Assembly (NCBI RefSeq): GCF_037042905.1
Contig: NC_087259.1
Coordinates: forward strand, 22,506,001 to 22,570,000
Length of the DNA: 64,000 nucleotides
Direction of reading: 5' to 3'
Origin: Lytechinus pictus
Taxonomy: Eukaryota
Both the position numbers and the translations under genes were made by a program. Positions within the stretch are counted from its first letter, which is position 1; every line of letters starts with the position of its first letter. Shown in pieces: positions 1-64,000 of this stretch. The notes beneath the pieces were generated by a model that was not told the DNA's origin, ran no database searches, and worked only from the letters and a program-made list of their open reading frames with translations.

Positions 1-3000
1 CTTTGTCAAGTTTCATGAAACAGTCGACAGATGATGTTTTTTAGGTGCATTTTCAAAGTTTCCCTCATTTTGTTATAAGCCAAGGCAACGTAGCAAACAA
101 AAAATGACAAATGTTAACTGAGACATATTCCACTCAAGGCGGTCTGAACGGATTAGCTCACCGGATTTGCTATCTAATATTTGTCTTTTCTTCGCGTTTC
201 TTTCTTGAAGAAAGTGCGGATCTCTTTTCAAGCTAAAGTGGTATTACAAGTTAATGGAGAAGATGCCCATTGTTAAAGAATGCAATAAGCTTTAGTGATT
301 CCGGTCATCCATCTATCCTTGTCACCAGCATGAGGTCATCAATACAGCTTCAAGGTCACGAGGAAATAAATGAACTAGAATTTTCTCATCAAAATATAAC
401 CTTGACTTTCGTAGAGACCTTTTATATATCGACGTACATGGCCAAAGTCATCATGATATGAAATCTAGAATATTTTATTGTGAGTACAGACATTCATAGG
501 TTTAGTTAGGAGTTGCATCGCATGCAATCTGGTGCATTCTGTGTACGTCTTTCCTCTTTGGGCTCTCAGAAGATTTTACCAGATGAATTGAAAGATAACT
601 TCTACCAAAAAATGAATGGTTATTGCTGCAATAAATATGTTGAAGACCCCTTACGTCATGCTATTCAACTACAGTATTTATCAAGCTTTAATAAAATGTT
701 GGGGTTCATATTAAACAAGCTTTGCCTTCAGTGTACATCATACTTCCATAGATGTTCACATATATCTCCCTTACAATGTCTATAATATTATGGATAAATA
801 TAATAATATTCTATAAAACTAAAATATCATTAGTATTATTTTCTCATTTTGAAATCAAGGAAGGTCCTTTATTCCAAGATTCAATTTATGATACTTAAAT
901 ATCAATGGGCTTTTTGTTGTTTTATTTATTTACTTGTTCAAATATTGTCAAAGTAATTTATCAATGAATCTTTTGGGGGGCAAACATGTGATAGGCCACG
1001 GACATCTGCATGTCCCTCACCTTTTTTCAGAAGATGGATTAGTAGAAGAAGAAGACCTACGTTCCCTCGAAATATCATTTCGTTCCCATGAAATAATTAT
1101 TTTGTGGGAACGAAATAATTATTTCGAGGGAACAAAATAATATTTCGTCTCACATGCATGCACACGTCACGTGATTTGCACTATGCGGCAATCTTAATTG
1201 GGAGGAGAGAGACGAAATAATATTTCGAGGGAACGAAATAATTCACGGACCCGGGGGGGGGGGGGCAGCTAGTCAAATGTATTGCTGTACACATGCGTGA
1301 CCAAATTTTTTCCAAACACCCCATAAACGAGTTTTTCTCTGTGTGCAAAATAACCGCCTAAAGAAGTTTTTCGCGGGCTTCATTAACACATTTTGGCCCC
1401 TAAACAAGAATATGATCCCGGGGAAAAAGCTTGGGGAAAAAAAACATACACACGTTTGGCTAGTCTTTAGAAAAAATACCCTAAATATGGTGAGTTTATG
1501 GGATTTTACCCCCCCCCCGAGATCTTGGCCTTCGATCGCGCAAGAGCCGCGAAAATTTGCACAGTGGTAGTGTGCGATAAAATCTACAAGGCTGTATGGT
1601 TAATTTTTTTGAAATAATAAGATTTTTTATTTAATTACTTAATTATGCTAATTTATGCATGAAGTAAAACATTTGCTCTGATCAACTATCATACGGCCCC
1701 AAAACTGCTATTTGTTTATTCACAGACTCTTTGTAGGACAAGTTTTGTTTAACTTTCATATTAGTCTCCAATTTCATTCATTATATTAAATCTTGATTGT
1801 TTCATGTTACTTTGTATATATATATTTGATGATTTTATGATTGAAATAAAAATTGAATGGAAGTAGGATAGGAGAAATGTAGGGGGGGGGGGGGGGCGGA
1901 TTCCGCCCCCCCTTGAAAGTGGGACTTTTTTTTTTGCTTGTCAAATTTTATTTTTCATCTGGAAAATGTGCCCCCCCCCCATTTTGGAAAATCCTGGATC
2001 TGCCCTTGGCCCCTTGTATGTTGTGTGTTAGGGTGGATATATTGGCGATATTGGTGGTTAATGGGGTATGCAGTTTTCTGAGGAAAAAATGATAAAAACT
2101 AAAAATATCACTAAAGGTGATTAATATCCGTATGGTGTTACCATGCCAACAGTTTCCAACAGATGCCAGAAAAATGTCTTGCCTCTTTTTACCCCAAGAC
2201 CAATGTGTGAGCCAAATTTCATGAGAATTGTTTGAAAATTGATGAAGTATTTCAACCTGCAAGATTTTTACTGAATCTTCACCATATGTCATTACCATGG
2301 CAACATGATTTCTGACACACAGAGAAAATATATCTTGCATATCTTTACCTCAAGACCAATGTGTGTGCCAAATTTCATGAGAATTGATTAAAAAGATGAG
2401 GAAGTAGGTCGAACTGCAAGATTTTACCTTATTTTTGCCATAATGTATCGTTACATTACGATGGCGACAAAATTTCCGACACATGCCAAAAATGTGTCTT
2501 GCACATCATTACCTCAACATGCTTGTGTTCCAACTTCCAAATTTCACAATAATTGGTTAAAAACTGAGGAAGAAATCTGATGTGCAAGTTTTGCAATGGA
2601 CCAACTGACCGAACAGTGATTCCAATATACCCCTTCAAATTTAATTTGGTTATAACAATAACCAATCAAACCGAAATGGGATATGCATTCCTTTTTTGTG
2701 ATGGAAATATCACATTATAAAATACATTCTAATCTAAAAATTATTATCCATCCACATGTTTCATCCTTTGTCAAATTTCAGACTAGTGAATTTCCATCAC
2801 TTTAGTTATTTTCAATAAAAGACACACAAAAATAAACTATTAGAATAATGAAAAAATTATCATCCACTCACAAACCATCACAAGGACAAAAAAAAACTCA
2901 TAACAAAAAGTCAATTGATCATATAACAATAGGCCAAGAAATTTTTTATTATTTCTTTATTAATTGCATGTATTATTTTTATACATTTTATGTACATGTA

Positions 3001-5043
3001 TTCTGTTCTATAATTTCTGTACAAATAATTTAAGAGCTATAGAAACACTTGGTGGAATGCAAGAAGGAAGGAATGTCTTTATCAAATTATGGCTAGAATA
3101 TACAATTACATGTGGGCATTAATAAATTGTACGCATAATATTGTTACAATATATTTAGCAATGAACAAAGGAGTAAATTTACCAATTTTCTATGTATCAT
3201 TTTAGGACACAGTGAAGAGAATCTCCTACCTTTGGACATTGCTATTGATTTTAATTGAATGAATGAATGAACTTATACTTATACAAAGATTACCATGAGT
3301 CAGAGTGTTACTTGTTCATTAATTCATCTTTTAGTTGCATGTTAATAGCCCAAATACAAGGGGGGAGGTGAGAGTTGGTGATTCAAATAAAATCATCCCA
3401 CACCTCACGATTGGTCTGCGATCCAATTTTGGAATAAAAATTTAAACGTAATAAAATTTGATCTAATATTGAGTCATGGAACATTTTACTGTGTAAAGTT
3501 CTAAATTATTGTACAAATACTACTGTTAAAATCTGCGACTATGCTACCATCCTTATTAGAATAAAAGTGAATTGAAAATCTAGTTGTAATGACGTCATAG
3601 CAATCATACCATTGGTTACGACTTGAAACGAATTAGGGCTTTACTCAAGAATAAATGCTTTCAATTTCCAAAATGTCATATTAGTGTTCTTACAGCTAAT
3701 TTGAACCTCAGATAAAGATATACTGTACTTTCATTAAGAAAAAGAGAAAAATGCAATATGTTCCAAAATCAGATCGTGGATTGACCAGTCATAAGGTGTG
3801 CAGTGGCCTTCACATGTGAGATGAATAGATATTAACAACATCTGTTTCAACATTTAACATTGTAAGGTGTGAAAATAGAATGAATTAACTACTACAAGTT
3901 TATTGATAATAATTTTTCTTATAAAAGACAGCTTTTGCCATATTATGTTTGCTGTTTTAATTCAAAAGGTCACTTACTAATTGACAGGAAGGGAGAAAGG
4001 GAAGAATACTTCTCTAAGAACACACTTATAAAGAGACTATTAGATTATGTTTGGTAGAAAGATAAAAAACCACAGCACCTTTCCAAAATAAACATAGGCG
4101 AAGGCAGCATAAATGTCATGTATCGATGAGTCAGGGACGGAGTTGTTGAAATGGATTCATTTGGATATTTCTTTTTTTTTTAGAAAATAATTATGCGTAA
4201 TCTATTTCTACAAACTGCACGCATATATGGATGAAATGACAAACACAAAGTACATGGCAATAAACCTTGAATTAGTCGAACTACATGTAACACCAGTGGA
4301 CACTTTGTTTCATAAGTTGAGTTTATTTCCCTAACCCCTCTCATTATCATAATTCTTATTTATTAATGCAAATCAACTTGGTTAAATCAGAATAGATTTC
4401 ATCACTCCCAGAATATTCTGATTTTGGAAAATTTTGATAAAATAACACTATTGTCATTAATTCATGAAGAATATAATTTGATGCAACGATGTACTTGTAG
4501 AGTATTTACCAACAATGACACGGCAATTGAATTGTATTGTATCCCACAGCAACTCTGGAAAATGTTGTTGTCTGTGTCTATAAACGCCATCAAACACACC
4601 CTTAGCTGATGGTGCACTAAGAGAAATAGTCTATGAAACATTGGGACATCATGAAAAGGAGATGGAACTCTATAAACAGACCTGTGGCCCGTTTCATATA
4701 CCTGTTACAATAACAAAATTGCAGTAACAGTTGAAAGTTACTGAAATCATTCAATTTGATTGGCTGATTTTAAACTTGTTATAGAAATTGTACATTTGTT
4801 ACTATAACAAGTCTTTATCAAATGGAACCCAGAATTTTAAGAACATTCAGACTTTGAAGTTGTAGACTGTATTGCATAGGCTTCCACATTTAATTACACC
4901 AATGCATATTTCATACTAACTTAAGTCCACAGAGGAAGATGATTCAGGCCATCTTATGAATAGAAATCCCATTTGAAGTTTGGGTTATTGGGCTCAAGCC
5001 CTAAACAATGAATGGTTGTATTATTTCATGTCATCAATTAGAG

Positions 5044-5865
5044 CAGCGCTTCTCAACCAATGGGCCGCGGCCCACTGGTGGGCCGCAACAGGCTTCAGAG
5101 GAAGAAAAAAATATGGGGAAATGCTATAGAATAGTAGTATATTTCACAGACCTGTCCGAGCGGTCTACGTGGGTCAAACAAAACGAAAGCACGCTTTGGT
5201 ATCATGCAAGTTGCAAAACATGCACATGTGCACCGCATACATTCGTAATTCCGAAGCTTCGTTATTCCGAAGGTTCGGATATTCCGAAGGTTCGTTATTC
5301 CGAAGGTTCGTATCTCCGAAGGTTCGTAATTCCGAAGGTTCGTTAGTCCGAAAACGAAATGAGGTTCGTAATTCCGAAGGTTCGTTAATCCAAAATCGAA
5401 GTGAGGTTCGTAATTCCGAAGGTTCGTTAATTCGAAAACGAAATGAGGTTCGTAATTCCGAAGGTTCGTTAGTCCGAAAACTAATGATTAACGAGCCTTA
5501 TTTCGTTTTCAGATTAACGAACCATTGGAACATCTTACCTTATTTAGTTTACGGATTATCGAACCTTCGGAATAACGCCACAAATGTTCAGATTAACGAA
5601 CCCTTTTGCCTTTTTCGGATTAACGAACATCGAGGTATAAGCAATTTACGTGTTTCGGAATTACGAACCTTCGGAATTATTATTATTATTTTTTTCTTAA
5701 ATACAAAAAACGTATTTTTTAAAGAAAAAACGTACTGCCATATTTTGGTTGCAAAAACGTACTAAATACGGAAAAATCGTACTACTTGGCAGCTCTGTTG
5801 GTGGGCCTCGAAAAAAATCTGAGAGTCAAAGTGGTCCTTCAGTAAAAAAAGGTTGAGAAGCGCTG
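5044..5865. mobile_element. Non-autonomous hAT (Charlie-like) element with a nested repeat-rich insert
   Basis: TIRs CAGCGCTTCTCAACC / GGTTGAGAAGCGCTG and a perfect 8-bp TSD AATTAGAG (5036-5043, 5866-5873). Confidence 0.85.
5241..5677. repeat. Array of ~16-bp GGTTCGTAATTCCGAA units, direct on the left and inverted on the right (foldback MITE-like)
   Basis: Repeats are directly visible and explain the repetitive ORFs 5008-5346 and 5169-5765. Confidence 0.8.
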
Positions 5866-6689
5866 AATTAGAGAATTCCTTTTACAAATATCTTAATATG
5901 CTTCAATTATAGCATTTCAACCTCTCAACATTCAATAATATCATCAGACAAAGTCACTTTATAAGGCAAGTTAGAAAACCATAGTCCTATAGAATGCAGG
6001 CTTATCTATTGTTGTACCCAAACAGACAAAGATAGGTAGGTGAATAAAGGCACTTCGGTATTATTAATTCATCAGCCACAAACCCATCCATCAACATAGG
6101 TACAAACGTAACAATACAGAGAGAGATCATTATGTTCAACTTATTCATCCCAAATGAACTATGTGATATTTGTAACAGATTAAATTGCATTACTAATGGG
6201 GCAGGGCAAGAAACTGACGCTCAATCCTAAATCAAGCGTCATACCAAAATACAAGCAAAAGTCCTCTGATTGCAAATTTGTAGTTGATTTAGCTTCAATT
6301 GCAACTCAACTTTCTTGCAATTCCCCATCATGCTTGATTTGCAATTTAATGTAAGTTTTTTGCAATGACCACTTAGAAGGTGTGTTACAAGCAACTCATC
6401 TGCAATCGATAGGAAATATATTAATAACGAATAAGCAATAAATCAATTTGCCAGAAAATAAGAAAAATTACTTTCTGATTAAAGGAGCAACATTGAGACC
6501 AACTGCAAATGTGAAATAATTTGTTAGGATTGATTTTCGGGAATAAAATGCGAGTTGAAAACAGTGGAGGTTCATGCAACATATCCTATAGAAGTATGCA
6601 TTCATACAGTGTACATGCAATATGATCATGCGTGGTTATCACAAAAAATTGTGCAGAAATTAAGAACTGTTCTAGTTGGTGAACTTGGA

Positions 6690-9600
6690 TTACTCATCCA
6701 AAGATTTGACACCAAATAGTTCTTCATCAATCTTCTGCCTACGGGCATTGGTGGCTATCAGTTTGGCTTGTAAATCAGCAATACTGTGAGGAATGACAAA
6801 AGGATCATTGGTAAACTGCCTGAGGAATTTATGAAAAGGTATAATTTCATTAAGCATTCTTCAAAGTAATTTAATGTAATTCAGGGTGCTGATATGAAAA
6901 ATGTGGAAATCAACATATGGCATTTTTCATTTCAACTCAAGTAAAAAAAGTATCTGTGTAACCAAAAGGAACAAAATATGTTTCAAATGTAGGAAGACAT
7001 ATAAGAACATACAAATGGAATATGCACGATTCATTGGCAGTCTGCCTGAGGATTTTGGGCCTTATGCCAGGGGAGCGTTTCATCAATATTTTAGTCTGAC
7101 AAGTTGTCAGATCTGACAATTTTCCTTGATTCTGATTGGCTGAGAGGCACTGTTATTATGGTAATTGTCAGATAAAACAGGACTTGTCGGATAAAACGTC
7201 GGACAGGTCCTTTCATGAAAAGTTCCCCTGAAGGGCTATATCACTGTACAAAGCCAATGGAGGTACAACCCTTCAGACGTACATGAAAGGCCAAAAAACA
7301 ACCAACCCTTTAGTGCTTCTCTGCAGGACTTTAGAGTCCAATTCAACTGCCAGTGCAGAAACGATAGATACTTCATTCATAAGGTTTGTCAAAAGAAATT
7401 ATAGAGCGAGAATTTGTGTTGTACCTAGCAACACTTGCTCTCAACAGCTCTAATCCAGCTACATGAGCTGCCTTGATGAGTCGCCTTGACTCACCACATT
7501 CAGAAACAATGCTTTTTAGGCTGTTGTATTGGGTGATCTTTGTTTAAGTTGCCTTCTCACAAAAAATCTGACCCCCAAAATACAATGCCTCTGGCAAATC
7601 CGTATGGTGAACGGAGGCATTAAAAGAAATTATTTCTAATTCCAATCAATTTGTACAATAGTTAGAATTCTTTAAAAAAGTAAACAGAAACTTACCATTC
7701 GCTAGGCTTGAGTTGTTGGTTGGTGCTTTTGGATTGTGCCTTGCCTTGTGATGCAAGTTTAGCCCTCTGATTGGCTAGCCTCTGCTTCAGGGGTGTGGTC
7801 TCTGTGGAACTCTTTTCTCTTTCTACATGAAAAATAAAGTTTGACAAGACAATACTCAGTTAATATGCATCTACACTGACTAGGCATTCGCCCCTTTTTC
7901 TTTTCTCGATTATCTACAGACAAAATACACCCATTAAATTGAGGAAAATACTACTTTCACTGTATCCAGCATTTTGTAGCAATCATGTGATGCCCAGATC
8001 TTTTTCATTTATGTACATTTTCATCAACCAAATTTTTAAAAGATGATCAAAATGCAAATCAAGCCAAAACTTGCTGGGAATATAGAATTATCTTTACTTG
8101 CTCACCAGGAAGTTTGGGAGATTTTGACTGCTGTGCTTTCCTCCCTTTGTTCTTCTTCCCAGTAACAGTCTGAGTACTTCCCCCTTTGGAGAAGAGAGCT
8201 CTTCGGATTGGAGAGGTCTTTCTGAGGGGTATTCCACTTTTCCTGCGGGGGGACTTTGGCGAGAGAGGGGCAGGGTGAGATGATGGTAAGCTGTTGGCAT
8301 GCTGGAGGGGAATGGGAGGAGAGAAGGATCCAGCAGGCTCAGTTGATGCAGTGCTGCTGTGGCTGGACATGACAAGGATGTTACCATCAGAAAAATCCTC
8401 AAGGTTCAACCAATTCTCATCCCTGGCATTGTCCGGCTGCGTGGTGGCAGTTTCCGCTACAATCTGTCGGTTGACAAAGTCCAGCATCGCCTGGAATGTT
8501 CCGGGTTCTTCGACATCCTGGCCATTTTCAGGTAGATTCTCTATTCCTGATATGACCGAGTTACGTTCTGTCGTCTCAGAAACAGCATCATGCTGTTCCA
8601 TGCGCTTAACATGGTTGACTGTCTTGGAACTCCATTTCAACAGTTCAACCTGAGATTCGCTGCGACTCTCTTCAGTCCTTCCACTATTGTTCGTCTGAGC
8701 TATGTTTATGGTATTTGCTCTCCTTTGAGATGTTGATAGGTCATTAGTAAATAACACATCTACAGAATCCCTCTGTCCAGGAGAGACCGATGCTGCATAC
8801 TCAACATCCACCAGTCTCTTCCCTTCGTCCGTATCCTTTCGTCTCTGTGCATCAAGAGATGGTCTTTCAGGATCCAGGAACTCATAGCTCAGTCTCCCAG
8901 GGCTTCCTTCATACATATAGTAGCTGACAGGTGGCGATAGATGGCTGGATGTGTGGCTTACCCTTACATAGCTGGTGGATGGGGAGGTGTAGGGGCTGGA
9001 AGGTAAGGATGATATCCTCCGAGATGTGTTCTCTTGGGGATGGGTGTCCAGCATGCCATGAGAGCCAAACATGGCCCTCTCGTAGCCAGACAACTTGGCC
9101 TTAAGACGTGCTATCTCTGATTCCTACAAAGATATAAACATGAAAAGAATGTAGGACAATAACTGGCTCATAAACATTTCCTAATATTAAACATTATTTG
9201 ATTCTAATGTAACCTGTTTTTAGCCAGCCCACTTGCAAAAATACATTGGAGAGAAAACTCTCCAAATACAGCCATTGGATAAGACGACCATATAGCTTTT
9301 TCAAAATGACGGTGGAAGGAGAAGCAGACGGGAAGGCTAAGCCAGGCTGGAGGAAGACAGGATGGATAGATAATATTAGGAATTGGACAGTGGGTGGAAT
9401 GGCCGTGGCAAGAGAAAATGTATACAAGAGAATGCCGATGGTTCTTTGAGGACTACAGCAATGCATTAGTAGAAGTCGTAGTAATAGCCAGTCATTTTAA
9501 GTATCCCCATATGAACTACATTTTAGTAGAAAAAAGAAAGTCTTGCATGTAAACTTTCATGCATGACCTCAAATGACATATGACCATCAACATCACATGA

Positions 9601-12600
9601 AGATAACCCACTGCATCTTTGATACAAGTTTAGTTGTGATCTGAGGAACTGATGTAGTTATTTGTCATGAGTCTTGGAAGTAAACATTTGTCCCAAAATG
9701 ATTTTTCACCTTACCTGTTACTGTCAAAGGTACAGCAATATGAATATACCCCATGTAAAGTTACTAGTCACAAGAGAGTTTGTGACAGACAGATGCCAAT
9801 TGGACCCCTCTGTCTTGCCTTTACCTCTGGTGAGTGACACAATAATCCAATTTAATATCTTTAAAATGGCATAAAATCAATTTCTAATTCCATTATAGAA
9901 GACAGGATATTTTTAAATAAAATTCAATAACCTACCGGTATGTGTATTCACTCAGGCATATTTCTTTTTCTAGAGTATGAGAATAATGAGAGTTCAGGAG
10001 ATGACCCAAGATTTGCCCATGAGTTCAAACATCACCCCACACTTTTTCCTCACTCTACCCCCAAATTCATTCTCTTTCTTTCCGTCTTTATTCTTTTCCC
10101 TCACCTTTATAACCATGGCTTCATTGGAAGCATTGATAACTTCCCTGGATGCTGCTAGATCAGCCTCCAAGCCAGCCACTTGTTTGGTGGTTTCCTGCAG
10201 GGCCTGACTGGCTACCTGTTCGGCTTCCTTGAGTTGAGCAATCTGGAGCCTGTGGGATGAGTCTAGCTGGTCTCTGGAGGCAAGGAGACTCACATGGCTC
10301 TGCTGTAGCTGGCTGACCTGGAGAAAGTGAAGAGTAAAAAAGGACAGGAAGCTAATTGCTTTAATAGTACTGAGCTTAGAGTTTGCTGTTTTATAATAAA
10401 CATTTTGTTAAGCTTACATTACATTACAAAAGCATGGAAGATGAAGTGAAAAAATGTGATCATAAAATGTGATCATAAAGATTTGTCACTGGTATTTTTC
10501 TTGTATTTCAAATAATTAATTTCAGATCAAGGCAAAGATTTTGTGTTTTTCCAGAAAAAAAGGTGTTGCGGCAGGTTTCTTAATCATGCATTTTCCAACC
10601 TTAAGCTCATGTAATGGAGATAGATATTTGGCATAGAACATGTGTAACTTTGAACAGCTTGAAGAGATCCCCCCTGGACAAACTCACATTAAAGAGGAAC
10701 TGCAAGAGAGCAAGAGTAAATTTGATTTAATTGTACAATGAAGCTAAACTGGGCCTGCCTCACATCACAAGGGCATCATGATGCAGTAGAAACAATATTT
10801 TCAAATAACCTCTGTACCATATGCCACAAATTAGGCATAAAATCTATTTCAATAGAACAGTAAACGACAGATTACCCTGCTTGCAGCTTTGCATAGGCAT
10901 TCAGCATGTTTCTTTGTTTAACAAACACACACATATGTTAAGCCAAGAATGTGATCGCTGAAGCTCGATGCCTATTCTACAGATACAACTACAATTCAAT
11001 TGTGACAACTTCTGTTGCTGAGGTAGTCTTACAACCAAAATTATCAATAACTTGCCCCCCCCAAGGAAATTCCACCAACCTCATCTTCCTTCTGCTCGAC
11101 CTCGGCATCTCTCAGCTTGGCAATCTGCTGGAGTTCTGCAGTGTACTGAGCCTGAAGGGCCAGCTCCTGGGCTCTGGTAGCTCCCACTTCCTCGGCTAGT
11201 CTTCCTAGATCCTCATCTTTCCTATGGCACATCTCCAATGCATCCTGTAACTCACTAGTTAGGTTGTCCTGTACACAAATGAATAGGATAAAATTATATC
11301 TAAAAGGGAACAGGATAAACTATGGATAAAACAAAGGAGAATATTTGGAGGAGGAAGAGGTGGAACAGATGCCAGGTTAGAGATTACGAAGCAAAGCACT
11401 GTCATCGAGATGACCTTTGGATAATTAATTGAAATATCACAGAGATTTATATTTTTTGTGATTGCGTGAATGCTGTCTGTTTCGTTTGAAATACAACTTC
11501 TTTTGAAAAGAAAGTTTCACGTTTGTTATTGGTCTTTATAATACATTATTATGCTTCTTCAAATCCTCATCTGTAAAATGTGACTACTCTAGGAGATCTT
11601 GCAGTTGCCTGCGCAGCCCTCAAATTTTGGAATAACTTGCCATTTGAAATAAAATATTTCCAGAAAGCACAAAATTAGATCTAAATACCTACTTTTTTAA
11701 GTTAAATTCCAAATATTTTTTCCTTTCATGTGTTTTACAAGAATTCATCTCTTATAGCACAGAATTATATATATATAGAGAGTTTTTTGTGCTATATAAA
11801 TTATAAAAATTTTAATATTACAATTATTATCAAAAATGCAAGTCTATTCACATGTATCTCTGTTGGGAATAATATAGCAATCTACAAACCTGATTTCTTT
11901 GTGCTTGGGCTAGCTCTCTCCGCAGCTCAGTGATGTTGACGTGAGCTTGCTGGGTTTGTTCTCTGCTTAGCCTAAGCTCCTGTCCCTGGTCTAGGTATTC
12001 CTTCTTACTCCCCTGCAGATCATGGATTAGATCTTCAACTCTCTTAATTCAAAAGACAATGCAAAAGAAAACAATAAATCAAAGACTACATAGTGGTAAT
12101 GCTCCCAACTGATTTATGATGGCTGACTCATTTAAGCTAAAAGAATGATTTTGCAGCAAACAATCATTTCATGAGAAAGTCTCTAAAAATCAAGGTTACT
12201 TGTCTCCATATCATTGTATTTCAAGATCTGTTACACTAACAGAAATCTTGCCTACATAGATTAACACATGTAGGACAGTGTATTTTCATTGCTTGGAAAA
12301 AGACCCGAAATCTGGCTGGAATTCCATGCTCGTTTTTCTCAATTATCAGCAATTACACATTTTTGTCCAGCAAAATATATACATACGAACAGACATGCCA
12401 AGTTTCACGCATTATGCATTAGACTCCCACTTTAGGGACTTTCTCATCCCCTCCAATCTCTGTCTCAGGCATGTATCATAGCCCATCCCCATTATACACA
12501 AAGCCTGTGATCTGAATGCAGAGTCACAGAAAATTTCATGCATAGCTGGTCTTTGAACTTGGCATCTCTCTACAAACACTTGGGTGGTCATTTAATTAGA

Positions 12601-15600
12601 TTCTGTGACACCCTTTTTAAGATAGTAAGCCACAACCGTACTATTGAATATTAATCAATTGAACATATCAACTAGTACTAATATCAACATTGTGAGCAAC
12701 TATAGGGATGTTGACACAGTGCTACTCACTTTCTCAATTTCCTTGATAGTAGTGGCTTTGAGTGTGATTTCATCCGACTGTCTTTGCAATGACTGTTCTA
12801 GGTCCTGGATCAAAAGCATCTTCTTATGGTTCTCATCTGATTGCTTCTCCAGTTCATTTTCTTGTTCAGTGACCTAAAGGAGTCATAGATAAAACAGTGA
12901 CATTGAGTTCAATTCTTGAGCATTGTGTCTACATCTGATTAAAATGTTGGCACTCTTTATCCAATAAATGTTATTTTCATATTCACGATCATCTGATTAA
13001 TCATTAGTATATCAAAAGATGATATTAAACAATTAATTAATAATAGAGTATAAACAAGACAAATTATTCTTTTAAGGAATACATGTATCTCTCTCTTATG
13101 AGGCTCCTTAATTTCTATAATTTTAAATATTCATGATTGAATAATAAATTAGATATCAAGGACCCTCTTTACTATAAATTTATGCATAATCTATGGTTAT
13201 GCAGGTTTAATGCATTGATTATGCTTTGTTCAGCAAATGTAATAAAAAAGAGTTCAATGATGAAAGGATTTTGAACAGCATACTTAACTCAAATATGTCA
13301 CTAATAAAGATGACATCATCATTGATTTAAATCAATTTACGTTACCAGTGAACTTTTGATGTTGTGACGTAAGTAATACACATGTTTCGGGACCTGTGAA
13401 AAACCCTCTTATTAGACTTTCAACATACAACCCATTTTAAAAATTATTAATTTAACTTAAGAACATTCAGTTGTGCTCAAAAATTTGTGAACCCCACCAC
13501 AAAATGCACTCCCTCATGCCGATTGTTGGAATGTAGATAACATGACTACAATGTTTGGCGAGCCCAGAGAAAAAAAACCTTTATTGAATGTAATATTTTA
13601 TCACCTGACTTCACAATTAGATATCTAAAACACAGCAGAACGTGAACACTTTAAATATGTTGATTATCTGGTGGGGTTCCCTGACTTTTTAAACCACTGC
13701 AAATAAAACATGATTTCTAAACATGGAATCAAACCAACGGTGCGAATTCAGCCCATCAAATTTCAACTGCAGATAGGTCCCACCATACCTGTTGTTTGGT
13801 CTGTTTAAGTTGATATTGTGTTTTGTTGAGAGTGCTTTCAAGCTCTAGGATCTGTCTCTCCATCTCACTCTGTCTCTCCTTCACAGTCACATCAAGCTGA
13901 CTCACCTACGTATATACAGGATAAAGAATGATTATCATCAATTGGTTCTTGTGTGCCTATTACTACCTGATTGAGGCATTTTGGAGACAATATTATATAA
14001 GCACGTATTTTGGCTGTCTGATTGATTAACTCACCAGAAAATACGTCACAATGGTCCAGCCAGGGTTTGGCTGAATTATTAGGGACCATAATATTCATAC
14101 ATCCCTCCTCCACGAATTTATTTTCCTACTGCGCCTATGTAGAAAATTATCAGTCCATAATATCTGTATTCCCATTTCATCAAACCCAAGGGCAAGTCTA
14201 GTGTACGCACATAGAGATGTGTACCATTAAATGTATGTGCACGCCATGGATGATGCACTTCTCCACTGTATACACTTTACGTCACAATTTCTTTCCAGGA
14301 TTACTTCATTAATTTCACGGATATAGTACCAACAGGCAACAGGCAAACATTCATAAATCAATACTAATAATTGCTTCAATTACCCATCATGCTCTGTAGG
14401 CCTATTGGTAATAATAATAATATTGACTGGCTATTTTGGGAGATACCACATTATATTTCTCTCAGTAGGACATATTGTCCGAGTCAAAACTCGGGCAATA
14501 TGAGCCTACTTCGGGAAATATATATATGTTATCTCCCTCAAAACCAGTCAATATTATATAGATATTCAGGAAAACTGTAGAAATTGTCAAGTCAATAAAC
14601 AAATTTCAATTTTATTACATACAATGGCTCACCTTGGTTGGGAATAGGATTTTTGATAAGAAAAATTGATGTTGGCAATGTCTATTGGGGCGTTGCAAGA
14701 AACTTGCGATCAATTGCAAGTCTATTTTCACTCCTTAAATCAATCATATCTCTTGTAATTAATTGTAAATTTGTGATTGATTGCTGAACTGCTCCTTGCA
14801 ACTAGTGTTATCTGATTTGCTACAGCTAAAATTTACTTATTCATTGTAAAATTGCAATAGAATATTTGCGATTGATTGCAAATATTTTCTTGCAACACCC
14901 CCTAAGATAGTGGTAAGAATGCTGAGACTGGTTCTGCGCTCTAAAATCTGCATCTCTATCTCACTCTGTCTCTGCTTTGTTGTCACGTTTATCATACAGG
15001 ACAACATTACCATCATTAAATGCCATTATATTCAGCACATATCAGTAATTGCAAAGCCTTCAAACAAATCTTTACCTGAATGCCAGATATACATGTAGCA
15101 ATGTGGCAAACTATCATGAATTTAATTTCATTTTGTTACCCCCCAAAAAAGAAACTTTCAGCATTTCGATGCTGTAAAATATATGTAAATAACCCTTTTC
15201 TTACCTGAGCAGATCTCTGCAGAAGCTCTCTCTGACTTGTTCTTAATGCTAGATCTATTTCAGCCATGTCACGTTCCTTACTTCTCATATCATCTTGACT
15301 TTTCCTATACATGAAAAATAAACAATTTAATTCTATATCACCAAAAAAAAAATGGATTATGGGTTAAAAACCATAGAAGTATCAATTTTTTGCAGAAAAT
15401 CTTTATAATAATAATATGCAACATTTATATAGCGCTATATATACAAATGTTTCTAAGCGCTGCATACTATTACCCCGGCTTTAGCACGGCTACCCTGAAC
15501 GGGCGCATCGAGCATTCAAGGAATTTCTTCCTACCGGGTACCCATTTACTACACCTGGGTCGAGAGTGGCAAATGTAGATAAACGCCTTGCCAAAGGACG

Positions 15601-18600
15601 CTAGTGCTGCGGTGGGATTTGAACCCCGGACCTTGTGGTTCAAAGTCCGAAGACTTGTCCACTGAGCCACAACACCTCTTTCCAAGGTACAATACTATTT
15701 CCTAGGAAGGGTAAAATCTAGATAGAAAATTATTACTTTTATTTGATACAAAGTACAGACACACAGATTTAATGATTCCCCCCCCCCCACAAATCATGGC
15801 AATGTTTCATACAGTAACAGTGCTAAACTATCATTCACTGACAATAACTCTAGAAAATGATCACTATAAGCCAACCAAATCCTATGATGATTTCACTGAA
15901 ATTGACAGTGTTGACAACCTTCACAAAATAGTCCCTATGACTGATCCAAGGAATAATAATCATAATAACTATAATAGCTTATAAAATTGACTTTAGAAGG
16001 GTAGCTTGGACAAAGACCCAATTATTTCAATCCTAACGCTACAGTTACACCACTGAATCCGCTTACAAAGAGTTGCGATAGATCCAATCAACCAAAACTA
16101 TGGAAAGCCAGCAACGTCAACATCTATTATGCATGTTTGTTCAAAATATGTTGTATATTCAAACATTCATTGTTTTTATTTCTAATACAGAGTGCTTCTC
16201 TATGTTTATAAAGGTCAATGTTCAAAGTTCCAGTAGAAATGATGGATTTCCACAGAATTGAGGTTGATTGGATCAATTGTAACTCTTTGTAAGATGGGGC
16301 CCTGGAGTCTTGTTTCGTTGGTGTGACTGTTTCAGTCACCACACCATACCTGAGAGACTCATTGAGCTCCTCCACTCTCTCCTGCTTGTGTTTATTCTCT
16401 GCCTTGCTCCTCTGGAGGAGTCTATGGAGCTCCCCTAGCTGGGTGGCAGCAGCTCTAAGATCCTCCTGGGCTTGCTGGAGCTCGGTGTCCAGGTGACGGC
16501 AGCGCTCCTTGGATGTCTTGGACTCTTCCTTGGTCCTCTCAAGAACCTCCTCCAGTTCTTTCACTGTGTAGAGGGCAATGTCAGAGGTTTATCTTCACTT
16601 CGTCTACAAGCAGTTGGTCTACTTTTCAGGTAGTCTTGTACCACATGGGCTAAACCCATTTGGTCTAATTGCTGCTTGGTTAACATGACACTTGGTCAAA
16701 TAGGATTTAGTCTAATTCTCAATTAGTCTAATGCTCAGATGGTACATTTTCCACTTCATCTATCGCTTATATTACACTTTGTCAATTGGAAATTGTATTC
16801 ATCGACAGTTCATCTATTGTAGACTATACATGTAGTGGTGTTAGACCAAGTGTTGATATCAAGCCTCCCAACCTCTCTCATTAAAAAATAGGGATGATTT
16901 TGCTTCATTAAATAGAAAAAGACACTGCTTTTCCCATAGGAGTAAACAGTAATATTATGAAAAAAATGTAGGAATTTTTTTATCTAAACAAGAACTTAAA
17001 TGGTATAATTTGAATTCATTCTTCTAAATTCAGCAAACCTGAGATGTCTGTGAAAACTCACCTGTGCTCTGTGCTTCTTCTAACTGGAGCTTGTTGGCAT
17101 GGAGCTCTTTTTCCAGCTGAGTAGTCTTCTCTGCCTGGTTATCTCCATCTTGCCGGGTGTCTTTGAGTTTCTCCTCCAGGTCAGCCACCTTGCTCCTTGA
17201 CAGCACCAGCTCAGACTGGGAAGAGCTAAACAAAACAATGGACTTATCAGTTTATCCTGTGTTCTAACTGAAATAATGACTGTTTTCAGGACTGGAGTTG
17301 GAACATGGTTACTATTTCACAAAGAGTGTGAATTGTAATTGAATGCATACACATATGGTAACCTTGATAAGAATACGTTTTGAGTCTTTATACTCATGCA
17401 AAGAGTTACACATGATGAAAAATGATTAAAAGTTGTTTCTAGACTAGAACTGAATGACGTAGTAAACTATAGCACCAGGACGAGAGGGCAATGTTTCATG
17501 AACTATGCCATACCTATAATTATATCAAAATTTTGGCCTCTGCCATTAAAACAGTGCTCACTATTCCAATAGGACATAACAGGTGCTTGTAAATTGCAAC
17601 TGATATTGATAACAATTTTGTGAAATGGGGCGTGACATTCTCACCCAAGTTCTTGATGATACTGTCTCAGTTGTTTGGTTCTCTCCTCTAGATCCAAGCA
17701 GGCTTGATGCAGCTTCTTTTCCAAGGCCTGAGCCTCTTGAGTGGCCGTTGACCTCAACAAGCTCAACTCCTTGGACAGAGTAGAAACCTAGATTATTTCA
17801 AAAATTGATAAAAATCGTTAAGAGGAGTAAGAGTGAGGAGGGAAAAGAGAAGATTACAACATGAGAATACTACATATCACCCAACCCAATTAAGTGAAAT
17901 ATGGGGATAATTTTGCTCAAAAATTGGGAAAAAACAATTTTTCCCACAGGAGTGTGCAGTAAATTACACAGATGCCACCAGAAGAAAATTAGCATATCGT
18001 GGCTGGGCTAATAAAACCTCATATCTCAAAATCAAAATATTTTGATGACAGCTCAGAATAAGCTAGATTTTAGAATTACAACACAGGTAGCAACCTTCTT
18101 TTGCCATGGAGGAGTTCTTCACAGGTATCAGCAGTCTATTTTCAGACAATATGAGACTGCCACCATTGCTTTATTTTTGAAATACAGCCCTTTCTAAGCT
18201 GCCCTTAATTTTTGTTTAATTTTGAGATACGAGGTTTTATCAACCCAGCCACAATATATTTTTCATTTATGTATATAAGGGCGATTATTTTAATGGATTC
18301 TGTTTGAACTTACTTAACTGGCATTATTCTTTAACCTTGCACCCCTACATCTATTTTCTGATATTAGACAAGGAATGCCAAAAGAAAAAGTACCTGTTGT
18401 TCTAGATGCGCCTCTTTATCTTCAAGCTCAGCTATTCTCTCTGTGCTCTGCTGTAACATCTGTTGTCTTTCTCTCAAGGATTGCTCAAGATCTGCTACTT
18501 TGATCCCTCGCTCCTCGGTCTCTACAGTAGCCTTCTTCCACCTATCTTCAAGATCTGTAATCTGAAAATAAAACAAAGAAATTGATAAAATTTATCTATC

Positions 18601-21600
18601 TATCTATCTATCTATCATCTATCTATCTAACTACCCATCTATCTTCCAGGCAAGATAATAACAGACATGACAGATTTAATATATACATTACAAGAGAAAA
18701 ATAAAATTGAGCAACAGCCAATGCCTGAGGATCACCTACAAGAATTTTAAAATTCTGTCGAGAGGTTCTGCATTGGCTGGTGCCTACATAGAATAATGTA
18801 AAAATAGAAATATATGTAAACATGTAATTATAATCAAACTTCTGAATAAATAAATCTTCATTGTAATATGAAGAGAAACAAATAAAACTTGGTTGATTAT
18901 ATCACACCAGCATTAATCATTTCTCAATTAGAAAAATTGTGGTAGGTCAGTTGGTTGAATTTTAAATGATGGATATAGCAAGATCTACAGGATCTTACAA
19001 AGTGTCAGTATAAACTATAAAGCTGCCATACGTATTTGCAATCAAGCAAATAACATTCTGAAAATGCATTTGGCTACAATCTATGGTGGGTGGATGCATA
19101 GCAAACCCCTAAAAATTCTTTTAATGGTTTGATCTATGGCTAGGATGCCTTCCTTAAAGACACTTTTATCATTCAAGGGCTGTAACAGTACAAGTAGGCT
19201 ATAGGACATTTTTTTATCCTAATAGAGAGGCATCTCAAACAAACTTGTATATACATCCCAAAACAGATATACAAAGAAGGGTACAAGGTTTTGCGGCCAT
19301 AAAAGAAGTTAACTTTAGGCACAACTACAGCAATATTCATACAAAAATTTCTTCTTGAAAATATATACTAGAACTTATATTTGTTGGAATAGATAAGCTC
19401 TCCTCCAAAAATAAAGAAATATAGCAATGTTAGCAAAACTGTGACAACAAACCTCTCTATCCTTTAGTGCCCTCTCTTGGTGGTGTTTTGTGTTGACATC
19501 TTCCAGCTGTGTTATATACATATTGAGTTCTTGCTTACAAACTTCCAGTGCAGACTCCATCTGGGCCAGTCTAAGGGTACCCTCATCGGCCCTGCTCTGA
19601 AGGGTGTTCCATAGCTTCTGATTCTCAACATCTTTGTTGACTAACTCCTAAACATAAACAAACATATACTGTATATTAAAAAAAAAAAAACCTCATGATA
19701 ACAATATGCTTTTTTTGTGTGCGACTAAAATGCTGGGACAAAATTTCTAAGTGCTCTACACCTACAGAGCTGCCAACTTTGATATTTACATTTCAGGGAA
19801 AATTTACTGAGGAGGAAGGGAGATCTTTCTCAATTGCACACAATCCAATGAAAGAAATCAATGTCTGAATCAGTGAGATGTTGAAAATCAGCAGTTTTTC
19901 TCTGAAAATATGTTGATTTTCAGCAGCCCTGCACATATATAATCATTATCCTGGTCATCAGATTCTTGGTTTCCCACACACAATGTATGCACTTTATCCC
20001 CTCCTCTATTGTAATGAGCACTATGATGTCATATCTAATAAATCATATAAATAAATCTCATATTGCATTTCTTATTTTCTACACTTTTAAAACAAGGGAT
20101 CATGGTACCCTCCTGTAAGGACCTTCGATTTTACAACCTTGCTTTCATGTAGGTCCTGTCATGTTTGGTGTCAACGAATCACTTTTAAAGGTTATTTATG
20201 TAAGTTTCATTGATGATGAAATACGTTTCCGGATTATATGCAATGTGTGCAATACTATGAACATAAATGATGGATAAAGTGAAAAAAAATTATCAAATTA
20301 CAGGGTACTTGTTTACCGTTTGAGTAGTAGGTTAAAATTGACATCAAATATTTCAAAGAGTGTTTCAAAGTGTGTATTCTCTTGAAACATTATTTTCATA
20401 CCCCTTACTACCTAATAAAATCTAACTAATATCAAACACGGCAAATAATATTTCACAAGTCTGTGAATAAGGAAAAAGAATGTCAATGAGAAAGCAAAAA
20501 AAGTTCTTAAAACTTTGATTAGACTCTGTACCTTCTGACTCTCGGCTAGGTCGTTCTTGAATTTTGTCAGCTGTTCTTTCTTCTGGTTTGCCTCCCTCTG
20601 TAGTTTTGTTCGATCTCCTTGTAAGGAGACCATTTCATGTGATTGCTGTTCCATCTTTTGATGCATCTATTGAAAAATATTAAAGTTATTAAGATAAAAT
20701 AACCCTTTTGGCATTCAGTGTATGCCAAGTGATGCCTTATATAAGAGAAAATATATGTATAGTCAATAGTCAATAAATGTTTTACAACTTGTTTCCATCT
20801 ACCCTGAAAAGTATTTTTCTTTGATCTAAATCTCTCCACTTGTAGATTTCAAAGAAGCTGACCCGTTACAAGTATACACAAAAGTCCTTAATTACACATG
20901 AAAATTCTGCAAGGAACACAGCATATAAAATAAAATTATTTGCTTTAACATTCGCCTCTTACTGAATTCAATAAGAAATAAAGACTTTGAATTGATCTGG
21001 TAGTATGATATATCTCTAATAGTTAGAAATAAGTAACATGTAGAACAATGACTCAGAGAGATAATTTCTGACATACCAGATCAAGTTGATGATGTAGATC
21101 TTGACACTGCTCTCTATTCATTCTCTTGATCTCTTCAAGGCGAGAGGAATGTATCTCATCCGAAGATGCTTTCTTCAACAGTTCATTCTGAAAAAATAAA
21201 AATAAAAGTAAAAAATACTGCTTTTTAATAACTTGGTCTTATATTTGTTTGCTCAATTACAGTTAGATCTGGCCATAACTTGGACTTATTGGCCCATATT
21301 CTGAAGTCAGGTTTAACTTAGACCATGGTCTAACTCTGTGCTAAAATTATGGAAAGCCAAGAGTCAAAATTCTTATTGCATTGTATGTTTTTATGTTTAC
21401 TCTGCTCTTTCCTGGTTCTTTGATTGTGAAGACAATTATCTATTCATAATTCCTGGACAATTGAGAATGATTTGAGAGTTAAATGAGCTGAAATGTTATA
21501 TCTCTACTGTTAATGATATATGTCACATATGGCTTTCCATACTTAAACCATAACTTTAAACCCAAGTTTGAATTAAACCCAACTTCAGAATACGGGCCAC

Positions 21601-24600
21601 TGTGTATTGCCCAGATGGTCTAACTACAAATTTGACTTCTTAGTATTTTGAATTCTGTGAAAATGAACATCTGGTTCAAACCAGATATTTATACAGTAGA
21701 CTAAGTAGTCTTAAGCCAAGTGGGTTTCAGACAAAATGTTTATGATCAATTGCCAAGCTGACTAAACATTACTGAATGGGTGTTGGTCAATTATAGCAGT
21801 ATTCAGCTAAGCACCCCCCCCCCCCAAAAAAAAAAAGTTTGTAGTCAGTTGGTCAGGTTTTTTTTTAGAATGATATGAAAACTACTAGATTTTGTTGTCT
21901 TGTTCATGTGACAGGGACCCTTGCATACTATAGAGATAAAATGTACATATATAGTGGAGATTGAGGGTTAGTCAGAAATACCCTCCGCTCATGACAAGAA
22001 AAACGTCGAATCTCCATTCGCCAGTTTTTTATTAATTTGCACATTTGTATTTTTTCTCCTCTGAATTTGAATAAAAAGTAAAAGTCCAGGGGTTTTACTG
22101 CAGTCTGTCTGAGTATGGCCAACAAACTATTTTCTTTCCTTACTTTGGTGTCAGCTAGCTGTGTTGATGTCACATCAAGGGTCCGCTGTAGCTGTTCAAT
22201 GTTAGCGACATGGACCGAGAAGGTTGAAGTCTTATCTTCCAGCTGTGCCTCCAATGCAGACATCTTCCCCTTTGCCTTCTTCAGCTAATAAGAAAGAAAC
22301 AAGAGTGTTTTAATGCCAGACAATAGCCCATTCATCACCATCAGCCCAGCAGGGTGTTCTTTTTATGGTCTTCAACCATTATATAAACTGTCAATTTTGT
22401 TTCATTCAAGATGGTCTAATCCCATTTTGTCTACAACCAGTTTGTCTAATAATGTTTTGGTCTAATTGCCACTTAATTAGCATTTTGTCTAAAGTCCACT
22501 TCGTCTAACACAACGTGGTCTATATTAGATAAACTGTAAATAACAATTAGACAAATTATTGAAACACAACTTAGTCTTTATGATTAGATAAATTGTGAAT
22601 AACAAGCAGACAAATTACTGAAACAAGAGCTTGAAAATGTAGAAATTCAGATTGGTTTATAGAAGTCTGTACTAAAGTACCAATTATTAGAGTTTCTTGT
22701 TATAAGAATCATTTAAACTTACAGTAACAACCCAAATCAGGTACTCAAAGAATTAACTCGCTTTTAAATAGTACTCATATATACTTCAAATTTATCCATG
22801 AATTAATTCCTGGAATGACTATCAAGTTCTTATACTGTTACAAGTTAGAATACATTCCTGTTGGCAATGGGTTAACAACTATTCATTATCAGTCACCTTG
22901 AGGCCAGTATTAATTTGGGGTCAGCAACGTGTCAGGGGAATTACCTCTTTCTCCAATTTGATAACATCACTAGTTTTCTCTCGAATCTCCCCATGGAGGT
23001 GCGTGAGCTGATCATCCCTAAGCATCATGCCCGATTCAAGAGACGATCTGCCGGATTCCGAATCGGCCAGCTTCTGCTTCAGACGGCTGTTCTCATTGCT
23101 CATTTTGCTGGCTTCTGATTTCAGGCAGCCAATCACCTTCTCTAGTTCAAGTGCCTTCCTTTCCTCTTGAAAAAATATGTATCAATAAGAAAAATGAATT
23201 ATAATTTCTTAATCCTGTGGAAATCTGACCCGCTATATGTGGGACGTTTCTGAAATGATTTATCTGTTTTTTAGACTATGAAAACTTGTAATGCACATAA
23301 ATTAGCTGGGCTTGAGTACTTTATGAAAGGAAGTAAAGAGGGAGAAAATATATGGTCAGTGGTACCAAAAATGGTTGATAATTATATAGCATTGCCCCTA
23401 CATATATTACCCCCCCCCCTTTATCTATAGGCTTATACATGTACACTCTAACATTTATCCATGCCTCTTTGCAGATGTCTTACAGGTGATAAAACCAGGT
23501 GGGTGTTTCATAAAGCTATTTGTACAAGCAACTTTACAAATGACTGGTGACCCTTTCTTAAGAACTACATTAACACCAATAAAAATCCTGTGTGTATCAT
23601 TTACAACAAGAAAAGATCACCAGTTGTTTGTAAATTAACTCGTAACTAAAAAACAGCTTTATGAAACACCCACCTGATTTGAAACATGGTACCTTGTAGG
23701 AATTTTATTTTTTTTGACATCATGTTTGAATATTTTTTTTTTGTAATGGTGAATCATTTCTGTATAATTGTCGTTTATACTTTGCACGTCTTTCACTCAT
23801 GTACTTTTTAGATATTGTCATGAAATGTATGTAAGTAAATTCCGAAACAAATTTCCTCCATAAACTTGAATGAATTGATTTATCCATGCTTCCCTTTTTT
23901 CAAGCAATTTCTCCACCTATTCACCATCCACTCACCAACCCATGCATGCATTCATTCATACATCTTGCTCATATGCTACTCACCCAACTTGCTTTTTTCC
24001 ATTAATACTGCCAGCTGTGCCCTGAGACTGGTTGGACTTCTACTGTTACTCCCATCCTGAAGGGAAGACAGGCTGGGTTGGTGATCAGGGAACTGAGATG
24101 ACCTGAGTTGCTGGATCTCCACATCCTTCACCGCTAGCTGATACCTGTACAAGAGATTACCAGGAATGCTATTGCCTATTTGCTATTTGTATATCATATC
24201 ATAAGCCAAGTCATAAGCTAGTTGTGTCAAGAATGAATAAATTGAAAATTAGCACAAGGTACAATCATTCCAAACATAAACAAGTGGAATGCCTCTGGCA
24301 GTCTCACCTGCATTACGCGATTCGATATAGCAGCAGTGCTGACTTTGAAAACAGCTATTGAATAATTATTTACAAAAGAAAACACTCATATGATAATAAA
24401 ATACTCTGTCCATTGACCCAACATGACCTTTGACCATGATCATGTGATGTAAGATGTGTGCAAAACATACTTTATTACCCTTATGTCTATGTTTCATGAA
24501 CAACATGTGTAGATCCATAAAGTTTCTAAGTTATGACGCCAATTCAACAAATACCCCCAACACGGCCAAAGTTCGTTTACCTTAAATGACCTTTGATCTT

Positions 24601-27600
24601 GGTCACATGACCTGAAACACGCACAGGATATTTAGGGATACATGGTTACTCTTATGTCCAAGTTTCATGAACTAGATCCATAAACTTTTCAAGTTATGAA
24701 ACAATTCTACAGATACCCCAACAGGGTCAAAGATTGTTGACCTTAAGTGATCTTTGACCTTGGTCATGTGACCTGAAACTCGGGCAGGATCTTCAGTGAT
24801 ACACTATTACCCTTATGTCAAAGATCATGAACTAGGTCTATATACACGTATTTTCAAAGTTATTACATTTCAAAAACTTAACCTTGGTTCAGATTTTGAT
24901 ATTGATTCCTCCCAACATGGTCTAAGTTCATTGACCCTAAATGACCTTTGACCTTGGTCATGTGACCTGAAACTCAGGCAAGATGTTTAGTAATACTTGA
25001 TTACCCTTATGTCCAAGTTTTATGAACGAGGTCCATTTACTTAACCCTAACTAGGCCGGGCTTTTTTGGCTGTTCTGTGGCCAGGGGGGGTTGATTCAAC
25101 CCCCCCCTGAGATCTCAGCCGCCGATCGCGCGAGCGCTGCAAAAATTTGCCCGCTGGTAGTGTGCGATGTAATCTACAAGGCTGTATGGTAAAATTTTCC
25201 AAAATAATGAGATTTTATTTTATATGAATTAATTATGCTAATTTATGCATAAATCATACTTTTTGCTCTAATTCACTAAATAAAGCTCCTAGAATGCTAA
25301 ATTTTGGTAAAAATATTCTTTGTAGCATTCTTAACAATGGCAATTGAAAAAAACTTCGGTTTGGAAATCAATTTCTTATATATTTTATTGTTTTATGAAT
25401 TTCTTATGTATTTCATTGTTTTTCAACCTTTTGTTTTTCTTTGTTTTTTTCACCAGATTTATTGCACAACCTTTTTGAAGCATAATTATGCTAAAATCAA
25501 TTGCTTTCAGCTGTTTAAAGTAAAAATAATCATATCTTTATGAATAAGATGAGAAAACTCAATTTGCATTGACTTTGTACACAAAATCACGTTATGGAAC
25601 AATTTTTGGTCTGACATGCACTTACATAATGTTGCGTAATTTCGAAACCGCGAACCCGGGCGTCGTAAATTTGGTCTCAAAAGATGTGCGAGACTTAAAG
25701 GTATAAACTCTGCGAGTGGCGCGGTCAAAAAAATTCGCGCGGCGGAATGATCGCAGAAAATGTTGAGGGGGGGGTTGATTCAACCCCCCCCCCCGGCCAT
25801 TTTAGGGTTAAGTTATGATGACATTTCAAAAACTTAACCTTGGTTCAGATTTCAATGTTGACGAAGACGCCGCCGTCAGAAAAAAGGCGCCTATAGTCTC
25901 GCTCTGCTATGTAGGCGAGACAAAAATTAAGTATGGGGGAATCTCACTTTGGGCTTGCTTGTCATTTAGAAAATCAATTCCAATGCCATGATTCTACTTT
26001 ATTAGTACTTATTTGCTCAGCCTCAAGAAAAGAATACAACTTGCACATAATAATAGTAATGGTAATAATAATAATAGGCATTTATATAGTGCCATCTATC
26101 TAGAAATATTCTATTCCGAGGCACATTATATATCACAAAATGTATTATTTAGTGCCTACATGTACAATTATCATGTCATAACTATAGGCATACTATCCTG
26201 TATTTGCCTCAGTAGGGTGCTGACAATTATGTACAACTGGTCTGTATCTGTTCATGCACATAGTATATCTACAATATGCCTCGCTATTATATATGATTCA
26301 TGTGGTTTAATAGTTAGAGCATTGGCCTCAGGATCTTAAGGTTGTGAGTTGAATCCCCGATCTGCCATATTCTTCATTTTGATAAAAAGACTAAAGAGTA
26401 ATTTCTGTCATTTATAAGGTAAGTCACTATGCCTGATTAGATAAGACGTAAAATGTTTCCTATGTATTTGGCTATATACCAGCTTAGTATTATACCAGCA
26501 AAAAGCTCTCCTGCTGAGTTCCTACGGGAGTAACCATAACGAAAGCAAAATATAGATATACCTGAGCTCGGATACTACAGTTTGGCTGGTGGTTGACAAT
26601 AATTCCATATCGGTTTCAAAACCTGAATCTCTAGTGGGGCCAGAAGATTGTGTGAGATGTGTAGAGCTTCTCCCTTTGACACTCTGCAGGAGATGTTTAT
26701 ACAAACACAACAAAATCCATGACACAGGGGATCTGTGCTGTATAATATATGCCCTTGTACACTACGTTACTTATGATACACAAATGTACACCCTTTCATC
26801 AAACATTGGAAAGTGTGGACCCAACATCACCTTTCCATTGAAGTTCCAATATTGCTGTCATATCGTGCAACCCAAATCATAATTTGATGCATCAATTTCA
26901 CGTCCCTACATAGAACAGTACAATTCAACAGCATTCAATGAATTTTACCCATAACTTTCTACAGTTTCATGTCTCAAATGATTTTCTACTAAAGTGAGAA
27001 TAAATTATATAAAACACCTGCTGTTTTCTCGTAATAAAAATGCTCTGGTAGCTCATAATGACAGACTGAAATTTCAAATACTTATTTATCCTCTAAACTT
27101 TGGTATTTCAAAAACCAATCACACATTTCCACATTTCTTGGAGTAATGATCTCTTAATAATACAGTCTCTATCACATATACATGACATTAGTCAGCAATA
27201 TAGATTTCAATAGAACTCTTACTTCTCTTGCAGCACTTCTAGCAACCATTCCTTCAAGCTTCTGCAGCTGTTCACGGCTCTTCTCAATGTCTCTCTGACA
27301 CTCTGCTAGACGTTCGCTCTGCCTTGAGGTAAGGTCGGTGAGCTCCTGGTTCTCCCTATCCCTGGTGAGGAGTGCTGTCTCCAGGTCGTGGATCCTGCTA
27401 ACATGCTCCTGGGCCTCATGCCTGGAGCCTTGGAGGGCAGTCTCTGTCTGGCTCAGCAAATTGGCGGACTCCCTCAGTGTTCTGTTTCCGGTGAGATGAG
27501 GAAGAGAGATGGAATCAAAAGAAAAGGAGAAACAATTCTCACAATAGAGGAATGTCATGAGGCAAGATATTCCCATGGTAATTTTTTTGGTCTTTTTTAT

Positions 27601-30600
27601 AGGGGGGGGGGTGGGTATCCTACCCCTCCCCCCCCCCCCCCCCCCCCCCGAGATCAGGATGACAATCATTGTTAATACTACTATATTCATAAACAAAATT
27701 GAATGAATAATTCTTCTTATTCATTTAAAGTAAAAACATTTTTGATTTACGTATTTTGCCTAGAAACATAATTTGTAGTGAATTGCACACTAAATCTTTG
27801 TAAATAATCCCTGGGCGATGCAATTATGGTATTAAATGTTACCCAAGAAACTTTAGAAAATAGTTAGGAAACACTGCAGCAAATTATTTTGAATTCAATT
27901 GGGATTTATCAAACAAATCCAATTTACAATTAAACAATGTCATTGCGATTTCAATTTTGATGCCTCTGCAACACTTCCTGATGCCAAATATCCCACATCT
28001 TTAGACACAAGTAATCATCCTGGCTTTGTTGCACCATGTCCGTACAAGAATTCTGAATGTTTCTTGCATGGATGTATCTATACTTACCTGATCTCATCCC
28101 TTGCATCCTGTAAGTCTTCCTCCAGTGACGTAGCCCTCTCAAGAAGCTCTTCCCTCTCACGATCACAGTGTTCTAGACTACCCCTCAGGTGCTCTTCAGA
28201 AGCTGCTAGCTGCATTCACAAGTTAGAGAGAAATCAATTTGAAATTACCCTACAGTGTTAAAGTTGGTGATAGCACAATGATGTGATAATTGAATTTAAG
28301 CAATTATTGTCATGAACATACTAAAAGCCCTTACTGTCATGTACACAAAAACATCTGGGGTCAATGCCACAACAACATTATTAGAGTTTAACCCCTTTTT
28401 CACAAAGTATACAATCACTAATCAGTGATCAAATTTATCATCCGATTGATTTTCATTGTTTTGCCTATTATTTTTCTAACTAAAGAATGGCATGGTAGAA
28501 CAAATCCATGACATGAAAAGGGGGGAAAACGACCGACCCATTTTCTTTTAACCTCTGTTATAGTAAACAAACATTTTTCTCTCAAAAGGAATTTGGCCCT
28601 CAATATGATGACATGGTTGCTTTAGGGACATTTTACCATTCTTGCTATATTCTTATTGTACCAAGTGATAAATTCAATTTCAATTTCAATTTATTTGCTC
28701 ATAAATATCCATACAAAAACATACATATACAAAGTATCATATTCACAAAATAGAAAAAACAACAACAAATAGAAATAAACATTGGATTGAATATGAGAGG
28801 GACAGCAAGAAAGGAACAAGCCTTGTGATTAGCTGACCCTATAACATAATAATTATACAAAGACTTCAATAACAAAGATAGACAAAAATCACTAAACTAC
28901 AACGAAGGGGGGGGGGGTGCCTATAATGCCTGTCTATGAATGAAATTTATACAAACAAACTTTATGAATTACTATTTAAAATAAATTGCCTTGATTTTGA
29001 CTTTAAAACATTTAATGAAACTGATTACTTGATGTCTACAGAAACAGAATTCCAGAGTTGTGGTCCTTGAAATAAAATTGAGTTTTTAAAAGATGAGAGT
29101 CTTGGCTTAGGTAGATGGAATCCTTTGCATTTCTTGTGTTGTATCCATGGAAATCACTATTGAAATTACAAATAGATATGAAATTGAATACCATTCTTAG
29201 TTGATCCTGAGTGTCGAATCTGTAATTATCAAGCTGTTCATTCAATTCTTCTAGTTTTCTTGCAGTTTCATCTCTCTGCATTTCCATCCTGAGGGAGGAA
29301 GGGAGAAGAAAATGGAAAAGAAAAGGCAAATTTTGTACATTCAGACCAAATTCTACACACTTGTTCATTCCTAAATAAAAACAAAAGGGTATTTCTTCAA
29401 ATAGCATGCTTTTATAAGGTGCATTCAGTCAAAGTTAATGGTAGAAAAAATATTTGCAATAGATTCCAAAAAAGCTAATTGCAAATTTGCATTGACTTAA
29501 ACTTTAACAAATCCATTCATACAACCTGGTGCGAGAAGCAGGCCACAAAATCTTTGCAAGACATGATTATTTGTGACATAAAAGGATTGCAAATGTCTTT
29601 AGTGTACCTAATAGTTACTCCCCTTGAACGCCAGTGAAGGTACATGTACCCCACCCCCTTATTTGTCTTTGAGAACCCCTCTCCAACTTTAAGCTCACCT
29701 GTCTCTCAATTTTTGTTCTTCTTGAAGCTCTGAGCGCATCTTCTTCACTTCTTGACGATGACTCTGAATGAGAGACTCCTTGTCTGATAGCTGCCTCCCA
29801 CTCTCATCAAGGCTCTTCTCTGCTATCCTGAAAAAGAAAAAGATCTCCATACTGAAGTTTCTTCATATTTGGTGTTCAAAGAGAGAGAGAAAAAACAATC
29901 ATTGAAATATCAACCCTCCCCCTTCTACCTACCTCCCCATTTTTCCATACCTGGCAACCCTGGAACTAAACAAAGTGAGACAAATGGAAACATTCCATAG
30001 TTTACTCCAATAGTACAGACAATTTGTTTATATAAATATGGACAAAGGGGAGGAAGTGGCTCTCTCATTCACAAATTCTGGAGTTTAACAGGGAGAGTTG
30101 ACAGGTATGGTTCCCCAAAGTACTTTACAGTAATACATTCATTAGGTTTCTGGACTCTCTCTTTCTCTATCTCTCATTCTCTCATTCTGTCCTCTCTAAG
30201 CTCTGTCTCAAGAAAAGATCCATACTTTAAACTATCCTTTCATTCAGTCTCTCTCACTTCTCAAATCCCAAATTCATTGTTTCTCTTATCTCAGTGTAGA
30301 CCAATAGATAGACCTCGAGCTCTGTCGCAGAGATGAATACTTCCTATTTAATGTTTCTTCATCTCTCACTCCCTGCACAAATCCATCTATCTTTCTCTTT
30401 CACTTCCTCCTTTGTTCTTCCTCTCCATCTCTCACCTGAGTGCTGACCCATTAACCTTGAGCTCTGTCTTGAGTGATTCACATTTCTTCCTGAGGCTTGC
30501 AATGGATGATCTACTTCCATCAATCTCAATGCCTAGCATCTTCAGCTTTAATAATAGAATATAAAACAAATAATGATGAATAATGACATTTAAATAAAGG

Positions 30601-33600
30601 TATTTTATTTGATATGCTTTATTTCATAATGTAATCAAAATAAATGATTTTCAGGGTTTACATTTTTGCAATTTACCAAACAGTAATTTTTGGATTGAAC
30701 CCCTCGAAGTACTTTTGGCACATCATATTTCATTCACGACTTTACAAACAGCTTTATGAAACACCCCCTTCCTCAAATCCCAAGAATTCTTGTTATCGTA
30801 CCTGTCCTTTAGTTAGTCTGAGTTCATACTGGGAGCTTTCTATCTGGTTCTGCAGACTGTGGTTCTCTCCCACCAGGTTGCTGTTCTCCTCCCGCAGTGC
30901 CTTGAGCTTCTTGCGAAGATGGCGGTTCTCTGCAGTGTCTGGATCAAGAGCAGTTCCATCCAGTAGAGAAGAGGTGGAGGAATGGGCTGAAAGGTCCTGG
31001 CCACTTTCATACTGATTTGAGAAAAGATTTTTTTTTAATTAAATATGCAGATGATTAATATTGTATTATGCATGTACATGTATGTAACAAATATCTCATA
31101 TCCATCAAGCATTCAAATGATCACTTCTTTGCTGATGAATTACACGTTCTAACACTCATAACATTCAAATAAATTCCTCATTTCATCTACATGTACAAAG
31201 AAATCTATTAAAAGTCACTTTCCAGATCACAAAATGAGAGGGCATTTTTGCAGAAACTTTCCATGTTCCTGGCCTGAGGTCCGGTCCGTTCTAAACAGAG
31301 TTCTGATCAAACACAGCTCAAAAACTCTAACGCAACTTCAATTTTAATCAATGGAATGTGCATATCAGGGTCTTGCGCTTGTTTTTTTCTTTTGTAGTTG
31401 CATCTAAACGCATCTCTTTCTGCAATTGGCCCCTTGTCTAGAAATTCGCTATTATTTCAGTAAACAGAGTTATATGTTTTCAAAGCCAGAACCAGTAATA
31501 ATACTAACTAGAATAATTAGAACTATAAAATGCTTCTCAACACTGACAATATTTCACATTTAAAACCAACCTTTGATTTCCTGCTCTGCTTAGAGGTGGA
31601 GACATGGGATACTCTAGAACTCTTTCTGCTGTATTCACTCTGCTCTGACCTCAGGGACGTCGATGAGGTCACACGGTCAGGGGTCAGGTCATCAAGGGTC
31701 AACGCTGGTAACTGCTCATCTTCTTCTGGAACCACATCATACTCAAAGTCATCCAAGTACCTGATTAAAAAGAAGAAAAAGGGTAAGAATTGGAAATGTG
31801 AAATATGCACAATTAAAATCCTTGCAGTACATGAGCTTTGAATGGTAATTCAATCAATTAATTTCACATTTCTTAAAATGTCAGAGCCAAGGCCCCTTTG
31901 CATTATTATGGTAAACTTTGCAATCCAATGGTAACTACAATGGTAACAATTATCAAACAGCCACTCAAAATCAAGGATTCCTTGCAAGTTATGATTTCAT
32001 GGCAAAGTTACCATAATGGTAACTTTTAGGCCTGGGACGAATACCCTTTTTGCCATTCGATTGTTCGCCAGAGTAAACAATCGATTAGTTTGATTAATCG
32101 AGATTCCTGGAATATCAGAAATCACACACACAAAAGTTGACCTACTTCCATGACCTACCGGTAGCCGAGCTAACTGGTATGATGGGAGTGGAACTTGGAA
32201 TAAATGCATTGTATGTACATACAAGGAACATGTACTTGCTCTGTTTTGTCATTTATCCCGCCCTCACTGCACACAATGAACGAATAGCAAAGGAGATTGA
32301 GAACTGTGCGTGACCGCTATATGGTGCATGGATGTGTTGTATGTATTAGCTATGCTTGCACTTGCTCTGGTATGTCATAAATCCCGCCCATGAGTGCACA
32401 CAATGGACGAATAACAAGGAGTTTGAGAACTATGTGCGTGACCTCTAGAATGCATGGATGTGTTGTATGTATGTATTGCGTACGTTAGTACTTGCGCTGA
32501 TATGAACATACATGTAGGTCCCGCCCATGAGCCCATTCCAAGAACGAATAGCAAAGGAGATTGAGAACTGCGCGTGACTGGGATGGATGTGCTGTATGTC
32601 TTACGTATGTTAGTACTTGTGCTGGTGCGAACGTAGATCCCGCCCACGGTCCCACTCAAAGAACAAATAGCAAAGGATATTGAGAACTGCGCGTGACTGA
32701 TTAATGGATGTGTTGTATGTATTGTATACTATTACTTATGTTAGACTTGCGCTGATACGAACTTAGATCCCGCCCACAAGCCCACTCAAAGGACGAAATA
32801 GCAAAGGAGATTGAGAACTGCACGTGTCTGGGAATTGATGTCCTGTGCATGTACATGTATCGTATTGCGTACGTAATCTACATAATAATCATGTTCATGA
32901 TTGCGCTGACTTTTATCATAAATCCCACCCATAAGCCCAATCAAAGAAACAATAGGAAAGGAAAATGAGAAATATGCCCGTGCCTGGAAATGGATGTGCT
33001 GTGTATTGCATTTCGTACTTGTGCTGACATCCCGCCCATAGGGTGGGAATTGGTGGGAATGGATGTGCAGTATTTGTAGTGCTTTTGCACCGAATTTGTC
33101 ATTGGGAAACCCCCTCACTAGGCCCTACCCATCATAATATAGCAAGTTCGATACTGAGGTGTGGCTTCTCATGACTGATTCAGAGGATTCGCGTACAAGT
33201 TAACTATTATGACAATATGGGCGTATTCGTTAAGCGCTTTTGGAATGATTATTGGGCGTGGCTGTAATCACATACAATGTATAATGAGCAAACTGAGCTC
33301 ATCCGACTCAGTGCGTCCAGCACAGCGCCTATAGAGACGTACGTGCACATCAGCCCAACACATCTGAATTGTGCGCGGTCGCCGCGGCTTAGTCGTCATT
33401 GTGTGTCATGAAAGAGATACAATCTTTGGAATTTGTTAATTTTAGCATAATTTTCATTTGATATCTTGCACTTTGTTTTCAAAAATCTAAGTTTACAGTC
33501 ATGTACTTTTGATAATCAAATGTTTCAAATCAGTAATCATCATCTGGCGAACATTCGATTAGTGTAAAAAGTAACATTCGAGTGCCGATTGTTGGCAAAC

Positions 33601-34136
33601 TGATCGAATGCTTCGATGGATCAAATTTTACTCCCAGGGCTAGTAACTTTTATGCAACCTGCGCGCCAATTTTCGGTGCGATCGCGCGGCCAACGGCCGA
33701 GATCTCAGGGGGGGCCTGGGAGGCCCCCCCCCCCCCTGCCATATGAACTCCTAAAATACCCCGGCCTAGATAGGGTTAAAACTCTCAAAGCTCTTACTTG
33801 ATTGCAAATAACAAATACAAAAAAGTTTTCACACATCTTATTCTTAGTTTAACAATTATCTGTGCACTTTGACTTTTCAAGTACATGTACATGTAGGGAT
33901 GGACACTTATGTGATTATTTGCTGTCATCTAGATGTTGAGCATGGAAAAGTCCATTTGTTTTTACAATTTTTTAGAGCAAGGAATTATTCATTTTGGTAA
34001 GTTTCCTCAGGTCTTACCTATGATCCCGCCTTGGTGTTTGAAGAAGTTGTAAGTTTTGTTCAGTTCGGATGAGCTTCCGGCGCAGTTCTGCCACATTCTT
34101 CAGCAACAAATCCTCATCACTACTTGTTTGGGCCAT
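6690..34136 (-). CDS. CCDC18: Coiled-coil domain-containing protein 18-like (centriolar-satellite-type coiled-coil protein), 28 coding exons, about 1733 aa
   Basis: Exons read by hand with GT/AG ends and matching phases, in 5'->3' gene order: 34018-34136, 31571-31760, 30802-31011, 30436-30545, 29699-29827, 29192-29288, 28088-28209, 27223-27481, 26562-26683, 23984-24144, 22945-23165, 22144-22284, 21077-21187, 20532-20666, 19453-19647, 18394-18561, 17645-17787, 17062-17225, 16350-16563, 15205-15304, 13789-13905, 12730-12873, 11890-12042, 11080-11268, 10105-10317, 8106-9123, 7696-7822, 6690-6819 (5202 nt, ending TAA). An in-frame TGA lies just upstream of the ATG. Peptides LLKNVAELRRKLIRTEQNLQLL, LRKKLKALREENSNLVGENHSL, DLALRTSQRELLQRSAQV, LAEEVGA and ESEIARLKAKLSGYERA resemble vertebrate CCDC18 as I recall it; BLAST is needed to confirm. 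Confidence 0.85.
9225..9487 (+). mobile_element. 3' fragment of an RTE-clade LINE
   Basis: Translation RKLSKYSHWIRR..KMTVEGEADGKAKPGWRKTGWIDNIRNWT resembles the RTE ORF C-terminal pattern (RKL..GH..RR..EG..EGKR.RGR....W.DNI..W). A degenerate (AGT)n tail follows. Confidence 0.65.
15405..15678 (-). mobile_element. tRNA-derived SINE (Meta-domain-like core, L2-like tail)
   Basis: On the minus strand: A box TGGCTCAGTGG, B box GGTTCAAATCC, core CCTTTGGCAAGGC..GACCCAGGTGTAGTAAATGGGTACC, tail AGCGCTATATAAATG..(TTA)n. Confidence 0.85.
18593..18628. repeat. (TATC)n microsatellite
   Basis: Directly visible tetranucleotide repeat. Confidence 0.8.
21291..21598. mobile_element. Short MITE
   Basis: TIRs GGCCCATATTCTGAAG / CTTCAGAATACGGGCC. 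Confidence 0.65.
23497..23675. mobile_element. Short palindromic MITE (relatives at about 45413-45566, 58063-58228, 48160-48385 and 54150-54383)
   Basis: TIRs GGTGGGTGTTTCATAAAGC / GCTTTATGAAACACCCACC; several dispersed copies in the window. Confidence 0.7.
24279..25926 (-). mobile_element. Helentron-associated (HINE/DINE-like) element with internal ~125-bp tandem repeats
   Basis: Ends AACAAGTGGAATGCC..GTCTCACCTGCAT and GTCTCGC..GCGAGACAAAAA, a (GCC)n microsatellite, and TGACCTTTGACCTTGGTCATGTGACCTGAAACTC units. Interrupted by a piggyBac-like MITE. Confidence 0.7.
25045..25807. mobile_element. piggyBac-like MITE nested in the HINE-like element
   Basis: TTAA TSDs (25041-25044, 25808-25811) and CCCTAA..TTAGGG termini. 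Related fragments at about 1505-1700, 33660-33778, 47370-47753, 53220-53752 and 50940-51203. Confidence 0.8.
26300..26515 (+). mobile_element. Decayed tRNA-derived SINE
   Basis: A-box-like TGGTTTAATAGTTAGA and B-box-like GTTGAATCCC, followed by a GATAAGACGTAAAA motif; it does not fold as an intact tRNA. Confidence 0.5.
28671..29180 (-). mobile_element. 3' fragment of a CR1/L2-type LINE
   Basis: Frameshifted minus-strand translation HGYNTR...S.L.QGPQLWNSV...IK.S.S is typical of CR1/L2 ORF2 C-termini. An (AAATTG)n tail lies at 28671-28692. Confidence 0.6.
32027..33642. mobile_element. Non-autonomous hAT element carrying an internal ~125-135-bp tandem array
   Basis: TIRs TAGGCCTGGGA / TCCCAGGGCTA and an 8-bp TSD GTAACTTT (32019-32026, 33643-33650). 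About 6 units of GCAAAGGAGATTGAGAACT..ATCCCGCCCA at about 32260-33050. Confidence 0.8.
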
Positions 34137-34207
34137 GGTGCTACATCAATGATAGATCAGCTGGAATCCATTCTTCTTCATCCATCTTAAAAAAGAACAA
34201 AAGAAAA

Positions 34208-35126
34208 AACAAGTGGAACACCTCTGGCAGTCTCAGTCGCTTGCATTACGCAATTCGATATAGCAGCAGTGCTGCCTTTGAAATCAGCTAATGAATAATT
34301 ATTCACAGAAGAAAACAATATGATAATAAATTAGTATGTCCATTCACCCAAAATGACCTTTGACCAAGATCATGTGACCCAAGACATGTGCAAAACAATC
34401 ATTCATACTTGATTACCCTTATGTCAATGTTTCATGAGCTAGATCCATAAACTTTCTAAGTTATGATGCCAATTCAAGTATACTCCTAACATGGCCAAAG
34501 TTCATTGACCTTTAAATGACCTTTGAGCTTGGCCATGTCCCTGAAACGCGCACAGAACTATTCAGGGATACATTGCTGCTCTTAGACTTATGTCATGAAC
34601 TAGAACCATAAAGTTTCAAAGTTATGATGACAATTCCACAAATACCCCAAAATGGTCTCAGTTTGTTGACCCTATGTGACGTTTGACCTTGGTCATGTGA
34701 CCTGAAACTCGGGCAGGATGTTAAGTGATACACTATTACCCTTATGTCTAAGTTTTATGAACCAGGTCCATATACTTTCCAAATTACAATTCCACAAATA
34801 GCCCAAAATGGTCCTAAGGTCCTACTTTCCAAGTTATGACATTTCAAAAACTTAACCTTGGTCAAAATTTTAATATTGATTCCCCCAACATGGTCTTAGT
34901 TCACTGACCCTAAATGACCTTTGACGGGCTTGACCTTAGTCATGTGACCTGAAACTCAGGCAGGATGTTCAGTAACACTTGACTACCCGTATGTCCAACT
35001 TTCATATACACTAGGTCCATATACTTTGTAAGTTATGACGATATTTCAAAAACTCAACCTTGGTTAAAATTTCAATGTTGACGACACCGCCGCAGGAAAA
35101 GCGGCGCCTATAGTCCAGGCGAGACG
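34208..35126 (-). mobile_element. HINE/DINE-like tandem-repeat element (same family as 24279)
   Basis: Same termini and internal units. Confidence 0.7.
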
Positions 35127-35195
35127 AAAGGAAGAAAGTTTAAACTTCAACTTCAAGCAAACAAAAAAAATTCAATCATCTAACAAAAATCTTAA

Positions 35196-35789
35196 AGGGG
35201 AATCCAGCCTTGGCCATAAAATGTTGTGTTGGGAAGGAGAAAAATAAATTAAACAGAATGGTGAAAGTTTGAAAGAAATCGGACAAGCAATAAGAAAGTT
35301 ATAGCTGCTTTGAAATTGAGATCAGTAATACTATGTAGATTTCAAATTGGCAACTGAGTGAGTAAATTATGACAAGGGGCAAGGACAACTTTCCCATAGG
35401 CCATGTTCTTTATTATCAGGGATTTGTGGTTTTCTCCTAAGTACCCATTCCCCTGGGGCAGTAATCTAAATATAACCCAGGTAGTATATTGTTTTATGTC
35501 CTCATGAAAGAAAAATATAATTTGAAATAAAACTTTTGGGAAAAATGACATTTTAGCCAAAATATGTATTGGAGTACATGGAAGAGTAGTCCTTGCCTTA
35601 CATCACTATGACATCCCATATGCGGCCAATTTGAAGTCTCCATGGGTATAGTGATTACCAATATTTACAACTTTAAAAATTCATAACTTTCTTGTTATTT
35701 GTCCAATATTGTTCAAACTTTCACCTATCAACTTGTCTGATTTTTCTTTTCCCTATAAAAACAAGTTTTTATTTGGGTTGGATTCCCCT
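35196..35789. mobile_element. Kolobok-like MITE
   Basis: TTAA on both flanks; TIRs AGGGGAATCCA / TGGATTCCCCT. Confidence 0.75.
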
Positions 35790-36319
35790 TTAATGATATT
35801 TAGGGGTTTTTAAATATATTTTAAAAATTGCCAAACCCCGGATTGCCGGACCCGAACCCCGCCGAAAAACAGTTGTTCATACCAAGAAATCCGATAGGAA
35901 ACGGCTTAACATTAACAACAAATATCCGTCGTCATACTCGTCAATCATCGAATCGTGAGCCGGAGCTCGCAGTGGAACAGTGAGACGATCATTTAGCATG
36001 TTGGCATCATACTAGAACTGATTTGGAAGAGTCAAAATATTTTGCGACCGCGACAAGAAGAATCGGCCGTAAACTTAGTGTATCGCGGGTGGTCGGTTTT
36101 AAAAGAAGGGTCGTTGTATTTGTTGTTCGCCGATAAGGCGATATATACGCGAATTGAATCGGAATCTTATTCTTAACCCACCGAATTGAATCAGGCATGG
36201 GAATCTGATTCTGATAGTGATATGCTCAATTTTATTTTCTGCACAAAATATGAGACGAAAACTAGGTAAAAGTCACTAAAACTAATATTTTTAATAAATA
36301 TTTTCACAGATCTATATGA

Positions 36320-36853
36320 TGGGGGGACCTAAAGCTACGCACTTTGTTTTCAAACAATAAAAACTATCCCAATTCTAATATTTAAACAAACCATCTTTCA
36401 CTAATTTGTGGCAAACATTCTAAAGATCGTTAACCAAGAAGAAAATATCGCAAAACTCACTAATACGAAAATCCCGCCGTGTTTTCCGAACACCTCTTGA
36501 TTTCGCCGCCCGATGTAGAAGGGGTCCTAAACTAAGCTACGCACTCGATTTATCATGCAAAAAAATAGTATTTCCTGTGCCTCAATTTCTAAAATATATT
36601 CAAATTATTATAGGATAAATGAAATTAAAGCGAATATAACTCAAAAATTCCAAACATTTGTTGGTTTTCTCTGCATTTAGAATTAGAGATTTACTGCAGC
36701 CTCTGTAAATAAAATTGAATAGGAATCGTTCGTCACTCTGCAGTCACAGTTCCACACACAGAGTGCGCATTTGCCAAAAAAAAATGCATGCGCGATATGG
36801 CGATGAGTGGTGCGTAGCTTTAGGACCTGCGCAGCTTTAGGACCCCGGCCCTA
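36320..36853. mobile_element. Partial MITE with subterminal GTCCTAAAGCTACGCAC repeats
   Basis: The motif is direct at about 36325 and 36523 and inverted at 36810-36845; the left terminus is unclear. Confidence 0.5.
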
Positions 36854-37031
36854 CCATACAAAATATTACAATGCTATTAAAGTCATTACTAATTAGCTAA
36901 ATAATTAGGTGATTGAAGGGGTACAGGTAGTTCCAACCATATTGACACAGACAGGGCAGGCCGAGCTGCTTACGTGAGCTCCGCCGCCTTGCGTGGGCGT
37001 GGTGGACAGACCTCCCTCCAGCCCAGAATTA

Positions 37032-37679
37032 CCGTATGGGTACTAGTATTCAACCCGGCATAATTCAAAGATTTTGACATATTCCCCAAAATATTTAGAA
37101 ATAGGGAATTTATCTTAATTTCACACCTTTGTTATTTCCAGGGTAATCTGTTGTCGATATTTTCTTTGTCAATCTGTCGACAGTATGCGCGGAGGATCGA
37201 ATTATGCGGCGATGGCCTTTTGCACTGAATGGTACTAGTATTCAACCTAGTGAGGATTGATAGCAAATCTCAAAAGGGTTTAGATTGCTAAATTAGATCT
37301 AGATCTATGTTAATGTAAATCTCTGGCTTTGATTAATTCCCTGTTTGGTCTCGCCTCAAATGGTCTAGGCTAGTGGCATAGTCGGATGGGACAAGGGCAG
37401 ATTGAGAGATAGATATAGGGCCATCTTTCATCGCTAGGTTGAATACTAGTGCCGACGGGTTGAATACTAGTACCAAAATCCGTCGCCGTATAATTTGATC
37501 GCCCGCGCACACAGTCAACTGGTTAAAGAAAAAAATAACGGAAAAAGAATAACCAGCATTTGCTCTTGGAAATAAGACGGGTCTGAAATTCAGGTAAATT
37601 CTATATTTCTATAAAGACTATATATTTGAGGAAACTCTCCAAACGGGTTGAATACTAACTAAAACTAGTGCCCTTACGG
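37032..37679. mobile_element. Tc1/mariner(pogo)-type MITE
   Basis: TA flanks; TIRs CCGTATGGGTACTAGT / ACTAGTGCCCTTACGG; internal TACTAGTATTCAACC repeats in both orientations. Confidence 0.7.
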
Positions 37680-37763
37680 TATGCGCTGGGCCCGGGCCGT
37701 GTCAACATCAACTACCCACTTTCCACCCGCTGCTCTCCCGCACCGCCATCATGATCATGGCAT

Positions 37764-38188
37764 CAGTAGAGGCGCACGGCCAATATGGGAGACTGTCTCC
37801 CCAGTGCTCCCATGAGAGAGATTATCTCCAAATCCAATTAATAAAGAATTTGGGTAACCAATTTCAGAGACAGTCTCCAGTTTGGGAGACCAATTTCCTT
37901 TGTTTACATTTGCTGCAAAAGGATTACCTTGGCGTCAAATAAAATTTAAAAATGTGATAAGCAGATTCCTCATGAAAAATTACCCCTTTTCACCGTCTAC
38001 TTTTGTTTTGATATTATTATGATTTTTGTTGTCATCCACACACAAAACAAATGGGCTTCTGACCTCAGTGAGACAAAATTTTGGGTGGAAAAAATTACAC
38101 TTTTGTTGGTGTTGTTTCTTTTGTTCTTTTGCAAAGCAAGTCTCCCCTATTGGAGAGAGTCTCCCATATTGGCCGTGCGCCTCTACTG
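37764..38188. mobile_element. MITE with perfect 31-bp TIRs
   Basis: CAGTAGAGGCGCACGGCCAATATGGGAGACT and its exact reverse complement; imperfect 5-bp flanks GGCAT/GCCAT. Confidence 0.8.
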
Positions 38189-38487
38189 GCCATCGGCCCA
38201 TGCGCCTGCGGCGCTGCGCCTGCCGGGCCGAGGTACCGGTACCGTACCGGGCGGAAGTCTAGCCGCGCCGGTCATCAGCTGAGCTGAGCCCTAGGCCTAG
38301 CCTAACTAAGGCAGCCTAGTAATACTAACAGTAACAGTAACAACACCGTTGGCGTTGCGTTGGGTTAGATACTTAGTTAGATTTAGATTAGGGCTCTTTC
38401 ACGTTGTCATGATTACACACAATAAGTGTATGTACGGTACTCCATTTACAGCCCATACAAAACGCTCGAAAATGAACTTAAGATTAC

Positions 38488-38610
38488 CCATACGCCACAT
38501 TTGGCTTGCTTTAAAGGACTTCGGCTTGAATTGCATCTGTTCATGCTTTGAACGCGCTTTGAACTTGATTTAGTACTTCACTTCGTCTGAGCCGCCATTT
38601 TGACATTCTA
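38488..38610 (-). other. Probable non-coding first exon of the CCDC18-like gene
   Basis: YY1-type motif CAAAATGGCGGC on the minus strand (38591-38602), typical of positions just downstream of a TSS. Candidate donor GG|GTAATC at 38487. CpG-rich, CTAG-rich sequence follows in the presumed intron 1. The 5' end is approximate. Confidence 0.45.
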
Positions 38611-38840
38611 ATTTAGAGATTGTTGATTGGCTAGAAGTGACGTGGAGTATTGTGTCATATTAATGAAGAGCAGATTATATATAATCAATTATTTTAAATT
38701 GATTTGATGAGTTTTTATTGTAAAAATATATTTAATATTATTCTAGTATTATTAAAAAAATAATTATTGAAGTGAGAAGGATTCTTAATCAATAAATGTA
38801 GTAATAAAATTTAAATACCTTGATACGGCCTTTTCCCCTC
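38590..38840. promoter_or_regulatory. Putative bidirectional promoter between CCDC18-like and RPL5
   Basis: YY1 motif (38591-38602), ATTGG/CCAAT box (38626-38630), TGACGT CRE-like site (38638-38643), and a TCT/5'TOP-like initiator cCTTTTCCCCTC (C+1 about 38830) facing RPL5. Confidence 0.5.
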
Positions 38841-38905
38841 GAAGATCAGCCCTTAGCCGATGCTATCGAAAAAGACCCTGGAATCAGGGCAATATTTCAA
38901 TAATG
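38830..38905 (+). other. RPL5: Candidate RPL5 exon 1 (5'TOP UTR plus ATG only)
   Basis: Begins with a polypyrimidine tract and ends aataATG|gtaatt (ATG 38903-38905). Exon 2 starts at codon 2 (GFVKVV), so an ATG-only first exon is required, as in vertebrate RPL5. A weak out-of-frame upstream ATG at 38860 and a 6 kb first intron lower the confidence. Confidence 0.45.
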
Positions 38906-39446
38906 GTAATTTAGTTAGATGCAAACTGTAGTATTCATATGAATCAAAATTTAATGAAATATATGAATAGCCTGTCTTGACTTGGTGATTGCAGTATTAA
39001 AGACGTGATATTACTCGATTTTAATGCGCTTGTCTCCATGTAATATCCGTATGTGCCACACGTTTTCTGTACAAGTTGATGGAGAGTGTGGTAGTGCGAT
39101 TCGCACTGCCAGTCTTTGATAATGATATAGGCCTCCCGTAATTTGCGTAGGATTATTGTTTTATCGAGCACGATCATTAGCTATATCTAGCATGTGTTGT
39201 CTGCGTGTATGACATGTCATTAATTACTGACCTTACATTCTACTTCGTTTTTCTAAATTAGTGACCCATTTCTGAATGGGTGACATGCAGAAATTAGCAA
39301 TTGTTAATTAATTGTCGTTGAGGGCGCCCATCACAAGCTGGCCTTTGAGGTCATGTAGTGAATTCTTTCATTTCAATTGCAAAGCAATACTAGAGTCTTG
39401 TAGAGACTTGCTTTGGCCTCTTAAGTCTTAATCAGTTATTAGTTAA

Positions 39447-41028
39447 TGCCTTGCCAAAAGAATTGCTAACTTTCTTGTGTTTCTCGTCTAACGGTACATT
39501 CCTGACCAAATTTTTTTTTTTACTTGCTGCCCTACCTCGCGACGTTTGTGTAGGCTCCACTACACTACGCTACACCTAACGTCCATGCGCAGTGAGTCGC
39601 CATGTGCAATTTTTTTACTGTTGCGCCACTCACACCTGTCACTGCCTGACTACAACGGTTCTAGAAATCTTTTGTAATGTTGAAAAGTGTCTTGTGGCAT
39701 CTGATATTAATCCTCAGTAATTCCCTGAAATGCTGCAACGTTTGGTTAAAAGATCCAGCAAAAGACAAAGGAGTTAAGCGCAGTCAAAGTCAGACTTGCA
39801 AACTTGGTCCGTACGGTGCGAATTTAAGCTGCCATTTTTCTCGGGCGACGATTTGAGACGCCCACACTAAGCAATCGATGTTTCCAAAACTGCCCGCTCA
39901 AGACAAGTTACCAATATTTGGTATCAAAATATAGATTATAAAAAAATGCTCACGATCATTTCATTTTGAAGGTGGGGGTGACAATTGTTATCAAAATAAG
40001 AGGGGTTGGCGACTCAACGTACATCTTAACCCCACAGAGAGGTTTCAACAATGCAGCTGAGTCAATGCACTTTTGTGTACGATCGGTGCGTGTGTGTGCG
40101 CATGCGCGATATGTCTGTGTAGTAAATGTACTATTGGATTTTTCGAATCGGCGACTCAAAATATACCCATCATTGTGTCGCCGTTCCGGAAGTGTGTAAT
40201 TCATGATGTTCTTACTAAAAACTGTAGCAATTTCAGGAGAAAAGTTTATCATATATTTCAAAGGATTTGTGGATACTTTCATCTCATACAAAGATTTGGG
40301 TAAGAATTTTTTTTTTGGTTGCAAAGTTGAAGGTTGAAGACTGCCGATGGCGACTCACTGCGCATGGACGTTAGTGACCTACCCTACCTCGAGCGAAGTT
40401 CGTGCAGGCTCCACTTCACTACCGCTACACTACACTCCACCTACCCGAACTTCGTCTTCGAGACGGTGAACCATTTTGGACATACCGAGTCACAGAGGGG
40501 GGATGGAAATCATTTTCATCGTAAAAATTAAAGAAAAAAAATGTAATGAAAAAGATGAATAACTTAATATCTTACTCTACACCGTATTTCACTCCGTTTC
40601 CATCCTCCGGTTATCCTCAAAATTTGTGATTTTGGGCCAGTATCTTTTTCCTCATACGTGACGTACTATTATTCACGGCTGATTTCAAAATATCTCATGC
40701 GATCATCGCATGCGATGTTAATTTGTTATATTTTTTTTCTTTTATTTTTACGATAAAAATGATTTCCATCCCCCCTTTGTGACTCTGTATATCCGAAATG
40801 GTTCACCGTCTCGAAGTTCGGGTACATGTAGGTGGAGTGTAGTGAAGTGGAGTGGAGCCTGCACGTACTTCACTCGAGGTAGGGTAGGTCACTAGGTATA
40901 GCGTCGTGTAGTGGAGCCTACACGAACGTCGCGAGGTAGGGGCAGGGCAGCAAGTCAAAAAAAATTTGGTCAGGAATGTAACATTAGACGAGAAACACAA
41001 GAAAGTTAGCAATTCTTTTGGCAAGGCA
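39447..41028. mobile_element. Foldback element with ~300-bp inverted arms; the left arm is split by a nested MITE
   Basis: TTAA-TGCCTTGCCAAAAG.. / ..CTTTTGGCAAGGCA-TTAA. Segments 39447-39578 plus 40372-40545 are the reverse complement of about 40730-41028. Confidence 0.85.
39579..40371. mobile_element. TA-targeting MITE nested in the foldback element
   Basis: Perfect 25-bp TIRs ACGTCCATGCGCAGTGAGTCGCCAT. TA is duplicated at 39577-39578 and 40372-40373, and the empty site CCTAGTGACC is visible in the opposite arm. Confidence 0.85.
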
Positions 41029-41086
41029 TTAATCAATCGATACCCAAAACTCGCTCTGACATGTCTGATATTCCGAGTGTTAAAGG

Positions 41087-41874
41087 TAGGGACAGTGATT
41101 TTCCGCGATCGCGGAAAACGGACGGAATTCACGGAAATTGCCTTTTGAAACGGAAAGTGCCATTTCAAACGGAAAATCACGGAAAACATATTTTTCCTCA
41201 GAATTCACAGAACAGCAACAGTAATTACTCCAAAATCTCAACAAAATATGAATATTAACTGGCCACAAAGCCTCACAAAACACGATCTCACTTCACTACA
41301 AAGTATGACAATCCACACATCGTGACTGCTCTTGACTCCATCACTCTCGATCGACCGGGTCTTGGCCGGTGGCGGGGTCGGCCGTATCAAAAACATTCAC
41401 ATGCAAACAACACGGTCGTGTGTTGCTGCCCTCTACGTTTGAAGATGTAACAGCACGATATTCCGGTCTTGAAATCCAAAATGGCGGATAGGCTAAAGTC
41501 GTTGACTGGTCGAAACGATGTCCAAAAACCCCCAAAATTATCGATAAAATTTAATATAACAAAAAAATAATGCTAATAATGTGAAAGGTAAGGATGTATT
41601 TATGTCAGATTTGTTTGTGAAATTATTTTGTGTACCTGCATAGATCCGATTAGAGCGGATTCTACTGCGTTGTTGGTACAGTGGCAGATATAAATTTTGA
41701 CCAGCGCAGCGAGAGTGATATATTGCTACTGAATGGTAAACGGAATTGCCAATTTTCCGTGTACACAAAGTCTATGGGGAAACGGAATTTCCGTTTTCTG
41801 ACATGCTGAAACGGAATTTACGATTTTCTGAAACGGAAAAGGCAATTTTTTGAAACGGAAAATCACTGTCCCTA
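41087..41874. mobile_element. Non-autonomous DNA transposon with hAT-like TIRs and a 6-bp TSD
   Basis: TIRs TAGGGACAGTGATTTTCCG / CGGAAAATCACTGTCCCTA, flanked by TAAAGG on both sides; ACGGAA subterminal repeats. Confidence 0.85.
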
Positions 41875-41940
41875 TAAAGGTGGGATATTATTGGGGGAAA
41901 ATATAAAATTCGTGCAACATCGTGATCTTTAATTAAAGAA

Positions 41941-42522
41941 AGGGATGGTCCGGGCTGAAAGTATTTATAGCTTAATAAATAGAGTAGAATTTACTGAGCA
42001 AAATGCTGAAAATTTCATCAAAATCGGATAACATGTAACAAAGTTATTGAATTTCAAAGAAGCAATATTTTGTGAAAACAGTTGTCATGAATATTCATTA
42101 GGTGGGCTGATGATGTCACATCCCCACTTGTTCTTGTGTATTTTATTAAATGTGAAATTAGGTTTATTCACAGCTTTTCCTCCAAGAACTCTATTGGATT
42201 GACAACTAATTTAGTGCATTAGATATTTATTGCTGCAACTTATTTTATTATAAGGGAGACATATTATTCACACAAGTATGAAATAATGAAAAAATTATGA
42301 TTTTAAATAAAACAATTTTTAAGAAAACAGAAAGTGGGGATGTGACATCATTAACCCACCTAATGAATATTCATGTGGACTATTTTCACAAAATATTGCT
42401 AAACTTTAAACTTCAAAACCTTTATTATTTGTTATCCGATTTTGATAAAATTTTCGGCATTTTGCCCAGTGAATTCTACTCTATGTATTAAGATATAAAT
42501 ATTTTCAGCCTGGACCATCCCT
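41941..42522. mobile_element. Kolobok-like MITE (relative at about 57267-57569)
   Basis: TIRs AGGGATGGTCCGGGCTGAAA / TTTCAGCCTGGACCATCCCT; TTAA on the right flank. Confidence 0.7.
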
Positions 42523-43093
42523 TTAAAAACAAAACCAATATTCGTACTTTACACAAAGTTTCACTTCTTTGTGTTCTTTTCCATGCTTCTATCAGTCTCA
42601 AAATTGGTGATGTAGAGCCAGTTACATTTTCCTCACACATATTCACTGCAGATTCCAAAACATCGCGAACTGCGCAAGTGCGAAAATCGCAGCTCAAATC
42701 ATGAATATTCATGAGAAGGACTATACATTGAGATCTGATGCAAATGCGAAACGATCTCGATGTATAGTCCTACTCGTGAATATTCATGAATTGAGCTGCG
42801 ATTTTCGCATTTGTTTTGTGAGTTGTGTGGATGGCCGGGAAGTTGGATTAATCTGCCCGTAATTCGATATGCTAACGTAACTTACCTTTTCTGCAATATT
42901 ATTTATTTTATAATAAAAAGTCTTCTCAAAAAGGAAATTAACATCTAAAAGTGTCTTCTCGAAAAAGGAAATTAATATTTAAAAAAATGTTAAGTAATGT
43001 TTATTGTTTACTTCCACAAATTTTAATTGCAATTTTTTTCAACTGAGAAAAACATTGATAATTTTTCCTGTTTTCTATTGACTTTGTCTTACA

Positions 43094-44020
43094 TTTTTTG
43101 TCTCACCTGCATAGCAGAGTGAGACTATAGGCGCCGCTTTTCCGACGGCGGCGGCGGCGTCAACACCAAATCTTAACCTGAGGTTAAGTTTTTGAAATGA
43201 CAGCATAACTTAGAAAGTATATGGACCTAGTTCATGAAACTTGGCCATAAGGTTAATCAAGTATTACTGAACATCCTGCCTGAGTTTCATGTCACATGAC
43301 CAAGGTCAAAGGTCATTTAGGGTCAATGAACTTAGACCATGTTGGGGGAATCAACATTGAAATGTCATCATAACTTAGAAAATATATGGACCTAGTTCAT
43401 GAAACTTATACATAAGGTTAATCAAGTATCAATGAACATCCTGCTTGAGTTTCACATCACATGACCAAGGTCAAAGGTCATTTAGGGTCAATGAACTTTG
43501 GCCGAATTGGGGGTATCTGTTGAATTACCATCATAACTTTGAAAGTTTATGGATCTGATTCATGAAACTTGGACATAATAGTAATCAAGTATTACTGAAC
43601 ATCCTGTGCAAGTTTCAGGTCACATGATCAAGGTCAAAGGTCATTTAGGGTCAATGAACTTTGGCCAAATTGGGGTATTTGTTGAATTACAGCCATAAAT
43701 TTGAAAGTGTGTTGGTCTAGTTCATAAAACTTGGACATAATAGTAATCAAGTATCACTGAACATCCTGTGCAAGTTTCAGGTCACATGATCAAGGTCAAA
43801 GGTCATGTTAAGGTCAAAGAACTTTGGCCACGTTGGGGGTATTTGTTGAATTGCCATCATATCTCTATAAGTGTATTGGTCTAGTTCATAAAACGTGGAA
43901 ATAAGAGTAACCAAGTATCACTGAACATCTTGTGCGAGTTATAGTAGTTTTCAAAATCAGCACTGCTGCTATATTGAATCGCGTGATGCAGGTGAGACGG
44001 CCAGAGGCATTCCACTTGTT
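43094..44020 (+). mobile_element. HINE/DINE-like tandem-repeat element, opposite orientation to the other copies
   Basis: SubTIRs GTCTCACCTGCAT / ATGCAGGTGAGAC, 5' hairpin, (GGC)n, about 5 tandem units, T-rich flanks. Confidence 0.75.
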
Positions 44021-44218
44021 TAATGTTTTCTTTTCCTTTTCAATTAAGCCAAACTAAAATTTAGCAGAGTCTTATTCCCTTTTTTTTGTAGTAGATATCC
44101 TAAATCCCAAAAGAAATAAGCTGATGTTGTCACTATGCACAGTGCACACTAAGTCCAGTGTTATAACTTATATAGCCTGGTCTAGGTTTCAATTGTACCT
44201 TGTAACAAAACTGGATTA

Positions 44219-44685
44219 GAGTAAAGTGCCCAAATATCGGACACTTAGCATAATTGGACCAAAACAAAAATACAATCATTGAATCAAATAAAAATCATGT
44301 TTATTTCTGTAGTACAAATGTTGAATATTAACATAACAAAAATAGATTTGAAAAAAAATATGGTGAATGGAAATTATTAACTTACTAGACTGCCAGAAGC
44401 TTGTTTTTTGCCGAATATCGGACACAGTTTTAAAAATATCGAGCACGTAAAGATGTGCGCCGCGATCAATATCTGCGATTTCGATCGTGCTCTAAACCCC
44501 CAAATAATTGCTTGATTGATGAGAAATAACTTGTCAGCTGCGCAAATGCAGTTCAATAGAAAGTATGTTGAATATATCTCGTGCATTCAAGTCCCCTGCC
44601 AGTGCTGGTCCCTGTAGTTGTAGGGAGGGAGTTGAAGTCATTCTCGTCCGATATTCGGAACCGTCCAATGTTTGGGGGTTTACTC
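44219..44685. mobile_element. TA-flanked MITE
   Basis: GAGTAAA..CCCAAATATCGGAC / GTCCAATGTTTGGG..TTTACTC termini with TA flanks. Confidence 0.6.
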
Positions 44686-45049
44686 TATGCATTTGTTTCT
44701 TCAGTAATATCACACTTCAAGTATGATTTAGTGCCCTTTTTGAAAAGCTTGCAATTGTGGCAAGGTTTTTCTAACATGATAAAAAAAGTGTTATTTTGTA
44801 TACCAAATCTGCACAGTCCATTGTACCACGGTACAATTGAAGCCTCTTTTTGAGAAAAGAAGCCTAAAGGACTAATTCATTATTAGGTTTTATTAGAAAT
44901 GTGAAAAATTACCTTTGAATTTTGAAATAGTTTACTCTTCTTCATTGATTAAAATTCTTCTTGATTTGGGGAATGGATTATGCCTGATTTTTTTTTTCAC
45001 ATTTCTTACAAAGTGTCTAAAATTTTCTACTGCATTATTTCATGCGCAG

Positions 45050-48000
45050 GGGTTCGTGAAAGTTGTGAAGAACAAAGCGTACTTCAAGCGGTACCAGGTC
45101 AAGTTCAGGCGTCGCCGTGAAGGCAGGACCGACTACCAGGCTCGCCGCTTCTTAGTTGTACAAGACAAGAACAAGTACAACACCCCCAAGTATCGCATGA
45201 TTGTTCGCTTCACCAACAAGAATATCACATGTCAGGTACATGTAACATATTTTCAAAGTACTTCCCTGCAGGCAATTTTTTTTCAATTTATTTTCAGAGG
45301 CTACTTTTCACAACACATTGCCTAAATTTGCAATATCGGATAAGCTTTAAATAATGCAGTGAACGGGGAATTACATGGGCTCTTTTTTAGCATTTCGGGG
45401 ATGAAAGGGCCCTGGTGGGTGTTTCATAAAGCTGTTCGTAAGTTAAGAGCGACTTTAAGGACTGGTGATCCTTTCTTATGGTAAATGGTATATTCAATGG
45501 CGATGGTTTAGCGCGTAAGAAAGGATCACCAGTTGTTCTTAAAGTCGCTCTTTACTTACGAACAGCAAATTCCATAATAGGCGAACTATTTTTTTATAAT
45601 ATCATGGGAGCCGAATCAGATGATATGGGCCTATCTACTCAATATCATTTACCCATTGTTTCAATTCATATCTTACAGCTCTATCAGCCACTCTGCATTT
45701 TTATTTATTTTTGCTATGTTTGGCTTCAGTCAACTGATTGGAAGGAGCATTATAAGATTTTAGAATTAATACTTATAAAAATATACCCCATGATAAAATG
45801 CCATGAAAAAAGCTGGAATTACCATATGATTAACGGTGATTTTAGAATGGTAAGTGGATTTATACACTAAGAAGATCAAGCTCTTTCGATTTCTCTGCTT
45901 GACTGTTTTTATTTTATTTTTTGTTTTTGTTTTTACTCTTGTTACCTCTTTGTCTTTGGATCATACATTCATGACATAATATCCCTAAGTTCAAACTTGC
46001 AGTGATTTCATATATATGCAAGGAATAATTGTCCTGTCATCGCATCTCAATTTGCTCCACATTGATACATTTTTGTGTGTTTTGCATAGAAATTCCAGAA
46101 TTTTGTTGAGAGCTTTTTTCTTATGACTAAAAAACACTAACCAAGTTTGGTCAGTAAAATTCAATCCCTGTAATGAAGCTTCTCAGCAGCATTTTTTTAA
46201 AGGGTTTAGTTGGAAGTTGGTGAACCCTTAAAGCGGGTTTAAATTTATGATTGCTTTGTAGCTTGTGTCAAAAGTTAAACTTTTTGCTCTTTGCTGTTTC
46301 CATTACAGATAGCGTACGCCAAGTTGGAGGGAGACATCATTGTATGCGCTGCATACGCTCATGAACTCCCCCGCTATGGTGTCAAGGTCGGGCTGACCAA
46401 CTATGCTGCAGCGTACTGCACAGGACTGCTCCTGGCTCGCAGGGTAAGTAGCTGTTCTTTACCCCATCAGAAACATGACTAAGGCAATAAATAGCTACTT
46501 AAAAAGACTGTTATCGCTATTGGCTAAAATAGTTTTCTGTAAGCACCACATTTTACCTCTACAAAATCTGTGATCAAAACCTCTCCAGTTGTGTTAGATG
46601 CTTAAGCTGATTAAGCAAAAGTATGTGCAATTGATTTTGTCTACTATAATTGTATTGCATGATTGATCGATTACCATGCTAAAAACTTGCTGCATTCATC
46701 CACCCTTCCCCCCAAATGAATGTATTGATACAAGCTTTGGAAGGGGAGGGTTGCAATTTAATAGGATTTTTCATCAACTTATGTTAGTCTGTTGACTTCA
46801 AGGTTGTACCGTTTCACAAAATGATAATGAAAACCTACCCATTCTGAAACATTGTAGGAAATATTTTTACAGAATTGAGTCTGCCATGAATTGTATCTTG
46901 TTCCATTTGAACAGATTCTGAAGAAGTTCAACTTGGACAGTATCTACGAGGGTCAGACAGAGCCAGATGGTGATGACTACTTGGTAGAGTCAGAGGAGGG
47001 CAAGGCCGGTGCCTTCCGGTGCTTCTTGGACGTTGGTCTTGCCAGAACCAGCACTGGTGCCAAGGTGTTTGGAGCACTCAAAGGTGCCGTTGACGGCGGT
47101 CTGGAGATCCCTCACAGGTAAGGTATACATGAAGTCCATTCATTGACAGTTAACTTGGCAATTCATGCAGGTTAGTTTGCTCTCTTCCCTTAGTATGCTG
47201 GCCTTTTTCTGCTACAAATCTCATTTGCCAGCAAGGCAGGCAACGCTGAGGCAATTAAGAGGGAATGACCGAGGAAATTGATTGTCGCTTCTCGCAGGTC
47301 CTCTTGCTAATATTAGTAAAAATAAGGTCACAAGGCCACTCAAAAATTATTTTGAAAAAAAAGATCTCTTAACCCTAAAAGGCCTGGGGGGGGCAACATA
47401 ATTCAAGTGCATGTCAGACCCAAAACTACTCAAAAACATGAATTCATGTACAAATCCTATGCAAATTGTGTATTTAGCCAAAATTCATAAATGTATCATT
47501 ATTTCTACTTATACTAATTAAACTTAATTGATTTTCTCTTGTTTATGATTAGAATTAAGTCTGCAACACTTTCCATCGAAAAAACAGTAAAAAACAAAAA
47601 GTGGAAAACAAAGAAATAAATAAAAAAACTACAAAATTTATAAGAAAAAATTTGCGATGCCAATTTTTTTTTTAACATTTGATCGGGATCCTACAAAGAG
47701 TATGTGAATAAAATAATTAGCAGTTTGGGGGCCGTATGATAGTTGATTAGAGCACCCGGGGCTTGTAGATACTGGCCAACAATGAATGAATGAAATAATG
47801 GACTCGTTTATGACAGAAGTACACCCATTGATGAGATGCCAAAAAATAGCTGGAATTACCGTATGATAATTGCTGATTCAAGCTTGGCGGCTGAGGGTGA
47901 ATTAAAATATGATTGCTTTTTTGTCAAGGCTTCTGATGGAAAAAAGACTCTGGTTAACTAGCAAAAGTAATCCTTGCATAAGAGTAATATTTGCAGAAGT

Positions 48001-50569
48001 CAAGGCAATTTTATGACGAGATTATACAGTACATGTACACATTGCTATGGTCTCATAATATTGAACTGAGGCAAAGTTACTAATCGAAGATATTTGTGAA
48101 CAGCTTATGGATACACCGTACCAAGGTCTGCAGGGCCAAATACGAAACATCCAGGGGGGGGGGGGGTGTTTCACAAAGATTTTTTTTCTAAGTATGACTT
48201 TAGAGTCACACTTAAATGCCGATGCGAACATGATATGCAACACGCAATCTTATTGATCAATAAGCAGTAGTGCGCATCCTCATTGCATGATCTGACCAAT
48301 GTGGTCATGCCTTTTATACCGCACGCAACTAGACATTTAAGTGCGTCTCTAAGTCATACTTTTATCTTTGTGAAATGCCCTCCTGATGTGAAGTAGAGCA
48401 GAGAGAAACTGATCTCTATTGACAAATTCATCACCTTTATGTTTTCTCCTACATAGCAACAAGCGCTTCCCGGGATACGACTCGGAAAGTAGTGAGTTCA
48501 GTGCAGAGGTCCACAGGAAGTACATCTTTGGCGGTCATGTTGCTGATTACATGAAAGAACTTCAAGAAGAAGATGACGAGGCTTACAAACGTCAGTTCTC
48601 CCAGTTCATCAAAAATGACATCACACCAGATTCAGTAAGTTCTTTACCCATCAACGTCTATGCTTTATACATCCAGGGCCCTATTGCAGACATAGGGCAG
48701 ACATACAGTGGTGCTCAAAACTTAGTGAACTCCGCCAGAAAATGAACATATTTGAATTGTTCAAGTTCTGCCATGTTTTAGATGTTTAATTGTAAAGTAA
48801 GGTGATAAAATATCACATTCAGTAAAGTTTGTTTCTCTGGGCTTGCCAAACATTGTAGTGTTGTCTACATTCAACACTGCATGAAGGAGTGCATTTTGTG
48901 GTTGGTTTCACTTTTGAGTACAACTGTAGGTTTTTTAAATAACCGTAGTCTTTGGAAGTAGGTCTTGAAGATTGGCTGCTTACTTTTTGAGAAAAAAAAA
49001 TGATGGATTGAATTGAGAAAGAAGTTGTGGAGGAGTTGGCCAATAGGAGGGATGTAGTCAGGTTCGACCTCAAGGCCAATTCTTGCAAGCCTCTGCCTGA
49101 GTCACATGTACAAAATCTATGTGGAAAGGTTTACTCCATCGGCCTTGTGGCTAAAAAAATAACACTACATCTCTGGCTAATAGTCAATCCCTTGGTTTAT
49201 GAATTTTGTGATCAAACTTCAAAGTAGTGCCATCAGTGACTCCATTAGGATATTTCTTTCCAACACTTCTTTGTGATTTGTCTGATGCACACTTCTGCTT
49301 GAAAGGATGCTAGTAGGGACAAAGTTTCAAGTTTTGTTTTTTATCCTGTGAATGTCACTTTCAAAGTGATGAAGATGTGACCCCCACTTGATGAAATCCA
49401 CCCTGTGATGATATGCCAATATATAGCTGGAATTACCGTATGAACTATACTGATTCAACCTTGGCAGCTGAGGGTACTAAGGATGTAACTCTAGTTATGC
49501 TTCAGATAAAATTGGCTGTCCCTGTTCTTAAGAATAAACCTTTTCAAATGTTAGCACTATTATTGACATGTTCATTTAACCGGTATTTTCTTTTTGGCCA
49601 AAAATGTTACAATTGGAATTATCTGTTGTGAAATTGGCAAACAAAAGCATATACGATGTTTATAGCTTGTACAGATTTATATGAAATGTATAATTGTAAT
49701 GAGCCCTTTGTTACTGTATAGATGAATATAAAGGATGTCAATTCCATGGCGATAGACCGCAATATGCATGTATTTAACTTTTTTTTCTTCAGATTGTGAA
49801 TTGTATCCTATGACTTTTACTTTCAGCTTGAAGCTATGTACAAGAAGGCCCACGATGACATCAGGGCCGATCCTGAGGCCAAGTCAAAGAAGGATTTTGC
49901 TGGAAAGACCAAAAGGTGAGCTTTAATTAGACTAAAAGGAAACCAGGGCATAAGGTGTGGAAGGGAAAGAAGGTACAGTCAAATCTCTTGAAGTTGCCTT
50001 TATTGCTCTTATGTGTGTTATCCACCTTGTGATGAGATGCCAAAAAATAGCTGGAATTACCGTATGATATTTACTGATTCAAGCTTGGCGGCTGAGGGTG
50101 TTTGTTCATCGAGAGTGATTCTTATAATTTTTTTAAGAATCTATGAAAATTTTATATTGTAGTAAAAATACAGTGTTTACCAGGTTAAATAAATTGAGCT
50201 GGGATACACATTTTCTCCCATCATCTTGATGGAAATGCTTTCATGAATTGATAAAATGTACATTTTAATATTAGAAGTAAGGAGTAATATGTTGAGATAC
50301 AAGTGCATGTAACATTTAATATGTGTATTTAACTAGATAACCTACATCAAAATACATGTTATTGTAAAAAGCTGGAACCAGAATATTACCACGTTGTATT
50401 GCAGCTTGGAGTCTTGGACTATATTTCTTGTCATGATAATTTATTTTTATCATAATTCTGAATTTGTTGCTTCAGATGGAACCGTGCCAAGCTCACCCTG
50501 GCCCAACGCAGGGACCGTGTCCGGCAGAAGAAAGCATCCTTCCTTTACGCCAACCAGTCTCACGACTAA
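45050..50569 (+). CDS. RPL5: 60S ribosomal protein L5 (uL18), exons 2-7, about 295 aa with the exon-1 Met
   Basis: Exons 45050-45235 ([29 protein letters not shown]), 46309-46443 ([23 protein letters not shown]), 46915-47117 (..[30 protein letters not shown]), 48457-48634 (KRFPGYD..HVADYM), 49827-49915 and 50476-50569 ([22 protein letters not shown]..stop). Canonical splice sites and consistent phases. AATAAA at 50634 and 50796. Confidence 0.97.
45785..45860 (+). pseudogene. Decayed SNORD65-like snoRNA copy (RPL5 intron 2)
   Basis: Retains the guide AGCTGGAATTACC and D' ATGA, but box C is ATGATAA and box D and the terminal stem are lost. Confidence 0.7.
47822..47899 (+). ncRNA. SNORD65: Box C/D snoRNA, SNORD65/snR77-like (RPL5 intron 4)
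   Basis: Terminal stem CACCC/GGGTG, box C TTGATGA, 14-nt guide AGCTGGAATTACCG antisense to conserved 18S CGGUAAUUCCAGCU, D' ATGA, box D CTGA. The D'+5 rule selects the U equivalent to yeast Um578 and human Um627. Confidence 0.9.
49400..49475 (+). ncRNA. SNORD65: Box C/D snoRNA, SNORD65/snR77-like (RPL5 intron 5)
   Basis: Stem ACCC/GGGT, box C GTGATGA, same 18S guide with D' ATGA, box D CTGA, internal TGCCAA/TTGGCA stem. Confidence 0.9.
50023..50100 (+). ncRNA. SNORD65: Box C/D snoRNA, SNORD65/snR77-like (RPL5 intron 6)
   Basis: Stem CACCT/GGGTG, box C GTGATGA, same guide, D' ATGA, box D CTGA. Confidence 0.9.
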
Positions 50570-50979
50570 GTCATCAACTCCTCATCGTCCTCCTCCTCCT
50601 CACATCATCCAATATCAAGTACTTCAATTCCGGAATAAACAATGAACATGAACTTCACTTGCAATACTCCTCATAGACAGTATCACCTGGGGCTCGTAGA
50701 TACTGGCCAACAATGAATGAATGAATGAAATAATGGACTCGTTTGCGACAGAAGTGATAACATCGGCAACTGGCATTGGGCCGGTATAAAGTGGCTAATA
50801 AAATATTGATGACATGTATTTAAAACCGTGTGTGTTGTGTTTTTATTTCGTATTGGTAGAAATGTTTGAATATGTGTCAATGCAGAGAATGTGATCATGA
50901 TCAAGGCAAAGCACTGTGATTCGTTCAAAAAGTATGTGGTTGCAAAATTACGTACCATTATGTTAATGCATGTCAGACC

Positions 50980-51157
50980 CAGGGGTGTGAGAGTTCAGAT
51001 TTTTATCTGATTTCAGATTTTTTTTTTTTTCAGCTTAATTTCAGCTTATATTTGGCCTTCCTCTGTACAAAAAGTATGGGAGCTCTTTCTATTTCAGCCT
51101 TTTTCAACACTCTTCAGCTTTTTCAGATCTTTATATTCGTGACCACTCACACCCCTG
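50980..51157. mobile_element. Small hAT MITE (also at 56981-57160), nested in a piggyBac-like fragment
   Basis: TIRs CAGGGGTGTGAG / CTCACACCCCTG and an 8-bp TSD GTCAGACC; present in both duplication units. Confidence 0.85.
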
Positions 51158-51647
51158 GTCAGACCCCAAATTGCTCTAAAACATGAATTAATGTACAAAA
51201 CCTGTTTCTCTGCATACCAATTTTATTATTTTTTTTTTTACCAGCTTTTGTCCTTCCACATAATTTTATTTTATGGAAAGTTTTGATGGTTTGAAGGGAT
51301 GAGACGGTGCTTAACCTTTACCTCAACTTTGTTAAAGGTACTTTAGTTTGGATCTCTGGGATTGGGAATTTTCCAAGGGTAGTGTAGAAAATTGGGTTTG
51401 ACCTGGACAATATTTTAGCATTCAGAAGGCAAATTCATAATAGGCAAACTGTTTTTTTATAATATCATGGGAGCCGAATCAGATGATATGGGCCTATCTA
51501 CTCAATATCATTTACCCATTGTTTCAATTTATATCTTACAGCTCTATCAGCCACTCTGCATTTTTATTTGTTTTTGCTATGTTTGGCTTCAGTCAACTGA
51601 TTGGAAGGAGCAATATAAGATTTTAGAATTGATACTTTTAAAAATAT

Positions 51648-51722
51648 ACCCCATGATAAAATGCCATGAAAAAAGCTGGAATTACCATATCATTAACGGT
51701 GATTTTAGAATGGTAAGTGGAT
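51648..51722 (+). pseudogene. Decayed SNORD65-like copy (duplicate of the intron 2 copy)
   Basis: Guide retained; D' further mutated from ATGA to ATCA; no box D. Confidence 0.7.
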
Positions 51723-52159
51723 TTATACACTAAAAAAATCAAGCTCTTTGATTTCTCTGCTTGACTGTTTTTATTTCTTTTGTTTTTACTCTTGTTTCCT
51801 CTTTGTCTTTGGATCATACATTCATGACATAATATCCCTAAGTTCAGACTTGCAGTGATTTCATATAAATGCAAGGAATAATTTTCCTGTCATCGCATCT
51901 CAATTTGCTCCACATTGATACATTTTTGTGTGTTTTGCATAGAATTCCAGAATTTTGTTGAGAGCTTTTTTCTTATGACTAAAATATACTAACCAAGTTT
52001 GGTCAGTAAAATTCAATCCCTGTAATGAAGCTTCTCAGCAGCATTTTTTAAAGGGTTTAGGTGGAAGTTGGTGAACCCTTAAAGCGGGTTTAAATTTATG
52101 ATTGCCTTGTAGCTTGTGGCAAAAGTTTAACTTTTCGCTCTTTGCTCTTTCCATTACAG

Positions 52160-55100
52160 ATAGCGTACGCCAAGTTGGAGGGAGACATCATTGTATGCGC
52201 TGCATACGCTCATGAACTCCCCCGCTATGGTGTCAAGGTCGGGCTGACCAACTATGCTGCAGCGTACTGCACAGGACTGCTCCTGGCTCGCAGGGTAAGT
52301 AGCTGTTCTTTACCCCATCGGAAACATGACCAAGGCAATAAATAGCTACTTAAAAAGACTGTTATCGCTATTGGCTAAAATAGTTCTCTGTAAGCACCAC
52401 ATTTGACCTCTACAAAATCTGTGATCAAATCCTCTCCAGTTGTGTTAGATGCTTAAGCTGATTAAACAAAAGTATGTGCAATTGATTTTTTTCTACTATC
52501 ATTGTATTGCATGATTGTTCGATTACCATGCTAAAAACTTGCTGCATTCATTCACCCTTCCCCCCAAATGAATGTATTGATACAAGCTTTGGAAGGGGAG
52601 GGTTGCAATTTACAGGATTTTTCATCAACTTATGTTAGTCTGTTGACTTAAAGGTTGTACCGTTTCACAAAATGATATTGAAAACCTACCCATTCTGAAA
52701 CATTGTATGAAATATTTTTACAGAATTGAGTCTGCCATGAATTGTATCTTGTTCCATTTGAACAGATTCTGAAGAAGTTCAACTTGGACAGTATCTATGA
52801 GGGTCAGACAGAGCCAGATGGTGACGACTACTTGGTAGAGTCAGAGGAGGGCAAGGCCGGTGCCTTCCGGTGCTTCTTGGACGTTGGTCTTGCCAGAACC
52901 AGCACTGGTGCCAAGGTGTTTGGAGCACTCAAAGGTGCCGTTGACGGCGGTCTGGAGATCCCTCACAGGTAAGGTATACATGAAGTCCATTCATTGACAG
53001 TTAACTTGGCAATTCATGAAGGTGAGTTTGCTCTCTTCCCTTAGTATGCTGGCCTTTTTCTGCTTCAAATCTCATTTGCCAGCAAGGCAGGCAACGCTGA
53101 GGCAATTAAGAGGGAATGACCGAGGAAATTGAGAGTCACTTCTCGCAGGTCCTCTTGTTAATATTAGTACAAATAAGGTCACAAGGCCACTCAAAAATTA
53201 TTTTGAAAAAAAAGATCTCTTAACCCTATAAAAGGCCTTGGGGGGGCGGAATCCCCCCTCCCCCTCTACATTTTTCGCGATAAATCCGCCGGCGAAATTT
53301 TTAACTGCGTCTCTCACTGACTTTCAAATCTCGCACAACTTTTGAGACCAAATTTGCAATGCCCAGGTACGCAGTCACAAAATTATGCAACATAATGCAA
53401 GTGCATGTCAGACCCAAAACTGCTCAAAAACATGAATTCATGTACAAATCCTATGCAAATTGTGTATTTAGCCAAAATTCATAAATGTATCATTATTTCT
53501 ACTTTTACTGATTAAACTAAATTAATTTTCTCTTGTTTATGATTAGAATTAAGTCTGCAACACTTTCCATCGAAAAAACAGTAAAAAACAAAAAGTGGAA
53601 AACAAAGAAATACATAAATTAAAAAACAATAAAATTTATAAGAAAAAATTTGTAATGCCAAATTTTTTTTTAAACATTTGATCGGGATCCTACAAAGAGT
53701 ATGTGAATAAAATAATTAGCAGTTTGGGGGCCGTATGATAGTTGATTAGAGCACCCGGGGCTCGTAGATACTGGCCAACAATGAATGAATGAAATAATGG
53801 ACTCGTTTATGACAGAAGTACACCCATTGATGAGATGCCAAAAAATAGCTGGAATTACCGTATGATAATTGCTGATTCAAGCTTGGCGGCTGAGGGTGAA
53901 TTAAAATATGATTGCTTTTTTGTCAAGGCTTCTGATGGAAAAAAGACTCTTGTTAACTAGCAAAAGTAATCCTTGCATAAGAGTAATATTTGCAGAAGTC
54001 AAGGCAATTTTATGACAAGATTATACAGTACATGTACACATTGCTATGGTCTCATAATATTGAAGTGAGGCAAAGTTACTAATCGAAGATATTTGTGAAC
54101 AGCTTATGGATACACCGTACCAAGGTCTGCATTGCCAAATACGGAACATCCAGGGGGGGGGGGTGTTTCACAAAGATTTTTTTTTCTAAGTATGACTTTA
54201 GAGTCAAACTTAAATGCCGACGCGAACATGATATGCAACACGCAATCTTATTGATCAATAAGCAGTAGTGCGCATCCTCATTGCATGATCTGACCAATGT
54301 GGTCATGCCTTTTATACCGCACGCAACTAGACATTTAAGTGCATCTCTAAGTCATACTTTTATCTTTGTGAAATGCCCTCCTGATGTGAAGTAGAGCAGA
54401 GAGAAACTGATCTCTATTGACAAATTCATCACCTTTGTGTTTTCTCCTACATAGCAACAAGCGCTTCCCGGGATACGACTCGGAAAGTAGTGAGTTCAGT
54501 GCAGAGGTCCACAGGAAGTACATCTTTGGCGGTCACGTTGCTGACTACATGAAAGAACTTCAAGAAGAAGATGACGAGGCTTACAAACGTCAGTTCTCCC
54601 AGTTCATCAAAAATGACATCACACCAGATTCAGTAAGTTCTTTACCCATCAACGTCTATGCTTTATACATCCAGGGCCCTATTGCAGACATAGGGCAGAC
54701 AAAAAGTGGTGCTCAAAATTTAGTGAACTCCACCAGAAAATGAACATATTTAAATTGTTCAAGTTCTGCCATGTTTTAGATGTTTAATTGTAAAGTAAGG
54801 TGATAAAATATCACATTCAGTAAAGTTTGTTTCTCTGGGCTTGCCAAACTACATGTCTACATTCAACACTGCATGAAGGAGTACATTTTGTGGTTGGATT
54901 CACTTTTGAGTACAACTGTATTTTTTTTAAAATAACCTTGGTCTTTGGAAGTAGGTCTTGAAGATTGGCTGCTTACTTTTTGAAAAAAAAAATGATGGAT
55001 TGAATTGAGAAAGAAGTTGTGGAGGAGTTGGCCAATAGGAGGGATGTAGTCAGGTTCGACCTCGAGGCCAATTCTTGCCAGCCTCTGCCTGAGTCACATG

Positions 55101-56568
55101 TACAAAATCTATGTGGAAAAGTTTACTCCATCGGCCTTGTGGCTAAAAAATAACACTATAGCCTCGACTACATCTCTGGCTAATAGTCAATCCCTTGGTT
55201 TTTGTGATCAAACTTCAAAGTAGTGCCATCAGTGACTCCATTAGGATATTTCTTTCCAAGACTTCTTTGTGATTTGTCTGATGCACACTTCTGCTCGAAA
55301 GGATGCTAGTAGGGACAAAGTTTCAAGTTTTGTTTTTTATCCTGTGAATGTCACTCTCAAAGTGATGAAGATGTGACCCCCACTTGATGAAATCCACCCT
55401 GTGATGATATGCCAATATATAGCTGGAATTACCGTATGAACTATACTGATTCAACCTTGGCAGCTGAGGGTACTAAGGATGTAACTCTAGTTATGCTTCA
55501 GATAAATTTGGCTGTCCCTGTTCTGAATGAATAAACCTTTTCAAATGTTAGCACTATTATTGACATGTTCATTTAACCGGTATTTTCTTTTTGGCCAAAA
55601 ATGTTACAATTGGAATTATCTGCATGTGAAATTGGCAAACGAAAGCATATTCGATGTTTATAGCTTGTACAGATTTATATGAAATGTATAATTGTAATGA
55701 GCCCTTTGTTACTGTATAGATGAATATAAAGGATGTCAATTCCATGGCGATAGACCGCAATATGCATGTATTTAACATAGGTTATTTTCAGATTGTGAAT
55801 TGTATCCTATGACTTTTACTTTCAGCTTGAAGCTATGTACAAGAAGGCCCACGATGACATCAGGGCCGATCCTGAGGCCAAGTCAAAGAAGGATTTTGCT
55901 GGAAAGACCAAAAGGTGAGCTTTAATTAGACTAAAAGGAAACCAGGGCATAAGGTGTGGAAGGGAAAGAAGCTACAGTCAAATCTCTTCAAGATTCCTTT
56001 ATTGCTCTTATGTGTGTTATCCACCTTGTGATGAGATGCCAAAAAATAGCTGGAATTACCGTATGATATTTACTGATTCAAGCTTGGCGGCTGAAGGTGT
56101 TTGTTCATCGAGAGCGATTCTTATAATTTTTGTAAGAATCAATGAAAAATTTATATTGTAGTAAAAATACAGTGTTTAACAGGTTGAATAATTTGAGCTG
56201 GGATACTCATTTTCTCCCATCATCTTGATGGAAATGCTTTCATGAATTGATAAAATGTACATTTTAATATTAGAAGTAAGGAGTAATTTGTTGAGATACA
56301 AGTGCATGTAACATTTAATATGTGTATTTAACTAGATAACCTACATCAAAATACATGTTATTGTAAAAAGCTGGAACCAGAATATTACCATGTTGTATTG
56401 CAGCTTGGAGTCTCCGACTATATTTGTTGTCATGATAATTTATTTTTATCATAATTCTGAATTTGTTGCTTCAGATGGAACCGTGCCAAGCTCACCCTGG
56501 CCCAACGCAGGGACCGTGTCCGGCAGAAGAAAGCATCCTTCCTTTACGCCAACCAGTCTCACGACTAA
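52160..56568 (+). CDS. RPL5: Second, 5'-truncated copy of RPL5 (exons 3-7 only); tandem duplicate or uncollapsed allele
   Basis: Exons 52160-52294, 52766-52968, 54455-54632, 55826-55914 and 56475-56568 have intact splice sites. The only exon differences I saw are synonymous (TAC/TAT, GAT/GAC, CAT/CAC, GAT/GAC). No exon 1 or exon 2 lies between the two copies. Confidence 0.8.
53821..53898 (+). ncRNA. SNORD65: Box C/D snoRNA, SNORD65/snR77-like (duplicate of the intron 4 copy)
   Basis: Same boxes, guide and stem as 47822-47899. Confidence 0.85.
55396..55471 (+). ncRNA. SNORD65: Box C/D snoRNA, SNORD65/snR77-like (duplicate of the intron 5 copy)
   Basis: Same boxes, guide and stem as 49400-49475. 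Confidence 0.85.
56022..56099 (+). ncRNA. SNORD65: Box C/D snoRNA, SNORD65/snR77-like (duplicate of the intron 6 copy)
   Basis: As 50023-50100, but the terminal stem here is the fully Watson-Crick CACCT/AGGTG. Confidence 0.85.
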
Positions 56569-59500
56569 GTCATCAACTCCTCATCGTCGTCCTCCTCCTC
56601 ACATCATCCAATATCAAGTACTTCAATTCCGGAATAAACAATGAACATGAACTTCACATGCAATACTCCTCATAGACAATATCACCTGGGGCTCGTAGAT
56701 ACTGGCCAACAATGAATGAATGAATGAAATAATGGACTCGTTTGCGACAGAAGTGATAACATCGGCAACTGGCTTTGGGCCGGTATAAAGTGGCTAATAA
56801 AATATTGATGACATGTATTTAAAACCGTGTGTGTTGTGTTTTTATTTCGTATTGGTAGAAATGTTTGAATATGTGTCAATGCAGAGAATGTGATCATGAT
56901 CAAGGCAAAGCACTGTGTGATTCGTTCAAAAAGTATGTGGTTGCAAAATTACGTACCATTATGTAAATGCATGTCAGACCCAGGGGTGTGAGAGTTCAGA
57001 TTTCTATCTGATTTCAGATTTTTTTTTTTTTTCAGCTTAATTTCAGCTTATATTTGGCCTTCCTTTGTACAAAAAGTATGGGAGCTTTTTCTATTCCAGA
57101 CTTTTTCAACACTCTTCAGCTTTTTTCAGATCGTTTTATTTGTGACCACTCACACCCCTGGTCAGACCCCAAATTGCTCTAAAACATGAATTGATGTACA
57201 AAACCTATGCAAAAGTATCTAGCCAAAATTCTTACATGTATTATTATTTCTACTTTTACTGATTAAAGGTCATGTCCACCTCAGAAAAATGTTGATTTGA
57301 ATCAATAGAGAAAATTCAAACCAGCATAATGGTGAAAATTTCATCAAAATCGGATGTAAAATAAGAAAGTTATGACAATTTTAAGTTTCGCTTATTTTTC
57401 ACAAAATAGTTATATGCACAATTTTTGTCACATGGAAATGAGATGGTCAATGTCCCTCACTATTTTTTTGTTTTTTATTGTTTGAATTACACTATATTCA
57501 ATTTTTTACAGATTTGTCAATAAGGACCAACTTATTCACATCAACTTTGTGTTGGGGTGGACTTGTCCTTCATGGCTGATCGGGATCTTAAATTAAAAAT
57601 TAGCTGTTTAGGGCTGTATTTCGTTAAAAGGATTTCTTTATTTTACGTACAATAGGAAAAATTAAACTGCAGCCTTGTAGATTTCATCACACACTACCTC
57701 TGTGCAAATTTTATTGGTGCTTGCGTTATCAGTGACCGAGATGTTGGGGGGGGGGGCAGAAGCTCTTGCCCCAACATTGCATGACTATCATGCAGGTACA
57801 AAAATAATGAACAAAAAAAATGTGTAAGACACAAAAGAAAAGTTATTGAAATGTGGCATGAGCTCATTACCACAAAAAATGGTTTTAGGGGGATTAAGAT
57901 TATTTTAAAATTTCCTCAAAATTGAGACGCAGTGGACGTCAACAAGGCCAAAATTTATCATCACTCCACACTTATGACAAAACTAAATGCAACATGAAAG
58001 ATGTACATTTGAAATTTCTTTATTGTATTCTTCATATATTCATCTGATATTTATAAACAAGTGGTGGGTGTTTCATAAAGCCATTTGTAAGAAACGAATG
58101 ACTGCACTGACTGGTGACCTTTTCTTGTGCTAAATATATAACCCTATGTAGCCGAAATGGCACTAAGAACATACCCCAGTCTTGTATAAAGTCATGCACA
58201 ACTTAACAGCTTTATGAAATGCCTACCAGGAGCATTTACACACATTTACATTTGCTACTGAACATTACAAAACATTACATATGGAAATGAAGTAAAGGCT
58301 ACTATTTGAATATCAGGATATGAAAGCAAGAAAAGCAATTATACTAGTGATTTTAATTTAAGCCCCAAAAGAACAAAGATAATATTTTACTGAGAAGTAC
58401 AAAGAGTCAACTCAAGCAATTTAAATTTGGGTTTTGAGTTTATTGTAGTTTTGATTTGAACATCAAGATAGAGAAATGAAATGGATGTCATTCTTTGGTA
58501 TGGTTGACTGTATTCTGCAGCAAATATTTACATAAGTTAGCTTTTCTTCTTTCGACTCTGCATTACTTCTTTCTCACAAACACATTTCGATGTGAAATAA
58601 TTTCTCTGTGTTGCACAGATTGAAATCTTTTAAACCCAACATTTTTCTTTCTCCTGCACGAGCAACAATAAGTCTACTGGCACTGATCATACCTTCACCT
58701 CGTTTTCAATCATGAAAATGCAAGGTGCATATACCTACAGTTTATTACTATATCACCTATGGCGGGGGGGGGGGGCAGCATGCACATGAATTTTTGGATG
58801 AGTGAATTGTGCTCTGCCAACATTTTGCTTTTGAAAACAGTTTTTCTTTAAAAAGATGGCTAATTATTACCCTGTTTTCAAGTTACAAATGGTGGATTAT
58901 AAAGTAAGCTACGAATGGTAAGATACAAAACTACTGCTATATAATGCAATTGGATAAATCTTACTAAGGCAGGTCGAATCTCTTGGAACAGAATTTTGTT
59001 AGACTTGAGTAAAATTCAACTTTGAAATGGAAATATAATATAAATAAATATATATTTTAATAGGCAATCATTGGACTCAATGATGAACATCTATGCAAAA
59101 TTTTTCATTCATCCTGCAAAGAGATTGGCCAAGAGAAATTAAGAAATGTACATTTCATGTGTTTGCAATTTATATATTTTTCAAACACAGACCAGATATC
59201 CAAACATCAACTGCAATTTAGGCAACTATCTATAGGTACCTTTGCCTGAATCAAATTCATTGGGACCACTAAAATATGTTCGACCTAGGGAGAAATCTGA
59301 CTTTAAGGTCTACATTATGTTTGAATAATCTGTACTGACTGCACAGAAACGTTGTTAACGCATTGTGTGCTAACAGGGGCCCTGTTACAACCGGTAATGT
59401 GGCAGTGATGCCTAATGTTACAATACATTACTTACATTGAAATAAATGTTTTGACTTCATAATCTAAAAGATGTGTCTGGGCTTACTGATAGCGCTCTGT

Positions 59501-59740
59501 TAGGTTAACAATGTTTCTGTGCAGCCGGCACAGGTCTATACAAAATGATTTGACTTGAGAAAATATTTGACTTTACCGATATCCCTAAAAGATTCTTAAA
59601 CATTGGCTAGCAAATCCATGTACAAGCATACTTTGTATGTGAAACATGAGTTGTGATATTCATTTAGCAACTGCAAAGGAATTAACCAACCAACTTTGTA
59701 AGATGGAAATCATCATTCCGAGTTATCAAATTCTTCCAAA

Positions 59741-60097
59741 AACAAGTGGAGCGCCTCTGGCAGTCTCGCCTGCATTACGCGATTCAATATTGCCGCAGTG
59801 CTGACTTTGAAAATGACTATCAAATAATCATTCACAAAAACACAATTCATATAATAATATACTACGTTCATTGACCGTAAGAGACATTTGACCTTGATCA
59901 TGTGATCTGAAACTCAGGCATGATGTTCAGTAATACTTGGTAACCCTTAAGTCCAAGTTTCATGAACTAGATCCATATACTTCATAAGTTATGATTTCAA
60001 AAACTTAACCTTAGGTTAAGATTTGATGTTGACGCTAATGCCGCTGTCGGAAAAGCAGCAGCTATAGTCACGCACTGCTATGCAGGCGAGACAAAAA
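59741..60097 (-). mobile_element. Short HINE/DINE-like element with a single internal unit
   Basis: Same termini as the 24279 family. Confidence 0.7.
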
Positions 60098-61702
60098 TTA
60101 ATGAAGAATATCTTGTCTATCAATATCAAATTTTTAAAAATCATGCATTTTTTTATTCAATCGAGTTGTATTAGTTGTAATAGTATAATTTTTTAAAATA
60201 TATTTTATAAAATGCCTTGCTTCATGCATTGTCTTTAATCAACTACAATCCATAATGTGAACTTCCCATGAGGGTTTTGAACAAGATGGTCATATTTGCA
60301 ACAATATTACATTCTTCAACACAGACTGATTAAATGTATTCCTCCATTTTTCCAAAATTTTCCAATCATGGGACTGTCATATTTATCAGAGAGGTTTAAT
60401 TGCAATAACAAAATGTTTCAATGTACTGCTTCATACAATGTATGTTGTGCATTTCTCAACATCAATCATCATTAAATTGAGACTCATGATACTTTGTACA
60501 AAGTTGGTTAAACATACGGTTTATACATTATGTATTATTACATTATCTCCATCAACCAGAATATAAATAACAAGGAAGCATAATATGAAGGCAATTAATA
60601 CTTGTCTGCATTTAAAATAAAATATCAACATGAAAAACAAAATTAGAGGACATTCATATAAGACTTAAGGCATATGCTATTGTTATTCTTTAATCAATGT
60701 ATGTAATGTATTCTTTACACTAATTGTCTCTCCTTGTCCTAATTACTTTCTCAACATTATTAGAATTCAAGTGACTACCATACACCAATGATTTATGCTT
60801 TTCAGAGAAATAAAAAATAAAAAAACAAGAAATTCAAAGAAGATATACCAGAAAAATACTCATTAATTATCTCCTCTGATACACCACATTTATATCAAAG
60901 AAGACAGTTGAGAAAGTGTTTTCTTTAAGCAGTCACCATTAATTTCACTCAAGTCATGAGTAAGTCAAATAAATGGGACTTAACAATTAGTTTTGAAAAG
61001 AAAAAGACTAATACAAAGTGTACAGTTTATACAATATCAATCATTAAGTGGTGTTGTAAGTTACGATTATTAAGTACCTCAAAGGTGTGATCCGCCTTTG
61101 ACTGTACTTCTTTACCAGGTATCTTGCTCAGAGACTTGATCCATTTCAATCACAGCCCCAGCCCCCCCCCCCCCTTCAATGGGGAAGGAACAATGCGCGA
61201 TTCAGCAAAATAAACATTACATCTTAATAAAAAATTGTGAATCTAATGAAAAACCATGTCATGGACATAGAACTATCAAATATAATATTTCCTGATAGAG
61301 TGTCTTTTCCCAAATAATTTGATAAAAGCTTGGATATTCTTTGCTGTGATTAAAAAATTGACTTGTGTAACTGCAATGAGTGATTCAAATGTCCCTAAAG
61401 TCAAAATCCAACACAAGTTCAGAAAATTTCCATGCGAAATACCTATTTAATTAGATCAACGTAGGCTCATGATTGACAACAAATAGTGTTTAATGGCCAG
61501 GTTTTGTAAAATAACTTATTGAGAAGGTATTTCGCTATGAATTTTACTGCAATTCATGTAGGAATATGCCTTCATCGACATCTGGATTCATTCACTGCAC
61601 TTATGCCTTTCATTGGCACAATATTTACAATACTCATTATGATCAAGTTTTTTTCATTGAAATGACAATATTTGAGGCCTGTGCATATGCCGCATATCCA
61701 TC

Positions 61703-62737
61703 AACAAGTGGAACGCCTCTGGCAGTCTCGCCTGCATTACGCGATTTAATATAGCAGCAGTGCTAACTTTGAAAACTACTATAAAATAATCGTTCACAAA
61801 AACACCATTCATATAATGACTTAATACCACGTTCATTGACCATAAATGACATTTGAACGGTGACTAAAGACTTGTCAACTACACCCATGTCCACATTTCA
61901 TTCACTGTCTCCATAAACTTTCAAAGTTATGATGGCAATTCAACAATTACCCCAACATGGCCTAAGTTTATTGACCTTAACTGACCTTTGACCTTGGTTT
62001 TGTGACCTGAAACTCACAGGGGATGTTCAGTGATACTTGATTACTCTTATATCCCAAGTTTTATGAACTAGATCCATAAACTTTCAGAGTTAGGATGGTA
62101 ATTTAACAAATACCCCCAACACAGCCAAAGTTCATTGACTTTAAATGACCATTGAGCATGGTCATGTGACCTGAAACTCTCACAGGATATTCAGTGGTAC
62201 TTGATTAACCTAATGTCTAAGTTTCATGAACTAGATCCGTAAATTTTCAAAGTTATGATAGTAATTCAACAAATACCCCCAACTTGACCAAAGTTCATTG
62301 ACCCTAAATGACCTTTGACCTTGGTCACGTGACCTGAAACTCAAGCAGGATGTTTACTAATACTTGATTAACCTTATGCCCAAGTTTCATGAACTACGTC
62401 CATATACTTTCTAAGTTATGTCATTTCAAAAACTTAACCTTTGGTTAAGATTTTGAAAATAATTCTCCTAACATGGTCTAAGTTCATTGACCCTAAATGA
62501 CCTTTGACCTTGGTCATGTGACCTGAAACTCAGGCAGGATATTAAGTAATACTTTATTAACCTTATGTTCAAGTTTCATGAACTAGGTCCATATACTTTT
62601 TAAGTTATGATGTAATTTCAAAAACTTAACCTTAGGTTAAGATTTGATGTTGACGCCGCCGCTGCCGCCGCCACCGCCGTCGCCGTCGGAAAAAGCGGCG
62701 CCTATAGTTTCGCTCTGCTATGCAGGCGAGACAAAAA
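61703..62737 (-). mobile_element. HINE/DINE-like tandem-repeat element
   Basis: Same termini, about 5-6 internal units, and (GCC)n near one end. Confidence 0.75.
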
Positions 62738-64000
62738 CCACTGGACACGACTTTGGTGAAAATACCATCATACGCACAGGCTCTTCCTTCACATTTACAG
62801 AGCCACAGAATTCAAACAAGACTAATATTCACAACATTACTGGCACAAATTATTGCTTTGTATAATGCAATGGCTGTGCTAATCTATTAGAACCCCTTGA
62901 TACCAACCAGTATATTGTATGAATATTGCACTGGAAAGTTACTTGCCCTGAAACCAGATGCAAATCATACTCACTATATCAAAAATGAAATATGCAGGGA
63001 GTATATTGCATGCCAAAATTTTACAAGAAAATGGGGGGGGGGGGGTATTTGTTAGAAGAATAAGGTTGTTACATTCAAGATGAAAATTTACCGGGTTTCT
63101 CCTACATGTACAACACGGCACACTGGAAATGTACTGCATTGCAAAAGAGTGCAATCTTGCATCGCAACAATACTGGTACTTTTCGAGAATATGGCAACAG
63201 TGGCATTTTTATATTGATTGCAAGAATATTTTTACATCATAGCAATAAAAAGTAAAATTTTCCAGAACATATATTTCCTCTGAGCTTTGCAATGGATTCT
63301 GAAATAACATTTCAATATATACAATGATTTTGAATGTGAAACAGGCGATTGCACATTGATCTTAATATAACCTATTAAATTTGATTGATAAACTTCATGT
63401 ACGGACCACCATCTTACAGCAGAGAAAAAAAGGATATTTGTAAACTTATTTGTCATTTGGGACCCCCACTTCAATGGCCATTCATGATTTCTCAATTGTA
63501 AAGACTGTCGCACACCTTATGATTGGTCTGCCACCCATTTCGGAATGGAAATGTAGTAAGACGTGATGTGAAAATTGAAACATGGAACATATCACTGTGT
63601 AAGGTTCTAAATCATTGTATGAATATTGATGTTCATATCTGCAACTACTCTTCCATCCTTTTATTAATAAAAGCGAAATGGTTACCTATTAGTCATTCAT
63701 TAAATTGGCTACAATTTTGCATCATCCAAAATTTTTATTATTCTTACAGTTCATGTGAACCTCTTATAAAAAAGATACTTGTTCAGTTCCAGAAAATAAG
63801 CAAAAAGCGATTTGTTCAAAAATCAGATTGAGGACCAGTCGTAAGGTGTGCGGAGGTCTTGAGGCATCTACATGCATCTTGACTTCTTTATCCATTAAGC
63901 ATCTATCAACGCATCATCAGTGAGCAGCAAACTACTCATTGGAAAATTGGCATGATAGCAGTCATTGGTCATCTATCTAGCGATGTCTATCAATAGGCAT

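What the first reader, a model, noticed from the sequence alone, without database searches (positions are those of the whole stretch)
45785..56099. RPL5 introns host an amplified array of one snoRNA (SNORD65/snR77-like) aimed at the 18S decoding loop
Seen: the same ~77-nt box C/D cassette with guide AGCTGGAATTACC(G) sits once each in introns 2, 4, 5 and 6 of RPL5, and again in the duplicated unit, giving 8 copies of which 6 are intact. Known: this guide pairs with 18S helix 18 (530 loop) CGGUAAUUCCAGCU, and the D'+5 base is the U next to the decoding G (yeast Um578 by snR77, human Um627 by SNORD65). Human RPL5 hosts SNORD21 and SNORA66 instead, and human SNORD65 lies in a non-coding host gene. 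Inference: this lineage moved the snoRNA to a new host and then duplicated it intron-to-intron, so each RPL5 pre-mRNA releases three functional guides for one small-subunit site and ties decoding-loop methylation to 5S-RNP protein expression.
Basis: partly seen in the sequence, partly recalled or inferred. Interest (0 to 1): 0.8.

Follow-up and report, generated by a model that had tools for sequence, protein, structure and literature searches.

The report
SNORD65-like snoRNA copies in RPL5 introns
An expressed ribosomal protein L5 gene carries, in three separate introns, three well-kept copies of a small guide RNA predicted to direct methylation of one conserved U in the 18S decoding loop; this is a normal snoRNA arrangement seen here in a new host gene, not a new kind of system.

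Summary
The 13-mer AGCTGGAATTACC occurs eight times, all on the + strand and all in RPL5 introns. Six copies sit in complete ~79-nt box C/D cassettes. The two intron-2 copies have lost box C and box D.

The guide pairs over 15 positions with this genome's own 18S. It places the fifth base upstream of D' on U585, the equivalent of human Um627 (SNORD65) and yeast Um578 (snR77).

Rfam gives no hit at its gathering scores. The best sub-threshold hits are full-length SNORD65 and snoR77Y matches (30-34 bits, E about 0.001-0.005).

RNA-seq splice junctions confirm that the cassettes are intronic, sense-strand and one per intron. Mature snoRNAs were not seen, but these libraries would not capture them.

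Cassette identity between introns is 85-92%, while the flanks are at random level. Between the two 6-kb units the cassettes are as conserved as the exons.

The second unit is a 5'-truncated copy of the gene (exons 3-7). A contig from another data set bridges its junction, so it is probably real, but a haplotype artefact is not excluded.

A seventh intact paralogue lies in an intron of a FUS/EWS/TAF15-like gene on another contig. The direction of the "host switch" therefore cannot be told.

Verdict: a new member of a known kind, of modest interest.

The parts
45050..45235 (+). RPL5 exon '2', the first coding exon found (GFVKVVKNK...). It is not duplicated.
   Evidence: Pfam PF17144 positions 1-50, E 6.6e-24. 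AG acceptor and GT donor read in the sequence.
45784..45862 (+). Decayed cassette in intron 2, unit A. The guide is intact and D' ATGA is kept, but box C reads ATGATAA and there is no box D.
   Evidence: SNORD65 24.9 bits, E 0.12. Model R1 27 bits.
46309..46443 (+). RPL5 exon 3 (unit A)
   Evidence: The junction was seen in RNA on the identical unit-B exon.
46915..47117 (+). RPL5 exon 4 (unit A)
   Evidence: RNA reads carry the unit-A letters at both differing sites.
47821..47899 (+). Intact box C/D cassette in intron 4, unit A: box C 47829-47834, guide 47848-47861, D' 47863-47866, box D 47891-47894.
   Evidence: SNORD65 33.2 bits, E 0.001, model positions 1-73 of 73.
48457..48634 (+). RPL5 exon 5 (unit A)
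49398..49476 (+). Intact box C/D cassette in intron 5, unit A: box C 49406-49411, guide 49425-49438, D' 49440-49443, box D 49468-49471.
   Evidence: snoR77Y 34.1 bits, E 0.0026, full length.
49827..49915 (+). RPL5 exon 6 (unit A)
   Evidence: Pfam PF14204 positions 1-25..
50022..50100 (+). Intact box C/D cassette in intron 6, unit A: box C 50030-50035, guide 50049-50062, D' 50064-50067, box D 50092-50095.
   Evidence: SNORD65 30.6 bits, E 0.0046.
50476..50569 (+). RPL5 last exon with the stop codon (unit A). AATAAA signals at 50634 and 50797.
45565..51203 (+). Duplicated unit A: from inside intron 2 to about 630 nt past the stop codon.
   Evidence: blastn of the window against itself, 96.5-96.7% identity.
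51204..51428 (.). 225-nt spacer between the two units. It occurs nowhere else in the genome.
   Evidence: Bridged by a 615-nt contig of run X1 covering 51139-51749.
51429..57206 (+). Duplicated unit B. It holds exons 3-7 (52160-52294, 52766-52968, 54455-54632, 55826-55914, 56475-56568) and lacks exons 1-2.
   Evidence: The exons differ from unit A at 4 of 699 sites, all synonymous.
51647..51725 (+). Decayed cassette in intron 2, unit B. Its D' is also changed, to ATCA.
   Evidence: SNORD65 23.4 bits, E 0.28.
53820..53898 (+). Intact cassette in intron 4, unit B, identical to the unit-A copy.
55394..55472 (+). Intact cassette in intron 5, unit B, identical to the unit-A copy.
56021..56099 (+). 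Intact cassette in intron 6, unit B. It has one change from unit A, G to A just after box D, which turns a G-U pair of the terminal stem into A-U.

Best explanation
The intact cassettes are intron-encoded box C/D snoRNA genes of the SNORD65 / snR77 / snoR77Y lineage.

Proposed mechanism. Steps 1 and 5 are shown; steps 2-4 are inferred.
1. RPL5 is transcribed and spliced.
2. Each excised intron 4, 5 and 6 is debranched and trimmed back to the box C/D core, which is protected by the terminal 5-bp stem and the core proteins. This yields one RNA of about 75-80 nt per intron.
3. The element upstream of D' pairs with 18S 581-595.
4. Fibrillarin then 2'-O-methylates U585, the residue 3' of the decoding G (human Um627, yeast Um578).
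5. The stretch upstream of box D is not a second guide. It varies between copies, and its GCCA/UGGC pairing with the stretch after box C looks structural.

The three paralogues arose by old intron-to-intron duplication and are kept by selection. The intron-2 copy is a dead relic. A later duplication copied the gene from intron 2 to the 3' flank, doubling the count in the assembly. One more paralogue sits in a FET-family gene intron.
For: - The guide is present as eight exact copies, far beyond chance.
- The canonical box order is intact in six copies.
- The terminal stem is kept through changes on both sides: CACCC/GGGTG, CACCT/AGGTG and TTCCC/GGGAA. Three of five stem pairs show compensatory change.
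- The guide forms 15 contiguous pairs (14 Watson-Crick) with the genome's own 18S, with U585 opposite the fifth base upstream of D'. The target sequence is present in at least 51 rDNA repeats.
- The best Rfam hits are SNORD65 and snoR77Y, full length, E 0.001-0.005. That clan guides Um627/Um578/Um580 (PMC3511168, PMC11550049).
- Stranded RNA reads splice exons 3-4, 4-5, 5-6 and 6-7 at GT..AG on the + strand. The cassettes are therefore intronic, in sense orientation and one per intron.
- Paralogue identity is 85-92% inside the 79-nt block and at shuffle level (0.51-0.61) in 100-nt flanks.
- Between units A and B the substitution rates are: cassettes 1/234, exons 4/699, introns 117/3969. That gives P 0.007 for the cassettes and 8e-6 for the exons.
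- Genome-wide there are only seven combinations of box C plus guide.
Against: - No hit reaches Rfam's gathering score: 30.6-34.1 bits against 41 for SNORD65 and 52 for snoR77Y.
- No mature snoRNA signal appears in two ribo-depleted RNA runs. Only about 6% of each run was read, and standard libraries lose 75-nt RNAs. Logan contigs that hold the cassette come from runs of unknown kind.
- D' is AUGA, not CUGA.
- The cassettes lie 350-557 nt from the 3' splice site. From my own knowledge, this is much further than the roughly 70-80 nt reported as optimal in vertebrates.
- Near-identity between copies could partly reflect gene conversion rather than selection on each copy.
- Methylation of U585 is untested.
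Confidence: 0.8

Rival explanations
1. The second unit (51429-57206) is an assembly artefact, with two haplotypes of a single-copy gene laid in tandem. The true count would then be four cassettes, three of them intact, at this locus.
For: - A-B divergence (about 3% substitutions plus indels) equals the difference between the assembly and a contig from another data set (14 mismatches and 8 gap letters in 611 nt).
- Exons and cassettes are conserved exactly as alleles would be.
- At the exonic A/B sites, other samples carry mosaics: X21/X22 read A-type, A-type, B-type, and X1 reads A-type, B-type, A-type. These sites therefore behave as segregating polymorphisms.
- X1 depth over the duplicated introns is no higher than over the unique spacer.
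Against: - A 615-nt contig from run X1, differing about 3.6% from the assembly, runs from the unit-A 3' flank (51139) through the spacer into unit B (51749).
- The spacer is unique in the genome, so it is not the rest of a repeat that could mislead an assembler.
- The breakpoint at 51203 lies inside a repeat copy that continues past 57206 in unit B. That fits a real rearrangement.
- There are no Ns in the window.
Confidence: 0.3
2. Only one or some of the copies yield a stable, working snoRNA. The rest are redundant passengers kept similar by recent duplication or gene conversion, so 'three functional guides per pre-mRNA' overstates the case.
For: - The intron-2 copy shows that copies here do decay.
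- The intron-4 and intron-6 cassettes are nearly identical from box C onward, 2 differences in 71 nt, which fits conversion.
- All copies lie far from the 3' splice site.
- Many snoRNA family copies in animal genomes are not detectably expressed (PMC13736004, PMC8178906).
- No expression data exist per copy.
Against: - All three keep the boxes, the stem (with compensatory changes) and the guide, while their flanks are randomised.
- The cassettes are as conserved as exons between units A and B.
- The intron-5 copy has 10-12 private differences, yet none falls in a box or in the guide.
Confidence: 0.3
3. The cassettes are not snoRNAs. They would be chance or rDNA-derived antisense fragments carried by a repeat.
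For: - The intron-2 fragment with its flanks was copied to contig C5 between two copies of a common repeat.
- The 5' flank of the intron-4 cassette belongs to a dispersed repeat.
Against: - The intact cassettes occur only seven times in 812 Mb.
- Homology stops at the terminal stems.
- Box order, spacing and the D'+5 geometry all fit a methylation guide.
- The best Rfam hits are the expected family.
Confidence: 0.02

Closest known systems
Human SNORD65 (HBII-135, Rfam RF00571)
   Same: It is a box C/D snoRNA with the same antisense core (AGCUGGAAUUACCG) upstream of D' and the same D'+5 geometry, guiding 18S Um627 (PMC11550049, PMC3511168). The cassettes here align to it over its full length.
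   Different: - Scores fall below Rfam's gathering cut-off.
- D' is AUGA here and CAGA in the family consensus.
- The 3' half is not conserved.
- The human gene is a single copy at the non-coding SNHG29 locus (PMC9622897). Here there are three intact copies in a protein-coding ribosomal-protein host, plus one in a FET gene.
Yeast snR77 (RF01181) and plant snoR77Y (RF01178), Rfam clan CL00057
   Same: They guide the equivalent U, Um578 in yeast and Um580 in Arabidopsis. The lineage is traced to the last eukaryotic common ancestor (PMC3511168). The intron-5 copy scores best against snoR77Y.
   Different: The genomic organisation differs. From my own knowledge, yeast snR77 is part of the polycistronic snR72-78 cluster. 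Here the copies are intronic.
Multi-copy snoRNA paralogues in different introns of one ribosomal-protein gene (own knowledge: human SNORD18A/B/C in RPL4, SNORD36A/B/C in RPL7A, SNORD58A/B/C in RPL17)
   Same: Several copies of one guide sit one per intron, in sense orientation, in a highly expressed ribosomal-protein host. They arose by duplication within the gene.
   Different: The family and host pairing differs. Here a partial tandem duplication of the host gene also doubles the set.
Human RPL5 as a snoRNA host (SNORD21, SNORA66)
   Same: The host gene is the same. SNORD21 and SNORA66 lie within the RPL5 span in human (PMC4143550).
   Different: No SNORD21 or SNORA66 match was found in this RPL5, even at E up to 10. 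The payload has been replaced, which fits the known turnover of host associations (PMC3511168, PMC13736004).

Membership tests
Box C/D snoRNA (methylation guide) | Box C (RUGAUGA) near the 5' end and box D (CUGA) near the 3' end, brought together by a short terminal stem. | tested here: met
   Six cassettes in the window and the C2 copy have TGATGA, CTGA and a 4-5 bp stem with compensatory changes. The two intron-2 copies fail: ATGATAA and no CTGA.
Box C/D snoRNA (methylation guide) | An antisense element of at least 10 nt directly upstream of D or D', pairing with a stable RNA. | tested here: met
   15 contiguous pairs (14 Watson-Crick) with the genome's own 18S 581-595, ending one base before D'.
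Box C/D snoRNA (methylation guide) | A stable RNA of about 70-90 nt that accumulates and is bound by fibrillarin, Nop56, Nop58 and Snu13. | tested here: inconclusive
   No read pile at the cassettes in two ribo-depleted RNA runs. Only about 6% of each run was read, and the libraries are not suited to 75-nt RNAs. Protein binding is not testable with these tools.
SNORD65 / snR77 / snoR77Y (Rfam clan CL00057) | It guides the U 3' of the decoding G in the 18S 530 loop (human Um627, yeast Um578, Arabidopsis Um580), through the fifth base upstream of D'. | tested here: met
   ACCGU followed by AUGA puts the A opposite U585 of CGGUAAUUCCAGCU in the genome's own 18S. Family targets are from PMC3511168 and PMC11550049. 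This is a prediction from geometry; the methylation itself was not measured.
SNORD65 / snR77 / snoR77Y (Rfam clan CL00057) | A covariance-model score at or above Rfam's gathering cut-off. | tested here: inconclusive
   There is no hit at gathering scores. The best matches are full length, 30.6-34.1 bits against cut-offs of 41 and 52, with E 0.001-0.005 after correction for all 4227 families. No other family scores better.
Intron-encoded snoRNA of a ribosomal-protein host | Lies in an intron, on the sense strand, one per intron, in a transcribed and spliced host. | tested here: met
   GT..AG junctions from stranded RNA reads for introns 3-6. The exon model and Pfam matches support the host. Each of introns 4, 5 and 6 holds one intact cassette.

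The most novel reading that the evidence does not exclude
The 5'-truncated second unit is real and is transcribed, either by read-through or by splicing from exon 2 across unit A. It would then serve mainly to deliver three more guides. That would be a ribosomal-protein gene fragment caught turning into a snoRNA host, with its exons still held by splicing or conversion constraints.
Probability: 0.1. Interest if true: 0.5.

Novelty: new member of a known kind. Interest (0 to 1): 0.25.

Why it matters
- It adds an unannotated orthologue of an ancient guide for a decoding-centre methylation. The orthologue falls below Rfam's cut-off.
- It shows one more case of host-gene turnover and duplication within a gene. 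Both are already well documented (PMC3511168, PMC13736004).
- It gives copy-specific sequences and a covariance model for testing dosage and redundancy of a single conserved rRNA methylation.
- The partial host-gene duplication could be a small case study of how snoRNA host genes arise.
- Nothing here changes how snoRNAs are thought to work.

Tried and rejected
- **Rfam at gathering scores over the whole window:** no hits.
- **SNORD21 or SNORA66 in this RPL5:** none, even at E up to 10.
- **A second guide upstream of box D:** the element differs between copies. The best rRNA match is 13 pairs with four G-U pairs on 28S, including one at the target position, and only for the intron-4 and intron-6 copies. 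Rejected as a guide.
- **Another snoRNA in intron 3** (weak SNORD31/SNORD60 hits at 46813-46883, E 1-2): the boxes are degenerate. Rejected.
- **Relatives in metagenome contigs:** 68 exact 18-mer matches, but only one weak hit to model R1 (18 bits, no box D). Nothing usable.
- **Mature snoRNA reads in RNA runs:** none, uninformative. An RNA-run search with the 75-nt cassette found only one holder, of unknown kind.
- **Retroposition of the mature RNA as the copying mechanism:** there are no A-tails after the cassettes.
- **A false assembly join through a repeat:** the spacer is unique in the genome.
- **Exon 1 with the ATG:** not located. The only two ATG|GT sites upstream lack a convincing promoter context.
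- **Direct family search for 18S in the genome:** failed twice. It was replaced by a pattern search plus Rfam on a fetched rDNA unit.
- **Organism:** names are coded and were not determined.
Full report

Yes. AGCTGGAATTACC occurs eight times as an exact match, all on the + strand, at 45811, 47848, 49425, 50049, 51674, 53847, 55421 and 56048. Shuffles allowing up to two mismatches averaged 1.5 matches and never reached eight.

Aligning the eight copies with their flanks shows six complete cassettes of about 79 nt. Each has this order:
- a 4-5 bp terminal stem
- box C TGATGA
- a conserved ATGCC
- the guide AGCTGGAATTACCG
- one base, then D' ATGA
- a short loop, then C' TGATTC
- a variable stretch ending in TGGC
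- box D CTGA
- the closing half of the stem

The two intron-2 copies keep the guide but read ATGATAA in place of box C and have no box D. The unit-B copy has also lost D', which now reads ATCA.

**2. The host gene**

The window is G000:C15:22506001-22570000. Pfam Ribosomal_L5e and Ribosomal_L18_c match exon by exon, and only at this locus in the 812-Mb genome.

The exon model is:

| Exon | Unit A | Unit B |
|---|---|---|
| 2 | 45050-45235 | absent |
| 3 | 46309-46443 | 52160-52294 |
| 4 | 46915-47117 | 52766-52968 |
| 5 | 48457-48634 | 54455-54632 |
| 6 | 49827-49915 | 55826-55914 |
| 7 (with stop) | 50476-50569 | 56475-56568 |

Stranded ribo-depleted RNA reads from two runs of the same species give GT..AG junctions for exons 3-4, 4-5, 5-6 and 6-7. 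Exon depth is 30-85 for a + strand RNA.

The cassettes are therefore intronic, in sense orientation and one per intron: introns 2 (dead copy), 4, 5 and 6.

**3. What the cassettes are**

A fetched rDNA unit of this genome was delimited with Rfam into 18S, 5.8S and 28S.

The guide forms 15 contiguous pairs (14 Watson-Crick plus one G-U) with 18S 581-595. The base five positions upstream of D' lies opposite U585, the U of CGGUAAUUCC that follows the decoding G.

This site is guided by SNORD65 in human (Um627), snR77 in yeast (Um578) and snoR77Y in Arabidopsis (Um580). All three belong to one Rfam clan, traced to the last eukaryotic common ancestor (PMC3511168; Um627-SNORD65 also in PMC11550049).

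Rfam gives nothing at gathering scores. With E-value reporting over 13 kb, the six intact cassettes are full-length matches to SNORD65 or snoR77Y. They score 30.6-34.1 bits with E 0.001-0.005, and no other family comes close. The dead copies score 23-25 bits.

The stretch before box D varies between copies and has no convincing rRNA target. Its UGGC pairs with the GCCA after box C in every copy, so I read it as structural. That makes this a single-guide snoRNA.

**4. Evidence for constraint**

- The intron-4, intron-5 and intron-6 cassettes are 85-92% identical to each other. Their 100-nt flanks are at the level of shuffled sequence, 0.51-0.61 against 0.53-0.56.
- There are no A-tails that would point to recent retroposition.
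- The terminal stem is kept through compensatory changes: CACCC/GGGTG, CACCT/AGGTG and TTCCC/GGGAA.
- Between the two 6-kb units, substitution rates are 2.95% in introns (117/3969), 0.57% in exons (4/699, all synonymous, P 8e-6) and 0.43% in the three intact cassettes (1/234, P 0.007). The single cassette change converts a G-U stem pair to A-U. The dead intron-2 copy does not differ from the intron rate (1/73).

Together these argue that the cassettes are functional units. Gene conversion could contribute to the similarity.

**5. Expression**

The host is clearly expressed and spliced. No pile of reads marks the cassettes. However, only about 6% of each run was read, and standard libraries lose 75-nt RNAs, so this says nothing either way.

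Contigs of runs of unknown kind hold the intron-4 cassette with its flanks. That is intron or DNA sequence, not mature RNA. Production of the mature snoRNAs and methylation of U585 remain inferred.

**6. The duplicated unit**

Unit A (45565-51203) and unit B (51429-57206) are 96.5-96.7% identical and separated by a 225-nt spacer. Unit B starts inside intron 2, so it lacks exons 1-2 and the promoter.

*For a real duplication:*
- A 615-nt contig of run X1, about 3.6% different from the assembly, runs from 51139 in the unit-A 3' flank through the spacer to 51749 in unit B.
- The spacer occurs nowhere else in the genome.
- The breakpoint lies inside a repeat copy that continues in unit B.

*For a haplotype artefact:*
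- A-B divergence equals the polymorphism seen against X1.
- Exonic A/B differences appear as mosaics in other samples: X21/X22 read A, A, B and X1 reads A, B, A.
- X1 depth is not doubled over the unit.

In the 3' UTR, three linked A/B sites are mixed in both RNA runs, with 33-51% A-type letters. That fits either two expressed copies or a heterozygote.

I put the duplication at about 70% real. If it is an artefact, the locus has four cassettes, three of them intact.

**7. Copies elsewhere**

A pattern search, a covariance model built from the intact copies, and a box C plus guide pattern all find exactly seven intact cassettes in the genome. Six are here and one is at C2:21207749-21207828.

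The C2 copy has its own compensated stem, a 13-nt guide and a shorter loop. It lies on the sense strand, downstream of a 31-nt SYGQ-type micro-exon flanked by AG and GTAAGT.

Its host gene also shows:
- SYGQ-rich exons
- an RRM and a RanBP-type zinc finger
- RGG repeats and a C-terminal RRDRPY

This is a FUS/EWSR1/TAF15-like (FET) gene.

Because a non-RPL5 paralogue exists and no outgroup genome could be searched, the direction of the host change is open. Host turnover of conserved snoRNAs is the rule rather than the exception (PMC3511168, PMC13736004).

**8. Comparison and verdict**

It works like SNORD65/snR77, and I regard it as the orthologous guide for the same site. Rfam's operational cut-off is not reached.

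Human SNORD65 lies at the SNHG29 locus (PMC9622897). Human RPL5 spans SNORD21 and SNORA66 (PMC4143550), neither of which is detectable here.

Several paralogues of one guide in different introns of one ribosomal-protein gene is a familiar layout. First-stage notes on this same genome, which I did not check, report similar multi-copy intronic snoRNAs in RPS4, POLR1C and RBM26/27.

The finding is real and correctly identified but ordinary in kind. It is a new member of a known family in a new host, with a partial host-gene duplication as the only unusual extra.

Noticed in passing
G000:C2:21207749-21207828 (L012:1474-1548; L019:4752-4826): A seventh intact SNORD65-like cassette lies in an intron of a FET-family (FUS/EWSR1/TAF15-like) gene, on the sense strand. 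It has a compensated terminal stem (TTCCC/GGGAA) and a shorter D'-C' loop.
   Followed up: yes
G000:C5:21944456-21944538 (L035:1417-1633): A 218-nt copy (97%) of the dead intron-2 cassette with its flanks (window 45698-45915) sits between two copies of a ~927-nt repeat. One of these is 99.2% identical to the copy just upstream of RPL5 (window 43357-44020). The junctions show 2-4 nt of microhomology. This looks like a recent repeat-associated transfer of a piece of the RPL5 locus.
   Followed up: partly
window 43095-44021; also about 24400-25050, 34200-35100, 59740-60100 and 61700-62740 (reverse): An abundant ~0.9-kb element with internal tandem units starts with ACCTGCATAGCAGAGTGAGAC. Another copy starts 32 nt downstream of the C2 cassette. 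It is probably just a common repeat, but it sits next to snoRNA-related sequence at three loci.
   Followed up: partly
window 47753-47820 against 50684-50755 and 56683-56754: The 70 nt directly upstream of the intron-4 cassette recur (89%) in the RPL5 3' UTR or flank. The homology stops exactly at the cassette's first base. Read depth suggests a moderately repeated element.
   Followed up: partly
window 45849-45855 (and the same place in unit B): The dead intron-2 cassette reads GGTAAGT, a perfect 5' splice-site-like heptamer, at the position where box D lies in the intact copies.
   Followed up: no
window 56589, 56658, 56678-56679, 56774 (3' UTR, unit-B coordinates): RNA reads of two runs are mixed at three linked sites, 33-51% unit-A letters. 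About half of the reads also carry a 1-nt deletion present in neither assembled unit. This means two expressed alleles or two expressed copies.
   Followed up: partly
window 50900-51160, 53300-53700, 54100-54500, 54700-54900: Repeat segments in the 3' flank and in introns 4 and 5 have very high contig depth, and RNA reads map to them on both strands. These are transcribed dispersed repeats.
   Followed up: no
window 44520-45049: Exon 1 of RPL5, which should end in ATG, could not be found within 4 kb upstream of exon 2. There is no convincing ATG|GT with a pyrimidine-tract start site.
   Followed up: partly
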